Of a stretch of 64,000 bases of DNA, positions 1 to 64,000 are shown in pieces. The translations under genes and the position numbers were made by a program. Numbering within the stretch: position 1 is the first letter of the stretch; the number at the start of each line of letters is the position of its first letter. The notes beneath the pieces were generated by a model that was not told the origin of the DNA, searched no databases, and was given only the letters and a program-made list of their open reading frames with translations. The stretch comes from Bacteroidia bacterium (lineage in GTDB: Bacteria; Bacteroidota; Bacteroidia; AKYH767-A; 2013-40CM-41-45): contig JBBRAY010000014.1 in the NCBI GenBank assembly GCA_038206355.1, positions 6,852-70,851 of the forward strand, in the 5' to 3' direction.

Positions 1-19
1 TATTCCAACCGGTTTTAAA

Positions 20-57
20 CCAATCAATCAACTAATCAACTAATCAACCAATCAACC
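20..57. repeat. (C/T)AATCAAC heptamer/octamer tandem repeats
   Basis: ccaatcaatcaactaatcaactaatcaaccaatcaacc. A related atcaaccaatcaaccaatcc occurs at 43287..43306. Confidence 0.5.
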
Positions 58-164
58 GTATTCTCAAATCCCCCCCTCTTTTCTTTTGCCCTCCACCCAT
101 TATTCCATACATTTGTTTTCCCTCTCATCCTCCTGCCGATACATTTAACCTTTCTTCCTTTTGC

Positions 165-2105
165 ATGCCTAAAAAAATACTCCTCGTTTTCACCACCCTG
201 TTTTTATTCATCATCCTGGCTAGTCTGCTCAACCCGCACCAGTACGATGCCCGCGCTTCATTTCATACGCCGCAGGAAATAACCGCTTTCAAACAGCAGT
301 TCTTGACGGCAATAGGGCCCGGTGAATATTTTCTTACCTCTGAACATTGCCGCGGTTGTCATGGATTTGATTCTGCACAACTGGCAAACATTGACGAGAA
401 CGGAAATTCAGTAAACCTCTTCGACCACTGGCAAAGTACCATGATGGCCAATAGTGCCCGCGATCCGCTGTGGCGCGCAAAAGTGAGTCATGAGATACAG
501 GTCAATCCGGCACATGCCGCCGAACTCCAGGACAAATGCCTCGACTGCCATGCGCCTATGGGCCGCTATACGGCTATGTTTCATGGCATTCCTCATTATA
601 CACTTGCTGATCTGGCAACGGATTCGCTGGGCGCCGACGGCGTTTCATGTGCAAGTTGTCATACCATTGATTCAACCGTAGGACAAACATTTTCCGGCAT
701 CATCCCTTACGATACCACCAGAAATATTTATGGTCCGTTTACATCTCCTGTTGTAGGACCAATGCAACTGTATGAAGGATATACCCCGATGTACAGCACG
801 CACATGAATGAAAGCCGGCTGTGTTCTTCATGTCATACGCTCATGACTGAAAGTGTTGACCTCAACGGAAATTATACAGGCGGAGTTTTTCCTGAGCAGG
901 CTACCTATCATGAATACCTCAACTCCAGCTTTCCGGCAAATGGAATTACTTGTCAGGGTTGCCACATGCCGCATCTCGACGACGCCATCATTATTGCCAA
1001 CGGTCAGTCAGCACTTAACCCGCGCTACCCTTTCAACCAGCACGTATTTGTTGGCGGAAATGCTTTTATGCTGGAGATGATAAAAAATAATAAGGTGCAA
1101 CTTGGCGCTACTGCAGAAGACTGGCAGTTTGATACAACCATTGCAAATACGCTGGCATTGCTCAGGAATAAAACGATAAACTTTGATTTGCAACTCGACA
1201 GCTCTGCCAATGATACGGGTTTTTTCAGCGTGCGCATAGAAAATAAATCGGGACATAAATTTCCGTCGGGCTATCCGTCGCGGAGAGCGGTGGTACAGTT
1301 TGTAATGACTGACGCCACCGGAGATACCGTTTTCAAATCAGGAACTTTCGCTCCTGACTTCCGCGTTGTGGGCGAAACACCGGCGTATGAACCGCACCAT
1401 GATATTATCAGTCAGCAGGATGTGCCGCAGATTTATGAGCTTGCAATGGGTGACGTGAATTACAATTTCACTTCTGTGCTCGAACGTGCTGCCACACTTT
1501 TGAAAGACGACAGAATTCCGCCGGCAGGATTTACCACGACGCATTTTGCTTATGACACGGTGAAGATTTCCAATGATGCACTGGCTGATGATGATTTCAA
1601 TAAAATAAATACCGTTGAAGGTTCCGGCGTTGACGTTGTCCATTACCATATTCCGCTGAGTGCTGCGATTGGAAATGTTACCATTCATGCCAGGGTATAT
1701 TATCAGGCCGTGCCGCCGAAATGGGTGGATGAATTGTTTGCTTACAACAGCGCCGAGATTGATTCCTTCCGTATCATGTTCGACAATGCCGACCAATCGC
1801 CGATACTTATTGCTTCCGACAGCATCGTAAACATAGCCTTAAAAACGAAGGAAGAACAAAACAAGACAGCTGTAACTGTTTACCCTACTATTTCGCGCGA
1901 TGGAAAAGTGTATATCACGACCTCCGGAGAAACAGCACTACGCAGCATCGTTATCTATGATACCCGGGGGAAAATGGTCTCTTTCAATGAAATTCATGCG
2001 AAAAGCAGCAGATATACAGTGAACTTGCCTGAGCATCAAATTGTATATTTAATGAAAATTGAAACATCGAAAGGCATTGTTTACCGCAAAGTTGTGAGGG
2101 AGTAG
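165..2105 (+). CDS. multihaem c-type cytochrome (5 CXXCH motifs) with T9SS C-terminal sorting domain
   Basis: N-terminal signal peptide. Five CXXCH motifs (CRGCH, CLDCH, CASCH, CSSCH, CQGCH). C-terminal ~80 aa beta-rich tail typical of Por/T9SS CTD (VYPTISRDGKVYI...GIVYRKVV). Confidence 0.7.
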   Translation: MPKKILLVFTTLFLFIILASLLNPHQYDARASFHTPQEITAFKQQFLTAIGPGEYFLTSEHCRGCHGFDSAQLANIDENGNSVNLFDHWQSTMMANSARDPLWRAKVSHEIQVNPAHAAELQDKCLDCHAPMGRYTAMFHGIPHYTLADLATDSLGADGVSCASCHTIDSTVGQTFSGIIPYDTTRNIYGPFTSPVVGPMQLYEGYTPMYSTHMNESRLCSSCHTLMTESVDLNGNYTGGVFPEQATYHEYLNSSFPANGITCQGCHMPHLDDAIIIANGQSALNPRYPFNQHVFVGGNAFMLEMIKNNKVQLGATAEDWQFDTTIANTLALLRNKTINFDLQLDSSANDTGFFSVRIENKSGHKFPSGYPSRRAVVQFVMTDATGDTVFKSGTFAPDFRVVGETPAYEPHHDIISQQDVPQIYELAMGDVNYNFTSVLERAATLLKDDRIPPAGFTTTHFAYDTVKISNDALADDDFNKINTVEGSGVDVVHYHIPLSAAIGNVTIHARVYYQAVPPKWVDELFAYNSAEIDSFRIMFDNADQSPILIASDSIVNIALKTKEEQNKTAVTVYPTISRDGKVYITTSGETALRSIVIYDTRGKMVSFNEIHAKSSRYTVNLPEHQIVYLMKIETSKGIVYRKVVRE

Positions 2106-2187
2106 ATTATTCCCTTTCTTTGGAATCCCTAAAATATATTGGAATTACTATTAATTACTTCATCCTAAAATTAAACCCAATTTAAAA

Positions 2188-5079
2188 ATGAAACTTTCTA
2201 CTTTATGTCGTTTTCTGATGTCAGGTTCGTTTGCTCTGTTGGCATTTACAACGCAGGCGCAATTTGCATTTACAAATTCCAACAGCAAGTTCGCCTCACA
2301 AACGCATAGCGGATGTGCTGTAACTGTTGTTGACGTTAACAATGACGGACTGGATGATATCCTTGCCATGGATCAGAGTACTGATCTTGTTGTCAGGCTT
2401 CAAAACCGTGACGGGTCGTTCACGAGTTATTCTCTTGGACAGGTTTATGGTAGTAAGGTTTGGGGTATGGCAGCTGCTGATGTAGACCACAACGGATGGA
2501 AAGATGTAGTGGTCGGAAGTGGATCTGCAACACTTGTAAAACTGGGATGGAACGGTACTACAGTTACTTCAACAATTATTCCGCTGGCCGGAAATTATTT
2601 TGTGCAGAACGTACTCTTCGGAGATTTCAATAATGATGGTTGGGTTGACCTCGAAGTAAATGATGACAACGACTACGCAAAAATTTATGTGAATAACAAT
2701 GGCACGTTGAATCTCACAACAACACTCATCAATACTGAAATCAACCCGGGTATGACTTACGGAAATGATCCGTATGATTCAGGAAACTACGGTAGTGTGT
2801 GGACTGACTTCGACAATGACGGAGACATGGATCTTTACATTTCTCATTGCCGTCAGAGCACATCCAGCAGCACTGACCAGCGCAGAAGAGACCGTCTATT
2901 TGTGAATGACGGAAACAACAACTATACTGAAATGGCGCAGGCCTATGGCATTGAGGTTACCAACTTCAAACAAACATGGACAACAAGTTTTGGAGACATT
3001 GACAATGACGGCGACCAGGACATCGTAATGACGAACCACGGTGAGAACGGACAGATATTACAGAATGACGGAACAGGTCATTTCACTGACATCACCACCG
3101 GAAGCGGATTCCTGACCACCGGTTTTGATCCGATCGAATCCATGGTAGAAGATTTTGACAATGATGGTTACCTCGACATCTTAGTTTCAGGCGGAGGAGG
3201 CGGAAATTCTTACCTGCTTTATCACAACAACCACGACTACACTTTTACATTGGCTACGCTTCCTTTTCCAGCACAAAGCAATGGAATGCTTTCTTTCGGT
3301 TTGGGAGACTTAAACCACGATGGCAAAACAGACGTCTTTGCGTCTTATGGCAACGTGTATAATAATCCGACAAGTACTGATGACGTTCTCTTCCTTAACA
3401 CGACTTCAAACAACAATCATTTTATCACCTTCGCTCTTACAGGAACAGTGAGTAACATTGATGCTATCGGAGCAAAGGTTACCATTTATGGTCCATGGGG
3501 AGTGCAGGTTCGTGAAGTACGTGCAGGAGAAAGCTATGGTACTTCCAATTCAGCACAATGCCATTTCGGCATCGGCGCCAACACTGTTGTTGACTCTGCC
3601 CGCATTGACTGGCCTTCGCACCAGAATACGAATCATTTTACAAATCTTGCCGCTGATCAGTTTGTTACAGTAACTGAAGGCGGATGTGAAATCACAGGAA
3701 ATATTATCCCGGGTCCGTTCACACTTTGCACAGGACAAACAATTACACTTACAGCTGTGGGTGGATTTACTTCATACAACTGGTCGAATGGCGACAATTC
3801 ACAATCTACAGTAATCTCGACTCCGGGTTATTATAATGTAATGGTGACTGATGCAGGAGGATGCAAAGGCATTTCACCTTCTATTCAGGTCGTGGTGAAT
3901 CCGGACGAAACACCATCGGTGACTTCTTCAGGAGACCTGGTTTTCTGTGAAGGTGGAAGTGTTATGCTTACTTCTACTCCTGCTGCTGCTTATTCATGGT
4001 CATCAGGACAAACAACACAATCAATTACAGTTTCCGCTTCAGGAAGTTATACTGTTTCCATTCAGGGATTGTGCGCTGCATTTACTTCAAACGTTCAGCT
4101 TGTGAATGTACTTGCTGCGCCGGTTCCGGTTGCGGCAGATGATTCAGCGATCAGTCCGAATTCAATTACACTGACAGCAACAGGAAATGATATCTCCTGG
4201 TATGATACGCAAACAGGCGGAACATTGCTGGCTTCAGGTACATCTTATACTACTCCTGTACTTACCAATACCACTACCTATTGGGTGGAGGATAAAACAA
4301 GTTATGGCGGAGGAAATGCAGCAACAGGACAGCCATATCATACCGGCACAAGTTTATATAGTACCGGTGCCACCAATGGAGACCTTAAATTTGATGTTGC
4401 CGACAATTGTGTACTTGCAAGCGTGAAAGTTTATACCGGCACTGCAGGCACCCGTGAAATACAATTGTACAACTCTGTGGGTACATTGATAAATTCACTG
4501 GTAGTTAACATACCGGCTGACACAAGCATCATTACGCTTAATTTTGCACTCACTCCGGGTACAGGCTATTCCATTACAACCAACGGGGCGCTCAATACAA
4601 CGAACTTCGGAAGTATCAACCCGCAATTGCAACGCAGCAGTCAGGGTGTTGCTTATCCTTATACTGTGAACAACGTAATTTCCGTTACAGGATCAAATCA
4701 GGGTCAAGGCTACTACTACTATTTCTATGACTGGCAGATTGAACTTCCTGCAACAGTTTGCACAAGCGTAAGAATTCCTGTTCAGGCGATTATGCTTATC
4801 ACTGATGCGATCACAAACTTTACATCAGAAAATAATTTCATGGTATATCCAAATCCTGCTGATGAAAACGTAACTGTTTCTTTTGACAATGCAGGAACAC
4901 AAAAATCAAATGTTGCGTTCATCAATGCAATGGGACAGGTTGTTTCTTCAACTGCGATGGAAAATGTAGCGGGAAATTTCCACCGGACATTTGATGTCAG
5001 TGGATTTGCAAAGGGTGTTTATACCATTCATGTTGTTTCCAATGACAAAACATCTTTCCAGCGTCTGATCATTCAGTAA
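2188..5079 (+). CDS. FG-GAP/VCBS-repeat (CRTAC1 / ASPIC-UnbV-like) secreted protein with T9SS CTD
   Basis: Repeated DxDxDG / DxNxDG calcium-binding FG-GAP motifs (DVNNDGLDD, DFDNDGDMD, DIDNDGDQD, DFDNDGYLD). Ig-like repeats follow. C-terminal YPNPA...GVYTIHV T9SS tail. Confidence 0.7.
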   Translation: MKLSTLCRFLMSGSFALLAFTTQAQFAFTNSNSKFASQTHSGCAVTVVDVNNDGLDDILAMDQSTDLVVRLQNRDGSFTSYSLGQVYGSKVWGMAAADVDHNGWKDVVVGSGSATLVKLGWNGTTVTSTIIPLAGNYFVQNVLFGDFNNDGWVDLEVNDDNDYAKIYVNNNGTLNLTTTLINTEINPGMTYGNDPYDSGNYGSVWTDFDNDGDMDLYISHCRQSTSSSTDQRRRDRLFVNDGNNNYTEMAQAYGIEVTNFKQTWTTSFGDIDNDGDQDIVMTNHGENGQILQNDGTGHFTDITTGSGFLTTGFDPIESMVEDFDNDGYLDILVSGGGGGNSYLLYHNNHDYTFTLATLPFPAQSNGMLSFGLGDLNHDGKTDVFASYGNVYNNPTSTDDVLFLNTTSNNNHFITFALTGTVSNIDAIGAKVTIYGPWGVQVREVRAGESYGTSNSAQCHFGIGANTVVDSARIDWPSHQNTNHFTNLAADQFVTVTEGGCEITGNIIPGPFTLCTGQTITLTAVGGFTSYNWSNGDNSQSTVISTPGYYNVMVTDAGGCKGISPSIQVVVNPDETPSVTSSGDLVFCEGGSVMLTSTPAAAYSWSSGQTTQSITVSASGSYTVSIQGLCAAFTSNVQLVNVLAAPVPVAADDSAISPNSITLTATGNDISWYDTQTGGTLLASGTSYTTPVLTNTTTYWVEDKTSYGGGNAATGQPYHTGTSLYSTGATNGDLKFDVADNCVLASVKVYTGTAGTREIQLYNSVGTLINSLVVNIPADTSIITLNFALTPGTGYSITTNGALNTTNFGSINPQLQRSSQGVAYPYTVNNVISVTGSNQGQGYYYYFYDWQIELPATVCTSVRIPVQAIMLITDAITNFTSENNFMVYPNPADENVTVSFDNAGTQKSNVAFINAMGQVVSSTAMENVAGNFHRTFDVSGFAKGVYTIHVVSNDKTSFQRLIIQ

Positions 5080-5096
5080 ACAAATTATTAATCATA

Positions 5097-5130
5097 GAAA
5101 AGAGCGCTTCGATATGGGGCGCTTTTTTTT
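5097..5130 (+). terminator. putative rho-independent terminator after 2188..5079
   Basis: aaaagagcgc-ttcgatatgggg-gcgcttttttttt: GC stem followed by a 9-T run, 18 nt past the stop codon. Confidence 0.5.
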
Positions 5131-5285
5131 TGGAAACTTCGAACTTCGTTGTTCCCCGTGCCGGATCGGAAAGATAACATAGGACGAAGAAGTAACACCG
5201 ACAAACAGCAGTGTATCAGTATAAATGATAAAGATTCCTCTTTGCGCTTCGCTTCAATCGGATTGACAAATAAGGTTTATTATTA

Positions 5286-5336
5286 AGTGGCGGAAGAGAA
5301 AATTTGCGGATCGGGGGCAAATTTTCTCTTACGCCA
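5286..5336. repeat. 21-bp near-perfect inverted repeat (hairpin) in intergenic region
   Basis: gtggcggaagagaaaatttgc / ggatcgggg / gcaaattttctcttacgccac. The arms are reverse-complementary with one mismatch. Read directly from the sequence. Confidence 0.6.
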
Positions 5337-5464
5337 CAAATACCATTTATAGACTGTCCTCCCGAATGAAATGAGGAATCTCTTAAACTGAGCTGCTATA
5401 CAACAACCTAAAATTAAACCACAACCCTTTTTTATTTTACTTTTACGTCTGAAAAAATAAACCG

Positions 5465-6700
5465 ATGAAAAGAATTACCTGCGTTGTTTTCCTGTTCCAT
5501 TTAATATTCTTTCAGGCTTTTCCGCAGGCATTCATCAACTTCACCCGTTTTAATTCTCCACTACCCGATAATACCGTTCGTGCCATTGCTGTTGATGCGC
5601 AGGGAAGAAAATGGTTCGGTACAGATTACGGCATGGCAATATATAATGATACTTCATGGATCATTTATACCACAGTGAACAGCGCCATCTCCGACAATTC
5701 AATTAAGCACATCACCTTTGATGCTGCGGGCAATGCATGGATATGCACACAGGTTGGTGGCATTAATAAATTTGATGGCAACACATTCACCATTTTCAAT
5801 ACTTCAAATTCAGGAATTGCTTCGAACTATGTTCGCTGTATTGCAATTGACAGCAACGACGTAAAATGGATTTGCACAGATAACGGACTGAACAGTTTTG
5901 ACAATACTACCTGGACTCTTTATGATATTTCTAATTCTTCTTTGCCCATCAATAGCCTGGGAGCGATTGCTGTCGAAACCAACAACCAACGATGGATCGG
6001 AACCGTGAATGGCGGATTTGTGGATATGCTGGATACCGCTTTTACAACGTACGATATTGTAAACGGAGGTTTTCCTGATAACTCAGTTCTGGGGATCGTG
6101 ATTGACCACCTTGGATATAAGTGGTGCGCTACTCCTGCCGGCGGACTCGTGCGTTTTTATGGAGCCAATGGATATACTTTCAACTTTACTAATTCTACCA
6201 TCCCCAGTGAATCCTTTGACGCTGTTGATGTGGACTCTGCAGGCAATGTTTACCTTGGATCTTTTGACAATGGCGTAGTAAGAAAACAAGGCAACAATTT
6301 TTTTTCTTACAACACCTCCAATTCAGCCATGCCTGATGACATCGTTTTTTCTGTAGCCGTTGAACGCACAGGAATTATCTGGGCCGGAACTTCTGTGGAA
6401 GGTGTAGTTAGGATTGATGAACCACTTTATGTTCCGGTACTTGCTGCAGAAAGCCGGCGTTCATTTTCCGTTTATCCCAATCCCGTAAAGGACCATCTCA
6501 AAATACTTAGTGATGGCTTCTCATATGAAATAGTCGTTCAAATCATTCTATATAATTCAATCGGGTCACAGGTTCCCTTGCCAATTGACAACTGCGAACT
6601 TCCTGTTCAAATGGATGTTTCCTCCCTTCCTCCCGGAATTTACTTCCTTTCCATTACCTCCGGAAATAAAACCGTGAGCAGGAAAGTTATTAAGATGTAA
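5465..6700 (+). CDS. two-component-regulator propeller (Reg_prop) repeat protein with T9SS CTD
   Basis: Seven ~45-aa repeats of the form xAIAxDxxGxxWxGTxxGxxxxD. Signal peptide present. C-terminal SVYPNPV...GIYFLSI T9SS tail. Confidence 0.65.
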   Translation: MKRITCVVFLFHLIFFQAFPQAFINFTRFNSPLPDNTVRAIAVDAQGRKWFGTDYGMAIYNDTSWIIYTTVNSAISDNSIKHITFDAAGNAWICTQVGGINKFDGNTFTIFNTSNSGIASNYVRCIAIDSNDVKWICTDNGLNSFDNTTWTLYDISNSSLPINSLGAIAVETNNQRWIGTVNGGFVDMLDTAFTTYDIVNGGFPDNSVLGIVIDHLGYKWCATPAGGLVRFYGANGYTFNFTNSTIPSESFDAVDVDSAGNVYLGSFDNGVVRKQGNNFFSYNTSNSAMPDDIVFSVAVERTGIIWAGTSVEGVVRIDEPLYVPVLAAESRRSFSVYPNPVKDHLKILSDGFSYEIVVQIILYNSIGSQVPLPIDNCELPVQMDVSSLPPGIYFLSITSGNKTVSRKVIKM

Positions 6701-6784
6701 TGCGTTTTTGATGTCAGGAATTTAAGATAACGCAAATCCCTCCTGCCACTGTTTCGCATAACTTCACGCCACTAATTTTTCACA

Positions 6785-8299
6785 TTGTCTTCCTTAAAGA
6801 AACTCGCTTCGCAAACAGCAGTGTATGGATTGAGCAGCATTGTCGGCCGCATGCTCAATTATTTGCTCGTGCCGCTTTATACCCGCGTTTTCGTTACAGG
6901 TGAATACGGCGTGGTAACGGAGCTTTATGCATACGTTTCTTTCTTCAATATCATTTTTACTTATGGACTGGAGACGGCATTTTTCCGTTATGCAGAAAAA
7001 GAAAAAGGCAATCCGAAAGTATATTCCACTTCTCTCATCAGCATCATTGCCTCATCCATTTCTCTTGCGCTGGTGATCATTTTATTTTCTTCTCCCATCG
7101 CTTCATGGATGAATCACAGTGAAGGGTCTGAGAAAATGTTACCGCAGTACATTAGTTGTTTTGCCCTCGTGCTGGCCTTTGATGCCATCAGCGCCATTCC
7201 GTTTGCAAGACTCCGGCAGGAAGCAAGGGCGTGGCGTTTTGCATCCATCAAGATGGTGTGGATACTTGTGAATGTCGGACTGAATATTTTCTTCCTCGTC
7301 ATATGCCCTTCTGTTAAAGACGGCATGTTCCATGATTTCATCAGCAAAGTTTATGACCCCTCTATTGGAATAGGATATGTTTTTATCAGCAACCTCGCAG
7401 CAAGTGGTATCGTTCTGATTTTTCTTTCTCCTGAAATTTTCAAAATAAATTATTCCTTCGATAAAAAACTCTGGACAACGATGATCATCTATTCGCTTCC
7501 GTTGATGGTTGCAGGTTTTGCCGGGATGATCAATGAAACGTTTGACCGCATCATGTTGCCCCGCCTGATTGCAGATAAGTCAACAGCACTTTCACAACTT
7601 GGTATTTACGGTGCGTGTTACAAGCTGTCTATATTAATGTCACTCTTTGTGCAAACCTTTCGCTATGCAGCAGAACCGTTTTTCTTTTCGCAGGCGTCGA
7701 GCGACAATGCAAAGCGAACCTATGCGCGCGTCATGCATTACTTCGTACTCATGTGTGCATTTATTTTTCTGGCCATCATGATGTACATGGATCTTGTACA
7801 AAAATTAATCGGCGCAGAATACCGCGAAGGAATAGCCATCGTTCCCATCTTACTCATGGCCAATCTTTGTCTCGGCGTGTTTTATAATTTATCAATATGG
7901 TATAAGCTAACCCATCAGACAAAATGGGGAGCATGGCTTTCCATTATCGGTGCGGCGATCACACTCATACTTAATTTTTCACTGATCCCTGCGATGGGTT
8001 ACATGGGCGCTGCATGGGCAACACTGATATGTTATGCAGCGATGATGATTATCTCGTATCTCGTCGGACAAAAATATTACCGGGTGAATTATAATATCCC
8101 GTCATTCATTTATTTTATAGGAACAGCATTGGCATTGTATTTTGTCAGCGAACAGATCAGGAATCATTTTATGTTTGATAAAAACCCGATGATGCTCATC
8201 AACACCGGACTTCTGCTCGTTTATCTTCTCTCTGCAGGGATTTATGAGAGGCGCAAAAATCCCTACATTCGCATCCCTGAAAAAAAGGAAGCTCCCTGA
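6785..8299 (+). CDS. polytopic membrane protein, MOP/Wzx-type polysaccharide biosynthesis (flippase-like) family
   Basis: ~500 aa with at least 12 hydrophobic segments. Length and architecture fit oligosaccharide flippase / polysaccharide biosynthesis proteins. The ORF opens on TTG; the true start is uncertain. Confidence 0.5.
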   Translation: MSSLKKLASQTAVYGLSSIVGRMLNYLLVPLYTRVFVTGEYGVVTELYAYVSFFNIIFTYGLETAFFRYAEKEKGNPKVYSTSLISIIASSISLALVIILFSSPIASWMNHSEGSEKMLPQYISCFALVLAFDAISAIPFARLRQEARAWRFASIKMVWILVNVGLNIFFLVICPSVKDGMFHDFISKVYDPSIGIGYVFISNLAASGIVLIFLSPEIFKINYSFDKKLWTTMIIYSLPLMVAGFAGMINETFDRIMLPRLIADKSTALSQLGIYGACYKLSILMSLFVQTFRYAAEPFFFSQASSDNAKRTYARVMHYFVLMCAFIFLAIMMYMDLVQKLIGAEYREGIAIVPILLMANLCLGVFYNLSIWYKLTHQTKWGAWLSIIGAAITLILNFSLIPAMGYMGAAWATLICYAAMMIISYLVGQKYYRVNYNIPSFIYFIGTALALYFVSEQIRNHFMFDKNPMMLINTGLLLVYLLSAGIYERRKNPYIRIPEKKEAP

Positions 8300-8336
8300 A
8301 TTAATGGATCCGGAGCCATAAAAACCAGAATCTCAA

Positions 8337-8771
8337 ATGGAAGTAAGAATCATAAATAAATCGAAACATCCGCTCCCCGGTTATGAAACCATTCATTCTG
8401 CGGGTATGGATTTGCGTGCGAACCTTGACAGCCCGGTTACACTTCTGCCATTGCAGCGTGCCATGGTTGCCACCGGACTTTTCATTGAACTTCCTGCAGG
8501 AACAGAAGCCCAGGTAAGGCCCCGCAGCGGACTGGCAGCAAAAAAAGGAATTACCGTTCTCAACGCACCCGGTACCATTGATGCCGATTACCGCGGTGAA
8601 GTGAAAGTGATACTCGTGAATCTTTCAAATGATCCGTTCGTAATTGAAGACGGGGAACGCATTGCACAACTCATCGTTGCGAAACATGAACGCGTGGAAT
8701 GGAAAGAAACAGCCGATCTGCTGGAAACCGAAAGGGGTACGGGGGGATTTGGATCAACGGGAAATAGGTAG
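8337..8771 (+). CDS. dut: dUTP diphosphatase
   Basis: 144 aa with canonical dUTPase motifs ([24 protein letters not shown], and a C-terminal GGFGSTG P-loop-like motif V). Confidence 0.9.
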
Positions 8772-8774
8772 GCA

Positions 8775-8792
8775 TCCCGATAGCTATCGGGA
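8775..8792. repeat. 18-bp perfect palindrome TCCCGATAGCTATCGGGA
   Basis: Read directly, 4 nt after the dut stop codon. The identical 18-mer also occurs at 50021..50038 and 51172..51189. Confidence 0.6.
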
Positions 8793-8935
8793 GGCGGTAT
8801 GCAATAGGCAAGGGTTTCAAATAGAACTTGCAGCTTGGTATTTTTGCCCACTGCTTACTGCCCACTACTTACTACAGAATTGCAGGTGCGAAACGAATAT
8901 TTTTTATAGAATTTAATTAAACTCAGATACATAAA

Positions 8936-9937
8936 ATGAAGATCATAGTCCCCATGGCGGGTATGGGAAAGCGGATGCGACCGCATACTTTAACGATCCC
9001 GAAACCATTGATCCCTGTTGCAGGAAAGCCAATCGTACAATGGCTTGTAGAGGATATTATTAAAGTCTGTAAGGAAAAAGTAACCGATATTGCTTTTGTC
9101 GTAGGGCATTTCGGACAAGAGACAGAAGCCCGTCTGATTAAGATTGCCGAAAGCCAGGGCGCCAAAGGACATATTTATTACCAGGATGAACCTCTGGGAA
9201 CTGCACATGCCATCCTGTGTGCAAAAGATCAGCTGGATGGAAAAGTGATCGTCGCTTTTGCCGATACATTATTCCGTGCCGACTTTACGATGGACGAAGA
9301 CAAAGAAGGCATCATCTGGGTGAATAAAATTGATGACCCTAAAATGTTTGGAGTCATAAAAGTGGATGATAAAGGTGTGATTACCGACTTTGTAGAGAAG
9401 CCGCAAACTTTTGTGAGCGATCTGGCAATCATCGGAATATATTATATGAAAGACGGGGCTTACCTCCGCAAGGAAATGCAGTTCCTCGTTGACAATAACA
9501 TCAAGGAGAAAGGCGAATTTCAACTGACGAATGCCCTTGAGAACATGAAGCAAAAGGGAACGAAATTTTTTCCGGGAAAAGTGGATGAATGGCTTGACTG
9601 CGGAAATAAGGACGCAACGGTGTACACCAATCAGCGCGTACTCGAGATGCATAAAGGCGAATTGAAGATTCCGGCATCTGTGAAACTGGAAAATGCGCTC
9701 GTTATTCAGCCCTGTTTCATCGGGGAGAATTGTACCTTTATTAATTCTGTAGTAGGTCCGCATGTATCTATAGGAGCAAATACAAAAGTGGAAAACTCGA
9801 ACATCAGCAACAGCATCATCCAGACCAATTGCAAAATAAAAAATGCCGTTATCAGTAATTCAATGATTGGTAACTTTGCTGAATACGCCCGTAATGCAGA
9901 TGACCTCAGCATCGGGGACTATTCTACACAGCATTAA
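8936..9937 (+). CDS. sugar-phosphate nucleotidyltransferase with C-terminal left-handed beta-helix domain
   Basis: N-terminus MKIIVPMAGMGKRMRP...LIPVAGKPI is the NTP_transferase G-x-G-x-R signature. The C-terminal hexapeptide-repeat region is rich in I/V-x-x-N-x. Confidence 0.65.
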   Translation: MKIIVPMAGMGKRMRPHTLTIPKPLIPVAGKPIVQWLVEDIIKVCKEKVTDIAFVVGHFGQETEARLIKIAESQGAKGHIYYQDEPLGTAHAILCAKDQLDGKVIVAFADTLFRADFTMDEDKEGIIWVNKIDDPKMFGVIKVDDKGVITDFVEKPQTFVSDLAIIGIYYMKDGAYLRKEMQFLVDNNIKEKGEFQLTNALENMKQKGTKFFPGKVDEWLDCGNKDATVYTNQRVLEMHKGELKIPASVKLENALVIQPCFIGENCTFINSVVGPHVSIGANTKVENSNISNSIIQTNCKIKNAVISNSMIGNFAEYARNADDLSIGDYSTQH

Positions 9938-9974
9938 CACCAAACAATCCGGTACCAACAGCGTTTACTATCCG

Positions 9975-11708
9975 ATGAAAAAAACTTTTCTGCTCGTCCT
10001 CCCCATTGCATTGCTCATGTCCTGTAAAGGCGGACAACAGGCAACAACTTCCAAGCCGGCTACCAAGAGTGCACTGAACGAATCACAGCGCACAGAAGTC
10101 ACCTATCTGTTTTTCAATGCCAACAAGGAAAAGATTCTCGGTAACTTGAATAACGCGGCTGATTTATTTGCTGAAGTCATTCGCAAAGACGGCAGCAACC
10201 ATGCTTCCATGTATGAGCTTGCAAATATTTACGCGCAGCAAAAAAAATACAGCGACGCTTTATTCTTCATCCGCACCGCATATAAACTGGATTCGAAAAA
10301 TGAATGGTATGCACAATCATTTGCCGACATCCTCCAGAAGAATGGAAAGTTTGACGAGTCGGCAACGGTGTATGAACAACTTCTGAAAGAAAAACCTGAC
10401 CGCCTGGAATATTATTTCGAATGGGCATCAGCATTGATCTATGCCAACAAACTGGCGGAGTCAATTAAAGTGCTCGACAAACTGGAAACGAAAGTAGGTG
10501 TGAATAAAGACATTGTGATGCAAAAGCAGCGCCTTTATATGCAGTTGGGTAAAACGGATAAAGCCATTGCAGAAGTTCAGAAACTCATTGATGAAAATCC
10601 AAAGGACGCCCAGGCCTACGGAATGCTTGCAGAGCTTTATCAGAACATGGGACAAAAAGAAAAGGCGCTGGAAATTTATAATAAGGTACTGGAAATAGAT
10701 CCTGAGAATCCATACATCCATCTGTCACTCGCCGATTATTACCGCAGCAATGGTGAAAAGGAAAAATCAGTGGCGGAACTAAAGAAAGCATTCGGAAATA
10801 AAAAACTCGACATTGACACAAAGATCCAGATCCTCGCTTCTTATTATGCACTGGTAGAAGTGCATCCTGAAATGAGGGAGCAGGCGCTTGAAATGAGCAA
10901 GCTGCTTATCGAAGCCAATCCTGAAGATTCAAGGGCGCATGCTGTGTATGGCGATTTTCTTATTCAGGATAAGCAATATGATAAAGCACTTGATGAATAC
11001 CTCACAGCGAAAAAACTGGGCGCTAAAGAATATGCCGTTGCACAGCAACTGATGTTTCTTGAATCACAACTGCAAAGATGGGATTCATTAATTACAGAAA
11101 GCGAAGAAACCATCAGCAATTTTCCTGACCAGCCACTGGGGTATTTTTTCAATGGCCTTGCCAATTCACAAAAGAAAAAATATGCTGATGCTGTGAAATC
11201 ATTAAACAGCGGAGTGAAACTTATCGTTGACAATAAAAACCTCGAAGGACAATTTTATTCCAGTCTGGGTGAAGCATACAACGAGCTGAAGAATTATGAA
11301 AAGAGTGATGAAAGCTATGAAAAGGCGTTGGAGCTAAATGCAAAAGATGCCAATGTGCTGAATAATTATTCCTATTTTTTATCTGTGAGGGGAGAGAAGA
11401 TGGACAAAGCAGAAAAGATGTCGAAGGAATCGAACGACCTTGAACCCGACCAGGGCTCTTATGAAGATACGTATGGATGGATCATGTACAAGCAGGGAAA
11501 ATACAGCGAGGCAAAAATATGGATTGAAAAATCATTATCACATGGCAGCGACAAAAGTGCAACGGTACTCGAACATTACGGAGACATTCTCTTTAAGCTT
11601 GGCGATACAGGCAAAGCATATGAATACTGGCAACGGGCAAAAAATGCCGGTGATGACGGCTCCGAATTCCTTGATAAAAAACTGGAAGGAAAAAAATTGA
11701 TTGAGTAA
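9975..11708 (+). CDS. tetratricopeptide-repeat lipoprotein
   Basis: Signal peptide plus lipobox (LLMSC). Multiple TPR-like 34-aa repeats (AxxYxxLAxxYxxxGxxxKA). Start re-anchored to the ATG at 9975 inside the track ORF 9867..11708. Confidence 0.7.
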   Translation: MKKTFLLVLPIALLMSCKGGQQATTSKPATKSALNESQRTEVTYLFFNANKEKILGNLNNAADLFAEVIRKDGSNHASMYELANIYAQQKKYSDALFFIRTAYKLDSKNEWYAQSFADILQKNGKFDESATVYEQLLKEKPDRLEYYFEWASALIYANKLAESIKVLDKLETKVGVNKDIVMQKQRLYMQLGKTDKAIAEVQKLIDENPKDAQAYGMLAELYQNMGQKEKALEIYNKVLEIDPENPYIHLSLADYYRSNGEKEKSVAELKKAFGNKKLDIDTKIQILASYYALVEVHPEMREQALEMSKLLIEANPEDSRAHAVYGDFLIQDKQYDKALDEYLTAKKLGAKEYAVAQQLMFLESQLQRWDSLITESEETISNFPDQPLGYFFNGLANSQKKKYADAVKSLNSGVKLIVDNKNLEGQFYSSLGEAYNELKNYEKSDESYEKALELNAKDANVLNNYSYFLSVRGEKMDKAEKMSKESNDLEPDQGSYEDTYGWIMYKQGKYSEAKIWIEKSLSHGSDKSATVLEHYGDILFKLGDTGKAYEYWQRAKNAGDDGSEFLDKKLEGKKLIE

Positions 11709-11751
11709 GAGTCAAAGAATTATTTATCTTTGTTTGAAACCCAATATAGTG

Positions 11752-11946
11752 ATGACAACTGTTATTGTAAAAATACCTGAGGGTAAGGAAAGTTTATCAA
11801 AAGAGTTTTTTAAGAAACATCACTTGAAAACCCGTATTTTGAAATCAAAGGAGGACGAAGATCTAATTGCGAAGTGGATTGACGAAGGAATGAAGAGTGG
11901 CGAAGTTTCTGAACGGGAAATATTTGAGACTTTAAAAAATAATTGA
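11752..11946 (+). CDS. small hypothetical protein (~64 aa)
   Basis: ORF only. The track version opens on TTG at 11701 and overlaps the TPR gene end; the ATG at 11752 gives MTTVIVKIPEG.... No recognisable motif. Confidence 0.3.
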   Translation: MTTVIVKIPEGKESLSKEFFKKHHLKTRILKSKEDEDLIAKWIDEGMKSGEVSEREIFETLKNN

Positions 11947-12055
11947 AAAACTTCGCAAAAACGTTATACATATAACCAATTCTGTTTTTCCCGGTTCGGC
12001 CACAGGAATCTTTTTTACTAAAAATTGTTTCCATAAGTTTGGAAAGGAGTTGCGA

Positions 12056-12889
12056 ATGCTTTTTAAAAACTATTTTGTTTCTTTAGTCTTTGCCTGCTGC
12101 TGCTTCCTGTTGCCTCTGTCCTCTTGCCACCCCACAAAAAAAATCGTTGACACCCCACACCCTGTTAAGCTAAAGGGCACCAATGTGATCGAATTATTTG
12201 ATTCACTTCAAGCCCACCGATTCGACTTTGAATGGCTTACAGCAAAAGCCGATGTGGAATACACCGATCAGGAAAACAATTCGCAATCTTTTGACGTCAA
12301 CATCAGGGTCAGAAAAGACAGCGTGATATGGATTTCTGTAACGCCTTTGCTTGGTATTGAGGCCGTGCGCGTTATCATCACACCCGATAGCATGAAAATC
12401 ATGAATCGCCTGAAGAAGACCTATACTGCACGCGGTTTTAATTTTCTGGACGATATGCTGAAAGCGCGCATTAACTTTGAAATTATGCAGGCCGTACTCG
12501 TTGGTAATTATTTTCCTTACCTGAAAAATGAAAAATTGAAATCCGTTTATGAAGATACTACATTCGTAATATTAAGTACGCTGAATAAAAGGCAAACAAA
12601 ACGCATCGCAGAGGAAAAAGATCCCACCAAACCCATCATTCAGGATTTCTGGATTGATGACTATTACCGCATCAATAAATCCCGTATTACAGATGACAAA
12701 CTCAACCGTACGCTGCAGGCAGAATACAATGACTTTCTTGATGTCGACAACAAACGTTTTCCGCATAATTTTTTCGTCACAGTAACCGCAGCCACATCAC
12801 TCAGAATAAAAGTGAAATACACCAAAGTTGTTTCCGGAGAACCGCAGTCGCTGCCTTTTACGGTGCCGGAGAAGTATGAGAAAAAGTAA
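12056..12889 (+). CDS. DUF4292-like outer-membrane lipoprotein
   Basis: Lipoprotein signal (FLLPLSSC). The TPR–this gene–M23 peptidase arrangement is the conserved Bacteroidetes synteny for DUF4292 family proteins. Start set to the ATG at 12056. Confidence 0.55.
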   Translation: MLFKNYFVSLVFACCCFLLPLSSCHPTKKIVDTPHPVKLKGTNVIELFDSLQAHRFDFEWLTAKADVEYTDQENNSQSFDVNIRVRKDSVIWISVTPLLGIEAVRVIITPDSMKIMNRLKKTYTARGFNFLDDMLKARINFEIMQAVLVGNYFPYLKNEKLKSVYEDTTFVILSTLNKRQTKRIAEEKDPTKPIIQDFWIDDYYRINKSRITDDKLNRTLQAEYNDFLDVDNKRFPHNFFVTVTAATSLRIKVKYTKVVSGEPQSLPFTVPEKYEKK

Positions 12890-12987
12890 GGAAAAAGCGG
12901 CACGAAGCAGTTCGCCGGGAGCGAGTCCGGCATTAGGCAAATAGAATAGAGAAAGCACGCAGCATTATTGCGTGGCAACCGACAAAA

Positions 12988-13608
12988 ATGACTATTGACA
13001 AACGACTATTGGCTTTTCTAACAGTCGGTTTCATTCTCGCAACAGTTATGGGTACGCTCACTCACGAATGCGGTCATTACCTTGTAGCGAAATCTTTGGG
13101 ATATGACGCCAAAATTAATTACGCATTTACTCATTGGACAAAATCAAATCCTGACCAGGCAATAAATACTTCTGATAATTTATGGATAACACTTGGCGGA
13201 CCTTTGGAAACAATGCTCACCGGAACTTTCGGGCTAACGCTTCTGTTTCTATTGCGAAAATCATTTCAGCCGACACAGAAACTTTCGTTCGGACAATGGA
13301 GTGTAATTTTTATTTCGCTTTTTTGGCTCAGGCAAACAGCAAATTATATTGTATGGCTTGGTGATTATTTTTTCAGCGGACAATTTTCAAATCGATCTGA
13401 CGAAATCAAACTTGCACGACAACTCCAACTTCCTGATTGGATAATTTCTGCACCAACGGCAACAATTGGAGCAATTGTATTGACAACTATTATTTTCAAA
13501 TTCATTCCAACCAAACAACGACTGACTTTTATTCTGTCTGGACTTATTGGGGGGGTGACAGGCTATATTTTGTGGTTGCGTTTACCTGGACGAATGATAA
13601 TGCCGTGA
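12988..13608 (+). CDS. small polytopic membrane protein with HExxH motif (putative zincin-like membrane metalloprotease, DUF3267-like)
   Basis: HECGH motif within the first hydrophobic segment. At least 4 TM segments. 206 aa. Confidence 0.45.
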   Translation: MTIDKRLLAFLTVGFILATVMGTLTHECGHYLVAKSLGYDAKINYAFTHWTKSNPDQAINTSDNLWITLGGPLETMLTGTFGLTLLFLLRKSFQPTQKLSFGQWSVIFISLFWLRQTANYIVWLGDYFFSGQFSNRSDEIKLARQLQLPDWIISAPTATIGAIVLTTIIFKFIPTKQRLTFILSGLIGGVTGYILWLRLPGRMIMP

Positions 13609-13857
13609 AAAAAGAAAATATCGACAATTGGAAGTATGCGACAGGCATTATACAAGAAGCAAACGGTAGCCTGAACCAAACAGCAAATATCATTTAATTG
13701 TATTCGAAAGGTTACATGTAAATATCAATCTGCCAATAATCTCCATGCATTTATGAAGTTACCGGCGGCCGGTAGCCAGCGGCCAGTTTCCGGTTTTCAA
13801 CTACAACTTTTTTCATTTTCTTTCGTTTATTGCAAGTCCTAAGGGAACTCAGCTATA

Positions 13858-15162
13858 ATGGTATCAACCACTTCAAAAAGACTCATTTTCTCAAAGCTAT
13901 TCGCATTCCGGATTGTGGGGTTGTTCCTGTTTTCCTTTTTTCTATTCCCCTTTTCCACTATCGCTCAATCAAAAAAGGAACTTGAAAAAAAGAAACTGCA
14001 GATTCATAAGGATATTGAATACACCAATAAACTGCTCAGTCAGACAAGGAAAAGCAAGACTGCATCCCTCTCTCAGCTCGTTACCCTGAATAAACAGATC
14101 ACCTACCGGTCGGAACTCATCGGAACCATTCATTCGGAAATAAGCAACGTTGACGGACAGATCAATTATACCAATTCGCAGATTGACTCCATCCTCGGCC
14201 GCATGGATGAATTGAAAAAGCACTATGCCGAGCTTCTCTACTTCGCTTATAAAAATCAGGGCGCATTTTCTAAGCTCTCTTTTATTTTTTCTGCCGACGA
14301 TTTCAACCAGGCATATCAGAGGCTGAAATACCTTCAGCAGTTAAGTACGTACCGCATTCATCAGCGCGACCTCATCAGGCAACTTGCAGATTCATTGTCG
14401 CAGAAAAAAGGATTACTGGCAGGTGTGAAGAAAGACAAGACAACCTTACTTACAACCCAGCAAAAAGAAAAAAATAACCTCAGCAAGGAAAAGAAGGAAC
14501 AGGTGACGATGGTTAACAGTCTGGCGTCAAAAGAAAAAAAGCTGAAGTCCGATTTAAAAGAAAAGCAGCAACTCGAAGCGCGACTTAACAAGCTGATCGA
14601 GAACGCCATCAAAAAAGAAATAGAAGCGGCGCAGGCAGCAGCAAGAAAGCGGGCGCAGTCCACACTTTCTGCCAACGCAAAAACAAATAAGGCGAAGGTC
14701 GAAAGTAAACCTTATGTGTTGTCGGCCACTCCCGAAGCAGTGCGGCTGAGCAATGCTTTCGAAAATAACCGCGGGCGCCTGCCATGGCCGGTGGAGCAGG
14801 GATTCATCAGCAGTTCTTACGGACATCATTCACACCCGGTGTGGAAAGACGTTGTGGTAAACAACTCCGGTATTGATATCAATTCTTCCAAAGGCGCAAA
14901 AGTTCGTTGTGTATTTGAAGGCAAGGTCACCAAGATCATTGTCATCATGAACAAATATGCCGTCATCGTTCAGCATGGCGAGTACTTCACCGTCTATTCC
15001 AACCTGCAGGATGTTTCTGTTAAATCCGGCGACGTCATTGCCACAAAAGAAATCATCGGCACCGTTCAAACCGACGATGAAAACAAATCAGAAGTCCATC
15101 TTGAAATCTGGAAAGGCAGCAATAAGATGGATCCGGAGGAGTGGATAACAGCCAGAAGATAA
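13858..15162 (+). CDS. M23 family peptidoglycan metalloendopeptidase / murein hydrolase activator (EnvC-like)
   Basis: N-terminal signal peptide, long coiled-coil region (Q/K/E-rich), C-terminal LytM/M23 domain (HxxxD...GxxHLHFEI-like: SEVHLEIWKG). Confidence 0.8.
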   Translation: MVSTTSKRLIFSKLFAFRIVGLFLFSFFLFPFSTIAQSKKELEKKKLQIHKDIEYTNKLLSQTRKSKTASLSQLVTLNKQITYRSELIGTIHSEISNVDGQINYTNSQIDSILGRMDELKKHYAELLYFAYKNQGAFSKLSFIFSADDFNQAYQRLKYLQQLSTYRIHQRDLIRQLADSLSQKKGLLAGVKKDKTTLLTTQQKEKNNLSKEKKEQVTMVNSLASKEKKLKSDLKEKQQLEARLNKLIENAIKKEIEAAQAAARKRAQSTLSANAKTNKAKVESKPYVLSATPEAVRLSNAFENNRGRLPWPVEQGFISSSYGHHSHPVWKDVVVNNSGIDINSSKGAKVRCVFEGKVTKIIVIMNKYAVIVQHGEYFTVYSNLQDVSVKSGDVIATKEIIGTVQTDDENKSEVHLEIWKGSNKMDPEEWITARR

Positions 15163-15194
15163 CAGCACCCCCGGCCCCTTAAGGGGAAACAGCC

Positions 15195-15500
15195 GGATCA
15201 GCCGTCATTAGTTGGCGAGGTAAACTTGCCATCGCGAGTAGCAACCTCGCGACATTCGGTCCATAGTCATTGAACCACAAATAAAATTATAGGTAGCAGT
15301 CTGTGCGAATGCCCCCTTAAGAGGTAGGGGTGAGCGAGGGGAAAGGAAATAGCCGTCATTCGTTACTGAGTCAATTCCAATTTGAAACTCCAGACTTTCA
15401 CCTTTTAACTATTAACTTTTGCTTTTTGACTTGAAGAATGGAAGCTCACGTCCCCATTCTCCCTGAAACGCTCTCCCGTCATTCTGCCGGGGCTATTTTA
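15195..15500. repeat. three degenerate ~130-bp direct repeat units in a 700-bp non-coding region
   Basis: Each unit carries a ccccttaa(g)agggg-type palindrome, a gaaa(c/g)..agcc stretch and the motif CCGTCATT(a/c)(g/t)TT, at ~15210, ~15355 and ~15481. Confidence 0.4.
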
Positions 15501-15679
15501 GAGAGGGTGCTGATCCTAAACTAAACTCCCCTCGCAACGCTCAAAACAATTTCATCACGTCAATTTACAATCACCATTTTCACCTCACTGCCGGTCGTAT
15601 CAGATTACCGAACAAAAAAAAATAACCACAGCTTTAAAAATATTTGCGTGAATCCATTAACTGATTCTCAATGCAAGCC

Positions 15680-15830
15680 CTGTATTCATAATCGGTATAT
15701 TCGTATCTGATTCGTACTTCGCATATTCGACGGGGTAAAGGTCAAGCCTTACAATTAGCAATTCGGATATTCGTTCCATACCATTCGCTATTCGAAGGTG
15801 TAAATACTAAATTCGCACACTTTCTCCCTA
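15680..15830. promoter_or_regulatory. phased array of ATTCG pentamers upstream of the methyltransferase gene
   Basis: About ten (T/A)ATTCG motifs spaced ~7–12 bp apart (tattcgtatctgattcgtacttcgcatattcg ... aattcggatattcgttccataccattcgctattcg). Confidence 0.3.
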
Positions 15831-15857
15831 AACATAAAATTATTAAACCATTATTTA

Positions 15858-16685
15858 ATGAAGTGCCTCATCTGTATTTCAGAAGCAACATATTTTTTTT
15901 CCAAGACATATCATGAAGAACCTTTCGCAACATTCATGAAAGACATAGGAGAAGTGCAGTATTACAAATGTGTGAACTGCGGATTTACAATGTCGAAAAC
16001 ACATTATGAATTAAGTCACGACGACTGGGCGCAGCTAAATCATTCTTATCATACCTTCAGTGAACAGGCAAAAGCAAAGAAGCAGTCAAAAGGAAATCCG
16101 CCGCCGTATTTCGAACAGGCATTTTTATTAAAAGTGCTTGCCTGTAACAAAATAATAAACGCTGAGCGCATCCTCGATTTCGCAGGAGGGCATGGAACAT
16201 TAAGTAAAATCATCGATAAATATTTTGGAATGTCAATGCCCATCTACGATCCGTACATGTCGGAGGAAAATGGCAGGACATACATCTCAAAAGATTCACT
16301 GACCACTTATAAAACAGTATTAAACAGCGCCTTGTTCGAACACGTTACAAGCAGAGAAGACCTTGATGAAATAAACCGGCTGGTCGAAAAGGATGGCTGC
16401 ATGATTATCCACTCTGTTGTCGCCGAAAATATACCCGCAGACGAAAACTGGTTTTATCTGAGAATACCTGTTCACTGTACTTTTCATACCAATAAAAGTA
16501 TGGACATCTTAATGCAGCAATGGGGATATTCGTCTTCCATTTATTGTCCTGCCGGCAAATGCTGGATTCTCCTGAAGATAGAACCGGAAAATATTGAATC
16601 CATTATCGCAGGCATTAACCATGAATTCCAGACCGAATACCTGATATATAAAAAAGGGTTTGTTGATTATTGGAAAGGGTTTTGA
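15858..16685 (+). CDS. class I SAM-dependent methyltransferase with N-terminal Cys4 zinc-ribbon
   Basis: CxxC...CxxC at the N-terminus. DFAGGHG glycine-rich SAM-binding motif I. ~275 aa. Confidence 0.6.
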   Translation: MKCLICISEATYFFSKTYHEEPFATFMKDIGEVQYYKCVNCGFTMSKTHYELSHDDWAQLNHSYHTFSEQAKAKKQSKGNPPPYFEQAFLLKVLACNKIINAERILDFAGGHGTLSKIIDKYFGMSMPIYDPYMSEENGRTYISKDSLTTYKTVLNSALFEHVTSREDLDEINRLVEKDGCMIIHSVVAENIPADENWFYLRIPVHCTFHTNKSMDILMQQWGYSSSIYCPAGKCWILLKIEPENIESIIAGINHEFQTEYLIYKKGFVDYWKGF

Positions 16686-16931
16686 TTGTCAATAACCGGC
16701 TTTAAAATATCAAGACTACGAGATAATTAACCCCGACTAATCTTTGGCCACGCTTTTATGGTGCCGGGCATAAAAACTAAATAGTTGATGGGAAGGCTCA
16801 AATCCTCGCTTTATCTTCTTTTTATGTGACCGCTGACCATGTTCACGGCCGGGATTATTTTATTCAGAAAAGCCGGCAGTTATAACAGGGGTTTATCACC
16901 CATTACCTATCTTTACGGCAGAAAATCTTCT

Positions 16932-18854
16932 ATGTCAGATCACCTCCATCACGAATGCGGAATTGCCATGGTTCGGCTACTGAAGCCGCTTTCATTCTAC
17001 CATAAAAAATACGGTACTTCCATGTACGGCCTCAACAAGTTGTACCTGCTCATGGAAAAACAACACAACCGCGGACAGGACGGAGCAGGCGTTGTGAATA
17101 TTAAATTTGACGTAGAGCCGGGCACAAAATATATCAGTCGCTACCGTTCCATTGAAAAGCAGGCCATCGCAGATATTTTCTCGCGCATACACAAAAAGTT
17201 TGAAGAAGTAAAAGAGAAGGACCCGAAATTATTAGAGGACCCTTACTGGCTGAAAAAAAATGTGGCCTTCACCGGCGAATTGTTTCTTGGCCATCTCCGC
17301 TATGGAACATACGGAATCAACAGCATCGAAGCCTGCCACCCTTTTCTCCGGCAGAATAACTGGATGTCGCGGAATCTCGTAGTCGCAGGAAATTTTAATA
17401 TGACTAACGTTGACGAGCTATTCAATGACCTCATCCGCTTGGGACAAAGTCCGAAGGAAAAAGCTGACACCGTTACGGTGATGGAAAACATCGGTCATTT
17501 CCTCGACGAAGAGAATGAAGTCCTCTACCAGAAATTCAAAACGCTTGGAAACAGCAAGCAGGAAATTTCTCCCCTCATCGCAGAGCACCTCGATATTGGA
17601 AATATTTTACGCCGGTCGTCAAAGAACTGGGACGGCGGATATACCATTGCCGGAGTTATCGGACATGGCGATGCTTTTGTATTGCGCGATCCTGCAGGTA
17701 TTCGTCCGGCATATTATTACAAAGACGATGAAGTGCTGCTTGTAACCAGCGAACGCCCTGCCATTCAGACTGCCTTCAACGTACCGCTGGAAAACATTCA
17801 CGAAATAAAACCGGGACACGCACTTATCATCAAGAAGAATGGAAAAATAAAAGAAGAAATGATCAATGAACCGACTCAACGACTGAGTTGTTCTTTTGAA
17901 CGCATTTATTTTTCACGGGGAAGTGATGCTGATATTTATCAGGAAAGAAAAGAACTTGGTAGGTTGCTCTGCCAGAGTATCCTTCAGGCCGTTGACCACG
18001 ATTTACGCAACACCGTTTTTTCATTTATTCCCAATACCGCTGAAGTGGCTTTCTATGGCATGATGCAGGGGATGGAAGATTACCTGAAAGAAGTGAAGAA
18101 GCGGAAGATAAAATTACTCGGAGCAAACGTCACAGATGAAAAGCTGAATGAAATCCTCTCCATCCGTCCGCGCATGGAAAAGATCGCCATCAAAGATGCA
18201 AAGTTGCGCACGTTTATCACCAACGATACCGATCGCAGCGACATGGTGGCGCATGTATATGACATCACTTACGGAACCATCCGCAAAGGCATTGATAATT
18301 TAGTGGTGATTGACGACAGCATTGTGCGTGGCACCACGCTGAAGAATTCCATTATCAAAATGCTGGACCGGCTTTCACCGAAAAAAATTATAGTCGTTTC
18401 TTCTGCGCCGCAAATACGTTACCCTGATTGTTATGGCATTGATATGGCAAGAATCGGCGATCTTGTTGCTTTCAAAGCTGCAATACAATTGCTCGAAGAG
18501 AATAATATGGAGCACATCATTGATGAGGTTTTCGAACGTTGTAAAGAGCAACTGGAACTTAACGTCAATGATCCTGCGAAGAACGGAGAAGGCATGAAAA
18601 ATTTTGTGCGCATGATTTATCAGCCTTTCAGTGCAGAACAGATCTCTGCAAAGATCGCCCAACTGGTAAAGCCGGAAGAATGCAAATCGGAACTGCAGAT
18701 CATTTTTCAGAAGATAGAAGACCTTCACAGTGCATGCCCGAATCATCGCGGCGACTGGTACTTCACCGGAAATTACCCCACACCTGGAGGCAACAAAGTA
18801 GTGAGCCGCGCTTTTGTGAATTATGTACAGGGAATTAATGAGCGGGCTTATTAA
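16932..18854 (+). CDS. purF: amidophosphoribosyltransferase (long Bacteroidetes form, class II glutamine amidotransferase)
   Basis: N-terminal nucleophile CGI(A) after the predicted start. Ntn-GATase motifs (NRGQDGAGV). C-terminal PRTase-type motif VVIDDSIVRGTT. Start set to the in-frame ATG at 16932. Confidence 0.75.
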   Translation: MSDHLHHECGIAMVRLLKPLSFYHKKYGTSMYGLNKLYLLMEKQHNRGQDGAGVVNIKFDVEPGTKYISRYRSIEKQAIADIFSRIHKKFEEVKEKDPKLLEDPYWLKKNVAFTGELFLGHLRYGTYGINSIEACHPFLRQNNWMSRNLVVAGNFNMTNVDELFNDLIRLGQSPKEKADTVTVMENIGHFLDEENEVLYQKFKTLGNSKQEISPLIAEHLDIGNILRRSSKNWDGGYTIAGVIGHGDAFVLRDPAGIRPAYYYKDDEVLLVTSERPAIQTAFNVPLENIHEIKPGHALIIKKNGKIKEEMINEPTQRLSCSFERIYFSRGSDADIYQERKELGRLLCQSILQAVDHDLRNTVFSFIPNTAEVAFYGMMQGMEDYLKEVKKRKIKLLGANVTDEKLNEILSIRPRMEKIAIKDAKLRTFITNDTDRSDMVAHVYDITYGTIRKGIDNLVVIDDSIVRGTTLKNSIIKMLDRLSPKKIIVVSSAPQIRYPDCYGIDMARIGDLVAFKAAIQLLEENNMEHIIDEVFERCKEQLELNVNDPAKNGEGMKNFVRMIYQPFSAEQISAKIAQLVKPEECKSELQIIFQKIEDLHSACPNHRGDWYFTGNYPTPGGNKVVSRAFVNYVQGINERAY

Positions 18855-19191
18855 TTGTTGATAAATAAACACAACTTTTTTTCTGAGGCCGGATGTTTAT
18901 AGGAGACGTTTTTATTAATGAGACCATGATTTCAGAAGCCGTCTCGCCTCAGGCTTTGCTCTGCTGGAGCTTTGCGAAAAAAATGCCGGACGGAAACAAA
19001 AATTCATTTTGATACCTCGTCCTTCCTTAAGCAAGGCGGGGTCATTCATTTCATAAGCTAACGACTACAAGCGGGACATGGAAAGGCACAAGATGATTCA
19101 TTTAAAAAACCGTTTCAAAAACAGATTTTTTTCCGCTTCATTGATTCATTCATTCCTATATCTTTGCCACCCACAAACCTGAGAAACACGC

Positions 19192-21078
19192 ATGCTGAAA
19201 TTTGCCTGGTTGATTCCCGTACTGCCTTTACTGGGATTTTTGTGCATCAGCTTTTTTCAAAAACAATTGCCCGGAAAGTCAGCAGGAGTAATCGGCTCAC
19301 TCACCGTTCTTGGCTCATTTATAATATCATGCGGTCTGTTTTTTCAATTATCAGAACCGGTAACAATCACCTATTTTGATTGGATAAATGCCGGAACTCT
19401 CAAGATTCCAGTATCATTTCTGATAGATCCGGTTTCGCTTGTAATGCTATTCATCATTACCGGTATTGGATTTCTTATCCACGTTTATTCTATCGGATAC
19501 ATGTCGCACGATGCGGCTTTCGGCAGGTTTTTTTCTTACCTGAATCTCTTCGTTTTCTTCATGCTCATCCTCGTTCTCGGAAGCAACTACGTGCTCATGT
19601 TTGCCGGTTGGGAGGGCGTAGGTTTATGTTCCTATCTGCTCATCGGTTTCTGGTTTAAGAACAATGAATATAACAATGCCGCCAACAAGGCATTCATTAT
19701 GAATCGTATCGGAGACCTTGGCTTTCTGCTCGGCATTATCCTCATGTTTACGACTTTCGGAAGTGTTCAGTTCAGCGATGTGTTCAGCGCTGCAGGTAGT
19801 ATCCCTGATAACAATTCCACCATCGTTGCAATTACAATGTTGCTCTTTGTCGGGGCAATGGGAAAGAGCGCACAGATTCCACTTTATACATGGCTGCCTG
19901 ATGCTATGGCCGGACCGACACCCGTATCTGCATTGATCCACGCCGCAACAATGGTAACAGCGGGAATTTACATGGTGGTCAGGTCTAATATTCTTTATTC
20001 CATCGCACCATCCACACTTGAGTTCATCACCATCATCGGAATGGCAACAGCAATTTTTTCTGCAACCATTGCACTGGCACAGACAGACATAAAAAAAGTA
20101 CTTGCCTATTCAACCTTATCACAGCTTGGATATATGTTTGTGGCACTTGGCGTAGGCGCGTATTCCACAGGCTTGTTTCACGTTACCACGCATGCATTCT
20201 TCAAAGCATTGCTATTCCTTGCTGCAGGAAGTGTGATACATGCAATGAGCGGTGAACAGGACATCAGACGCATGGGCGGTCTCAGAAAAAAATTACCCGT
20301 TACTTATTTTGTTTTTCTGATTGGTACACTTGCCATCAGTGGCATTCCGCCTTTTGCCGGATTCTTTTCGAAAGACGAAATACTTGCCAAGGCATACATG
20401 CACAGCGATCTTTTGTTTATCCTTTTGTCGGTGACATCTGTGATTACAGCGATCTATATGTTCCGGCTTTTATTTCTGACCTTCTTCGGAAATTTCAGAG
20501 GTACTGAAAATCAAAAACATCACCTTCATGAATCGCCTGCAGTAATAACAATTCCCTTGATTATCCTTGCTGTGCTTTCCACACTTGGTGGATTTCTGGG
20601 TTTGCCTGCAGTGTTTACAGAGCACCACCTGTTTGGGAATTTTTTAGCGCCCGTTCTTTCTACAGCAGGAATAGCAGGTCATGCAGAGCCATCACATTTA
20701 TTTGAATACACGCTGATGGGAATCTCGGTTCTTGCACTGGCATTCATCATCTACATGACTTACGAGCGCTTCGCGAAAAAGGAAATTGTTCCTTCTCTCG
20801 ATGAATCGGAATTCAAACCGTGGTATAGGATTCTTTACAATAAATATTACATTGACGAGTGGTACGACAGAATATTTGTCAGGCCTTTATATAAATTCGG
20901 CGATATATGCTATAAAATATTTGACATTAAAATTGTTGACGGAGTTGTAAATATGGTCGGCAAGGGTGTTCACCGCGGAAGTGAAGTTATTCGGTTTGCG
21001 CAAAACGGCACGGTAGGGTTCTACATCTTTGCTATGGTGGTGGGAATTATTCTGGTATTGGTTGTGAATTTATTTTAA
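19192..21078 (+). CDS. nuoL: NADH-quinone oxidoreductase subunit L
   Basis: 628-aa polytopic antiporter-like subunit. Conserved WLPDAMAGPTPVSALIHAATMV motif; long amphipathic C-terminal extension typical of NuoL. Confidence 0.9.
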   Translation: MLKFAWLIPVLPLLGFLCISFFQKQLPGKSAGVIGSLTVLGSFIISCGLFFQLSEPVTITYFDWINAGTLKIPVSFLIDPVSLVMLFIITGIGFLIHVYSIGYMSHDAAFGRFFSYLNLFVFFMLILVLGSNYVLMFAGWEGVGLCSYLLIGFWFKNNEYNNAANKAFIMNRIGDLGFLLGIILMFTTFGSVQFSDVFSAAGSIPDNNSTIVAITMLLFVGAMGKSAQIPLYTWLPDAMAGPTPVSALIHAATMVTAGIYMVVRSNILYSIAPSTLEFITIIGMATAIFSATIALAQTDIKKVLAYSTLSQLGYMFVALGVGAYSTGLFHVTTHAFFKALLFLAAGSVIHAMSGEQDIRRMGGLRKKLPVTYFVFLIGTLAISGIPPFAGFFSKDEILAKAYMHSDLLFILLSVTSVITAIYMFRLLFLTFFGNFRGTENQKHHLHESPAVITIPLIILAVLSTLGGFLGLPAVFTEHHLFGNFLAPVLSTAGIAGHAEPSHLFEYTLMGISVLALAFIIYMTYERFAKKEIVPSLDESEFKPWYRILYNKYYIDEWYDRIFVRPLYKFGDICYKIFDIKIVDGVVNMVGKGVHRGSEVIRFAQNGTVGFYIFAMVVGIILVLVVNLF

Positions 21079-21149
21079 GAAAAGATATTCGAAGAGTCAC
21101 CGGTTGTCAGGTTGAATTTTAATCTGAAAATCGCTGACAAAGATCAAAT

Positions 21150-22652
21150 ATGTTAATCGCATTAATTTTTTTTCCTTTTGTTGCCGCACTTGCAACACTG
21201 CTTGCCAAAGAAAAGGCAAAGCATGTTGCCTTTGGTGCCGCCGTCCTTGAATTTGCGCTTAGCATTTGGATGGTGATGCAATTCAATCCGCAGGGAGGAA
21301 CCCAGTTTAATGTTGATTACTGGTGGGTACCATCGCTGGGGATCAGTTTCAAAGCAGGCATGGATGGAATCAGTATGTTGTTGGTGCTGCTCACTACATT
21401 TCTCGTTCCGATAATCATTTTATCTTCTTTTTCAAATGGCGAGGCAGGCTCCACATCGCGGGTACAACCTCGCGATCTCAAATCTAAGATCTCAAATCTC
21501 CCGTTGTTCTATGCGCTAATACTAATGATGCAGATGGCATTGGTAGGCGTATTCGTTGCGCTGGATGGATTTTTATTTTACATCTTCTGGGAACTTGCAC
21601 TGATACCGATCTATCTCATCTGCCTCATGTGGGGTGGAAAAGACAGCTTCCGCATCACACTTAAATTTTTCATCTATACCCTGACAGGAAGTCTCCTGAT
21701 GCTCGTAGGTTTAATTTATTTATTCCTGCAAACACCGGGCGTTCACACTTTTGATATTGCTGCATTCTATAAACTTCATCTTTCTTCTGGTGAACAGGGA
21801 CTATTGTTCTGGGCATTCTTTGCAGCTTTTGCCATCAAGATGCCAATATTTCCATTTCACACCTGGCAGCCTGATACCTATACTGATGCGCCAACGCCGG
21901 GAACCATGCTGCTTTCAGGTATCATGCTGAAAATGGGTGTGTATGGCGTGATCCGCTGGTTGTTGCCCGTAGTTCCTTTGGGAGTGAAAGAGTGGGGGAC
22001 AATGGCGATCGTACTGTCCGTAACAGGCGTGGTGTATGCATCAGTAATTGCGCTCGTACAAAAAGATTTCAAACGGCTCATCGCTTATTCAAGTATTGCG
22101 CACGTCGGATTAATTTCTGCCGGAATATTTTCATTGAACATGCAAGGTTTGCAAGGGGGGATGATTCAGATGGTAAGCCACGGAATCAATGTGGTGGGAT
22201 TGTTTTTTATTGCCGATATCATCATGTCGCGCATGAATACCCGCACACTGAATGAACTTGGCGGCATCAGAAATATTGCGCCCTCATTTGCAACTTATTT
22301 TGTCATCATACTCCTTGCATCGGTTGCGCTGCCGCTTACTAACGGATTCATCGGGGAGTTTTTACTCATCAACGGATTGTACCAATACAATGCATGGATG
22401 GCTGCAGTGGCCGGACTCACCATAATTCTCGGCGCGGTATATATGCTCGTGGCTTACAAAAAAATCGCGTTGGGTGAAATCAATAAACTCACGGAAAAAT
22501 TTACTGACCTCACCATGCACGAAAAATCAGTAATGATTCCATTGGTGATCATGATATTTGTTATCGGAATTTATCCCAAACCGTTTCTTGATATTGCAGA
22601 ACCAAGTGTGAAAAATATTTTGGACATCATACAGGGAGCCACTATAAAATGA
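21150..22652 (+). CDS. nuoM: NADH-quinone oxidoreductase subunit M
   Basis: 500-aa antiporter-like subunit. FHTWQPDTYTDAPTPGTMLLSG motif. Confidence 0.9.
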   Translation: MLIALIFFPFVAALATLLAKEKAKHVAFGAAVLEFALSIWMVMQFNPQGGTQFNVDYWWVPSLGISFKAGMDGISMLLVLLTTFLVPIIILSSFSNGEAGSTSRVQPRDLKSKISNLPLFYALILMMQMALVGVFVALDGFLFYIFWELALIPIYLICLMWGGKDSFRITLKFFIYTLTGSLLMLVGLIYLFLQTPGVHTFDIAAFYKLHLSSGEQGLLFWAFFAAFAIKMPIFPFHTWQPDTYTDAPTPGTMLLSGIMLKMGVYGVIRWLLPVVPLGVKEWGTMAIVLSVTGVVYASVIALVQKDFKRLIAYSSIAHVGLISAGIFSLNMQGLQGGMIQMVSHGINVVGLFFIADIIMSRMNTRTLNELGGIRNIAPSFATYFVIILLASVALPLTNGFIGEFLLINGLYQYNAWMAAVAGLTIILGAVYMLVAYKKIALGEINKLTEKFTDLTMHEKSVMIPLVIMIFVIGIYPKPFLDIAEPSVKNILDIIQGATIK

Positions 22653-24022
22653 CAACATTAATCATACTTGCTGCACTGGGAATTGTCATCCTGTTCTCTG
22701 AAATAATCGGGTACAGGAAAGTGGTGTTGCCTCTTATTTTCATCGGACTTTCATTGGCACTGGTAGCAACGGTAATGGACTGGAATACCAACAGGCATTA
22801 CCTCAGTGAAATGATGATCGTGGACAATTATGCTGTTGCATTTACTGCGCTGATGATTGCCATTACCATCATCTGGTTTATTTTTTCTCCCGGGTTCTTT
22901 CATGATCAAAGTTCACGCGTTGACCATTTCGCCCTCATCGTTTTTGCGCTGATCGGTGCGCAATTATTTACATCTTTTGGAAACATGATCATGCTATTTC
23001 TTGCTGTTGAAATCCTGTCCATCCCAATGTACATCATGGCCGGAAGCAAAAAAAGCAGCCTGGCTTCCAATGAAGCGTCATTAAAATATTTCCTGATGGG
23101 CGCATTTGCAACAGGGTTTCTTTTGTTTGGAATTACGCTGATCTATGGACAGACCGGATCTTTTAATTTACAGATAATTTCTCAGTCACTGGCCCGACAG
23201 GAAGGTGGAGGAGGCGTCATGGTTGTGGCCGGCATATTATTGATTCTGGTAGGACTGTCATTTAAAGTTTCTGCAGTGCCATTTCATTTCTGGGCACCTG
23301 ATGTTTACACCGGCGCTCCTACTGAAGTGACTGCGTACATGAGTACAGTGGTGAAGACTGCAGCGTTCGCAGGTTTTTTCAAATTGTTTGCAACATGCTT
23401 CAATGGTTCATCACAGATATGGGTAAACACTGTAATCGTACTATCTGCACTTACGATTATAGTAGGAAACATAACAGCAGTTTACCAGACCAATTTCAAA
23501 AGGATGCTGGCCTATTCCAGTATTGCACATGCCGGATATATGCTCATGGCCATTGTTGCATTAAACAGTTATGCCCAACAGTCCATCTTTTATTATGCTG
23601 TTGCTTATTCTGTTTCTTCCATTGCCGCATTTGGTGTGTTGTTGCTCGTAAGTCATGTAACCAAAAATGATTCGATTGAATCTTTCAAAGGACTGGCTAA
23701 GAAAAATCCTTTGCTGGCATTTATCACACTTCTCGCTATGCTTTCATTAGCGGGTATCCCACCCATGGCCGGTTTTTTTGCCAAATATTACATCTTTACG
23801 GCTGCACTTCAACAGCATTATACGGGACTGGTTATTGTCGCCGTATTGGGTTCATTGATTGGAGTCTATTATTATTTCCGTGTAATCATCGCCGTCTTTA
23901 AAAGCGATTCGGAAGGCATTGAAATACCAATGAACGGGATTTATAAAGCAGCACTTTTTTTCATTTCAATTGCTGCATTGGTGCTTGGACTCATGCCCGG
24001 ACTGATAGCCGGATTACTCTGA
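22649..24022 (+). CDS. nuoN: NADH-quinone oxidoreductase subunit N
   Basis: 457-aa antiporter-like subunit. FHFWAPDVYTGAPTEVTAYMS motif. ATGA start/stop overlap with nuoM. Confidence 0.9.
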   Translation: MTTLIILAALGIVILFSEIIGYRKVVLPLIFIGLSLALVATVMDWNTNRHYLSEMMIVDNYAVAFTALMIAITIIWFIFSPGFFHDQSSRVDHFALIVFALIGAQLFTSFGNMIMLFLAVEILSIPMYIMAGSKKSSLASNEASLKYFLMGAFATGFLLFGITLIYGQTGSFNLQIISQSLARQEGGGGVMVVAGILLILVGLSFKVSAVPFHFWAPDVYTGAPTEVTAYMSTVVKTAAFAGFFKLFATCFNGSSQIWVNTVIVLSALTIIVGNITAVYQTNFKRMLAYSSIAHAGYMLMAIVALNSYAQQSIFYYAVAYSVSSIAAFGVLLLVSHVTKNDSIESFKGLAKKNPLLAFITLLAMLSLAGIPPMAGFFAKYYIFTAALQQHYTGLVIVAVLGSLIGVYYYFRVIIAVFKSDSEGIEIPMNGIYKAALFFISIAALVLGLMPGLIAGLL

Positions 24023-24252
24023 TTTATCATACCATCTCCCTCTGAAACAGGCATCCTCAAGGCGGTTCAAAAAAAATTGTTTTGTTGAAAATATGTTTTA
24101 CTTTTGAACTCCTTAACAAACCCGGATTACTAAACTGTCTCAAAGAACTTCATGTTCTTATTTGAATGCCGCAAGCGCGGAGGTGTTTTTTATCGCAGAT
24201 TACGACAACCAAAATAGAATCAAACTCAATAACCAATTTTAATTTTATCAAT

Positions 24253-27200
24253 ATGAAAAAGAACAATTACTTCAAAGGGATTTTAGGATGTCTGCTTTTG
24301 TTTTTTCTCTTTGTTAATTTATCAGGTGTTAAAGCCCAGATGAATGTGACAATCGGTGCAAACAACGGAACGAATTCCACAACCAGTTATCCCTGCCCGA
24401 TCCAGGATTTTTATTATGCCACACGTGCACAGTATTTATATACAGCAACGGAACTCGCCAATGCGGGCATTACCCCCGGCGGACATATTGATTCCATCGG
24501 TTGGATAGTAGAGGCCACTACAATTGGAGGGGTTATGCTGCTGGAGGGCTACACAATTTCGCTTCTCAATACCGGCATAACAACATTGGATCTTGCTATA
24601 TGGGAACCCGGTGCTGCTACGGTTTATGGTCCGCAGAATTATTCATACCCTTCCGGATATGCAGGTAATGTAATGTTCGCAACCTCTCCATTCACTTACA
24701 CAGGCGGAAACCTGATCATTGAAGTTTGTGGAGGTTTGTCAACAGGTGGATATATCAGTAACCCGCAATGCCAGTGGACAACTGCACTTGGATTTAATGC
24801 TTCTCACCAGTGGCATCAGGACGGCGCTGATGGTTGTGGAAATATTGCAACTACTAATTTTGCAACTGCTGACTATCGTCCCCGCCTGATTATGACCTAT
24901 ACTTGCCCGGTAGGAACCATCACTGCAGGGTTCACAGCAAGCAACAACAATCCCCCACTCAGTACGCCGGTAAATTTTACTGACCAGAGCTCAAACAATA
25001 CGATCGGATGGATCTGGGATTTCGGGGATGGAGATACTGCTCATTCACAAAATCCTTCTCACAGTTATACTACTGTGGGAACATATTATGTTTCCCTTAG
25101 TGCAATAGGTTGTTCATCGTCTGATATGGCTTATGATACCATTGTTGTTCAGGGCGCACCTATTGCCATGATCAATCCGTCATCTTTGTCTTCTAACCTT
25201 GCCTGCGGAGATTCAGCAACATACCAGATTACCATCAGCAACACCGGAACCGGTGACCTCACATACAGCACAAGCGGATCTTCCAATTCTCAGGTCAGAA
25301 TGCTTGCACTTACTTATGGAGTAGATCAGTTTTCAGAATACCCTTCTACAATTGCTGCCATCAACAGCTACTTTACAAATTATGTTCTCACGGATACCAA
25401 TACAACAAACCCTGTTGCTGTTGCCAACCTTCTTGTAGGCAACAATGTTCTTCTTTTACCTGAAGTGGAAAACGGCGTACCTTCCGTTTATAACAGTTGG
25501 GCATATGCCATCAACAGCTTTCTGCTCACCGGTGGAACAGTAATCGAATGCGGGGCAAGTAATAGTTATGATACCTGTATCAGTACGATTGGTATCTGGA
25601 ACAGTACAAACTACACTGTGGTTGACGTCGGATTGGGTGGCACAAATATGGTTACTGTCGACAGCATTACGCCGCTTACACAGGGACTTTCCGGTTCTTC
25701 ATTCCCGGCAACAACTGCTTGCTGGGCAAACCAGTGGGGCAACAGTGACAAACGCACTGTGGTTTCTTATCAGGGAAAAGATGTCGTTAGCTATCGCAAA
25801 GTCGGTGGCGGAAAAGCAATCTTCATCGCCTTTGATTATTATGGTACAAGCAACGACACGAAGAAAATTATCGCCAATGCAGTGCAGTGGGGAGGGCAAT
25901 CAGGACTTCCTTCGTGGATCACTGTTGATCAGAATTCAGGAACTGTAACGCCGGCCGGATCTACAATTATGAATGTAACATTTCATGCTACAGGATTACC
26001 TGCAGGTACCTACTACGGAATAATTGGCGTGAATACCAATGACCCGAACAGTCCTTACATCGCTGTTTCATGTACATTAACAGTAACAGGCGGACCACTG
26101 GTTCAATTGTCTGATGCATGTGTTGATTTTGGAACCATTATGGAAAACACAACAGTTCAACGTATATTTACTTTGACCAATAGCGGTTGCGATTCATTAA
26201 CTGTTTCAGGAATTACTGCAAGCTTACCGGAGTACACCATTACCGGAGTTCCTGCTTTATTGTTGCCGGGCGCTTCTGCACAGGTTACAGTAACTTTTAA
26301 TCCGACATCAGTAGGTACATTTAATGGAAGCATTACCATAAATAATAATGCAGGGGATACAACTTTCTGTCTGAATGGATCTGCAGGCCCTGCTCCGGTA
26401 ATCAATACCATTACCGGTGTGACCAATACAATTCTTTCCTGCACGGGAACTGTTAATTCCAATTTCTCAATCGGTAATACCGGCGGAAGCGATCTCAACT
26501 ATACCATTACAGGAGTTCCTTCGTGGGCGCAGCTTTCGTCAACTAACGGATCTGTTGTTGCTGCGGGATCTGCTACAATCATAGTTACATTTAATGCGGC
26601 CGGTCTCAATGACGGCACGTACAATGCAAATATTACCGTTACCACCAACGATCCGGTAACACCAACAGTAACCATTGCACTTTCACTTACTGTTGACGGA
26701 GATCCTGTGGTTGGTATGTCAGTGCTTTGCTTGAATTTTGCACCGATATTTGAAGGCGCAATGTCCAATCAGACATTTACCATCACCAACAGCGGCTGCG
26801 ATACATTGAATGTATCTTCTCTGATTCCGAGTTTACCGGAATATACAGTGAGTGCAGCACCGGGTAATATTCTTCCCGGAGGATCAGCAACAATTACTGT
26901 TACGTTTCATCCACTTGTTGCCGGAAACTATAATGGCACCTTGCAAATTCAGAATACAGATAATGATACAACGATTTGTCTGACAGGTGAAGGACTGGTT
27001 GCACCGCACATCAATCCGAATTCAACTTTCAGCGTTTCACACAACGTGCCGGCATGTAATGCAACAGACACAACTTCTTTTACAATTTCAAATACCGGCG
27101 GAAGCGACCTTAACTTTAATATCACAGGAGTTCCTTCTTGGGCTTCTCTTTCTGCCACTAGCGGAACAGTGCCTGCATCAAGTTCCCAGATTATAACTAT

Positions 27201-28308
27201 AACTATGAGTTCCGGAATATTTGCCGGCGGCACACAAACGGCTAACTTGACGATTGCTTCCAACGATCCTGTTACACCATCTGTGATCTGTGCCTTGAGT
27301 ATGCTTGTCGGATCTAATCCGTGTTTTACAGCACAAGGTACCATTGATGCATGTACAGGTATAGGAACATTCACGTCAACTATAATTGTTAACGCACCAA
27401 CATCATGGACGTGGGATTTCGGCGATGGAGGAACTGCAACCACGGCCAATCCGATTCACCAGTTTGGTGCACCTGCAGGAACAGCGATCACGGTTTTAGC
27501 TATTGGTTGCACAGGCGGCGGATGTGATACACAATACGTTTCTCTCACTATGCCTTTGGTAACAGGTCCTGCGGCAGCAGCATGTTTACCGCAAACTCTC
27601 GATCCGGGCACTGCGGGTAGCCTTGGAATTGGAATTACACACTTCCAGCTTGCTTCAATTAATAAGAATAGCCAGAATGCAGCTGCGAATTATCAGAATT
27701 TTACTTGCACAGATACCACAACGCTTACCTGTGGAATGTCATACAATTGGGCGATCACTACCGGACAGACGTATGAGGAAACCGTTAGAGCTTATATTGA
27801 CTTTAACAATGACGGAGTTTTCGACCCGGGCGAATTGGTATTCGGAGATTCTGCTGTGGTATTTAATCACACAGGCACCACAGTAACAATGCCGGCTCAG
27901 CCTCCGGTATTGGGTACTGCCTTGAGAATGCGCGTTGAAAGTGAGTACTCCGGAAATCCTGTTCCTAATGGTTGTATTGATCTATTATATGGGCAGTGTG
28001 AAGACTACACTGTGTTCATGCAATGTGTAGTTGGTATTGATGGAATTGCATCAGCAACATCATTAAATATTTACCCAAATCCATTTAATAAGAACACGAC
28101 AATTGAATACTCATTGAACAGTGCACAGGCTGTTACAGTGGAAATATTAAATGCATTGGGAGAAAAGGTAAATACTTTGGTGTCCTCGGAAGTGCAGACA
28201 GCCGGCAAGCATGCATATCATTTTAGCGAAGCATCAGCTGGCATCTACTTTGTAAAACTCACTGTTGGCGAAACATTCACTTTACAGAAGCTCGTGAAGA
28301 TGCATTAA
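24253..28308 (+). CDS. giant (~1350 aa) multidomain secreted protein with PKD, repeated Ig-like/choice-of-anchor-type modules, GEVED-like region and T9SS CTD
   Basis: Signal peptide at the re-anchored ATG 24253. PKD motif (WDFGDGDTAHSQNPSHSYTTVGTYYVSL). Four ~95-aa modules (TLTNSGCDSLTVSGITASLPEYTITG...) alternate with three TITGVPSWAxLSxTxG modules. GQCEDYTV near the C-terminus. C-terminal LNIYPNPF...GIYFVKL T9SS tail. Confidence 0.7.
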   Translation: MKKNNYFKGILGCLLLFFLFVNLSGVKAQMNVTIGANNGTNSTTSYPCPIQDFYYATRAQYLYTATELANAGITPGGHIDSIGWIVEATTIGGVMLLEGYTISLLNTGITTLDLAIWEPGAATVYGPQNYSYPSGYAGNVMFATSPFTYTGGNLIIEVCGGLSTGGYISNPQCQWTTALGFNASHQWHQDGADGCGNIATTNFATADYRPRLIMTYTCPVGTITAGFTASNNNPPLSTPVNFTDQSSNNTIGWIWDFGDGDTAHSQNPSHSYTTVGTYYVSLSAIGCSSSDMAYDTIVVQGAPIAMINPSSLSSNLACGDSATYQITISNTGTGDLTYSTSGSSNSQVRMLALTYGVDQFSEYPSTIAAINSYFTNYVLTDTNTTNPVAVANLLVGNNVLLLPEVENGVPSVYNSWAYAINSFLLTGGTVIECGASNSYDTCISTIGIWNSTNYTVVDVGLGGTNMVTVDSITPLTQGLSGSSFPATTACWANQWGNSDKRTVVSYQGKDVVSYRKVGGGKAIFIAFDYYGTSNDTKKIIANAVQWGGQSGLPSWITVDQNSGTVTPAGSTIMNVTFHATGLPAGTYYGIIGVNTNDPNSPYIAVSCTLTVTGGPLVQLSDACVDFGTIMENTTVQRIFTLTNSGCDSLTVSGITASLPEYTITGVPALLLPGASAQVTVTFNPTSVGTFNGSITINNNAGDTTFCLNGSAGPAPVINTITGVTNTILSCTGTVNSNFSIGNTGGSDLNYTITGVPSWAQLSSTNGSVVAAGSATIIVTFNAAGLNDGTYNANITVTTNDPVTPTVTIALSLTVDGDPVVGMSVLCLNFAPIFEGAMSNQTFTITNSGCDTLNVSSLIPSLPEYTVSAAPGNILPGGSATITVTFHPLVAGNYNGTLQIQNTDNDTTICLTGEGLVAPHINPNSTFSVSHNVPACNATDTTSFTISNTGGSDLNFNITGVPSWASLSATSGTVPASSSQIITITMSSGIFAGGTQTANLTIASNDPVTPSVICALSMLVGSNPCFTAQGTIDACTGIGTFTSTIIVNAPTSWTWDFGDGGTATTANPIHQFGAPAGTAITVLAIGCTGGGCDTQYVSLTMPLVTGPAAAACLPQTLDPGTAGSLGIGITHFQLASINKNSQNAAANYQNFTCTDTTTLTCGMSYNWAITTGQTYEETVRAYIDFNNDGVFDPGELVFGDSAVVFNHTGTTVTMPAQPPVLGTALRMRVESEYSGNPVPNGCIDLLYGQCEDYTVFMQCVVGIDGIASATSLNIYPNPFNKNTTIEYSLNSAQAVTVEILNALGEKVNTLVSSEVQTAGKHAYHFSEASAGIYFVKLTVGETFTLQKLVKMH

Positions 28309-28328
28309 GCATAATATTTTTAAATTTG

Positions 28329-28359
28329 AAAAAAGGCAGTCGTAATGGTTGCCTTTTTT
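28329..28359 (+). terminator. rho-independent terminator after 24253..28308
   Basis: aaaaaggca-gtcgtaatggt-tgcctttttt: 9-bp stem followed by a T run, 20 nt after the stop. Confidence 0.6.
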
Positions 28360-28579
28360 ATATGCTTCTGTTAGTAGGCGTATGATCGCTATTCGCTGGA
28401 CTGGTGTTTTTTTAACCCCATTAATGAGGTTCGGATAATAAAATTGATCTTGTTCCTCCCTTCACTTTGAAGGGTCACTTATTTTTATTTGACCACATCC
28501 TGAAATGTTCTAATTTCACTAATTGAATTGATCAGTTTCGGTCTGGTTATTATTTTGGGAAACACTTAAATTAAATCTG

Positions 28580-30259
28580 ATGAAAAAAATATTTTTACTC
28601 CTCACTTTTCCGATTTGTGTTCATGCAAGCGTAATTTGTGTTGATGATAATAATGCTGCAACACAGAATGGTAGTAGCCAGTATCCCTATAGCAGCATTC
28701 AGATGGCAATTACGAATGCTGCTGACTTTGACACCATAAAAGTTGCAGCAGGTTCATATACCAGTATCAATAACATGGGCAAACCGCTTACATTTCTTGG
28801 CGGTTACCAGGGTGGAACCACGGCATCATATAATGCAGGCACCGGTGGAAATTTTTCCACGAGAACGCCGGATCCGGCACTCACGAAAATAAATGCGGGA
28901 ATTGACAGCATCGGAGTTAACCTTACCCGTTTTACCTTTGATCCGTTTCGATTGTTGTTCGATAATTTTACCGTGAGCAATAAAATGAAAGGGATTGTAT
29001 GTGACGTTGAAGTTTCATGGCCTCCTGTTGACAGTGTGACAATATCGAATAATATAATTGAAGACAATGGACAGGCCGGTATCACAAGTTACGGAGCGGG
29101 AATTTTTCTTGCCGGCAACCATCAGCAAGTACTTAATAATATAATCAGGAATAACCGGGGTGGAAGGGGCCCCGGCATCTCTGGAAATTTTTCAACGGAT
29201 TCTGTTACGATAGATGGTAACCGAATTGAAAACAATACAGGATATGATGATCATGCCGGCGGAATTTACCTGGGCGGTTTTGTTGTTCTTACACATAATA
29301 TAATTTCAGGAAATCATCTGCAGAACAGCTACGGCTGGGGTGGCGGTGTTTTAATACTGGGGGTTGCGCACATGTCATTCAATATTATTAAAGATAATTT
29401 TTGCCCGAGCTACGGTGGTGGCGTTTTTGTTGATGAAGGCGGAGTTGCATACATGGACCATGAGTTGATTTACAGAAATACGACTTCCTATAACGGAATT
29501 GGCGGAGCCGGTGTGGCATTGGATAATGGTACCAATGGCTCATCTTATGTTTACATGACCAACTGCACTGTTGCAAATAATTTTTCACCCGATAGTTCAA
29601 GCGGGAATGCCGTGTTTGTTGATGTCAGCTCATTTTGTACTGTTAAGAATTGTATTATGTATGGCAACGGACACGATTTTTTTGAATCAAACGGAAGCAC
29701 CATTACAGTAACGTTTACACTCAACCAGGATGGCAAGGCAGGCCTGGGTAATTTTATAGCAAACCCTTTATTTTATGATTCTTTAAATGGCGACTTCCAT
29801 CTTAAATCACGCGGCGGGAGATTCAATCCTTCCATTCAATCATGGGTTATTGATAGTGTTCATAGTCCTGCCATTGATGCCGGCGACTCAACTTCTTCCT
29901 TTGCAAGTGAACCCTCGCCGAATGGAAACAGAATCAATTTAGGTTGCTATGGTAATACTCCGGAAGCGTCAAAAACATTTGCAACAGGGATCGAAGATTT
30001 AATAAATGAAAATGCTGAAGTGATAGTATATCCGAATCCATCGAATGGAAAGTTTTTGGTATTTAACCGGAACTACAATATTAAAGAAATTGAAGTTTAC
30101 GATTTTATCGGAGCGAAAATTATGACTGTTAAATCAAACGCCGGATTAGGACAGTCACAAATGGAATTGGATTTTACGCATCTCAGCGAAGGGATTTATT
30201 TTCTTCTTGTTCAAACAGAAAAATTTGTAACGTCAAAGAAAATTATTCTTGCAAGATAA
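28580..30259 (+). CDS. right-handed parallel beta-helix repeat (pectate-lyase-fold) protein with T9SS CTD
   Basis: PbH1-like repeats (NNIIEDNGQAGI, NNIIRNNRGG, GNRIENNTGYD, HNIISGNHLQ). Signal peptide. C-terminal VIVYPNPSNGKF...GIYFLLV tail. Confidence 0.65.
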   Translation: MKKIFLLLTFPICVHASVICVDDNNAATQNGSSQYPYSSIQMAITNAADFDTIKVAAGSYTSINNMGKPLTFLGGYQGGTTASYNAGTGGNFSTRTPDPALTKINAGIDSIGVNLTRFTFDPFRLLFDNFTVSNKMKGIVCDVEVSWPPVDSVTISNNIIEDNGQAGITSYGAGIFLAGNHQQVLNNIIRNNRGGRGPGISGNFSTDSVTIDGNRIENNTGYDDHAGGIYLGGFVVLTHNIISGNHLQNSYGWGGGVLILGVAHMSFNIIKDNFCPSYGGGVFVDEGGVAYMDHELIYRNTTSYNGIGGAGVALDNGTNGSSYVYMTNCTVANNFSPDSSSGNAVFVDVSSFCTVKNCIMYGNGHDFFESNGSTITVTFTLNQDGKAGLGNFIANPLFYDSLNGDFHLKSRGGRFNPSIQSWVIDSVHSPAIDAGDSTSSFASEPSPNGNRINLGCYGNTPEASKTFATGIEDLINENAEVIVYPNPSNGKFLVFNRNYNIKEIEVYDFIGAKIMTVKSNAGLGQSQMELDFTHLSEGIYFLLVQTEKFVTSKKIILAR

Positions 30260-30282
30260 ATTTGCGCATGCACTGTTGGCCT

Positions 30283-32814
30283 TTACTCAATTATCAGTTT
30301 AGCCCGGTACTGTTTCTCATTGACGGATACCACTGCAAAATAAATTCCTGAAGAAAGTGAATGCACGTCCACTTCATTTGTAAGTGCGTTGTTCACTAAC
30401 GATAGACAAACCTGCAAAACTTTTTCGCCTGTAACATTATACACTGTTAATTCTCCGGCGATATTTCCTTTATCAGCTACAATGAATCTGATTTTGTCTT
30501 TTGATGGGTTTGGATAAATCTTTAATCCGTCACCCGCATTTTCATGAAATGCAATTCCTGTTTGCGTCATGTCCCCGACCTTCATTCCATTTCCAAAACT
30601 ACTCACCCATATTTTAGTGCTGTCATACGGATTAAAAAAAATACGGTGCGGTTGCCGGAAAATATAACTCAGTACCGGTTGAAATGTCGGGGCTGAGGAA
30701 TTGATGTCGGTACTCACCAGCAGACCATCTGTTTCAGTAGCCACAAAAAGTTGATTCGCATTTGCCGGATTAAACGTAACTGAAGTAACCCCTTCAATCG
30801 AATTCAATCTTATCCAGGTAATTCCCCTGTCAGTCGTTTTGTATAAGCCCCCGAGTCCGTTCGGCGGACCACCCCAGCCATTGTATGCACCGGCGTACCA
30901 GGTATTCTGCGCAGCATCATTCGGGTCGGCAACCACATCCTGCGTCCAGTAAAATAAATTCGCATCACTCCGGTCGCTCCATTGCTGTGAAACAGGATTG
31001 TAAATAAACACACCTGAACTTTGTGTAAATACACCATTCGGATTTCTTCTTGCACTAAATGAACAGAGTACTGATCCGTCATTCAATACCTGTATGTTTC
31101 CCGGATGTCCTTCCGTTCTTGGTGGTTGCGTAAGGCGTGTCCACGTTGATGCCGCACCAAGATTGATGTCATTGGAAATCCAGATACCGCCCAGGTTTGC
31201 GCTGTTGTTCACCACACTTGCATACATGCGGTTTGCATTTCCGGGATCGGTTGCAATCCAGTAAACAGGATGTAAAAAGTTGTGAAGCTCCTGCCACGTG
31301 CTTCCGTCATTGGTGCTGAATAAAACTTTACCTGTTGCATTGGCACCGTCCAGAATATTATCCTGGAGCCGCGTACTCTGATACATATCATGGATGGAAG
31401 ATGTAGCGGCATACAAGGTACTGTTCGATATATTTTTTGCAAAACGATAAGCTGTATTTGTGTTAATGCCTGTGTAATTAAACGACCACGTTTCACCGCC
31501 GTCATCACTTCGTACTGCTGTAATATCACTGTAAGCACTCAGCAGATGAGTCTGATCAAGCCAGAAAATCTGCCAGCAGGTAGTGTTCTCTATTCCGCTG
31601 CTGTGATAGTATTGAAACTGCGGTGAATTATTTCCTGCCGGATGCTGATCTCCTGCATTGAGATATGCCTGCTGCCAGGAAGACCCACCATCGCTCGTCT
31701 TATGCACGCATGAGAAATCGGAAATTATTACTTTGGAAGAATTAAATCGCGCAACAGAAATTCCAAATACGCATTCCGGAAATCCCCAGCCGTGATCCCC
31801 GCCTGAACCACACCATCCCGTTGCAATATTTTGATTTGATGAAACCTGAAAAACGTGGTTCCACTGATTGTTTATGCTTGTCCACTTCATCACATTCGGT
31901 TCACCGAAATCAGTTGAACCTGCCAGATAAGCAGTGCCGGTATCATTTGCAGCCATGGCTACATACATCAGAAAATCCTGCGCCATATTAATTCCGGAAA
32001 TTCTGCTTGTCCAGGAATTGCTGCCATAATCCATGCTGTAAATGCCTTGCACAAAATCATAATAGTTGGAACCGACAATACCAACATATATATCCCCCGA
32101 AAGTCCGGTCAGAATAAAAAAGCGTGTAACCGTTCCAACCTTTGCCCCTGCAAAAGAAAATATTTGTTCGCCTGAAGTAATTCCCGAAGATGCATCAGTG
32201 TTAAATGATGTCCCTCCATTTGTGCTTACCAGCAATCCGTCATTGGTGCCGATATAAATATTTTGCCCGTCAAAGAAAACTCCTCCCACTACTATTCCTG
32301 CGCCGGTATTCAAACAGTCATGAATATCAGCAAATGTATTTCCTCCGTCATTACTTAGAAAAATTGAACCGTAGTAAGAAATGATAACGCGGTCAGGATT
32401 GTTGTAGTCGGCATTGATAGTGAAGGTCTCTTCAGTACCATCGGGATTTCCGGCAAGCACATTCCATGTCAGTCCGCCATCTGTACTTTTCACCGGCACC
32501 ACAGCGTTGTTGCTGTAATCAATTGTGTATCGGATGCCGGCGTTATTTGTAAAAACAACTTTGGTATTTATCCCTGCCTGCAATTTTCTGAAGTCACTCT
32601 GGTTGTAACTCATTCCATAATCTGACGAATGAAATAGTTCCGTCATGTCGCAAGCCACATAATATTCATCTTCATTTACCGGATTAATGGCCGGAGAAAA
32701 TAAGGCGCCACCACCGCCCACACCTCGCGAAGTAAATGATGCCGGATATTGTGCATTGCATAGCAGTGATACGAATAGCGCAATTGGCAAAATAAGAGTA
32801 GTGATTGATTTCAT
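30283..32814 (-). CDS. BNR/Asp-box repeat (sortilin / GH74-like) secreted protein with T9SS CTD
   Basis: Seven or more S-x-D-G-G-x-T/S-W/F Asp-box motifs (STDGGLTWN, SNDGGNTF, STNGGTSF, TSDGGSSWQ, SDDGGETWS, STNDGSTWQ, TTDRGITW). Signal peptide from ATG 32814. C-terminal T9SS tail. Confidence 0.7.
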   Translation of the reverse strand: MKSITTLILPIALFVSLLCNAQYPASFTSRGVGGGGALFSPAINPVNEDEYYVACDMTELFHSSDYGMSYNQSDFRKLQAGINTKVVFTNNAGIRYTIDYSNNAVVPVKSTDGGLTWNVLAGNPDGTEETFTINADYNNPDRVIISYYGSIFLSNDGGNTFADIHDCLNTGAGIVVGGVFFDGQNIYIGTNDGLLVSTNGGTSFNTDASSGITSGEQIFSFAGAKVGTVTRFFILTGLSGDIYVGIVGSNYYDFVQGIYSMDYGSNSWTSRISGINMAQDFLMYVAMAANDTGTAYLAGSTDFGEPNVMKWTSINNQWNHVFQVSSNQNIATGWCGSGGDHGWGFPECVFGISVARFNSSKVIISDFSCVHKTSDGGSSWQQAYLNAGDQHPAGNNSPQFQYYHSSGIENTTCWQIFWLDQTHLLSAYSDITAVRSDDGGETWSFNYTGINTNTAYRFAKNISNSTLYAATSSIHDMYQSTRLQDNILDGANATGKVLFSTNDGSTWQELHNFLHPVYWIATDPGNANRMYASVVNNSANLGGIWISNDINLGAASTWTRLTQPPRTEGHPGNIQVLNDGSVLCSFSARRNPNGVFTQSSGVFIYNPVSQQWSDRSDANLFYWTQDVVADPNDAAQNTWYAGAYNGWGGPPNGLGGLYKTTDRGITWIRLNSIEGVTSVTFNPANANQLFVATETDGLLVSTDINSSAPTFQPVLSYIFRQPHRIFFNPYDSTKIWVSSFGNGMKVGDMTQTGIAFHENAGDGLKIYPNPSKDKIRFIVADKGNIAGELTVYNVTGEKVLQVCLSLVNNALTNEVDVHSLSSGIYFAVVSVNEKQYRAKLIIE

Positions 32815-32971
32815 TTGAGAGCGGTTTGAAGTTTGTCGTTTTTCAGAACATCCAAATGTAAAGAGAAGATTGATATAAAAATTGGAAATCCGGCTAACCA
32901 CAAAAGAAGGAAATGAATAAAAAAAATCCCGATCACTTTAAGCCACCGGGATTTTAATATGATGATAGAAA

Positions 32972-33727
32972 TTAATCTTTCAGAATCAACCGCTGTGTAA
33001 ATTCTGCTTTATCAGATTTACAACGGATCACATAAATTCCTTTACTCAGCGACGAAAGATCAGCTTTTTGGTGCAGGCCGGTCATTACAAATGATTTTAC
33101 TGTTACACCAAGCATATTCATCACTGTTACAGTGCAATTTGAAAATAATGAATTTGCATTGATAGTTATCATTCCTGTTGATGGATTCGGATAAACAGAT
33201 GTTATTGCTGCGACAGGAGTTTGGCCAACTGATACAGGTCCGTCGGTTGCACAAAAATCATCGAAGGCAACATTACCCAAGGATTTATGATAAAAGAACC
33301 TGACATTGGTTGCTCCCGAATGCAAAGCATATTGGCGATACATTCCTGTTGTATTGACAGGATTAATAGTTGCCAAAGGCGAATAGTTGGTCCCGTCAGG
33401 TGAATCATAAACGTAGAAGGCGCTCAAAGAATCGGTGCCGTTTCCTTTCATCCAGAAATTAATGTAAGTGGCTCCGGAAATATTTGGAGTAATCATTGTT
33501 GCACTGTCCACTCCGAACTTGTATGAATTAGGGCCACTCAACCCTGAACTCTGAGTAGAAGTATAGTAACTGAATGACGAATGGTAGCTGATGATAAAGC
33601 CATTGTAAACACCTGATGCTGCAGTTAGTGAATCATAAGCATTGAAGTCCTCACATAAAATATTATTCTGTGCCTTCGTTGAATAAGCAGCACAAAAAAT
33701 AGTAACCAATAGTAGAATTTTTTTCAT
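32972..33727 (-). CDS. small secreted protein with T9SS CTD (paralogous CTD to 33898..34770)
   Basis: Signal peptide. The C-terminal 70 aa are near-identical in pattern to the neighbour's CTD (…SNCTVTVMNMLG…SLSKGIYVIRCKSDKAEFTQRLILKD). Confidence 0.6.
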   Translation of the reverse strand: MKKILLLVTIFCAAYSTKAQNNILCEDFNAYDSLTAASGVYNGFIISYHSSFSYYTSTQSSGLSGPNSYKFGVDSATMITPNISGATYINFWMKGNGTDSLSAFYVYDSPDGTNYSPLATINPVNTTGMYRQYALHSGATNVRFFYHKSLGNVAFDDFCATDGPVSVGQTPVAAITSVYPNPSTGMITINANSLFSNCTVTVMNMLGVTVKSFVMTGLHQKADLSSLSKGIYVIRCKSDKAEFTQRLILKD

Positions 33728-33897
33728 ATTATATTAATTGTTTTGAACGTGCGAAGATAGGCGTTAACCCTGATGTAAAAAAGGGATTTTAGAATAGAGG
33801 TTTCTTCCCTATTCTAACCATTACTGATAAAATGAACTATTTGTCCGGCACTTAAAAAATACCGGTCTTGGAAAAAGACTAAAGCAACAATCAAAAA

Positions 33898-34770
33898 TTA
33901 ATCCTTAAGTATGATTCTTTGCGTGTTTACGGATTTCTCTGAACGGAAACGGATGAGGTAAACTCCCTTTGCCAGTGAAGAAAGATCAATTGATTTATCG
34001 CCTTTATTTAAATCGGTAAACTGAAATGTCATCATTTCATTACCAAGCATATTCAAAACAGTCACCTTACATGAATTAAATAAATAATTGATGCTGCTGA
34101 TAGAAATGATTCCTTTTGAGGGGTTCGGAAAAATATTGATCGCATTCTTAACAAAAATGTTTTGAACGTTTATCGGCTGGCAACCCGTGCTTGTATCAAC
34201 ATTGGCGGCTCCCGGAGTAATACATGCACGATGAAAATCTGTTGAGTCATCACCTGTTCCATTCCCATCAGGATACCTTGAAATTCCAACGAATGCAGTA
34301 TTCCCTGTATCGCTTTGTGCGAGTGGAATACCATTCCCGCTTGCATATGGAGAACTGCAGGTGCCTTCATAGCTTACCGCTCCGAAAACAGTTAAGGTAT
34401 TGTTGTCGCGAAGCGCTACTGCATCAGGAGATCCGTTCTGAATCATATTTGTCGCAGGCCCATGAACCATATTGCAATTCGGAACCATTCCGCCGCTGTT
34501 GCAAATCACAAAAAATGCACCGGGGGCGAGTGATTGGGCAGGCAATGGAATCGAATCATAAATACCTCCCGAGGAAAGACTTCCGTTAAAAAGTATGACG
34601 GTATAGTCGCCAAGATTTATCGCAGTATTGCCCTTGTTGTACAACTCAATAAACTCAGCGCTGTCAGATCCCGGTTGGTCATAATCAATTTCATTGATGC
34701 ACAGACTTTGTGCATCTGACTTTGTAAATGCAAGCAATGAAATGAGAAGTATCGTAAAGGTTTTTTTCAT
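33898..34770 (-). CDS. lamin-tail-domain (LTD) protein with T9SS CTD
   Basis: LTD signature at the N-terminus (LCINEIDYDQPGSDSAEFIELYNKG). Signal peptide. C-terminal T9SS tail ending QRIILKD. Confidence 0.65.
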   Translation of the reverse strand: MKKTFTILLISLLAFTKSDAQSLCINEIDYDQPGSDSAEFIELYNKGNTAINLGDYTVILFNGSLSSGGIYDSIPLPAQSLAPGAFFVICNSGGMVPNCNMVHGPATNMIQNGSPDAVALRDNNTLTVFGAVSYEGTCSSPYASGNGIPLAQSDTGNTAFVGISRYPDGNGTGDDSTDFHRACITPGAANVDTSTGCQPINVQNIFVKNAINIFPNPSKGIISISSINYLFNSCKVTVLNMLGNEMMTFQFTDLNKGDKSIDLSSLAKGVYLIRFRSEKSVNTQRIILKD

Positions 34771-34846
34771 GGATCCTGATATTAGATATTTAGCTTGTCA
34801 AAAATAGAGATAAAGAATCGGGTATCAAATAATATTTCAGCCCCCG

Positions 34847-35440
34847 CTACTTGTTATTAAAATCACTCATTGTCCTGTCAACACCGATGCCGATAAAGCT
34901 TTTTATCATTTTTATGCTTTGGTCAATTCTTTCAGGAAGCACTTTTTCTTCTTCAGTATTCCATTTGCCAAGTACGTAATTAACTTGGTGGCCCTTTGAA
35001 AACTCACTTCCAATTCCGAACCGCAGCCTGGAGAACTCACTCGTATTGAGGACAGCAATTATATCAGTGAGTCCGTTGTGCCCGCCGTCGCTGCCCTTTT
35101 TTTTCAGCCTTAACGTGCCAAAAGGCAAAGCAAGGTCATCTGTTACAATCAATAAATTTCTGAACGGAATTTTTTCTTCCTGCATCCAGTAATTCACGGC
35201 CTTTCCACTCAGGTTCATAAATGTTGTCGGCTTGATAATCGTAATCCGGTTTCCTTTAAACCGCGACTGGTTCACGTCGGCGTATCGTCCCGACTGGAAT
35301 AGTTTAATGGAATTTTTTTTCTCCTCTTCCTTTTGAAAGGACAAAGCAAGTTCTTCGACTACATTGAATCCGATATTGTGACGCGTGTTTTCATAGTCGT
35401 CACCGATATTTCCCAAACCAACAATCAGAAATTTTTCCAT
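34847..35440 (-). CDS. pth: peptidyl-tRNA hydrolase
   Basis: MEKFLIVGLGNIG...HNIGF N-terminal signature. 197 aa. Confidence 0.9.
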   Translation of the reverse strand: MEKFLIVGLGNIGDDYENTRHNIGFNVVEELALSFQKEEEKKNSIKLFQSGRYADVNQSRFKGNRITIIKPTTFMNLSGKAVNYWMQEEKIPFRNLLIVTDDLALPFGTLRLKKKGSDGGHNGLTDIIAVLNTSEFSRLRFGIGSEFSKGHQVNYVLGKWNTEEEKVLPERIDQSIKMIKSFIGIGVDRTMSDFNNK

Positions 35441-35757
35441 TCAACTATTTTATCAATAAGGTTCTTCAATACTTTATAATTTCTACTTCGTGCTTTTTAG
35501 GTCGCATTAAAATTCGTGAATCTATCACTGGTATTCATTTGTGCAAATTAGTGCATTTAGTGGCATCTGATTTCAGGATTAAGAAATGGATTTCTCCGGA
35601 GAACCTTTTGCTTCTTCGGAGTTTTAAGCAAATAGTTTTCATCTACCCGAAATAGATTATCGGTTCCAACTGAATGGGTCATTTCTACTTGTCTGGCTTA
35701 TTATTTTAGTCCTTAATTTTCCTTTTAAAAATTTAAGCGCAAATAAAAAATTTTCCT

Positions 35758-35794
35758 TAAAAAAAACGCCTCCATTCGGTTGAATGAAGGCGTT
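35758..35794 (-). terminator. rho-independent terminator downstream of rplY
   Basis: On the minus strand: aacgccttcattcaaccgaatggaggcgtt followed by an 8-T run. Lies 19 nt past the rplY stop. Confidence 0.7.
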
Positions 35795-35812
35795 TCCTTA
35801 TTTAAAAGAATA

Positions 35813-36481
35813 TTATTTCTTCTTTTCATCTTTTGCCGGAGCTGCCTTAGCATCAGCTGCCGGTGCTGCTGCGGCTGCTCCTTCAGCAGGAGCTGCACCT
35901 TCGGTAGAAGCAACTGCAACAGGTGTTTCTTCAACAACTGTGCGTGCAGTTTTAACAGCTACAATCGCTGCTGCGGGAATGTCGAGAAAGGTAACCCCTT
36001 CAAGTGCCATATCACGTACACGTATCGTTTGTCCGATTTGCATTTCATCAATGATTAGTTCAAACTGATCCGGAAGATCTTTTGGTAATGCGGAAATTTT
36101 CAACTTGCGCATCTTGTGCAGCAACTGACCGCCGGCACGAACACCGACAGACGTTCCCTTCAGACGTACAGGTATTTCAACAGTTACTTTTTTGTCGTCA
36201 GCGACTTCGAGAAAGTCGATGTGAAGCAGACGATCATTCACTGTATTAAACTGAAGTTCTTTCATGACAGCGCGGCGTGTTACACCTTCAATGTCAATGT
36301 CCACCAGAAAAACATCGGGTGTGTACACTAATTTTTTAAGAGATAAGGCCGGTACACTGAAGTGGACTTGTTCTTTTCCACCGTACAGCACACACGGAAC
36401 CATACCCTCTGCCCGCAGGGACCTTGTCTCCTGTTTTGTCTGGGCTGCTCTGAGAGCTCCTGTGATTGCTAATGATTTCAT
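35813..36481 (-). CDS. rplY: 50S ribosomal protein L25 / general stress protein Ctc, with Ala/Lys-rich C-terminal tail
   Basis: N-terminus (LRAEGMVPCVLYGG) matches the L25/Ctc family. The prs–rplY–pth gene order is conserved in bacteria. Confidence 0.85.
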   Translation of the reverse strand: MKSLAITGALRAAQTKQETRSLRAEGMVPCVLYGGKEQVHFSVPALSLKKLVYTPDVFLVDIDIEGVTRRAVMKELQFNTVNDRLLHIDFLEVADDKKVTVEIPVRLKGTSVGVRAGGQLLHKMRKLKISALPKDLPDQFELIIDEMQIGQTIRVRDMALEGVTFLDIPAAAIVAVKTARTVVEETPVAVASTEGAAPAEGAAAAAPAADAKAAPAKDEKKK

Positions 36482-36547
36482 TTTTTAATTTAGATTTGAA
36501 ATTTACTTTGAGAATATATAACTATTTTTTTTTATTCTATTGTCTAT

Positions 36548-37483
36548 TCAATTCACTAAAAATATCTGGCTGATACTTTCATAAACATATACCCTTCGGA
36601 TAATTCGTGCAAAAAGTTCAGCAGTAGAAACTACTTTAATTTTATCTGACTTTTGTTTAAGCGGAATCGTATCACTCACAATCAATTCCGTAAGTTTTGA
36701 TTTATTGATCCTGTCATATGCATTACCTGATAATACAGGATGTGTACAGCATGCACGTACACTGTTTGCGCCTTTGTCAAATAACATTTCTGCGGCTTTA
36801 GTCAATGTTCCTGCTGTATCGCAGATGTCATCTACGAGCAGAATATCCCTTCCTTCAACATCTCCGATTACACTCATACCTTCAATTACATTCGCTTTGC
36901 GCCGTACTTTATCGCAGATCACCATTTCAGCATTGAAATATTTCGAGTATCCACGGGCGCGGTGAACACCACCCATATCAGGTGCAGCAATCGTTAAGTT
37001 CGGCAACTTCAACGATTCGATATAAGGAACAAATAAAGATGAAGCATCCAGATGATCAACGGGAACATCAAAGAATCCTTGTATTTGCGGAGCATGCAGA
37101 TCCATTGTCATCACACGCGTTACGCCTGCAGCACTTAGCAGATTGGCTACAAGTTTCGCTGCTATGGCGACCCTCGGTTTATCTTTCCTGTCGCTGCGCG
37201 CAAACCCGAAATACGGAATAACAGCAGTAATATAATGTGCTGAGGCCCTTCTGGCAGCGTCAATGAGCAGCAATAATTCCATCAGGTTGTCGCTGGGCGC
37301 AAATGTGCTCTGGATGATGAATACATCAACACCCCTCACACTTTCATCAAAACTGGGAGAAAACTCACCGTCACTGAATGGCTGTACGTTTACTTTGCCA
37401 AGTTCCTGTCCATATGTGGCAGCAATTTCTTCAGCAAGATATCGTGTAGCACGACCGGAGAATAATTTAACCTCGTTTTCCAT
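36548..37483 (-). CDS. prs: ribose-phosphate pyrophosphokinase
   Basis: 311 aa. PRPP-binding motif DLHAPQIQGFFD and PRTase motif LLVDDICDTAGTL. Confidence 0.9.
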   Translation of the reverse strand: MENEVKLFSGRATRYLAEEIAATYGQELGKVNVQPFSDGEFSPSFDESVRGVDVFIIQSTFAPSDNLMELLLLIDAARRASAHYITAVIPYFGFARSDRKDKPRVAIAAKLVANLLSAAGVTRVMTMDLHAPQIQGFFDVPVDHLDASSLFVPYIESLKLPNLTIAAPDMGGVHRARGYSKYFNAEMVICDKVRRKANVIEGMSVIGDVEGRDILLVDDICDTAGTLTKAAEMLFDKGANSVRACCTHPVLSGNAYDRINKSKLTELIVSDTIPLKQKSDKIKVVSTAELFARIIRRVYVYESISQIFLVN

Positions 37484-37682
37484 TTATTTCACTAAGAATT
37501 ACGAATTTAAGGGCTTGTTTTTCGGGACGCAAAGAAAAGAAAATAGGCAGAGCAGGCAAAAAATATTTTAGGATAAACGGATTATAATTCCTGAAATTTT
37601 TCGAAAATGAATACCCTGAAGACATGTGTAATAACTGAAACGGTTGGTTTTTTAGTAGATTTGAAAAATTAATCATTACTCA

Positions 37683-39203
37683 ATGAAATACCGGTTATCC
37701 ATACTTTTATTCGCCTGCTCACTCTGGCTCCAATCCCCTGCACAAATCCTTTGTATTATGTGTTATGACCAGAATGATTCTATCAGTTCCGGGGTAAATA
37801 ACCTCCTGCTGAACGGGAGTTTTGAAAACAGCAACTGCGCTTCGGGCTATATCCTCGATGTTTTCTGTCCGAATTCCAGCTATTATTCATGTAACCTGGA
37901 TAACTGGATATGTACCGGTGGCGGCAGCCAGACCTATATATGCGTGTTTGACAGCACCCCCGGAACCCGGTCTACTCTTGTTGATGGAAACTATGCTGTG
38001 TACATGGGAAATTATTTTTGTTCGCCATGCTCGCCGTCAACCGGAGATACCTCATGCTTTACAATGACTGATTGTGAACTGTCCGGAATACCACCGGGAT
38101 TTCCCACACATGACGCTGTGTACGGTGGGAACGTTGGAGTAAGTATTGAACAAACTGTTACCGGGCTTACAATCGGCAACACGTATGTGCTTGAATTCTG
38201 GGCTGGAGGCGAGAACAATCTGAATAATTTTGTTAGTTCCGGTATGTTTGCTGTGGATGTTGGATTTGGTAATTCTTTGTTGCGATGCCACGAAACTCCT
38301 TATGGAACAGGTGTTGGAACGAGGTTCATTATTGAGTTCAATGCAACATCGTCATCACATACTATTAAATTTACAAGCTGGGGTCATGTTTGTTCAAGTT
38401 GTACAGAGGCAGTTATAGATCAGGTCCGTTTGTATACGATTGCTGAGCTGAACCCTTCCATTCCGCCATGTGCGGGCTCTACAATCGCCGCTTTATTTAC
38501 AGCCCCCAATCATATTTGTCCGGGTACCTGCACCGATTTTACTAACCTCTCTGTAAATGCAACAAGTTTTCTTTGGTCATTTCCGGGTGCTGTTCCCAAT
38601 ACGAGCATTGATGTAAACCCGACCGGTATATGCTACAATACGCCCGGAAATTATGCCGTAACTTTAATTGCAGATAATGCCATTGGCAGTGATACACTTA
38701 CTTTGAACAATTACATGACGGTATTTCCGTTTCCGCCTCCGCAGGGAATCGCACAAAGCGGCGATACATTATTCGCAAACGCAGGTGCCATAAGTTACCA
38801 ATGGTATTTTGGCGGAAATATTATCCCCGGAGCAACAGATTTTTTTTATGTAGCCACTCAAAGCGGAGATTACGGTGTTGTTGCAACAGACTTAAATAAT
38901 TGCGAGGTGGAAGCCGTAATTAATGATGTGGTTGCAGAAGTAGAAAATACTGTGTCAGATAATGAGTTGCAGATTTTCCCTAATCCGACACAGGGGAAAC
39001 TCGAAATCAGACATTTGAAAAAAGGAAAGCAGGCAAAAATTTCAGTTTATGATTTACCGGGGAAGATGGTATTTACGGGTTATTTAAATGGTGCTGATTT
39101 CCGAAACCCGACTGTTGATTTTACATTTCTTCCACCCGGTATTTATATCGCCAGGATTTCTGATCCTGATCGGTCGCTCAGGTTTCGGTTTATTAAGCAA
39201 TAA
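37683..39203 (+). CDS. Cys-rich secreted protein with PKD domain and T9SS CTD
   Basis: Signal peptide. PKD-like segment (FTNLSVNATSFLWSFPGAVPN...GNYAVTLIADNAIGSD). C-terminal QIFPNPTQGKL...GIYIARI tail. Confidence 0.6.
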   Translation: MKYRLSILLFACSLWLQSPAQILCIMCYDQNDSISSGVNNLLLNGSFENSNCASGYILDVFCPNSSYYSCNLDNWICTGGGSQTYICVFDSTPGTRSTLVDGNYAVYMGNYFCSPCSPSTGDTSCFTMTDCELSGIPPGFPTHDAVYGGNVGVSIEQTVTGLTIGNTYVLEFWAGGENNLNNFVSSGMFAVDVGFGNSLLRCHETPYGTGVGTRFIIEFNATSSSHTIKFTSWGHVCSSCTEAVIDQVRLYTIAELNPSIPPCAGSTIAALFTAPNHICPGTCTDFTNLSVNATSFLWSFPGAVPNTSIDVNPTGICYNTPGNYAVTLIADNAIGSDTLTLNNYMTVFPFPPPQGIAQSGDTLFANAGAISYQWYFGGNIIPGATDFFYVATQSGDYGVVATDLNNCEVEAVINDVVAEVENTVSDNELQIFPNPTQGKLEIRHLKKGKQAKISVYDLPGKMVFTGYLNGADFRNPTVDFTFLPPGIYIARISDPDRSLRFRFIKQ

Positions 39204-39353
39204 TCCGGTAACCTTGTGGTAATACTACGGATAAATTGAATCTATTCACCCTCGGAAAACGGCTGCTTACAATAAGTTTGCGTAAAAGTTGATTTTGTCC
39301 AATATTGCAACTTTATTTTTTGCTATATTAGCACGCCTAACAGGAGTATTACT

Positions 39354-42176
39354 TTGAAACCATTTTTCCAAAAAGTTGTAATTGCAATTGGATGCTTTAT
39401 GGCATTGGTGTCATTTCATGCCTCTGCTCAAAATTATTTTCGGTCAATTGCAACAGGAAACTGGAATGCTACAACTACCTGGCAGATGTCTCCTGATAAC
39501 ATTGCCTGGGGTCCGGCAACATTAATTCCAAATTTTAATGACTATACCGTTACCATTCAAGCCCCGAATGTAGTAACGATCACCGCAGCCCTCACCATAG
39601 ATGAAACTGTAGTAAACTCAGGTGCGACGCTTGCTAACAGTGGTGCAGTTGTAGTCACTTTTAATGATGGCGCTGGAGTGGATCTGATTATCAACGGTAC
39701 TTTTACTGAAAATTCTTCCTCAAGTATTGCATGGACTGCGACTGCCAGCTGGCTGATGGGATCATTCGGAACATTAATCCGTACTCAAAATACTTCTTCA
39801 AATTTCTGGCAACAGCGTTATAACGGCGGTATATCTGCGATCCCTGCAACAGCAAACTGGATCCTTAGAAAAACTGCAGGCGCAAATCCAAGCATCACTA
39901 CTACAACAGGTGGCGCTGCCGGGGCATGGTATCCAAACCTGACAATTGAAAATAACAATGCAGGAATATGGAATACTGCAACTTCAAGCACATTTACAGG
40001 TAGTACTTATTTCCCTACAGTGAAGGGGAATTTTGATATCGGAGGAACCGGGACGAGTACAGTGAACTTTCTCAATCAGCAAACCAATGCAACCCCGACA
40101 AGGGTGCTTGGAAGTGTAATTGTCCGGGCCGGAAATACTCTTGGAAATACCGGTACAGGATTGGAAATATCAGGAAACATAACGATATCCGGAACTTTGA
40201 CCTACACGGGCACTGTTATCGGATTACGAACTTTAGATTTTACAGGTGGCGCAGCACAAACTTTTAACGGTGCCGGAACAGTTGCTATCTGGAACATGCG
40301 CATGATGAAAACGGCGAACGACCTCACCCTGAATCGCGCTATTAAAATTGACAATGCACTTTCATTGAATTTCGCTGCACCCGGGGGTAGAATTTTTTCA
40401 ACGGCAACAAACCTGATTACGATTGAAGATGGCGCAACAGCTGCAGGAGCAACCAATTCAAGCCACGTGAATGGTCCTGTAAAGAAACTGGGACCTCAGT
40501 TATTCCAATTCCCTGTTGGTAAAAATGGATACTATCGCATGATTGCAATGGGAGTTGCATCAGGTGCAGGAGGAGGAACTTTCTGGACAGAAAATTTTAA
40601 TTCCGGTTGTACATCTTTATGCCTCGCAAGCAGTTATACGGGACCAAACGGGTCATGGACCATAACAAATTTAGGACCTGCTACACAATGCGGTGCTCCG
40701 GTAACAGCGAATACATGGTATGTCAGTTGTGCTGAATCCGGAACAGGAGCCGGTAGCTGCGGAAATGTTTGTACCGGCACTGCTACCTTACACGTGGGAA
40801 ATATTTCAAGCTCACCGAGTGCTCCGTTTTTCTGCCCTGCAGGAGATTGCGGTGCAGCGTATGATGCCGGTGGTTATTGTGGTTTACTTGGATCTACCCC
40901 TTCAACTGCTACAGATAAAAGAGCCGAGTCGCCTGTTATCAACTGCACCGGTCAAAGCGGCATTTCAGTTTCTTTCAATTATATGGAATACGGTCAGGGC
41001 ACAAATGACAATGCAACACTATGGTATTATGACGGAGGTACATGGAGTCAGATTGACGACATGCCGAAGTCTGCTTGTTGTGGTGGTACATGTAATGGTT
41101 CGCGACAAGGACAATGGACGGCAAGGACTGTAGCGCTTCCGGCATCTGCCAATAATAATCCGAATGTTAAAATTGCTTTTCGCTGGGTGAATGATGATGA
41201 TGGAACGGGTACCGATCCTTCCTTTGCAGTTGACGATGTAACACTTGGCAACGCTCCTGTTGGTCCTGATTCTTATACAGCGGAATATTTCCGTGCAAAT
41301 CCACAAGTGGTTTATAACAATGTGTTGAATGCGCCGCTTAACCACATTTCGCAATGTGAATACTGGACGCTCGATCGCAATAATGGAATCCTCGCAAGAA
41401 CTGTAACGCTGAGCTGGGATACGCCGAATAGTTGTGGTGTTACAAATCTCGCCGATCTCAGGGTTGCGTATTTCAATAGCGCTTCGTGGGATGATAAAGG
41501 AAACGGCGGTACAACAGGAGGATTGGCGGCAGGCACAATCGTTACTGCAACGGCAGTAAATAACTTTGGACCGTTTACACTTGCATCCGTCAGTACGAAT
41601 AATCCTTTGCCGGTTTACCTGGTTGAGTTTTCTGCAACCCCACAAGGAAATGACGTATTGCTGAATTGGGTTACATCCGGCGAAATCAATAACGACCGTT
41701 TTGAAATTCGTTCTTCCAATTCTTCTTCCGGCGCAAATTATTTTGAAGAGATTGATCAGGTTAAAGGAGCCGGAAACTCAACTTCACTACAGCATTATTC
41801 ATTCCTCGATCAGCGCCCGGGAAAAAAAGGAACTTATTATTATCAGCTCCGGCAGGTTGATTATGACGGAAAAAGCATGATGTCGAATATCGTTGCTGTC
41901 AATTTCAAAAATGGCAAAGTGTTGAACCTGCTCGGCGTCATTCCAAATCCTTACACCGATCGAACTTCTGTTCAGGTTTATTTCAGTGAAAAAGGAACCC
42001 TTGACGTAAGAATCATTGACATATTTGGTCGGGAAATTTCCACAAATACTTTTTCAAATGACAAAGGTTTATTTGAATTCGATCCTGAACAAACAACAAA
42101 ATTCAGTGCAGGGATTTATTTTGTTGAACTCTTGTTTAATGATGAGCGATTGGTAACGAAGATTGTAAAAGAATAA
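39354..42176 (+). CDS. large secreted protein with MAM-like domain and T9SS CTD
   Basis: TTG-initiated signal peptide. FRWVNDDDGTGTDPSFAVDDVTLG resembles a MAM-domain C-terminus. C-terminal IPNPYTDRTSVQV...GIYFVEL tail. Confidence 0.55.
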   Translation: MKPFFQKVVIAIGCFMALVSFHASAQNYFRSIATGNWNATTTWQMSPDNIAWGPATLIPNFNDYTVTIQAPNVVTITAALTIDETVVNSGATLANSGAVVVTFNDGAGVDLIINGTFTENSSSSIAWTATASWLMGSFGTLIRTQNTSSNFWQQRYNGGISAIPATANWILRKTAGANPSITTTTGGAAGAWYPNLTIENNNAGIWNTATSSTFTGSTYFPTVKGNFDIGGTGTSTVNFLNQQTNATPTRVLGSVIVRAGNTLGNTGTGLEISGNITISGTLTYTGTVIGLRTLDFTGGAAQTFNGAGTVAIWNMRMMKTANDLTLNRAIKIDNALSLNFAAPGGRIFSTATNLITIEDGATAAGATNSSHVNGPVKKLGPQLFQFPVGKNGYYRMIAMGVASGAGGGTFWTENFNSGCTSLCLASSYTGPNGSWTITNLGPATQCGAPVTANTWYVSCAESGTGAGSCGNVCTGTATLHVGNISSSPSAPFFCPAGDCGAAYDAGGYCGLLGSTPSTATDKRAESPVINCTGQSGISVSFNYMEYGQGTNDNATLWYYDGGTWSQIDDMPKSACCGGTCNGSRQGQWTARTVALPASANNNPNVKIAFRWVNDDDGTGTDPSFAVDDVTLGNAPVGPDSYTAEYFRANPQVVYNNVLNAPLNHISQCEYWTLDRNNGILARTVTLSWDTPNSCGVTNLADLRVAYFNSASWDDKGNGGTTGGLAAGTIVTATAVNNFGPFTLASVSTNNPLPVYLVEFSATPQGNDVLLNWVTSGEINNDRFEIRSSNSSSGANYFEEIDQVKGAGNSTSLQHYSFLDQRPGKKGTYYYQLRQVDYDGKSMMSNIVAVNFKNGKVLNLLGVIPNPYTDRTSVQVYFSEKGTLDVRIIDIFGREISTNTFSNDKGLFEFDPEQTTKFSAGIYFVELLFNDERLVTKIVKE

Positions 42177-42533
42177 TTTTTTTTCTGAGACATTTTTTTT
42201 CTTTTTGTTTGATTTGCCAATACAGTTAGATTGAAACTGACAACAGGTATTTTTGGAATTATCACTTCTGTTTTTTGCGATTTAACTTATTCGCCCGAAA
42301 TATTGAAGACACATCGGCACTTTTTTAGGATAGGTGATGCAAATTAAATTGACGATTACAAAATCATTTTTTAACAGTAATATGAAAAAATTCACTTTCG
42401 CATTTTTCATATTCACATTTTACTTTTGTTCAAATATTAGCTTCGGATAAGAGATTCAGAATTCTACCGGGATTTCCCAGACACCAGTAAGTGATTGGTA
42501 TAGTTATCTTGCGCGAGTTTTAGTATTTTGAAA

Positions 42534-43277
42534 ATGAATTCTGTAAAAAAACATTTCCTGATTTTGGGCTTTTTCCTCTCCCAGTTTTTTTCCGGCAATT
42601 GTCAGAGTCCTTATCAACTGAAATCTGCCCGGGAATTTATTATATCCGGAGCCTCAATTGGTGTTTCCGCCGGAGGCTTTATATTGTCTGAAAACAAGCG
42701 CAAACTTACGCACGATGAAATTTCAAATCTGAGTAAAATAAATATCAATTCATTTGACCGCCCTGCAGTGATGCATTATTCTGTTTTTGCGGCACGAACC
42801 AGTGATGTGCTAATGATTACATCTCTGGCAATTCCTTTTACTTTGTTGCTGGATAAAAAAATCAGAGACAACAGCTGGCAAACTTCTGTTATTTATTTTG
42901 AAACACTGGCTTTTGCTTCTGTGGGAATCAACCTCTCAAAAGGATTCGTGAGGCGGCCGAGACCGTACGTTTACAATTCATCTGTTCCGGAGGAGGAGAA
43001 GCAAAAAGCGGACGCAACCAATTCCTTTTTTTCCGGACATACAACGATATCTGCTGCTTCAACATTTTTCGCCGCAAAAGTTTACTTTGATTACCATCCT
43101 GATTCAAAGTGGAAACCGGTCGTTTGGTTTGGGGCTGCTGCCATTCCTGTTGCTACCGGCCTATACCGTTACCACGCAGGAAAACATTTTCCAACAGATG
43201 TGATCGTGGGTTATTGCTGGGGTGCGCTTTCAGGAATTATTATTCCTGAACTTCACCGTCAAAGAAAAAAAAATTAA
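42534..43277 (+). CDS. PAP2 superfamily phosphatase (membrane-bound acid phosphatase / phosphatidic acid phosphatase type)
   Basis: The three PAP2 motifs: KGFVRRPRP, SFFSGHT and YRYHAGKHFPTDV. Start set to ATG 42534. Confidence 0.75.
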   Translation: MNSVKKHFLILGFFLSQFFSGNCQSPYQLKSAREFIISGASIGVSAGGFILSENKRKLTHDEISNLSKININSFDRPAVMHYSVFAARTSDVLMITSLAIPFTLLLDKKIRDNSWQTSVIYFETLAFASVGINLSKGFVRRPRPYVYNSSVPEEEKQKADATNSFFSGHTTISAASTFFAAKVYFDYHPDSKWKPVVWFGAAAIPVATGLYRYHAGKHFPTDVIVGYCWGALSGIIIPELHRQRKKN

Positions 43278-43286
43278 TTTTTTAAA

Positions 43287-43306
43287 ATCAACCAATCAAC
43301 CAATCC
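43287..43306. repeat. ATCAACCAATCAACCAATCC repeat between convergent PAP2 and ABC genes
   Basis: Same motif family as 20..57. Read directly. Confidence 0.45.
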
Positions 43307-43307
43307 C

Positions 43308-45065
43308 CTACTTCCCTTTCGGAATGGCTTCAATAAGTCTTCTCGTATACGCGGATTTCGGATTAATATACACCTCACCGGAAAGTCCCATCTCTTCAAT
43401 CTTTCCCTTGTTCATGACGATCATCCGGTCACTCATGAATTTTACCACCGATAAATCGTGCGAAATAATAATACAGGTGAACTGATATTCCTTTTTCAGT
43501 TGATTCATTAAGTTGAGTACCTGCGCCTGGACGGAAACATCCAGTGCTGAAACAGGTTCGTCGCAAATTAAAAATTCAGGTTTTATACTGATGGAACGGG
43601 CTATACAAGCACGCTGTCTCTGGCCAACACTTAACTGATGCGGATACTGATTAAAGTGCGCTTCATTCAATCCGACGCTTATTAGCAGTTCAATAGTCTT
43701 CGACTTACGTTGCTCTTTCGAAGAATAAATTTTATGTGCAATCATTGGTTCAACGATTGCATCACCGATAGTCATTCTCGGATTGAGTGATGAATGAGGG
43801 TCCTGAAAAATAAACTGAATGTTCCTTCTCATTTTACGCAGGGGCTCTCCTCTCAATGTAGCAATGTCAGTATCTTTAAAAATTATTTGTCCGCCCGTTG
43901 CTTTGGTAAGTTTAATAATTGTACGACCCAGTGTTGTTTTACCACATCCGCTTTCCCCTACGAGACCAAGAGTTTCGCCCGGATAAACATCAAAGGATAC
44001 ATCATCCACTGCCTTCGTGTAACCCAATGTATTTCCGAAAATCCCTTTACGCAACGGGAAATAAGTCTTCAGATTTTTTACCTGAAGCAACGGGCGCTGA
44101 TCATAAAGCATTCTGTTGCGGGTGAATATTTCTTCCCTGGTAACCACAAGGGCATTCACTGTTTCTTCGACCGACTTTTGCAGTTCGATCATCGAACCGT
44201 CTTTACCTGTTTGCATAAAGTTGGCAATGGTGGGAAGGATACGCAGTTTTTTGTCAAGCGGAGGGCGGCATGCAAGCAACCCTTTTGTATATGGGTGCTT
44301 TGGATTAGAAAATATTTCTCTCACACTTCCTTCCTCAACAATTTTACCCTTATACAATACCACCACACGGTCAGCAATTTCTGCAATCACCCCAAGGTCG
44401 TGAGAAATAAATAACATGCCCATCCCGTTTTCTTCCTTGAGTTGACGAAGCAGTTGAAGAATGGTTTTCTGAATGGTGACATCAAGCGCTGTTGTGGGTT
44501 CATCTGCAATGAGCAATGACGGATTGCAACTGATGGCCATTGCAATCATGACCCGCTGTTTCTGTCCGCCGCTCAACTGATGCGGATAGCTGTCATAAAT
44601 ACGTTCCGGATCAGGTAGCTGTACCTTGTTGAAAAGTGCGATGCTTTGCAAGCGTGCTTTTGCCCCTGATGCTTTTCCATGAACCTTTAATGCTTCGGCC
44701 ACCTGTTCGCCACAGGTATATAAAGGGTTCAATGATGTGGAGGGCTCCTGAAAAACCATGGCCATTTTATTGCCGCGGTACTTACGGATTTCGCTATCGG
44801 AAAGTGTCAGCAGGTTTGATGCGGTTTCATTTTCATGAAAAAGGATCTCGCCGGAAGAAATTTTTCCGGGATTTGAAACCAGCCGCATGATGGAAAGTGC
44901 TGTAACAGATTTACCTGAACCCGATTCGCCAACGAGTCCTACTGTTTCTCCGCGGCGAACAGAAAGGCTGATGTTATCCACTGCTTTTTTCGCAGCATGA
45001 TCAGAATCAAATTCTACACTAAGATTTTTTATTTCGAGGAGGTCGTTCATACATTGACTTCTCAA
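43308..45065 (-). CDS. ABC transporter ATP-binding protein with two fused NBDs (GsiA/YejF/DppDF-like)
   Basis: Two Walker A motifs (GESGSGKS, GESGCGKT). Two LSGGQ-type signatures (LSGGQKQR, LSVGQRQR). Oligopeptide-type C-terminal motifs (KHPYTKGLL, NPKSAYTRRLI). Confidence 0.8.
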   Translation of the reverse strand: MRSQCMNDLLEIKNLSVEFDSDHAAKKAVDNISLSVRRGETVGLVGESGSGKSVTALSIMRLVSNPGKISSGEILFHENETASNLLTLSDSEIRKYRGNKMAMVFQEPSTSLNPLYTCGEQVAEALKVHGKASGAKARLQSIALFNKVQLPDPERIYDSYPHQLSGGQKQRVMIAMAISCNPSLLIADEPTTALDVTIQKTILQLLRQLKEENGMGMLFISHDLGVIAEIADRVVVLYKGKIVEEGSVREIFSNPKHPYTKGLLACRPPLDKKLRILPTIANFMQTGKDGSMIELQKSVEETVNALVVTREEIFTRNRMLYDQRPLLQVKNLKTYFPLRKGIFGNTLGYTKAVDDVSFDVYPGETLGLVGESGCGKTTLGRTIIKLTKATGGQIIFKDTDIATLRGEPLRKMRRNIQFIFQDPHSSLNPRMTIGDAIVEPMIAHKIYSSKEQRKSKTIELLISVGLNEAHFNQYPHQLSVGQRQRACIARSISIKPEFLICDEPVSALDVSVQAQVLNLMNQLKKEYQFTCIIISHDLSVVKFMSDRMIVMNKGKIEEMGLSGEVYINPKSAYTRRLIEAIPKGK

Positions 45066-45266
45066 AAGTAATATTCCAATGGAAACAAAATGGATTCTAA
45101 CAAGAAGGTCTCAACAATCCATGTGTGGATTTAGGAAGTCTATCGGGGATCAATAAGCCGGGCCCTAAGATAAACCTTGTCACAATTTTTTTCTATCAGC
45201 GTTTTCAGCGTAATCTGCGAGCCACCATCTCAGTCGAACAATACATCAACTGTAAAAAAATTGCAC

Positions 45267-46940
45267 TTAATCTTTCGCGATCTCAATACTCACTTTTCTG
45301 CCTTTTACCTTGTTGCCGTTTACTTTTTCAAGCACTTGGTTTAGGTCTTTCTCCATTACTTCCACAAATGAAAATTTGTCGTAGAGGTCAATGATACCGA
45401 TATCTTCGCCATGAATGCCGGTGAGTGATGCGAATGCGCCCGCAATATCTCCCTTACTAACCCTGTCCTGCCGGCCAACGCTTACAAATAACCTCACCAT
45501 ATTTCCCTTTCTCGGAAAACGTTCCCTTGGTTCGCTGCGCTCAGTGCGTTCTCTTCTGTTGCCACGTTCTCCTCTTTCGCCCCGATCGCCTCTTTCTCTT
45601 CTGTCACCGCGATCTTCAGACCTTCCTCCTGATGAAGACGTGCTTTCAACCGGTGCCAGATACATTTTTAATAGCCCTGCTGCCAGTTGATGTAACGTAA
45701 TCCCTTCAGCCATGAAATCGTGAATCATCTTGTCGTAAGTTGGCTGATCAGGTGTGGAGGTAATTTCCTTGATCTTCTCTGCCAGTTTAAGTTTGCTGAG
45801 CTCAAGCAGTTCTTTTCTCGATGGAGCATTATGTCTTTCAATCCGCACTTTTGCATAGCGTTCTATTTCGCGGAGACGCCCCGATTCATTTCTTCCTGTT
45901 ACAAACGTAAATGCCTTACCTGATTTCCCTGCTCGTCCTGTTCTTCCGATGCGGTGAACATAATATTCCGGATCAAGCGGAAGGTCGTAATTAAAAACAG
46001 CATCAACATTATCAACGTCAATGCCGCGTGCAGCTACGTCTGTAGCCACCATGATGTTGATACGGCCGTGTTTGAATTTTGAAAGCACATTATTTCTCTG
46101 ACTCTGATTCAAGTCACCATGAATGGCATCTGCTTTATAACCCATTTCAATCATCTGCTGAACCACTTCATCAACTTTACGTTTTGTATTGCAGAAGACG
46201 AGCATCAGTTTCAAATTGTGCAGGTCGATTAACCGGGCCATCACTTCGGTGCGTTGTCCGCTGGAGAGCTCAAAATATATCTGTTCAATGGCTGCAACTG
46301 TAAGTTCATTCTTTGTTACCTTAACCAGTTTCGGATTTTTCTGAAACTTCCGGGTGATGTCAAGGATGGGTTTCGGCATTGTGGCAGAAAACAATACCGT
46401 TTGTTTTTCTCCCTTGATATTTGAGAGAATCATTTCAATGTCTTCACGAAATCCCATGTTCAGCATTTCATCAGCTTCGTCGAGTACGACACACTTTACA
46501 TGTTCAAAAGAAATCGTTCTGCGTTCAAGATGGTCAATGATGCGGCCGGGCGTTCCAACGATAACGTGGGTTGCACGTTTCAATGCGCTGATTTGTTTCT
46601 GAATTTGCTCTCCTCCATAAACAGGAAGAATAACAATTCCCTTTTTATACTTCGCCAGTTTTTTCAGTTCGTTTGCAACCTGTTGCGCCAGTTCGCGCGT
46701 AGGACACATCACAAGTGCGGCTGTATTTTTATTTTTTACGTCAATCTGCTCTAGCAATGGAATACCGAAGGCAGCAGTTTTACCTGTTCCGGTTTGTGCC
46801 TGGCCGATAACGTCAAGTCCCTGTAAGAGGAATGGAATAGCTTCTGATTGAATGGGGGACGCTTCAACGAATCCCATTTCAGTAATAGCCTGCTGCATCT
46901 CTGCGGAGAGAGACAGCTCATTAAATTTTAATGGTGTCAT
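45267..46940 (-). CDS. DEAD-box ATP-dependent RNA helicase (DeaD/CsdA-like) with C-terminal RGD/RGE-rich basic tail and DbpA-type RNA-binding domain
   Basis: Q-motif, AQTGTGKT, PTRELA, DEAD, SAT and HRIGRTGRAG motifs. Arg/Glu/Gly/Asp repeat tail. Start set to ATG 46940. Confidence 0.85.
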   Translation of the reverse strand: MTPLKFNELSLSAEMQQAITEMGFVEASPIQSEAIPFLLQGLDVIGQAQTGTGKTAAFGIPLLEQIDVKNKNTAALVMCPTRELAQQVANELKKLAKYKKGIVILPVYGGEQIQKQISALKRATHVIVGTPGRIIDHLERRTISFEHVKCVVLDEADEMLNMGFREDIEMILSNIKGEKQTVLFSATMPKPILDITRKFQKNPKLVKVTKNELTVAAIEQIYFELSSGQRTEVMARLIDLHNLKLMLVFCNTKRKVDEVVQQMIEMGYKADAIHGDLNQSQRNNVLSKFKHGRINIMVATDVAARGIDVDNVDAVFNYDLPLDPEYYVHRIGRTGRAGKSGKAFTFVTGRNESGRLREIERYAKVRIERHNAPSRKELLELSKLKLAEKIKEITSTPDQPTYDKMIHDFMAEGITLHQLAAGLLKMYLAPVESTSSSGGRSEDRGDRRERGDRGERGERGNRRERTERSEPRERFPRKGNMVRLFVSVGRQDRVSKGDIAGAFASLTGIHGEDIGIIDLYDKFSFVEVMEKDLNQVLEKVNGNKVKGRKVSIEIAKD

Positions 46941-47063
46941 GATGGAAATTTTATCCGGTGCAGGAGATAGTGCGGAAACTGAGCTAAAAACGGGCAACCG
47001 GCATTGAATGAGGGGCGAAGATAGACAAATTGGGGAGAAGGTCTAATTTATACCCACTTAGCC

Positions 47064-47693
47064 CTAAGGCTTTGAGATTATTTCCTGAACCGCATCATTA
47101 ATTTTCTTTTTCCAGGTTATCCATGTTAAGCCATTCATCATTATGGGTTCCGGCTGGTTTTCTATATCGGCGGTAGAAGAAAGATATTTGAGGATGTTAA
47201 GGGAGTCACTTCCTATATGTCTCTCTGAATAAAATGAAATCATTTGTTCAAGATTAAAATGGTCAAGTATCGAAGCGATATCCATATAATCTTTTTTCTC
47301 TCCCCGTTGAAGAATTGCAAAAAGGATCATCGCAATTATTTCTTCTCTACGTACCATGGCTATTCCATCTACCATTACGGAAGGATGAATAAACGGAATA
47401 TTCCATGTGAGAAAATCCACCTTTGTATTATTTATTTTCATAAACACACCATGCGTGCCGGTATTTACATCGGAAACGTTTGTGAATTGTTTGCCAATCT
47501 CTGCGATCAAATCTCCTGTATTAAAATTCTTTTCCGAAACAAAATCTGCATCCACTGAAATACGATGCCCGACCTGAAGTGCCAGCGCTGTGCCTCCGCA
47601 AAGACGGAATTGAGAAAAATATTTATTGCCGGAAATCTTTTTGATAATTTCCAGAAGTTCAGGAGAAACACATTGGTAGTTCAAATCACTCAT
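47064..47693 (-). CDS. nucleotidyltransferase-fold protein, AbiEii/AbiGii (DUF1814)-like putative toxin
   Basis: CGGTALALQVGHRISVDADF matches the pol-beta NTase G[GS]...hxhSxDhD motif as arranged in AbiEii-family toxins. 209 aa. Overlaps the upstream ORF by 4 nt. Confidence 0.45.
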   Translation of the reverse strand: MSDLNYQCVSPELLEIIKKISGNKYFSQFRLCGGTALALQVGHRISVDADFVSEKNFNTGDLIAEIGKQFTNVSDVNTGTHGVFMKINNTKVDFLTWNIPFIHPSVMVDGIAMVRREEIIAMILFAILQRGEKKDYMDIASILDHFNLEQMISFYSERHIGSDSLNILKYLSSTADIENQPEPIMMNGLTWITWKKKINDAVQEIISKP

Positions 47694-47923
47694 TCGATGT
47701 AACCAAGGGATTTGGCAAAGTCCAGGGTAATTATATCGAGCCCCCGCTGTGAAGTAAGGGAATGGGTAATCTGACCGGCGGAAAAATTTTTCAAAATAAT
47801 GCGCAAGTCATTGAGTAATCCGTATTGAAATACACGTGCGATGATAAAATCCGCCTGTTTGTTTTCGTCGAGTTCATCAAAATTAACATCCCAGAATGCA
47901 GTTTGACTTAGTTGAAGTTGCAT
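47690..47923 (-). CDS. small protein translationally coupled to the AbiEii-like NTase (putative cognate antitoxin/partner)
   Basis: ATGA-type 4-nt overlap with 47064..47693. About 77 aa from ATG 47923 (the track ORF extends to 47998). No recognised domain. Confidence 0.35.
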   Translation of the reverse strand: MQLQLSQTAFWDVNFDELDENKQADFIIARVFQYGLLNDLRIILKNFSAGQITHSLTSQRGLDIITLDFAKSLGYIE

Positions 47924-47954
47924 AGAGCAAAAATACTTAAAGTTTCCGGATGGG

Positions 47955-49721
47955 TTATTGCAACATGAGTTTCTTCGTCGTTTGCTTTTCGGAATCACTC
48001 ACCTTTACGAAATAAATTCCTGAAGGGAAATGTTCACAGTTCACGGTTAACGATTCACTGCCCATAAATAAGGCTGAATAGATTTTTTCGCCGACATGGT
48101 TATAAATTTGAACTGTAATCTTTTCGTTAGTAGAACAGGATCCGCAACTGAAAACAAATTCCCCGCTGGCAGGATTCGGGTAAAGCATAAAACCATCGTT
48201 AAAAAAAGATTGGTGTAAACCTGTGCATATCTGAAATACAATCTGAATGGTATCAACTGCGATACAACCCATTGTATCGACAACTTGAACCCAGTATATC
48301 ATTGTATCAGGAACATTTTTGGAAATCTGAATCGATTGGTAAAAACTGCTATCCTGCCATAAATAACTTGAATATCCATATCCTGCATTCAAATAGTGAA
48401 TCTCAGCAGTGCAGAAGATGGTGTCATTTCCTAGAGATACAGATACCGCAGATGAAGAATAAACATGAAAATCGGGACTAAGTGATGTGAAACCACCCGG
48501 ATAAGTCACAGTCACAGTATATGTTCCGGGAAAATTTACAATGATGCTTGCTGTTGTCGCTCCGGTATTCCATAAATACTGGTATCCGGCGCCGCAGGGG
48601 ATGGCATTAAGAGTCACAGAGCCGTTACCGCATGTAAATTCCGGCCCTTCTATATCGGCATAGTAGAAACTGCAGCCGGTAGTAGTGATTGATCCGCCTT
48701 GAGTAGATGAGAAGGAATAAGTAGAAAGAAGGATACCGTTTACATAATTGTAATCCGTATAACCGCCGCTCAATGCCCAGTAATGTTCATCCTCATGCAG
48801 GATGTTGCCGAGAGAATCATAAACATAGTTAAAGGTACCGGTAGTACTAATAATACGGATCGCATTCCCCCATTGATCATAATAAGTGGAGTCGTCAGTA
48901 TATGGATCATAGTTCCATTGTGTGCCATCCCATATATAATGAGCCACAACAGAAGTGTTGTTCAATGAGTCGTAGAGATAAAGATTATAAAATTGTGATG
49001 TGAGTGTTCCCGAATTGTAATTAAACACGATAGTCGAATCAAGAATCGTGCTGTTGTACGAATTGTAGTGATCAACATTGAGATACCACGTTTGTTGACC
49101 TTGATTCCATAGCGTCATGGAATCATGAACCACAAGATTATCCGAATTGTAGAACCTGAAGTTTTTCGAATTATCGTACCATCCGAGAGAATCTCCTCTT
49201 TCGTTTACGATCAGCGAATCATTCCCGGCTGCGTCTGGATAATATAAATTCCGTCTGTAGTTCTGCCAGTTATTAATGTGCCATGTATAATCATCTGATT
49301 CGATCAGATGAAACTGGGTATCGTAGGTGTAAGTCCGGTAGGATGCATATGAAGAATTAATTTCGGCAAAGAAAGTTTCGACCTGATTATTGATATTGTA
49401 AGTATAAGTATAGCGGCTGTTCAGATACCATCCGTTAAGCGAGGTTCCGGTTTCATTTGTGCGTAATACAAGATTTCCGGATGCATCGTAGGACCACTTA
49501 TATCTGTAAGATGTCACCCAGTTTGTGCCATTAAATTTCAGAATCGTATAGGATAGCTGATGATCCAGCGAATCGAAGACCATGATTCTTTTGGTAAGGG
49601 TGGTTTCGAACATGTTATCTGTAGAACAGATTTCCACAACCAGTGAATCTCCGCAGGCGGAAAAACCTTTGACGCTAAACAAACTGAAAATAACAAAAGC
49701 GAAATAAAATCTTAAACTCAT
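47955..49721 (-). CDS. secreted hypothetical protein with T9SS CTD
   Basis: Signal peptide. C-terminal MLYPNPASGEF...GIYFVKVSDSEKQTTKKLMLQ tail related to the CTDs at 49916..50323 and 51071..52672. Confidence 0.6.
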   Translation of the reverse strand: MSLRFYFAFVIFSLFSVKGFSACGDSLVVEICSTDNMFETTLTKRIMVFDSLDHQLSYTILKFNGTNWVTSYRYKWSYDASGNLVLRTNETGTSLNGWYLNSRYTYTYNINNQVETFFAEINSSYASYRTYTYDTQFHLIESDDYTWHINNWQNYRRNLYYPDAAGNDSLIVNERGDSLGWYDNSKNFRFYNSDNLVVHDSMTLWNQGQQTWYLNVDHYNSYNSTILDSTIVFNYNSGTLTSQFYNLYLYDSLNNTSVVAHYIWDGTQWNYDPYTDDSTYYDQWGNAIRIISTTGTFNYVYDSLGNILHEDEHYWALSGGYTDYNYVNGILLSTYSFSSTQGGSITTTGCSFYYADIEGPEFTCGNGSVTLNAIPCGAGYQYLWNTGATTASIIVNFPGTYTVTVTYPGGFTSLSPDFHVYSSSAVSVSLGNDTIFCTAEIHYLNAGYGYSSYLWQDSSFYQSIQISKNVPDTMIYWVQVVDTMGCIAVDTIQIVFQICTGLHQSFFNDGFMLYPNPASGEFVFSCGSCSTNEKITVQIYNHVGEKIYSALFMGSESLTVNCEHFPSGIYFVKVSDSEKQTTKKLMLQ

Positions 49722-49915
49722 GGCTGAAAAGGTTGGCAGATTATTTTAAAATTGTCAAATCAAATCTAAGCAATTATTCTTACCAGAATCAGTTATTTTA
49801 GGTATGTAGGTTTTTTTAAGGTAATTGCCCTTTATACATAAAGCTTTTCGAAACTCATACAGGATTCAATCAGTAAATGGTAATTAACGAAAAAGAAGGG
49901 ATTAAGACAGCGATA

Positions 49916-50323
49916 TTATTTTGTGATCAACAGTTTCTGTGTGAGCTGTTTTTCCGAATCACTCAATCTTACAAAGTAAATTCCTTTTGGGAAAAGTTCA
50001 CTCCCGATGGTCCCGATAGCTATCGGGATCGGGATGACAGTTGACGGTTCACGGTAAGCAGCCGAGTAGATATTTTCTCCAAGTAGGTTGAAGATTTCCA
50101 AAAGGCTGTTAGCTCCGAACGCTGAACTTTTAACTTCGAACTGAAAAGTGGCGGGGTTGGGAGAGATAACGATTTCGCAAGGAGGAATTTTAATTTTCAA
50201 TTGAGAAATTGAAACCGTTGAATCACTACAAAATCCAAAAGCAGGGAAAAAATTAGTTATACCAAATACTATAGTGTCAGGGATTGTACTATGAATGGTT
50301 GAATTGAAAGAAACCGAGAACAT
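49916..50323 (-). pseudogene. truncated T9SS CTD-only gene fragment (duplicate of the 3' end of 51071..52672)
   Basis: The 135-aa ORF begins exactly where the homologous CTD region begins. It aligns to the last ~137 aa of the 51071..52672 product, with high nucleotide similarity over ~400 bp. No signal peptide or N-terminal domains. Confidence 0.6.
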
Positions 50324-50325
50324 TT
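49925..50325. repeat. direct repeat copy A (~400 bp) of T9SS CTD-coding sequence
   Basis: By-eye alignment with 51080..51478 shows long identical runs (e.g. ctcccgatggtcccgatagctatcgggatcggga, gcggggttgggagagat, acaaaatccaaaagcagggaaaaaattagttataccaaatactatagtgtcagggattgtactatgaa). Confidence 0.7.
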
Positions 50326-50784
50326 TTACTTTTCTCCTGCTTCCATTAAGGCAAGCGTTTCAATTTCATTGCTGATGCGAAAATCGGTTTTGCGAATCTT
50401 TTCGAGATAGGGCTTTATGGAAGGAATTAAACCGCGAAGCTTAGCTTTGATTATTACTCCAATGGTACCTGTAATTTCCAATCCGAGATGCTCAGCAATT
50501 TTTCTTGCTTTGAAATCATCAAGAATAATTGTGCTGCCCGGAATTTCAAGAGCGAGCGAAATGGCACTTGCTTCGCCTTTGTCAATTTGCAGTTCAAGAA
50601 TTTGTTGCGGCGTTTTATCAGCTGCGGATTTTAATTCAACCCAATCCGGAAGTGCTTGCCCGAACTCAGTCGCAACCTCATGGGTGGTTAGAATTTTCCC
50701 GTATGTTTTTTGTAATAGGTCAAGCTCACCAATGTTAGTTAGAATGATAAAACAGCTTGTATCCGAAACAATGGTCTTATGCAT
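50326..50784 (-). CDS. DUF3368-family PIN-like putative toxin (predicted nucleic-acid-binding protein)
   Basis: N-terminus IVSDTSCFIILTNIGELDLLQKTYGKI matches the DUF3368 consensus (VSDTSPLIxLxxIGxLDLL). 152 aa. 8-nt overlap with the upstream UPF0175 gene. Confidence 0.6.
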   Translation of the reverse strand: MHKTIVSDTSCFIILTNIGELDLLQKTYGKILTTHEVATEFGQALPDWVELKSAADKTPQQILELQIDKGEASAISLALEIPGSTIILDDFKARKIAEHLGLEITGTIGVIIKAKLRGLIPSIKPYLEKIRKTDFRISNEIETLALMEAGEK

Positions 50785-51004
50785 TATTTACATCTCTTGA
50801 AAGATCGGAAGCAGGATAATTGAAAACAGATACATTGTACTTTCCTAACAGTTCTGTAAAAGTTCGCTTCGTTAAGCCAACTAGTTCGGCTGCCTGCCCG
50901 AGAGATAATTTTCCCTGCTCATACAGACGCGTAGCTACAAGCATGGCAACATCCTTGGCATCAAGGTCAAGCGAATCAGGAATATTGAAAGTCAGAGTTC
51001 TCAT
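50777..51004 (-). CDS. UPF0175-family antitoxin
   Basis: 75 aa. KLSLGQAAELVGLTKRTFTELLGKYNV matches the UPF0175 HTH-like core. This family is the canonical partner of DUF3368 toxins. Confidence 0.6.
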   Translation of the reverse strand: MRTLTFNIPDSLDLDAKDVAMLVATRLYEQGKLSLGQAAELVGLTKRTFTELLGKYNVSVFNYPASDLSRDVNNA

Positions 51005-51070
51005 AGTTCAAAAGTAAGAAAAATCTTAGAGCAGATGAAATTGGAAGCGGTATTGTTACCCATTCAGAGG

Positions 51071-52672
51071 TTAGGGGGCTTCCACAACCAGTTTTTGTAT
51101 CATTTGCTTTTCTCCATCGCTCACACTCACAAAATAAATTCCTCTGGGGAATGGTCGGCTCCCGATGGTCCCGATAGCTATCGGGATCGGGACAACGGTC
51201 ATCGGTCTACAGAAAACAGCCGAATAGATTTTTTCTCCGAGGAGATTGAAGATTTCTAAATGGCTGTTAACTCCGAACGCTGAACTATTGACTTCGAACT
51301 GAAAAGAGGCGGGGTTGGGAGAGATGACGATTTCGCAAGGAGGAATTTTAATTTCCGATTGAGAAATGGATACCGTTGAATCACTACAAAATCCAAAAGC
51401 AGGGAAAAAATTAGTTATACCAAATACTATAGTGTCAGGGATTGTACTATGAACGGTTGAATTGAAAGAAACAGAAGAACTATACATCTGATCATCAAAG
51501 AACACAAATAGTGACGTGTCAATAGCTTCACAAATTCCGGACAGAGAGGAATCCGTTTTTATAACATGAAAACCAGCGGATATGGTTGTCGTGCTGTCGT
51601 AGGGTGATGCGGTTGTAAACAAAAATGCCCCATTCTGTAACACACATTCCTTCGTGTTAAGAAATTCAAAAAAATCAGGCGACCCTATTAGTGTTGTTTT
51701 AATTGGATTGAAGTTGCTATCGAGATGCATGACGAAAGCAGGATACCCATCGCTACAATCAGTTAAGCTCCCCCAGTTGCCTCCGTATGCCATCCATGTT
51801 TTATCTTCTAATTCCTTCATATCCCAAAAGTTGGCGGAACATCCAAAAGCGGGATCGAATGAATATGTTTTCATCCATTCAATGTGATAAGCGGAAGTGA
51901 GTTTTGCAATGAAAGCCCCATTATAAATTGCTCCCGTTATCCCGATTGCGTACAAACCGGAATCAGAAGAATATACGATCTTTTCAATATTAACATCAGT
52001 AAACATTGCAACTGTTGAGTTAGAATATTCTCCTGAAGCATTTAAAAAATTTGAATCAACATGACCTAAATTGAAACCATAGTATTGGTAAGACAAGTAA
52101 CTTCCATCATATAACTTCAAAATTTTCCCATCAATATATTCCGTTAAGGTTTCTCGAAGATTGTTCCCAAGTTCATCAAAACGAATTAACTTCCATCGGC
52201 TGGGAGGACGACTATCTATTGAAATTGTGTATCCTAAAGAATCAGGAATACAATTTATAGGGTAATTGTTTTGAGAAATTGAATCTCCAATTGTTTTAGT
52301 ATAACAAATGGCTCCGGAAGTGTCAATGCAAATTATTACAGTTTGTCCCCAGGGAGAAAAAACACCTTCATCTCTTGAGCCAACCATAATTAATTTCTGA
52401 CTAGGAAGCATGATCATATCCTTCAATAGGTGGCGTCTGTTAGGTGACCCAATTGAATAATCCCATATTACATTCCCTATTGAATCAAGTTTGACGATGA
52501 AAAAGCGGAGGGCGACATCCACGCCTCCTATATAAATGCTTCCTGCTGCATCGGTTTGCAAAAGCTGACTCCAATAACAAGGTTGTAGATATTGCTTGTG
52601 AAAAACGGATTGCCCAAAAGTGTTATTAAAAAAAACAAAAAGGAATCCATAGAAAAATAGTTGCCTTTTCAT
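51071..52672 (-). CDS. secreted hypothetical protein with T9SS CTD
   Basis: Signal peptide from ATG 52672 (MKRQLFFYGFLFVFF). The C-terminal 137 aa form a T9SS CTD that is duplicated at 49916..50323. Confidence 0.6.
   Translation of the reverse strand: MKRQLFFYGFLFVFFNNTFGQSVFHKQYLQPCYWSQLLQTDAAGSIYIGGVDVALRFFIVKLDSIGNVIWDYSIGSPNRRHLLKDMIMLPSQKLIMVGSRDEGVFSPWGQTVIICIDTSGAICYTKTIGDSISQNNYPINCIPDSLGYTISIDSRPPSRWKLIRFDELGNNLRETLTEYIDGKILKLYDGSYLSYQYYGFNLGHVDSNFLNASGEYSNSTVAMFTDVNIEKIVYSSDSGLYAIGITGAIYNGAFIAKLTSAYHIEWMKTYSFDPAFGCSANFWDMKELEDKTWMAYGGNWGSLTDCSDGYPAFVMHLDSNFNPIKTTLIGSPDFFEFLNTKECVLQNGAFLFTTASPYDSTTTISAGFHVIKTDSSLSGICEAIDTSLFVFFDDQMYSSSVSFNSTVHSTIPDTIVFGITNFFPAFGFCSDSTVSISQSEIKIPPCEIVISPNPASFQFEVNSSAFGVNSHLEIFNLLGEKIYSAVFCRPMTVVPIPIAIGTIGSRPFPRGIYFVSVSDGEKQMIQKLVVEAP
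51080..51478. repeat. direct repeat copy B (~400 bp) of T9SS CTD-coding sequence
   Basis: See copy A. The two copies bracket the UPF0175/DUF3368 cassette. Confidence 0.7.
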
Positions 52673-52758
52673 GTCGCTAACTTTTAAGTAAATCAAAATT
52701 TATTAAACGGTTTTCATTGCCAACCGCCTACTACCTCCAGCCTCCTGCCGCTTTCCTC

Positions 52759-55641
52759 CTAATGCGCTTCCAGCCAGTTCTTCCCCGTTCCAACACCAAC
52801 TTCAACCGGTACTTTTAACGGCAAAGCCGTTTTCATTTTATCGAGGACGAGTTCTTTTACTTCTTCAAGTTCAGGTTTAATAACATCAAACACCAGTTCA
52901 TCATGGACTTGCAACAACATTTTTGATTGCAGCTTTTTCTTTTTCAATTCATGCTGTATGTTGATCATTGCAACCTTTATCATATCGGCGGCGCTACCTT
53001 GAATTGGGGCATTAATTGCATTGCGCTCTGCAAATCCACGCACCGTTTGGTTGGCGCTGTTGATGTCACGGAGGTATCGCCTACGGCCCAAAACGGTTTC
53101 TACATATCCGTTGCTACGCGCTTTCTCAATGCTGTCCGTCATGTATTCCTGAACCTGCGGATACTGCATAAAATAATTTTCGATGATGCCTTTCGCTTCT
53201 GTGCGGGAAATATTTAGCCGATCGGCAAGACCAAATGCAGAGATGCCATAGATAATTCCGAAGTTCACCATCTTGGCATTGCGCCTCATATCAGAGGATA
53301 CATCTTTCAAAGCAACACCATAAACTTTCGATGCCGTAGTGGCGTGAATGTCTTCTCCGCTTTTAAATGCATCAATCATTGCTTTGTCGCCACTGAGTTC
53401 TGCAATGATGCGGAGTTCGATCTGTGAATAGTCGGCGCTTAATAAAATAAATTTACTGTTGCGTGGAATAAATGCTTTGCGGATTTCTCTTCCCCGTTCA
53501 GTTCGTATTGGAATATTTTGAAGGTTTGGATTATCAGAACTTAATCTTCCGGTTACTGCCACTACCTGGTTGTAACTGGTATGAATTCTTCCGGTGTTCG
53601 GATTCACCATCAGCGGCAACGTATCCACATAGGTGCTCTTTAATTTTACAAGCTCACGGTAATCGAGAATTTTTTTAATGATGGGACTTTTGTTTTCAAT
53701 CTTGCTCAATACATCTTCTGCTGTTGAGTACTGCCCCGTTTTTGTTTTTACCGGCTTCTCAACGATTTTGAGTTTTTCAAAAAGAACCTCACCCACCTGC
53801 TTCGGAGATGACACATTGAATTCCATCCCCGCCAGCTTCTGAATTTCTTTTTCAGTCTTGGCAATGTCTTTCTCGAGCACTTTTGAAAGCTCGTGTAAGG
53901 CATCTACGTCAACATTTATTCCTTCGGCTTCCATATCAGTAAGTACCGATACGAGCGGCATCTCCACTTCATCAAATAATTTTTGTACGCCGGATTTTTT
54001 CAATTGGGGAGCAAAGGTGGAATGCAATTGCAAGGTAACGTCGGCGTCTTCAGCTGCATATTCAGCAATTAATTCCGGAGGAGCATCGCGCATGCTGCCC
54101 TGTTCTTTGCCCCGTTCCTTCTTGCCGATCAGCGTTTCAATTTTTACAGGAGAATAATTCAGATATGTTTCTGAAAGTACATCCATGCTGTGCCGCATGT
54201 CGGGCTGAATGAGAAAGTGCGCAATCATCGTGTCGAACATTTCTCCTTTTACTTCTACATCATATTTCCGGAGAACAGACATGTCATACTTTAAATTCTG
54301 TCCGACCTTTTCAATTTTTTCATTTTCAAAAACGGATTTGAATTCGGTGACAATCTTTTTCGTTTCTTTTTGGTCAGCCGGAACGGGAACCCAATATCCT
54401 TCATGCGCTTTGATGGAAAAGCTCATGCCCACCAGTTCTGAAGTTAATGCATTGAGGCCTGTTGTCTCTGTGTCAAAACAAAATGATTTTTGTTTGGAAA
54501 GTAGACCGGTAAGATCTTTTATTTTCTCCTTTGTATCAGCGGTGATGTAGTTGTGCTTGACATCAGCAATAGTATTGTGAGTCCCACCTATATCCTCCCC
54601 TAAAGGGAAGACTTGAACAATCAAATCCTCTTCGATCGAATGAGAAACTTTTACCTCATCATCATTGGTAAAAAATAAACTGCCCTGCGTTCCGGTCAAG
54701 ATTTTTTTAGGAGCTGTGGGGGCTGTTCCACCCTTCCCTTTTGGAAGGGAAGGGGATGGGCTTGTGGAACTTCCGTTCAGTCCTAATTGTTCTCCCAATC
54801 TCCTGAATTCGAGCTCAGCAAACAGCTCAATCAGTGCCTCTTTATTCCATTCCTGTTTTTCCAGATCTTTCAGCTTTATTTTTATAGGAACATTAAGCAT
54901 AATTGTCGCCAGACTTTTCGAAAGCAAAGCGTTTACTTTTCCTTCTTCCACTTTTTCACGCATCTTGCCTGTGATCTTGTCCGTGTTCTTCAGCAGGTTT
55001 TCAATGGAGCCATATTCCTTGATGAATTTAATCGCAGTCTTTTCTCCTACACCGCGAATACCCGGTATATTATCTACTGCATCGCCCATGAGTCCGAGAA
55101 TATCAATCAACTGATCCACCCGCTCAATTTCCCACTTCGCACACACTTCTTTGATGCCCATAATTTCGGGAGGATTTCCGGCGCGTGCGGGTTTGTAAAT
55201 AAAAGTATGTTCATCCACGAGTTGCCCGTAATCTTTATCAGGCGTCATCATGTAAGTATCGAATCCTTCTTTCTCTGCTTTCTTTGCAAGCGTGCCGATA
55301 ATATCATCTGCTTCATAACCATCTAAAAAAAGTACAGGAATATTAAATGCTTCACACACCTTTTGTACATAGGGGATGGCAAGTGCAAGATCTTCGGGAA
55401 TTTCCTGACGGCCGGCTTTGTATTCCGGAAACTCTTCGTGTCGAGAAGTAGGCGCTGCAGTATCGAACACCACTGCAATGTGTGAGGGTTGTTCTTTCTT
55501 CAGCACTTCAAGAAGCGTTGTGGTGAAACCGAAAATAGCTGAAGTATTTTGCCCTTTACTGTTGATGCGGTGATTCTGGCTGAATGCGAAATAAGCGCGG
55601 TAGATGAGCGCCATGGCATCGAGGAGGAATAGTTTTTTCAT
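52759..55641 (-). CDS. polA: DNA polymerase I
   Basis: 960 aa. N-terminal 5'-3' exonuclease (FEN-like, LLDAMALIYRAYFA). 3'-5' exonuclease region. C-terminal polymerase motifs A, B and C (DYSQIELR, RRNAKMVNFGIIYG, VHDELVF). Confidence 0.9.
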   Translation of the reverse strand: MKKLFLLDAMALIYRAYFAFSQNHRINSKGQNTSAIFGFTTTLLEVLKKEQPSHIAVVFDTAAPTSRHEEFPEYKAGRQEIPEDLALAIPYVQKVCEAFNIPVLFLDGYEADDIIGTLAKKAEKEGFDTYMMTPDKDYGQLVDEHTFIYKPARAGNPPEIMGIKEVCAKWEIERVDQLIDILGLMGDAVDNIPGIRGVGEKTAIKFIKEYGSIENLLKNTDKITGKMREKVEEGKVNALLSKSLATIMLNVPIKIKLKDLEKQEWNKEALIELFAELEFRRLGEQLGLNGSSTSPSPSLPKGKGGTAPTAPKKILTGTQGSLFFTNDDEVKVSHSIEEDLIVQVFPLGEDIGGTHNTIADVKHNYITADTKEKIKDLTGLLSKQKSFCFDTETTGLNALTSELVGMSFSIKAHEGYWVPVPADQKETKKIVTEFKSVFENEKIEKVGQNLKYDMSVLRKYDVEVKGEMFDTMIAHFLIQPDMRHSMDVLSETYLNYSPVKIETLIGKKERGKEQGSMRDAPPELIAEYAAEDADVTLQLHSTFAPQLKKSGVQKLFDEVEMPLVSVLTDMEAEGINVDVDALHELSKVLEKDIAKTEKEIQKLAGMEFNVSSPKQVGEVLFEKLKIVEKPVKTKTGQYSTAEDVLSKIENKSPIIKKILDYRELVKLKSTYVDTLPLMVNPNTGRIHTSYNQVVAVTGRLSSDNPNLQNIPIRTERGREIRKAFIPRNSKFILLSADYSQIELRIIAELSGDKAMIDAFKSGEDIHATTASKVYGVALKDVSSDMRRNAKMVNFGIIYGISAFGLADRLNISRTEAKGIIENYFMQYPQVQEYMTDSIEKARSNGYVETVLGRRRYLRDINSANQTVRGFAERNAINAPIQGSAADMIKVAMINIQHELKKKKLQSKMLLQVHDELVFDVIKPELEEVKELVLDKMKTALPLKVPVEVGVGTGKNWLEAH

Positions 55642-55854
55642 GGTACGAATAGCGAATGATTGCGAATGTACGAATTACAGAATTGCACTGACGAATTTAT
55701 AGGATGACGCAAATGTTGAAGTTCGTGATAAGACGAAATTATGAAAAACGAAGTCAGGTGTTTCAAAAGTTTTTAGGAATAAAAACAGCAATGAAATTTA
55801 GGGCATTGAATTTTCCGCAATGTAAAAGTTGTACCGAAAAGAAAAATTTGAGAA

Positions 55855-56499
55855 TTAAAAAACGGATGATTTTTCTTTACTGATGGAGAGGAATGCTTTG
55901 GTAAAAAGCAAATATACGATGAGGTTGATAAGATTATGAATAAACCAGATGCTTTGCATGATTGATGTTCCCAAAAATCCGGAGAGAAAAAAAGTAGTGA
56001 AACAGTAAATGAATATTCCCAGTTGAAACCAGAATATCGGCATTTTTTTTAATTCGGTTTCCGTTTCAGCAAGCTTCAATAATGAATAAGCGGACAGAAT
56101 AGAAATGATGATTTCATACGAAGTGTCAAAAACGGCATTTAGTTCCTCGCCGGTATTAAAAACAAAATGATCGCAAAGCCAGAAGGGAATCATGAAGATA
56201 AAAAGGATGTTGCAGATTTTTGAAATGATTGGAGATGCATTGGTGACCTTAATAAACCAGAGAAGAAACAGTGCCTCTGCTAGAGGAAAGAATATAAAAA
56301 GATAGAAACTTGCATTTCTGGAAACCTCCATCAGTTGCCACACCAGCAGATCAGTAAGAAAGCCAAAAATGAGAAAATAAAGAAACAGCCGGAAGATTTT
56401 TCCGGCTGTTTTATATCGCAGCAATCCTGCACCAATGGGGATAAGGGTGGTAAATGTGGCGAGGATGCGAATGGTGTGTTGTATGCTATGTTCTTCCAA
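55855..56499 (-). CDS. polytopic membrane protein (hypothetical, ~6 TM)
   Basis: Hydrophobicity pattern only. Sits 14 nt downstream of the lipoprotein gene on the same strand. Confidence 0.4.
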   Translation of the reverse strand: MEEHSIQHTIRILATFTTLIPIGAGLLRYKTAGKIFRLFLYFLIFGFLTDLLVWQLMEVSRNASFYLFIFFPLAEALFLLWFIKVTNASPIISKICNILFIFMIPFWLCDHFVFNTGEELNAVFDTSYEIIISILSAYSLLKLAETETELKKMPIFWFQLGIFIYCFTTFFLSGFLGTSIMQSIWFIHNLINLIVYLLFTKAFLSISKEKSSVF

Positions 56500-56513
56500 A
56501 TTTTCCCGGATTA

Positions 56514-57320
56514 TTAATGTGGTGCTATGATATCTGGCGGCCAGTTACGTTCCATCATTGGTGGCTCAGATCCATCCTTGTATTGGGTTATGTTTTTTCC
56601 ATTTTTATCTACTCCTATGAGGATCAAACGAATTTTATCATTTGTTCTTTCTTCATCATACCCAAAGAAGAAACGAATACCTACACAGATTTTTTCATTT
56701 GCATTTGTTGGATCTACCTGGTCAAGTAAACTCAAAATTTCATCTCTCGCAAATGCCCCACATAAACTGCTATTTACAGGTCTGCTATTTACAGTATATT
56801 GACTGAGAAATTCCTGTGCATAGATTTTTACATCACGCCCTTTTTTAGTATCCTCTTCCATTCCAATTCCACCTGTTTGTGTTGTTATGAATTGATTTAC
56901 TCCAACGGTTGACGGATCAGAGCTTTTGTAAGTGAATGATTCCGATGAATGATTGAGATCCGCAGTATCGTCAAGGGCACATTGAATTTCGCTTTCGTTA
57001 TCATAATTTTCATCTCTCATAAAAGCGAGAAACACACTGTCTCCATTAATCGGGTCTTTTATATAACAGGGATAAAATCGTATGGCATCAACTTTTGCCA
57101 GAAACTTTTCGGTAAATAATTCTTTGCTGATGAAGCCTCCCAGGGAAACATTGTGCGCTTTTTGATAAAGTTCTTTATTCTGCAAAAGAAATTTGTTGAT
57201 ATAAGCTTTTGCATCCTTGTATTTTATTGTATGGTAAGGAGGTTGTTTTGACTTACCCGGTTGATCGCAAAACATAAGTGTTAGAAAAAGAATAGGCGAA
57301 TTGATGAATAATTTTTTCAT
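56514..57320 (-). CDS. hypothetical lipoprotein / secreted protein
   Basis: Signal peptide with a Cys (LFLTLMFC). No recognised domain. Confidence 0.4.
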   Translation of the reverse strand: MKKLFINSPILFLTLMFCDQPGKSKQPPYHTIKYKDAKAYINKFLLQNKELYQKAHNVSLGGFISKELFTEKFLAKVDAIRFYPCYIKDPINGDSVFLAFMRDENYDNESEIQCALDDTADLNHSSESFTYKSSDPSTVGVNQFITTQTGGIGMEEDTKKGRDVKIYAQEFLSQYTVNSRPVNSSLCGAFARDEILSLLDQVDPTNANEKICVGIRFFFGYDEERTNDKIRLILIGVDKNGKNITQYKDGSEPPMMERNWPPDIIAPH

Positions 57321-57936
57321 GGCATTTTGGTTTTACGAGTTAGTTTAGTTTAGTAAATCAAGTAAATAGATAAACGCAAGTCAAATATTTTTTCAGTCAT
57401 GAACCCAAAGGAAGTAAATTTCACAACCGGGGTGTTTCGACCTTGCTTTTTGTTCTGCTACTTCGCGCGTTTCGGCTGAGATAGTAAGGGTACTTATGAT
57501 TCCTTCACAGGTCACCTGGAACGTGTATCGCTTTTTAATAAAGGGGATGATTTTTGGATCCATGATGAATCGGTAACTTTATTGTATATAGTTTTGAAGA
57601 TTTAACATGTTCTCTTTATTCGAAATTTATTGAGTTAATATTTCTGGTATTAAGTTAATTTTAAAATCAGTGAGTAGAAAAGCGGCAAGGCATTCCTGCG
57701 AGATATGCCCTGCCGGGGGATTTGCGTCCTTAATGGGGAGTTTCAGGATCGCAGAAGCCATAGTTAGTTTTGTGTTGTTTTTAGTGTTCAAATTTTTGCT
57801 TCAACATTGTATTTGCTGAATGATGAGTCAAAATAACATCAATGAAATCCCTGAAGCAAACTGAACCTTGAGGATGGCAGGTTCAGATATGAAAGATGTA
57901 GAAAATGAAAAGTGAGATGTAATCCGGATACCGGAA

Positions 57937-58686
57937 TCACAATCTGTTGAGACGCTTGAGAAATTTGTCTTTACGAAGACGTGAAATGTCAACACAAAAA
58001 CCATCAGACATCTTTACTGCTCCACCATCACCTTTATGGTATTCTGTAATGTGTTTCAGATTAATAAGATGAGAAACGTGTGTTCTGAAAAAATTAAAAT
58101 CCTCCAGCATTGCTTCACATTCTTTGATCGACCTGGAAATAACAATCTGGCGTTTGTCAATCAGAGAAACCGTAGTATAGGTGTTATCGGCGCGGCAGCG
58201 TACAATGTCCTTTACTTCAACAAATATAAATCCTGTAAGTGTAGGTAAAGCAATTTTTGTATTCTCGGAAACGGGCTGACTTACATTCTGAAGCAATATG
58301 TCCAGATGCTTGCGTGACTGTAAGGAAGATTTTTTTGCTTCAAACTTTGAAAGTGCTTCCTGTAATTCTTTTTTGCCAAAAGGTTTTAATAAATAATCAA
58401 CCGCAGAAACTTTAAATGCCTGTAGCGCAAAATGCTCATAAGAGGTTGTGAAAATGACATCAAAATTTCTTTCGGGTATTCGGTTTAACAGATCAAACCC
58501 ATTGTATGGAGGCATAACCACATCCAGAAAAATCAATATTGGCCGGAACAAATTGATTTTCTCCACTCCATCTTCAACAGATGAACATGTTGCCACAATC
58601 CTGTAATCCGGAAAATGTTTTTGCAGTAACTCAGTGAGGTGGTCCTGCTGGTGTTTTTCATCATCAACGATAGCAACCGGATACAT
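57937..58686 (-). CDS. LytTR-family two-component response regulator
   Basis: N-terminal REC domain (VDDE...D54-like FLDVVMP, K-containing motif) and a C-terminal LytTR DNA-binding domain (~100 aa). Confidence 0.8.
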   Translation of the reverse strand: MYPVAIVDDEKHQQDHLTELLQKHFPDYRIVATCSSVEDGVEKINLFRPILIFLDVVMPPYNGFDLLNRIPERNFDVIFTTSYEHFALQAFKVSAVDYLLKPFGKKELQEALSKFEAKKSSLQSRKHLDILLQNVSQPVSENTKIALPTLTGFIFVEVKDIVRCRADNTYTTVSLIDKRQIVISRSIKECEAMLEDFNFFRTHVSHLINLKHITEYHKGDGGAVKMSDGFCVDISRLRKDKFLKRLNRL

Positions 58687-58740
58687 AATCTTAAATCAGG
58701 AGTTAATATTGATTTTATAAAAACAACCCGTTATATCTTT

Positions 58741-59658
58741 CTATATTTCGACAACATATGGAATCCACAATTCAACGCGTTTACCGGTGTATTTATGCTC
58801 TTCATTCAAAATATCATGAACGGAAAAGCCTGCCCTACTTCCCTTCGCCTGATTAAGTATGTCAAGCCGCTCTTTGGTCAGACTCATTCCAAGAGATTTT
58901 TTCTTTACATTATGCTCTAATACAGATTCGGCAAGTTTTGGTTTTACACCATCATCTTCGACAAGATAAATCAGCATGTTATCCCTGGTAGAAATCGAAA
59001 CCGTTAGTTTTCCCTGTTCGGGTTTATTGTTTAATCCATGCCAGACGCTGTTCTCAACAAACGGTTGAACAATCAATGGAGGTACAAGGGTATGATGAGG
59101 ATCAATTGCTGCATCCACCTTCAATTCATAGTCGAAACAGTAATTCATTCGGAGTTGTACCATTTCAATATAAAGTCTGAGTGCGAACAAATCATCATTC
59201 AGCACTACTTCTTTATGCATTGAATTTTCCAGTACCATACGAATCAGATTGCTGAACTTTATGAGATATTCGCCGGCCTGTTCCAGCTTGTTCGATTCCA
59301 TAAACCGGTGTATGCTATTGAGGGAGTTAAAGATAAAATGAGGGTTTATTTGTGCGCGAAGTGCTTTCATCTCAACTTCTGCGACCTGTTGTTTTAGTTC
59401 TGCCTCTTTCTGCCTGAAACCTGCCTCCCTTCTGTTTCGGTAAAAAAGAAAAACGACAAATGAGAACGTTACAATGAAAGGTATAAGGGTAAATAACGCT
59501 ACTTTGAGAATGTCTGATTGTATCCATGATGGGTCTGAAGGTTGATTCAGTTGCAGATTTCTAATTACAGTGTTAAGGGAATCTACCTCGTTAACCTGTG
59601 CGTTAACATTTGTAAGAAGACAAGTAAGGAATAGGACAACCGGAAAGTGGTTTTTCAT
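58741..59658 (-). CDS. sensor histidine kinase, LytS-type (His_kinase PF06580-like) with short extracytoplasmic N-terminus and single TM
   Basis: INPHFIFNSLNSI phospho-acceptor motif. HATPase_c-like C-terminus (LIYLVEDDG). Signal peptide plus TM. Lies 54 nt upstream of the response regulator. Confidence 0.75.
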   Translation of the reverse strand: MKNHFPVVLFLTCLLTNVNAQVNEVDSLNTVIRNLQLNQPSDPSWIQSDILKVALFTLIPFIVTFSFVVFLFYRNRREAGFRQKEAELKQQVAEVEMKALRAQINPHFIFNSLNSIHRFMESNKLEQAGEYLIKFSNLIRMVLENSMHKEVVLNDDLFALRLYIEMVQLRMNYCFDYELKVDAAIDPHHTLVPPLIVQPFVENSVWHGLNNKPEQGKLTVSISTRDNMLIYLVEDDGVKPKLAESVLEHNVKKKSLGMSLTKERLDILNQAKGSRAGFSVHDILNEEHKYTGKRVELWIPYVVEI

Positions 59659-59757
59659 GAAGGGGAATAATTTCGTGCAAAGACAAATCTAAAGTATAAT
59701 TATCAAAGCTTATGATTTTGTTCCTTGAAAGTTAATCGAAATCCTGTTTTGCAATAA

Positions 59758-59931
59758 CTACTCCTCATTTTTTAAGCTAACCTTCTTTCTAGCAAATCTT
59801 TTTGAATGCTCCTTCTTCTTATCCTTCACTACCTTTTCTTTAAAACGCCCGTCATAATAACCGGCAAGTAAGGCAAGCTTGCGTTGTAGCCGCTTCGCGG
59901 CATTAAAAGATGAATTTTTTTTTTGCTTCAT
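59758..59931 (-). CDS. possible small Lys/Arg-rich ORF (57 aa)
   Basis: ORF only (MKQKKNSSFNAAKRLQRKLALLAGYYDGRFKEKVVKDKKKEHSKRFARKKVSLKNEE). No homology recognised. May be non-coding. Confidence 0.2.
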   Translation of the reverse strand: MKQKKNSSFNAAKRLQRKLALLAGYYDGRFKEKVVKDKKKEHSKRFARKKVSLKNEE

Positions 59932-60075
59932 TTAATTTGTATGAATAAGCAATAGTTGCGAATTTTCGAAAAACGAATCTCAATAATTGCATTCCGAAAA
60001 CACAAATGTACCGTATTCGCGATTTGTAAATTCGTAATCTTTCACTATTCGTGCAAATAAAAACCGGTGATATAA

Positions 60076-60196
60076 GTCAAGGCAAACTTACGGCACCGGT
60101 TCGAAAAATTGGAATTTATGGATCGAAAAAATTTATTTTGGATATCAGTAAGTGCCACAAGCACTGTTAAAAGTTGCACTGCCTGAGAAATATTGT
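60076..60196. repeat. motif-pair unit A: hairpin with CAAGGCAAA loop plus CAGTAAGTGCCA...AAAAGTTGCAC element
   Basis: gtcaaggcaaacttacggcac inside the imperfect inverted repeat accggtg...caccggt. Downstream cagtaagtgccacaagcactgttaaaagttgcactgcc. Confidence 0.4.
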
Positions 60197-60317
60197 TTAA
60201 GTGGGAATTTCGAATTACTCTTTTCGTTATTTGTATAATTGATCACCGCCGGCGTAATTGGTAATTCGATGGGGTATAAAACATTAATTAAAGCCGGAAG
60301 CTAAAAGACAAAAAAAA

Positions 60318-60500
60318 GTGCTGTAAGACAAGGCAAGCTTACAGCACTAATTTTTAAAATGATTCACCTGCGAGAAAAACGTTAGTGGGAAATTTAAACT
60401 CAACTAAGTAATAATTCAATTCTAAAGTTTTACCTAAATTCTACAGTAAGTGCCATTCGACCCCTAAAAAGTTGCACGCAGGTGAAAATATTTTTTAATC
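60318..60500. repeat. motif-pair unit B: perfect 10-bp-stem hairpin with CAAGGCAAG loop plus CAGTAAGTGCCA...AAAAGTTGCAC element
   Basis: gtgctgtaag-acaaggcaag-cttacagcac (perfect stem). Downstream cagtaagtgccattcgacccctaaaaagttgcacgcagg. Confidence 0.45.
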
Positions 60501-60517
60501 GTTGATTTTATGCTGAA

Positions 60518-61453
60518 TTATCGATTTTTTGGAGCATATTGAATGCCCCATTGCCGCAAATAATCCTCCAGGGGTGCTAACCCCATTTCCTGTCGTCGCA
60601 GATTAACACCCGATTCATTGTCGATCGGATAGAGTTCATAAGTTCCCTTTTCGGAGTTAAATTTTACCTGGCTGCCATAGCGCTGATTTTTCCCCTCATC
60701 AAGCAGAATTCGGTCTTCCAAAAGCACCAGCTCACTTGACGCCGCCTTCCCTCTTTCAGTTGCATCCCTCATCTGTGGTAAATATTTTTTTCTGGTTGAT
60801 GGATCTGAATGCTGAATAACAAGAAACAAAGCCTGATTTCCTTTTCTCCCCACATCATCAATGCCCAGCCAGCCGAATTTATCCAGCAGCTGTGTAACAC
60901 GGGACAAGTTCTTTTTATCGAATGACTGGATTGTTTTATAAAGGGAATCAAGGCGCGGAGAGTTTTTTTCATTAACTTTTTCTGCGCTGTCAACCATCAG
61001 TCGGTATTTCTGATCGTCATTAAAAATACGTTCCAGCTCTTCTGCCAATGGTTTATTCAGATGAGATTCGAGTTCGGCTTTATTCTTCCTTACTTTATTC
61101 ACGAGCGTATTCCACCGCGTATCTGAGTGAAGATCTGACAAATCAGAATCAGTGATGAGGAAATCATATTCACTCCATCCCCCTTTATCTGCGATGCGAA
61201 AAAGATTGTAAAATGAAGAATCAATATTTCCTGCCCGCGCATAAGTACAGGCGGCTTTGTACCGGTCGTTCACCAACCCCTTTCCTTTAAAAGCAAGAAA
61301 TGCTGAATTATAAGTGGCAGCCGCTTCTTTGAAATTTTTCTCCCTGTGTAAGGAATCAGCAACGGATACTAAATGAAAGTAAATGGCTGGAGGATGTTGA
61401 CAATATGCAAACGGAGTTGTAAAGTATAAACAGAGGAGAATTATTTTTTTCAT
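60518..61453 (-). CDS. hypothetical secreted protein (TPR-like N-terminal region)
   Basis: Signal peptide. No enzymatic motif. C-terminal LRRQEMGLAPLEDYL-type segment. Confidence 0.45.
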   Translation of the reverse strand: MKKIILLCLYFTTPFAYCQHPPAIYFHLVSVADSLHREKNFKEAAATYNSAFLAFKGKGLVNDRYKAACTYARAGNIDSSFYNLFRIADKGGWSEYDFLITDSDLSDLHSDTRWNTLVNKVRKNKAELESHLNKPLAEELERIFNDDQKYRLMVDSAEKVNEKNSPRLDSLYKTIQSFDKKNLSRVTQLLDKFGWLGIDDVGRKGNQALFLVIQHSDPSTRKKYLPQMRDATERGKAASSELVLLEDRILLDEGKNQRYGSQVKFNSEKGTYELYPIDNESGVNLRRQEMGLAPLEDYLRQWGIQYAPKNR

Positions 61454-61608
61454 TGATACAAACCTACATGATTTTTTCTAAAAAAATGCCCGATAGCTAA
61501 AAATCCCGCCCTGATAAATATCAACCGTGAAGCTGTGGCATTCGAAATAATTTTGGAATTGCCTGAGACAAATACCGCAGAACACGCACAGATTCATACC
61601 TTTGTACA

Positions 61609-62106
61609 ATGCATAAAGCAATCATTGGCGGAAAGGAGTTCCGTGTTGAATCATCCTCAAAAAGTAAAACGATCAACGAAAAATTATTTGATGCTGATAT
61701 CATTGAAATCAGAAAAGGCAAATTTCACATCCTGAGAAATAACCATTCTTATTCCGGCGAGATCGTTGAAATAAATACGGAGGAAAAAATGGTTACAGTT
61801 AAAATAAATCATTCCATTTACCATGTTACGGTAAAGGATAAATATGATGAAATGCTACATGACCTCGGACTGGACAACAACAATTCAAAACAGGCCGGTG
61901 ACATCAAAGCACCCATGCCGGGGTTGGTTTTAAATGTAATGGTTGAGCCCGGCCAAAAAATTCAGAAAGGTGATGCACTCATCGTTCTTGAAGCAATGAA
62001 AATGGAAAATATATTGAAAGCATCAGCAGATGGAGAGGTGAAGAAGATACACGTTAAGAAAGGTGATAAGGTTGAGAAAAATCAGATAATGGTGAAGGTG
62101 GAGTAA
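61609..62106 (+). CDS. biotin/lipoyl-attachment domain protein (BCCP-like)
   Basis: Canonical biotinylation motif EAMKMEN within the C-terminal ~70-aa hybrid-barrel domain. Confidence 0.7.
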   Translation: MHKAIIGGKEFRVESSSKSKTINEKLFDADIIEIRKGKFHILRNNHSYSGEIVEINTEEKMVTVKINHSIYHVTVKDKYDEMLHDLGLDNNNSKQAGDIKAPMPGLVLNVMVEPGQKIQKGDALIVLEAMKMENILKASADGEVKKIHVKKGDKVEKNQIMVKVE

Positions 62107-62257
62107 GGTTACGTTTTAACACAAAATTTTCCCGTTCATTTTTTTACCATTACACAACTTTTTCAACCATAAAAAGTTTAACACTTTTTATACCATACAT
62201 TACCGTTTCGCAAACAATTCGTTTACCTGATTAATAATGTCCTCCATTCATTTCCTA

Positions 62258-64000
62258 TGATTAGAAATTTATTTTTATTTATTTTTTGTTTGCTGATTCA
62301 ATATGCTTCTTTCAGCCAGACATATACCGGAACCGGCGGCTCGATCACCCAGGTAGTGGATACTTCAAGGTTTAATATTGTTGTCAGTGGGTTGTCGCCG
62401 GCCAACATTGACAATAATTTCGGACTCATTTCTGTTACCATCAATATTACGCATACAGCAGACAGAGACATTGATTGTTTCATTGCATCCCCGGACGGGT
62501 CCAGGATTGAACTCACAACCGATAATGGCGGTACAGGAGACAATTATACAAATACCATTTTCCGCTTTGATGCAGCCACATCAATCACGGCAGGCTCAGC
62601 ACCATTTAACGGGACCTACAGACCGGAAGGCGATATATGGCGGCTGAACAACGGGCAAAATGGAAATGGTACCTGGCAATTGCGTGTGATTGATGATGCC
62701 ATTAATACAAGTACAGGTTCTGTAATTAGCTGGAGTGTGACCTTTGGTGCAAATCCTCCGCACCCTTTTATGCTTACTGAATCCAACCTTCCTATTTTAA
62801 TAATCAACACCAACGGACAAACGATTCCTGATAACCCGAAAATAATCTGTGACATGGCATTGATTGATAACGGCCAGGGAAACCGAAATCACATAACAGA
62901 TCCATCCAATGCTTACAACGGAAAAATAGCAATTGAAATTCGTGGGTCCAGTTCACAGGGATTTCCAAAAAAATCTTATGGATTTGAAACCAGAAATACT
63001 GTCAATACTACCTTAAAAAATGATGTTTCACTGCTCGGGATGCCTGCCGAACACGACTGGGTGCTTAGTGCAAATTATACTGATAAGTCATTCCTTCACA
63101 ACTTCATGACTTATCAGCTACAGAATGAATTCGGTCACTGGGCACCACATTGTAAATTCGTAGACGTAATTCTCAATGGTCAGTACTGGGGAATCTATGT
63201 GCTGATGGAAAGTATTAAACGCGATGACGGTCGTGTAAAAATGAGTAACCTCCATCCTTATGAGAATACCTATCCTGATATTTCAGGTGGCTACATTATT
63301 AAGATTGATAAAACTACCGGAGCCGGAGGTAGTGGATGGACCTCGCCTTATCCGCCGGCGAATCATCCCAACGGACAAACTATTTTTTACCAGTATGAAG
63401 AGCCTTCACAGGACAGCATAACTGCTCAACAACGCGCTTATATTCAGGCTTACGTTGATAGTTTTGAAAGTTCGCTCAATGGTCCTAATTATATGGATAG
63501 CACTTTGGGTTATGCGCGATACATCGGAGACGGATCATTTGTAGATTTTTTTATAAGCAATGAGGTGAGCAAAAATGTAGACGGCTACCGACTAAGTACA
63601 TACCTACATAAGGACAAAGAGAAAACGTTAAAGGCAGGGCCGGTTTGGGATTTTGATATCGCCTATGGAAATGCGAATTATTGCGGAGGAGACGATACAC
63701 TGAACTGGGCCTACCAGTTTCCTTGTACGGGAGATGGATTTCAAATACCGTTCTGGTGGCAGCGGATGATGACTGACAGTAATTTTACCAATCAGTTGAA
63801 ATGCCGCTGGGTTTCTTTGCGCCAGACAACCTTGTCGCAGACACATCTTTATTCAGTGATTGACTCAGTTGCAAACTACCTGAATGAATCACAGGCGTGG
63901 AACTTTAATGTGTGGCCTATTCTCGGAGTTTATGTATGGCCGAATGTACCGCCCTATCCTTCAACTTATGCAGGAGAAATTGCCAATCTGAAGCAATGGC
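62258..64000 (+). CDS. CotH-kinase-family protein with N-terminal proprotein-convertase P-domain (5' partial; runs off window end)
   Basis: Read by eye: 581 codons with no stop from ATG 62258 to the window edge. The ORF is absent from the supplied track, presumably because it is unterminated. Signal peptide present. P-domain-like region (ISVTININHTADRDIDCFIASPDGSRIELT...GTWQLRVIDD). CotH-like core. Confidence 0.5.

Follow-up and report, generated by a model that had tools for sequence, protein, structure and literature searches.

A pentahaem cytochrome of the c552/MccSep fold with a T9SS sorting domain, and its conserved propeller partner: a candidate extracellular redox pair of Bacteroidia

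Where does a five-haem cytochrome act when its polypeptide chain ends in a T9SS sorting domain, and does it carry electrons there or turn over a substrate? The question is raised by a gene at positions 165..2105 (forward strand) of the 64-kb window, the name given here to the whole stretch of DNA that was analysed. The gene encodes a pentahaem c-type cytochrome of 646 amino acids with a T9SS type A C-terminal domain (CTD). The start of its open reading frame matches the N-termini of the homologues, among which M1 is nearly invariant. After an initial MPKK the protein has a hydrophobic core of 18 residues; based on the hydropathy, which peaks at residues 4-20, and on a helix formed by residues 2-22 in the AlphaFold2 model, residues 1-22 (165..230, forward strand) were assigned as a putative Sec-type signal peptide. 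This region differs between the aligned homologues, and no lipobox cysteine occurs in it.

The five CXXCH motifs (C62RGCH, C125LDCH, C162ASCH, C220SSCH and C263QGCH) are found in an alpha-helical haem-binding cap, delimited from the alignments at 348..965 (forward strand). Exactly five are present, all within residues 62-267, in agreement with the initial annotation, which had located them in the N-terminal 270 amino acids, and all ten cysteines of the protein belong to them. About 0.002 CXXCH would be expected by chance in a protein of this length, as estimated from residue frequencies, and the gene is the sole open reading frame of at least 80 amino acids in the window with any such motif. 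All five were invariant in the alignment of 32 Bacteroidota homologues and also across 118 sequences, the most distant of them at about 32% identity.

The depth of the alignment was decisive for the structural model. The first AlphaFold2 run on the 32 close homologues gave an unusable haem domain (pLDDT 51), and the addition of 87 Chloroflexota-type sequences rescued the prediction: with the 118-sequence alignment the model reached a pLDDT of 90.6 and a pTM of 0.79. The predicted architecture consists of the N-terminal helical haem cap and an Ig-like beta-sandwich stem. According to the alignments and the model the stem, together with a family-specific extension, occupies residues about 330-560 (1152..1844, forward strand), and this region holds the invariant H364 and H411 as well as a KDNRIPPxGF motif. 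The top PDB match of the model in Foldseek was 5ze8 (E 1.5e-17, TM 0.68 normalised to the target), the pentahaem cytochrome c552 of Thermochromatium tepidum, which was also the best profile match (E 1.4e-7). The order of the five CXXCH motifs agrees between the two proteins, those within the alignment span all being aligned, and both have the helical cap, the Ig-like stem, a histidine after haem 5 and the stem loop H-x-x-P-x-G-x-P of the c552/MccSep pentahaem superfamily. In the window protein this loop is G363-H-K-F-P-S-G-Y370-P (1251..1277, forward strand), where GHKFPSGYP is matched by PHAMPTGAP in c552 and by GHSIPDGUP, the homologous active-site loop of MccSep, and H364 is invariant. Judged from the aligned sequences and the predicted structure, the cytochrome is a member of the 'PHC' superfamily, together with T. 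tepidum c552 and MccSep/ExtKL. Its haem motifs occupy sites homologous to theirs in what is predicted to be a pentahaem fold; they are not placed at non-homologous sites of a protein devoid of a cytochrome fold, the alternative considered beforehand. The families suggested in the initial annotation (c554, NapC/NirT, decahaem) proved to be the wrong home; scores were below the cut-offs (26.6 vs 134.2 for NrfH TIGR03153, 16.1 vs 20.8 for PF13435 Cytochrome_C554).

The likeness to c552 has its limits, since identity over the structural alignment is only 17%. T. tepidum c552 is a low-potential protein of 435 amino acids from a purple sulfur bacterium and lacks a CTD, whereas the window cytochrome has about 160 extra residues (400-560) and the T9SS CTD. 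Additionally, M94 aligns with a histidine of c552, which suggests that an axial ligand differs between the two. No function has been assigned to c552, and relatives of the PHC fold are described among archaeal extracellular cytochrome filaments, including AvECN, and Geobacter ext-cluster proteins (PMC11976967). This kinship might suggest that the secreted protein polymerises into a haem filament, or cytochrome nanowire, outside the cell. We regard such an assembly as extremely improbable: the full Ig-like stem, the 160-residue extension and the CTD are retained in the model, no sign of inter-subunit haem stacking was seen, and filament-assembly genes were not found nearby in 80 loci.

The comparison with the second relative bears on the question of catalysis. 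MccSep/ExtKL (GSU2937-2936) is the multihaem selenoprotein polysulfide reductase of Geobacter sulfurreducens, described with its active-site peptide and structure (PMC13510729). All five of its haem motifs (9wt8) are colinear with those of the window cytochrome and the cap-and-stem architecture is common to both; MccSep is periplasmic, whereas the cytochrome carries the T9SS CTD. In the alignment the catalytic Sec325 of MccSep corresponds to Tyr370, and the distal ligand of haem 2, Cys239, is missing (the aligned segment is TGG) because the cytochrome has no cysteine outside its CXXCH motifs. Furthermore, the score with the MccSep/ExtKL equivalog model NF040886 was 36.2 bits against a cut-off of 250. 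With tyrosine in place of selenocysteine, no Cys239 and this low score, the identity as an MccSep-type reductase was ruled out. The position equivalent to Sec325 is occupied by Tyr, Phe, Ile or His in the relatives, and Tyr370 was accordingly rejected as a family-wide catalytic residue. The occurrence of the fold common to c552 and MccSep in a branch devoid of both catalytic residues of MccSep bears on the evolution of multihaem scaffolds.

Universally conserved in the family are H213, H293, H364, H411, M200 and M94. With the ligands assigned from conservation alone, the conserved histidines and methionines would suffice for five six-coordinate haems, so that an electron relay appears more likely than an enzyme. 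The cytochrome could nevertheless be a surface-exposed multihaem enzyme, one haem of which turns over a small substrate such as peroxide or S/N oxyanions by a chemistry unlike that of MccSep. MccSep, its nearest characterised relative, does use this loop for catalysis, Tyr370 and three additional histidines (H34, H117, H249) are invariant within the Bacteroidota clade, and genes for CCP_MauG, AhpC/TSA redoxins and OsmC lie near several homologues. We consider this unlikely, given that 57 of the 87 Chloroflexota-type relatives have Phe where MccSep has Sec, and others have Ile or His there, that the haem-ligating cysteine is absent, that the conserved His and Met residues are enough for full six-coordination, and that the neighbouring redox genes are sporadic, the AhpC/TSA-like redoxins among them being equally able to aid the maturation of the cytochrome.

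The location of the protein depends on its last residues. A T9SS type A sorting domain was assigned to residues 572-646 (1878..2102, forward strand) from TIGR04183, a profile match and the predicted fold. The possibility had been raised that TIGR04183 would miss this domain; it gave 31.3 bits over residues 572-644 against a cut-off of 23. The Pfam model PF18962 (Por_Secre_tail) remained below its gathering score (19.2 vs 27), and the profile match to PDB 8glk_D had an E of 0.0078. The predicted fold matches translocon-bound substrate CTDs, namely 8gl6_D (TM 0.82, rmsd 1.9 A) and 8gl8_D (TM 0.80, rmsd 2.1 A). The earlier proposal that the C-terminal 80 amino acids form a T9SS CTD was in this way confirmed by TIGR04183 and by the fold. 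The motif residues P574, G602, Y628 and K642 are conserved, 72 of the 80 orthologues, which include some as distant as 45% identity, retain the domain and are matched up to its end, and the more divergent members P0169, P0172, P0195 and P0133 also exceed the TIGR04183 cut-off.

These data have to be weighed against the view that the protein is a periplasmic cytochrome whose C-terminal beta-sandwich is vestigial or non-secretory. The sub-threshold Por_Secre_tail score would be in line with this view, as would the periplasmic location of MccSep itself and the existence of several close relatives of 527-543 amino acids that have no C-terminal domain. It is made very unlikely by the TIGR04183 score, by the TM of 0.8 to translocon-bound CTDs, by the conserved motif residues and the retention of the domain in orthologues and divergent members alike, and by the strong CTD of the operon partner described below.

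As T9SS type A cargo the cytochrome would be unusual. Gingipains, RemA and HBP35 have a Sec signal, which is putative in the cytochrome, and share with it an Ig-like CTD of about 75 residues recognised by TIGR04183, and RemA-type CTDs are structurally superposable on its own. It differs from the known cargo, which consists of proteases, adhesins, glycoside hydrolases and haem-binding proteins; our literature search for T9SS with cytochrome or haem found no covalently haem-loaded multihaem cytochrome described as cargo, and cytochromes are nowhere mentioned in a 2022 T9SS review.

The genetic neighbourhood was informative in one respect. A gene for a protein of 963 amino acids (2188..5079, forward strand) begins 82 nt past the cytochrome stop. 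It encodes a CRTAC1-like FG-GAP/ASPIC propeller protein, composed of an FG-GAP beta-propeller with DxDxDG calcium loops, a UnbV/ASPIC domain, Ig_7 domains, one conserved domain that has no family assignment, and a T9SS type A CTD (TIGR04183 42.1 bits) whose motif is invariant among the partner homologues. In 57 of the 70 informative loci an FG-GAP/ASPIC gene follows the cytochrome gene downstream in the same orientation, with a median gap of 83 nt; nine of the 70 lack it. No other conserved neighbour was detected among 784 open reading frames in 80 loci. In three Chloroflexota loci the linkage is absent and the homologues stand alone among housekeeping genes. As candidates for a redox site the alignment of the partner offers only the aspartates of the calcium loops and the cysteines of the Ig domains, and neither an invariant histidine nor a recognisable redox-cofactor motif was found, so the partner is not an obvious redox enzyme. 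Nothing useful was obtained from the literature on UnbV together with cytochromes.

The initial annotation had placed the cytochrome at the head of a run of T9SS cargo genes (165..6700). The next two open reading frames do carry CTDs, the third one (5465..6700) with 40 bits and syntenic in a single orthologue locus, L003. Three in succession mean little in a window that holds at least ten CTD-bearing open reading frames. At least nine besides the cytochrome pass Por_Secre_tail, which is indirect evidence that the host possesses a T9SS. Core T9SS genes were not identified among the window open reading frames scanned with profiles. That the conserved pairing is with the FG-GAP/ASPIC gene alone had been missed.

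The explanation that we prefer, with a rough probability of 0.55, is a secreted pentahaem cytochrome of the c552/MccSep fold, exported as T9SS cargo and acting as a non-catalytic relay paired with the propeller. The apoprotein would pass the inner membrane via Sec, and the periplasmic cytochrome c maturation system would add the five covalent haems, the protein folding in the periplasm. The T9SS translocon would then recognise the CTD and move the cytochrome through the outer membrane, after which the CTD would be cleaved and the cytochrome released or anchored on the surface; the propeller partner would take the same export route. Outside the outer membrane the cytochrome may serve as an electron relay alongside its calcium-binding partner, which might supply substrate or surface binding. 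Such a pair suggests that thousands of uncultured bacteria possess an extracellular redox module not described before.

The proposed relay role is analogous to that of the cytochrome modules attached to extracellular sugar dehydrogenases, and homologues of the cytochrome occur in such a context. In P0228, P0240 and P0183, which belong to other lineages, the haem core is fused to a PQQ glucose/sorbosone dehydrogenase, in some fusions with an added F5/8 type C carbohydrate-binding domain and in others without it. The tail of P0228, read by eye, is Gly-rich, hydrophobic, Arg-rich and of sorting type, and the Chloroflexota homologue P0259 bears, likewise by eye, a lipoprotein signal. A GH-like lipoprotein is encoded after the P0228 fusion; its similarity to GH79 is weak (E 0.15) and is taken as a lead only. 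The cytochrome domains of fungal cellobiose and pyranose dehydrogenases and Cbp2D/Cbp2E of Cellvibrio japonicus are extracellular haem relays for co-secreted or fused enzymes, and offer a functional analogy to the fused pentahaem core. They are, however, mono-haem b- or c-type proteins with a fold unrelated to it, and the FG-GAP/ASPIC partner, unlike the enzymes served by these modules, has no recognisable redox cofactor site.

The distribution of the family bears on its physiological meaning. Thousands of sequences belong to the family, and at least 593 species of GTDB carry a member. Every named homologue derives from a MAG, and no cultured carrier was seen in the protein searches or among the best 80 GTDB loci. 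Activated sludge, lakes and soil are the sources of the carrier MAGs, which belong to Chitinophagales, Saprospiraceae and Flavobacteriales, groups of mostly aerobic heterotrophs. The closest GTDB homologue (80% identity) belongs to a MAG from the water column of Lac Pavin, an iron-rich lake.

This origin, the multihaem nature of the protein and its predicted surface or extracellular location recall the suggestion of the initial annotation that it is a component of extracellular electron transfer. In its full form this would mean a respiratory terminal wired to the quinone pool through an outer-membrane conduit, which reduces insoluble Fe(III), Mn(IV) or humics, or oxidises Fe(II), in the manner of OmcA/MtrC. 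The relatedness of the PHC fold to archaeal filaments and ext-cluster proteins mentioned above also speaks for such a terminal, as does a weak similarity to domains II/IV of MtrC/MtrF (25.5 bits). Nevertheless, the latter value is below the cut-off of 30 for PF22113, and TIGR03507 gave 19.5 against 209.3, so that the MtrC/OmcA cut-offs were not reached. The OmcA/MtrC proteins of Shewanella are multihaem c-type cytochromes too, and are exposed on the outer cell surface, as is predicted here, yet they are decahaem proteins of a different fold, in contrast to the five haem motifs found here. They are exported by the T2SS as lipoproteins and docked on the MtrAB conduit, whereas no MtrAB-like conduit is conserved near the cytochrome; genes for a porin, a periplasmic multihaem protein or a quinol dehydrogenase are not conserved across the 80 loci. 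Complex I subunits are encoded in the window, but no gene linked to extracellular electron transfer; the taxonomy and habitats of the carriers also weigh against the idea. The molecular part of the earlier claim, a T9SS-tagged pentahaem cytochrome, stands, and as a component of extracellular electron transfer the protein remains a candidate; a respiratory role in extracellular electron transfer is possible but unsupported, and we judge the conduit-wired terminal to be improbable, if the least so among the alternatives to the relay.

On the boldest reading, thousands of mostly uncultured Bacteroidia, mainly of lakes, soil and activated sludge, may export the fully haem-loaded cytochrome and the propeller through the T9SS as a two-protein extracellular redox system not recognised before, a reading that we offer tentatively and with less confidence than the relay itself. 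Possible roles of such a system are the reductive mobilisation of Fe and Mn, the reduction of humics and quinones, or the supply of electrons for oxidative polymer breakdown. Bacteroidota are abundant in lakes, soils and wastewater plants and, to our knowledge, apart from a few cases are not considered electroactive. If true, the T9SS would have a part in extracellular electron transfer and Bacteroidota would gain an electron-transfer capacity not now attributed to them. A haem-loaded cytochrome as cargo would show that the T9SS exports redox-cofactor proteins assembled in the periplasm. The pairing with the CRTAC1-like protein is a concrete two-gene system which could give bacterial ASPIC/UnbV proteins their first functional context.

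The region upstream of the gene was compared with that of orthologues, because the exact window protein has no database record. Both elements noted earlier, a pyrimidine-rich tract and tandem CAATCAA repeats, were found. The repeat is an 8-nt unit AATCAAC[T/C] (AATCAACT) in 3.9-4.6 copies at about 21..57, the count of 3.9 referring to 26-56. It is not kept upstream of the closest orthologue and recurs at 43286-43305 of the window; it was rejected as a regulatory element and is probably not part of the function of the gene. An Rfam scan of window positions 1-9000 gave no match. The pyrimidine-rich tract (61-164) contains a putative Bacteroidota-type promoter (85..115, forward strand), recognised by reading the sequence and by its conservation in orthologues. 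A -33 TTTG at 85-88 and, 19 nt apart, a -7 TAnnTTTG box (TACATTTG, 108-115) match the consensus of Bacteroides promoters, and the end of the -7 box is 49 nt from the ATG. In the orthologue locus L003 the -7 box is kept at the same place as TATATTTG, and a TAnnTTTG box occurs within 150 nt of the ATG in 21 of 49 orthologue upstream regions.

The open reading frame at 165..2105 (+) encodes a product of 646 aa with ten cysteines, every one of them inside five CXXCH motifs (C62RGCH, C125LDCH, C162ASCH, C220SSCH and C263QGCH), and the five haem-binding motifs of the initial annotation are therefore real. Their chance origin is not credible, since no CXXCH was found in the other ORFs of at least 80 aa in the 64-kb window. 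The N-terminus, where MPKK precedes 18 hydrophobic residues, resembles a Sec signal peptide. According to the profile search the conserved core of the family covers residues ~50-555, to which the T9SS C-terminal domain (CTD) is an add-on.

The family profile matched the pentahaem cytochrome c552 of T. tepidum (5ze8) with E 5.2e-6 from 32 sequences and E 1.4e-7 from 118, and the Geobacter multihaem selenoprotein MccSep (9wt8) with E 1.8e-4. AlphaFold2 gave a poor haem domain with 32 close sequences (pLDDT 51); after 87 Chloroflexota-type homologues had been added, pLDDT was 90.6 and pTM 0.79, and Foldseek placed 5ze8 far in front (E 1.5e-17, target-normalised TM 0.68, 550 aligned columns), MccSep not being seen among the matches listed. 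The predicted architecture runs from the signal peptide through a helical cap for the five haems to an extended Ig-like stem and finally the CTD; the stem extension of ~160 residues is specific to the family of this cytochrome. The concern that the motifs might fall in non-homologous positions with no cytochrome fold was not borne out: the five CXXCH are colinear with those of MccSep and a pentahaem fold is predicted. By fold and motif order the cytochrome belongs to the c552/MccSep pentahaem superfamily, and its family is the 'PHC' family that PMC11976967 treats for cable bacteria, ExtKL, Gsu2801 and c552.

The families first suggested (c554, NapC/NirT, decahaem) could not be upheld. All scores against curated multihaem models were below threshold (MtrC/MtrF domain 25.5 vs 30, cytochrome c7 23.2 vs 24.8, c554 16.1 vs 20.8, NrfH 26.6 vs 134, OmcA/MtrC 19.5 vs 209, ExtKL 36.2 vs 250), therefore the cytochrome stands outside them. 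Its own family is, by the searches, large and tight: 2,902 matches were scored, the 120th best being still 55% identical (~645 aa), and the exhaustive profile search gave 4,015 clusters (50% identity) at E<=1e-3, of which 847 reached E<=1e-30. Relatives are encoded by at least 593 GTDB species, the best 80 of which are without exception MAGs of Bacteroidota (Chitinophagales, Saprospiraceae, Flavobacteriales, unclassified Bacteroidia), recovered from lakes, activated sludge, soil and groundwater. The matches listed in the protein searches showed no cultured carrier, and where a source gives a protein name it is a generic one ('T9SS type A sorting domain-containing protein', 'cytochrome c family protein', 'hypothetical protein').

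MccSep is a periplasmic polysulfide reductase, the active site of which comprises the His/Cys-ligated haem 2 (Cys239) and Sec325, located in the stem loop GHSIPDGUP (PMC13510729). In the cytochrome the homologous loop is GHKFPSGYP with Tyr370 at the Sec position, the QCCT segment of MccSep aligns with TGG, and there is no cysteine beyond CXXCH; all three features that define MccSep/ExtKL (score, Sec/Cys in the loop, haem-ligating Cys) are thus lacking. Tyr370 is invariant within the Bacteroidota clade, but its equivalent is Phe in 57 of the 87 relatives of Chloroflexota type, with Ile or His in others, and because of this variation it was rejected as a catalytic residue conserved across the family. 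The AlphaFold2 model is without haems, and axial ligands were assigned from conservation: H293, H364, H411 and M200 are invariant in 118 sequences, H213 (113/118) and M94 (112/118; histidine in c552) nearly so. These six universally conserved candidate ligands suggest that four haems are His/His-ligated and one His/Met-ligated, which would leave no site open. Since they suffice without an open site and the catalytic residues of MccSep are absent, the cytochrome is more likely an electron relay than a catalyst, and a role as a surface enzyme seems unlikely. Extra invariant histidines (H34, H117, H249) are confined to the Bacteroidota clade; together with H412, H493 and M538, which are likewise (near-)invariant only in this T9SS clade, they come beyond the universal candidate ligands and could form an extra metal/cofactor site or a partner-contact surface.

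The last ~75 residues scored 31.3 bits (cut-off 23) with NCBIfam TIGR04183, the T9SS type A sorting domain, and the initial annotation, which had made recognition by this model decisive, was correct in its molecular interpretation of a pentahaem cytochrome with a T9SS CTD. The score with Pfam PF18962 was 19.2, under the gathering score of 27. The family profile also matched the PDB CTD chains 8glk_D and 5hfs (gingipain R2), and the predicted CTD superposes on the translocon-bound substrate CTDs 8gl6_D (TM 0.82) and 8gl8_D (TM 0.80) with an rmsd of ~2 Å. By the features that sequence and predicted fold can show, the cytochrome is a T9SS type A cargo candidate, and a periplasmic location with the CTD as a mere vestige appears very unlikely. 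The next two ORFs (2188-5079 and 5465-6700) likewise carry CTDs, as claimed for a run of cargo genes; this run is nevertheless genome background, because the window has at least ten CTD-bearing ORFs. Type A cargo genes are very dense at this number per 64 kb, the others lying at 24166-28308, 28580-30259, 30283-32901 (-), 37683-39203, 39354-42176, 47955-49721 (-) and 51071-52696 (-), with PKD/Ig-rich, beta-helix and Sortilin/Vps10-like proteins among them. The product of ORF 5465-6700 (+), a propeller protein of 411 aa, has Reg_prop repeats besides its CTD; its score of 81.5 bits against the PorZ equivalog model (cut-off 260) marks it as PorZ-like without being PorZ. Its synteny with the cytochrome and the neighbour of the latter is confined to the locus of the 80%-identical orthologue (L003).

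Clustering of the ORFs from the 80 GTDB loci left the gene at 2188..5079 (+) as the sole conserved neighbour. Of these loci, 70 extend 1.5 kb or more beyond the cytochrome gene, and there the neighbour follows on the same strand in 57 (median gap 83 nt) and on the opposite strand in 4, and is absent within the flank in 9. The gap of 82 nt in the window has no terminator-like site, which is consistent with co-transcription. Since three Chloroflexota homologues are solitary amid housekeeping genes, the pairing is specific to the Bacteroidota branch. The 963-aa partner has FG-GAP repeats, an UnbV/ASPIC domain, Ig_7 domains and a strong CTD, and matches human cartilage acidic protein 1 (9etn). Its invariant residues in 54 orthologues are mostly DxDxDG calcium loops, Ig-domain cysteines and CTD PNP/GxY motifs, with no invariant histidine; the partner resembles a propeller for calcium-dependent binding more than a redox enzyme. 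Residues ~700-870, directly before its CTD, are conserved without a Pfam match (F735, R756, N785, Y794, R816, Y825, W849 and C858 invariant). In six loci (L011, L014, L018, L015, L042, L055) the FG-GAP match begins ~860-880 nt past the cytochrome gene instead of ~80, which suggests that a small gene is inserted there or that the partner has a divergent extension at its N-terminus.

Electron transfer is a reasonable candidate role for the cytochrome, and the cytochrome-propeller pair is a more specific lead than this general function. Respiratory extracellular electron transfer in the Shewanella/Geobacter sense is doubtful: no conduit or respiratory genes are linked to the cytochrome in the 80 loci, and the carriers belong to groups which are mainly aerobic heterotrophs. 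A nanowire is extremely unlikely. We consider an extracellular electron relay working with the propeller partner somewhat better than an even bet (about 0.55), based on the putative signal peptide, the five haem motifs, the predicted PHC fold, the type A CTD and the conserved CTD-bearing partner. Sec would carry the cytochrome over the inner membrane, and covalent haem attachment and folding would take place in the periplasm; the T9SS would recognise the CTD and the folded holoprotein would cross the outer membrane, where, after removal of the CTD, it might be released or surface-anchored and act as a relay with the propeller. In a full-text collection that takes in only a minority of the subscription journals, papers on the T9SS and cytochromes or haem describe no such cargo, and 'cytochrome' is absent from a 2022 T9SS review. 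The fold and the sorting signal are each known, their combination is undescribed, and the conserved partner is as uncharacterised as the cytochrome itself.

Three homologues from other lineages, P0228 (L086 4722-8150), P0240 (L087 6001-9570) and P0183 (L088 4470-7295), combine the pentahaem core with a propeller of the PQQ glucose/sorbosone dehydrogenase type (PF07995, 71-139 bits), to which an F5/8 type C carbohydrate-binding domain may or may not be added. Such fusions, in which a dehydrogenase brings its own cytochrome as electron acceptor, are a classical arrangement, and they support a relay role of the shared core, at the cell envelope or outside it. P0240 is surrounded by T9SS cargo genes, and 4 nt past P0228 lies a gene for a 744-aa lipoprotein with weak GH79-like similarity (E 0.15). 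The core is joined to a mono-haem cytochrome c domain in P0193 and to a metallo-beta-lactamase domain in P0260. Targeting signals, read by eye, were a T9SS CTD in Bacteroidota, a lipobox in the Chloroflexota protein P0259 and a Gly-rich, hydrophobic, Arg-rich tail in P0228, so different lineages probably send the core outwards by different means.

Peroxide/thiol-redox genes (CCP_MauG, AhpC/TSA redoxins, OsmC) occur near homologues sporadically, with no conservation across the family; redox neighbours, including a di-haem CCP/MauG peroxidase, a mono-haem cytochrome c and thioredoxin, lie at L001/L002 8694-9752 (-), L007 5378-6403, the P0035 locus, L085 9756-10621 and L083 12019-13163. At 19192-24022 (+) of the window three successive Proton_antipo_M proteins (NuoL/M/N-like) indicate a complex I or Mrp-type module, and the NuoL-type N-terminal domain of the first is consistent with a respiratory organism.

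Upstream of the cytochrome gene both the repeats and the pyrimidine-rich tract described initially are present. Within the tract, TTTG (85-88) and TACATTTG (108-115) form a putative promoter, the -33 TTTG and -7 TAnnTTTG elements of which we take to be of Bacteroidota type; L003 carries TATATTTG at the position corresponding to the -7 box, and a TAnnTTTG box lies within 150 nt of the start in 21 of 49 orthologue upstream regions. No Rfam family matched window positions 1-9000. The 8-nt tandem repeat AATCAACT (3.9 copies, 26-56, array within 21-57) is not conserved upstream of the orthologue in L003, and AATCAAC[T/C] recurs at 43286-43305, its two-unit pattern giving 7 matches in the window against 0.69 expected; it is apparently a short repeat of dispersed occurrence rather than an element specific to this gene. 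Other orthologues are preceded by 8-mer arrays as well (GTGATTAG x9.6 in L010, ATTTAACC x6 in L036), and these genomes may harbour a class of short repeats dispersed between genes.

Follow-up and report, generated by a model that had tools for sequence, protein, structure and literature searches.

The toxin–antitoxin (TA) cassette beside the T9SS cargo gene T9_2 is bracketed by the end of that gene and by a second, 5'-truncated copy of it, and the locus, in the genome of an uncultured Bacteroidota lineage, bears a genuine trace of earlier recombination; it is no novel type of system. On balance we consider it likely that the truncated copy (the fragment) is what is left of a T9_2-like paralogue or allele that once functioned and was severed at the point of arrival of the TA cassette, within a hypervariable island. 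The TA pair comes from a very common predicted family, the bracketing repeat would be a gene remnant, and no new mechanism is needed. The locus exemplifies the turnover of a T9SS cargo array and of addiction or defence modules at one polA/DEAD-box hotspot.

Gene layout and assembly support

All features described here lie on the minus strand of the window, by which we mean the whole 64-kb stretch of DNA that was analysed. The intact cargo gene T9_2 (51071..52672, within an ORF reaching 52696) likely starts at M9, at 52672, and the resulting 533-aa protein is 100% identical to an NCBI protein of the same length (P0001). Judged by eye from the sequence, its N-terminus is a signal-peptide-like segment, MKRQLFFYGFLFVFFNNTFGQ, while its C-terminus is a type A sorting domain scoring 27.5 bits against PF18962 (Pfam cut-off 27) and 31 bits against TIGR04183 (cut-off 23). 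The next cargo gene, T9_1 (47955..49721; 588 aa), has an unrelated passenger domain and a CTD that is 39% identical to the fragment. Directly after it lies a second TA-like pair (47064..47923, from Pfam), made up of DUF6922 (47690-47923; 77 aa) and an AbiEii nucleotidyltransferase (47064-47693), with gene calls in the independent contig L177 described below. T9_2, T9_1 and the fragment all score above the curated PF18962/TIGR04183 cut-offs for T9SS type A cargo, and 12 ORFs in the window bear a CTD. No integrase or transposase ORF was found within 45-57 kb (ORF list and Pfam), and Rfam gave zero matches at E<=0.1 on 45-56 kb.

The fragment (49916..50323) is a 135-codon ORF, a 5'-truncated copy of a T9_2-type gene end. 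It consists of 52 aa of T9_2-specific pre-CTD sequence followed by the CTD (Por_Secre_tail in Pfam, 32.1 bits; TIGR04183, 35.5 bits; both above cut-offs), and the pre-CTD part indicates that it derives from a T9_2-like gene rather than from a generic CTD. Homology to T9_2 begins no more than 5 nt from the toxin stop codon, and the ATG was created at the junction, 2 nt past that stop and in a different frame. The start of the ORF, MFSVSFNSTIHSTIPD, has by eye no basic or hydrophobic leader of the kind seen in signal peptides; as it has neither signal peptide nor passenger domain, the fragment cannot be a T9SS substrate, and no separate protein for it was present among the 5.8 billion proteins searched. 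Since its 135 codons are free of stops and frameshifts, the fragment, probably a pseudogene remnant, was either truncated recently or is under some constraint.

This layout had been described in a first-pass annotation of the DNA, and its ORFs, coordinates and 8-nt overlap between the TA genes were all recovered; likewise, its assignments to UPF0175, DUF3368 and the T9SS CTD are borne out by Pfam matches above the curated cut-offs. The source is a MAG, with P0001 listed by NCBI on a 76,993-bp contig, and short-read unitigs break at the repeats, both of which would suit an assembly artefact, either two strain alleles stitched in tandem or a deletion variant mixed with a circular or tandem TA-repeat molecule. 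We regard such an artefact as highly improbable. The independent Logan assembly of SRR19962010 contains two contigs 100% identical to the window, L001 (51188..50266) and L177 (50030..46541), which both start exactly at a 34-nt palindrome (see below) and cover both copy-specific 3' ends as well as the toxin-to-fragment junction. This junction lies outside the repeats, yet L001 reproduces it at 100%; L177 likewise contains the fragment's own 3' end linked to T9_1, and the sole alternative joining makes the TA segment a closed circle, not another linear order. The centre of the fragment, ~235 nt (50031-50265), lies outside the independent contigs, a point on the side of an artefact, and is supported by the window assembly alone.

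The UPF0175/DUF3368 cassette

The cassette encodes a putative antitoxin of 75 aa (50777..51004; UPF0175, COG2886; PF03683, E=5.3e-19) and an intact, PIN-like putative toxin of 152 aa (50326..50784; DUF3368, COG2405; PF11848, E=4.2e-13, 49.4 bits against a cut-off of 27.3). The antitoxin gene stands immediately upstream of the toxin gene on the same strand, with the 8-nt overlap, and the same pairing occurs in L083, L089, L170, L173 and L174. The putative toxin has 2716 homologues, the nearest 88% identical, and many DUF3368 proteins fall at 70-88%. In an alignment of 14 homologues all invariant columns are retained in it, among them D8, E40, E71, D89 and D90, which are candidate PIN-like active-site residues. 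A PDB sequence search with the putative toxin gave no match at E<=0.01, and no NCBIfam model matches either TA protein. COG2405 (DUF3368, PIN-like, VapC group) with UPF0175 (COG2886) is a predicted type II TA pair (Matelska et al. 2017, PMC5499597), credited also to Makarova et al. 2009 as cited in PMC5499597. Our pair shares with it the Pfam families, the antitoxin-first order, the overlap, the co-orientation, the sizes of 75 and 152 aa, and acidic residues that do not vary among the homologues compared; the module itself is no different, and only its setting beside a truncated CTD copy is particular. It most likely works like any PIN/VapBC-type module, in which a labile antitoxin would neutralise the PIN-like nuclease and repress the operon; the stub downstream is perhaps co-transcribed and would have no role.

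Comparison of the cassette DNA with five other genomic contexts (blastn) delimits a conserved unit of ~700 bp (50325..51023), consisting of a 19-23 nt leader and both ORFs. Homology starts at 51020-51027, 19-23 nt ahead of the antitoxin ATG, and stops at 50307-50332, at the toxin stop; identity over the unit is 82% to L083, 76-77% to L086, L087 and L089, and 70-72% to L170, L173 and L174. The flanks of the five contexts are mutually unrelated and none of the five carries homology to the CTD copies. In one, elsewhere in the L003 genome, the cassette follows a 206-aa CTD gene; in a second it follows a pseudouridine synthase gene, in a third a Leu/Phe-transferase gene, and in the other two it sits beside mutL and beside an SprB-type gene, respectively. 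The CTD gene upstream of the L083 cassette is unrelated in sequence. Inspection of the cassette ends by eye across contexts revealed neither terminal repeats nor target duplications. A 47-nt spacer (51024..51070) separates the unit from the T9_2 stop codon; it is homologous neither to the DNA that follows the fragment nor to the sequences flanking other cassettes. Judged from these boundaries, the TA pair is a compact self-contained unit. A specific association of this TA family with CTD genes was considered and rejected, given the unrelated neighbours in the five other contexts and the very high local frequency of CTD genes.

The -7 promoter box of Bacteroidetes has the consensus TAnnTTTG. 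A match, TACTTTTG, lies 4 nt upstream of the antitoxin ATG (51009..51016, by sequence comparison), a similar box occupies the same position in the upstream regions of all cassette homologues compared, and TACTTTTG is a candidate promoter element of the TA pair. A sigma-70 promoter and terminator scan, with a tool that does not model Bacteroidetes promoters, gave counts not above those of shuffled sequence, and in the same scan no terminator was found in the toxin-fragment interval.

The interval between polA and the DEAD-box helicase

The locus lies between polA (52759..55641), the conserved left border of a variable interval, and a DEAD-box helicase gene (45267..46997), its conserved right border. 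In a GTDB genome scan the polA products of the four nearest genomes (L002-L005) were 82-89% identical (aa) to that of the window, and the helicases of L003, L004 and L005 were 85-91% identical, while DNA homology to the relatives ceases at the polA stop codon. The UPF0175/DUF3368 cassette is absent from this site in all four genomes. Synteny in L003, L004 and L005 shows the DUF6922/AbiEii pair to be a conserved element beside the helicase gene, and the rest differs: L004 has polA, one T9SS gene, DUF6922/AbiEii and the helicase; L005 has a decayed CTD stub of ~35 codons, DUF6922, a truncated AbiEii, a PIN_3 TA pair, a T9SS gene and SnoaL; and L003 has an Eco57I/MmeI-type restriction-modification (R-M) gene and others. 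With borders conserved at 82-91% and contents that differ among L003, L004, L005 and the window, the interval is a hypervariable accessory island. The contents of the relatives' intervals indicate that CTD stubs and TA turnover recur there, truncated CTD stubs being recurrent scars at this hotspot.

These comparisons bear on two statements made from the window sequence. An ancient, fixed locus, which the first-pass annotation had named as grounds for abandoning its proposal, was not found, as the arrangement is not conserved in relatives. Its description of an addiction module in a cargo array as unusual finds no support: the 64 kb hold a dozen CTD ORFs and a second TA pair after T9_1, and the same polA-to-helicase interval in relatives has other TA and R-M genes. 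Searches for close genomes returned neither a pre-insertion state nor a full third paralogue. The T9_2 protein found, among 5.8 billion proteins, itself and two weak homologues only; an exact 27-mer from the conserved core of the repeat was unmatched in JGI metagenome contigs, and a scan of metagenome contigs with the polA C-terminus found none nearer than 75%.

TA modules in hypervariable regions, defence islands and superintegron arrays are proposed stabilisers of neighbouring DNA, as reportedly described, for example, by Szekeres et al. 2007. Here too small cassettes occupy an interval that varies between close relatives, and, as in defence islands, R-M and Abi-type genes are present; unlike superintegron arrays, the interval has no integron integrase, attC sites or mobile-element genes. 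Recombination between the flanking repeats would, at this locus, remove the TA pair, which may stabilise its neighbours.

The two copies of the gene end

The repeat consists of the last ~131 codons of T9_2 (copy B, 51085..51480) and a mosaic counterpart within the fragment (copy A, 49928..50321), which blastn aligns at 87% identity over 399 columns (E=1e-126). The copies are collinear: an ungapped in-frame codon alignment of 390 nt has 52 differences (86.7% identical) and identical runs of 82, 34 and 28 nt. At the protein level they are 82% identical, well above other CTD paralogues, the comparison fixed beforehand, of which the next best in the window is T9_1 at 39%, with two others at 27-28%. 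This identity is uneven. The 5' 230 nt (50088-50317) match copy B at 94.3% and the 3' 160 nt (49928-50087) at 75.6%, a mosaic with a maximum chi-square of 28.6 that was reached in none of 2000 permutations (p<0.0005). Along the repeats identity falls from 94% to 63-69%; over the last 75 nt it is 69% between fragment and T9_2, within the 52-80% spanned by unrelated CTD pairs, and there the fragment is 80% identical to the L005 gene and 77% to the L004 gene. Repeat identity therefore lies far above chance, and above the CTD-paralogue background, only in the 5' ~300 nt, so that the ~400-bp direct repeat reported initially holds good, but its 3' end is at CTD background. In the last codons and beyond the stops homology is zero, T9_2 ending in VEAP* plus 47 nt and the fragment in LITK* plus 194 nt.

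Overall dN/dS between the copies is 0.31, and dS is 0.15 in the left part and about 1.0 in the right part without the palindrome. The low dN/dS indicates that most of the divergence arose under purifying selection, while both copies were functional coding sequence. These values weigh against a recent event in which only the 3' end of T9_2 was duplicated in tandem, with or before the cassette, and one copy then decayed. The 94% identity of the first 230 nt, the perfect 82-nt run and the palindrome inserted in frame at the same codon in both copies would fit such an event. It would not, however, leave the last codons and downstream DNA without homology, nor so heterogeneous a divergence with dS about 1 in the 3' part, and dN/dS is below expectation for a copy drifting freely since duplication. 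Derived residues, polarised with outgroup CTDs, are divided 10 to 10 between the copies and thus do not indicate which is ancestral. We judge this origin unlikely. Of the three origins first suggested, a gene-end duplication that carried the cassette with it fares worst on these same grounds and on the lack of CTD sequence in the cassette's relatives; the remnant of a third paralogue, and recombination into a member of the array, are favoured.

The history that we prefer, a T9_2-like gene truncated by the arriving cassette, would run as follows. In an island where T9SS cargo genes and small modules for defence or addiction come and go, a VapBC-like type II cassette of ~700 bp with its own promoter box would have landed 47 nt downstream of T9_2, its other end adjoining a second T9_2-like coding sequence at codon ~405. 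This second sequence would have been a paralogue in tandem or else the resident allele, pushed aside as foreign DNA recombined at the site. That sequence would have lost its promoter, signal peptide and passenger domain, leaving a non-exportable stub of 135 codons, so that the "400-bp direct repeat" would be the homology of a live gene with a dead copy. Gene conversion or recombination may afterwards have turned the repeat into a mosaic, with its 3' end at the background of the CTD family.

Campbell-type integration and homology-facilitated illegitimate recombination are known routes for the uptake of foreign DNA, reportedly described, for example, by de Vries and Wackernagel 2002. After either, an insert may be bordered on both sides by the same, partly diverged stretch of the target gene, one copy being intact and the other 5'-truncated, as at this locus. 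In a Campbell-type version, a circular DNA carrying the TA pair and a ~400-bp CTD-end segment would have entered a resident T9_2 by one crossover, so that direct repeats arise on both sides of the cassette, the gene stays intact and CTD ends serve as capture sites. The topology is exactly that expected (intact gene, repeat, insert, repeat, with the second copy 5'-truncated at the insert boundary), the copies are collinear and in frame over 390 nt, and the nearest cassette relative, in the L003 genome (88% toxin identity), also follows a CTD gene. Yet we hold this route to be improbable. Homology between cassettes does not extend past the leader or the toxin stop, with CTD homology in none of the five other contexts; the CTD gene in L083 is unrelated, and CTD genes are so common in the window that adjacency is expected by chance. 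With 3' parts at background and dS ~1, the incoming segment would need to have come from a highly diverged allele, and neither a circular intermediate nor a donor allele was seen. Transposon- or Campbell-like target duplication likewise finds no match in mosaic repeats with no recombinase or mobile-element gene adjacent. A broader proposal, that CTD-coding 3' ends are recombination anchors capturing TA cassettes and new passenger domains into cargo arrays, strikes us as very unlikely. It would yield an intact gene and a truncated CTD copy flanking the insert; recombination between the two repeats could afterwards remove the cassette and exchange the CTD end in frame, and the palindrome in the CTD loop might act as a recombination hotspot. 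If true, CTD ends as capture sites would be a mechanism for rapid T9SS cargo diversification, but the data do not favour it.

The sequence would permit recombination between the repeats to excise the cassette, as the copies are collinear and in frame with an 82-nt identical run. Recombination anywhere in the 390-nt in-frame repeat would yield an intact hybrid gene, as a programmed switch of the T9_2 CTD end that discards the TA pair would require, but no recombinase lies nearby and nothing is conserved in relatives. Alternatively, the stub might serve the TA operon as a working third gene, encoding for instance a CTD-like regulator in the cytoplasm: the ORF is intact, re-initiation at its ATG 2 nt past the toxin stop is conceivable, and COG2405 toxins are reported in some three-component systems (PMC5499597). 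No other cassette homologue, however, has a CTD-like ORF after it, and without a signal peptide this would be a sorting domain with no known role. Whether as switch or as third gene, we find a function for these sequences most improbable, and return to the stub as a gene remnant.

A 34-nt nested palindrome lies in frame in the CTD-coding part of both T9_2 (51159..51192), where it encodes IPIPIAIGTIG, and the fragment (50001..50034). It is 100% identical between the two and at the same codon position, its RNA hairpin has a computed folding energy of -21.9 kcal/mol, and simple decay does not explain such perfect identity embedded in a region that is ~77% identical. Short palindromes, among them the Rickettsia palindromic elements and REP-type repeats, can sit in frame within genes. 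An 18-nt palindrome, TCCCGATAGCTATCGGGA, shares this in-frame location inside genes; it is much shorter than the Rickettsia elements and few copies were seen, three in the 64 kb. It occurs in intergenic DNA as well as inserted in frame in CTD-coding sequence, at slightly different sites in two different genes.

Gene order and the repeat pair

All genes of the locus lie on the minus strand: polA (52759-55641), the T9SS cargo gene T9_2 (51071-52696, likely start 52672), the UPF0175 antitoxin gene (50777-51004), the DUF3368 PIN-like toxin gene (50326-50784, with an 8-nt overlap with UPF0175), a 135-codon ORF that copies the end of T9_2 (49916-50323, here the fragment), a second T9SS cargo gene, T9_1 (47955-49721), a DUF6922/AbiEii pair (47690-47923 and 47064-47693) and a DEAD-box helicase gene (45267-46997). 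The coordinates and families assigned in the first-pass annotation are correct, as the Pfam matches of T9_2, antitoxin, toxin and fragment all exceed the curated cut-offs and the C-terminal sorting domains (CTDs) of T9_2 and the fragment both match TIGR04183, the type A sorting domain.

Run SRR19962010 was assembled independently from k-mers in Logan, and two of the resulting contigs are 100% identical to the window. L001 (51188..50266) covers the T9_2-specific CTD end, the spacer, the toxin–antitoxin (TA) cassette and the fragment up to its nucleotide 58, and L177 (50030..46541) the fragment-specific CTD end, the spacer, T9_1, DUF6922/AbiEii and the beginning of the DEAD gene. A shared 34-nt palindrome is the starting point of both contigs and L001 ends within a near-identical block, and breaks at such places are what a true repeat should produce. 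The Logan assembly also contains the toxin-to-fragment junction, which is unique sequence; support for 50031-50265 comes from the window assembly alone.

The fragment and the end of T9_2 (49928-50321 and 51085-51480) are 87% identical over 399 columns by blastn (E about 1e-126). At the protein level the fragment shares 82% with the T9_2 end, as against 39% with the T9_1 CTD and 27–28% with two other CTDs in the window, which puts the repeat as a whole above ordinary CTD paralogy. Codon-guided alignment keeps the copies in frame and without gaps over 390 nt, with 52 differences and runs of identity of 82, 34 and 28 nt. The differences are unevenly spread, the 5' 230 nt being 94.3% identical and the 3' 160 nt 75.6%, and the maximum chi-square of 28.6, with a breakpoint near 50087/51245, was reached in none of 2000 permutations. 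By the NG86 method dN/dS is 0.31 overall, while dS is 0.15 in the left part and, with the palindrome removed, about 1.0 in the right. Over the last 75 nt the fragment is no closer to T9_2 (69%) than to T9_1 (73%) or the T9SS genes of the related contigs L004 (77%) and L005 (80%); this fragment-type 3' end reads …ELFPKGIYFVRLSDSEKQLTQKLLITK. Homology between the copies ends a few codons ahead of both stop codons, and the DNA beyond is unrelated.

Residues 1–52 of the fragment are T9_2-specific, lie upstream of the Pfam CTD and are not matched in the other CTD genes. Together with the alignment and divergence data, these residues argue that the fragment descends from a T9_2-like coding sequence. 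The bulk of its divergence probably dates from its time as a working gene, and the high-identity block resembles a later conversion or recombination tract. A recent simple duplication of the gene end, one of the origins first proposed, is weakened by three findings: the 3' similarity is at background level, dS is near 1 and the tails of the two copies are not homologous.

The toxin–antitoxin cassette and its junctions

The COG2405/DUF3368 and UPF0175 families form a predicted PIN-type TA pair (PMC5499597). This TA family is already known and is very common: 2716 toxin homologues were found at E<=1e-10, most of them 151-aa Bacteroidota proteins that are 70–88% identical, and the window toxin retains all invariant columns of a 14-sequence alignment. 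Its nearest relative (88%) lies at a different locus in the MAG of contig L003; other relatives of the cassette follow a pseudouridine synthase gene or a Leu/Phe-transferase gene, or lie next to mutL or to an SprB-type gene. DNA homology to these relatives begins at 51020-51027 in all cases and stops at 50307-50332, so that the shared DNA consists of a 19–23-nt leader before the antitoxin ATG and of both genes as far as the toxin stop. The common leader holds a TAnnTTTG-like box just ahead of the ATG (TACTTTTG at 51009-51016 in the window), presumably the Bacteroidetes -7 promoter motif and a putative promoter here.

The flanks differ between contexts, are unrelated to each other and lack CTD homology in the genomic contexts compared, which argues that the TA pair is an autonomous unit of ~700 bp. 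A Campbell-type single crossover would yield the identical topology, but this reading is weakened by the missing CTD homology beside the cassette's relatives. In the window, 47 nt separate the left edge of the cassette from the T9_2 stop, and at the right edge the fragment's first homologous base is no more than 5 nt away. The fragment ATG arises at this junction, 2 nt past the toxin TAA and in a different frame.

In the account with the best support, the cassette entered a tandem array of T9_2-like sequences and its arrival deleted ~400 codons from the 5' end of the downstream member; as a variant, double recombination with a diverged donor allele may have left the resident gene end over. We call the stub a probable pseudogene remnant, still without stops, and since it has no signal peptide its sorting domain would be non-functional. 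Comparison lends no support to the stub as a functional third gene, or to the repeat pair as a programmed switch. Recombination between the copies appears feasible, as 82 nt of unbroken identity is more than the minimum that pairing usually requires; any crossover would produce a hybrid gene in frame and remove the TA pair, a loss that post-segregational killing could select against.

The polA–DEAD interval in relatives

In the nearest genomes on hand (polA identity 82–89%), polA and the DEAD helicase gene are kept and the content between them varies, the polA stop being the exact end of DNA homology to all four relatives (L002–L005). The L004 interval holds one T9SS gene, then DUF6922/AbiEii. 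L003 has a type IIG Eco57I/MmeI-like R-M gene (L003:13335-16343) and a membrane protein gene, then DUF6922/AbiEii. In L005 a decayed ~35-codon CTD stub precedes DUF6922 and a truncated AbiEii, followed by a PIN_3 TA pair (L005:3682-4300), a 505-aa T9SS gene and a SnoaL gene. 5'-Truncated CTD stubs thus recur in the interval, and leftover gene stubs are commonplace at insertion points. UPF0175/DUF3368 is absent from this site in all four relatives; the arrangement is not a conserved one. Such turnover between conserved borders makes the interval (window 45267-55641) a hypervariable hotspot where cargo genes and TA/R-M modules are gained and lost. TA modules within variable islands are known already.

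DUF6922 and the AbiEii nucleotidyltransferase (47064-47923), directly after T9_1, form a second TA-like or abortive-infection pair, the interval's best-conserved occupant in L003, L004 and L005.

CTD genes and palindromic elements

An HMM built from local CTDs finds 12 CTD-bearing ORFs in the 64-kb window; T9SS genes with type A CTDs are very dense over 2155-42173, and several of them adjoin one another from 24 to 42 kb. A TA pair beside a CTD gene is therefore expected by chance, and the first-pass view that its placement in a cargo array is unusual finds no support. T9_2 (51071-52672) is almost an orphan: a search of 5.8 billion clustered proteins gives only T9_2 itself and two matches, one 38% identical to the CTD and one, P0003, 26% over the full length. 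P0003 is encoded on contig L082, in a three-gene tandem T9SS array beside a SnoaL gene.

The locus's one unexpected feature is a palindromic element. An 18-nt perfect palindrome, TCCCGATAGCTATCGGGA, lies in frame in the CTD-coding DNA of both repeat copies, nested within a 33–34-nt palindrome (50001-50034 in the fragment, 51159-51192 in T9_2) that encodes IPIPIAIGTIG. The palindrome is 100% identical between the copies, its flanks ~75–80%; its RNA hairpin has about -21 kcal/mol, and the T9_1, L004 and L005 CTDs lack the insertion. The core recurs at window 8774-8791, L082:4250-4267, L002:7744-7761, L005:6717-6734 and L022:7808-7825; among its sites are intergenic ones, after dut and in relatives. 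In appearance it is a REP- or RPE-like element specific to this lineage. In L082_c, another CTD gene, TCCCGATAGCTATCGGGA is in frame and encodes LPIAIGT; as its site is a few codons away, this insertion is independent. A different near-palindrome, CGACAGTCGACGGTCGACTGTCG, which encodes SRQSTVDCRQ, is found in two further tandem CTD genes, L082_a and L082_b (regions L082:1000-1101 and 2560-2656), at the same CTD loop that holds the palindrome of the fragment and T9_2.
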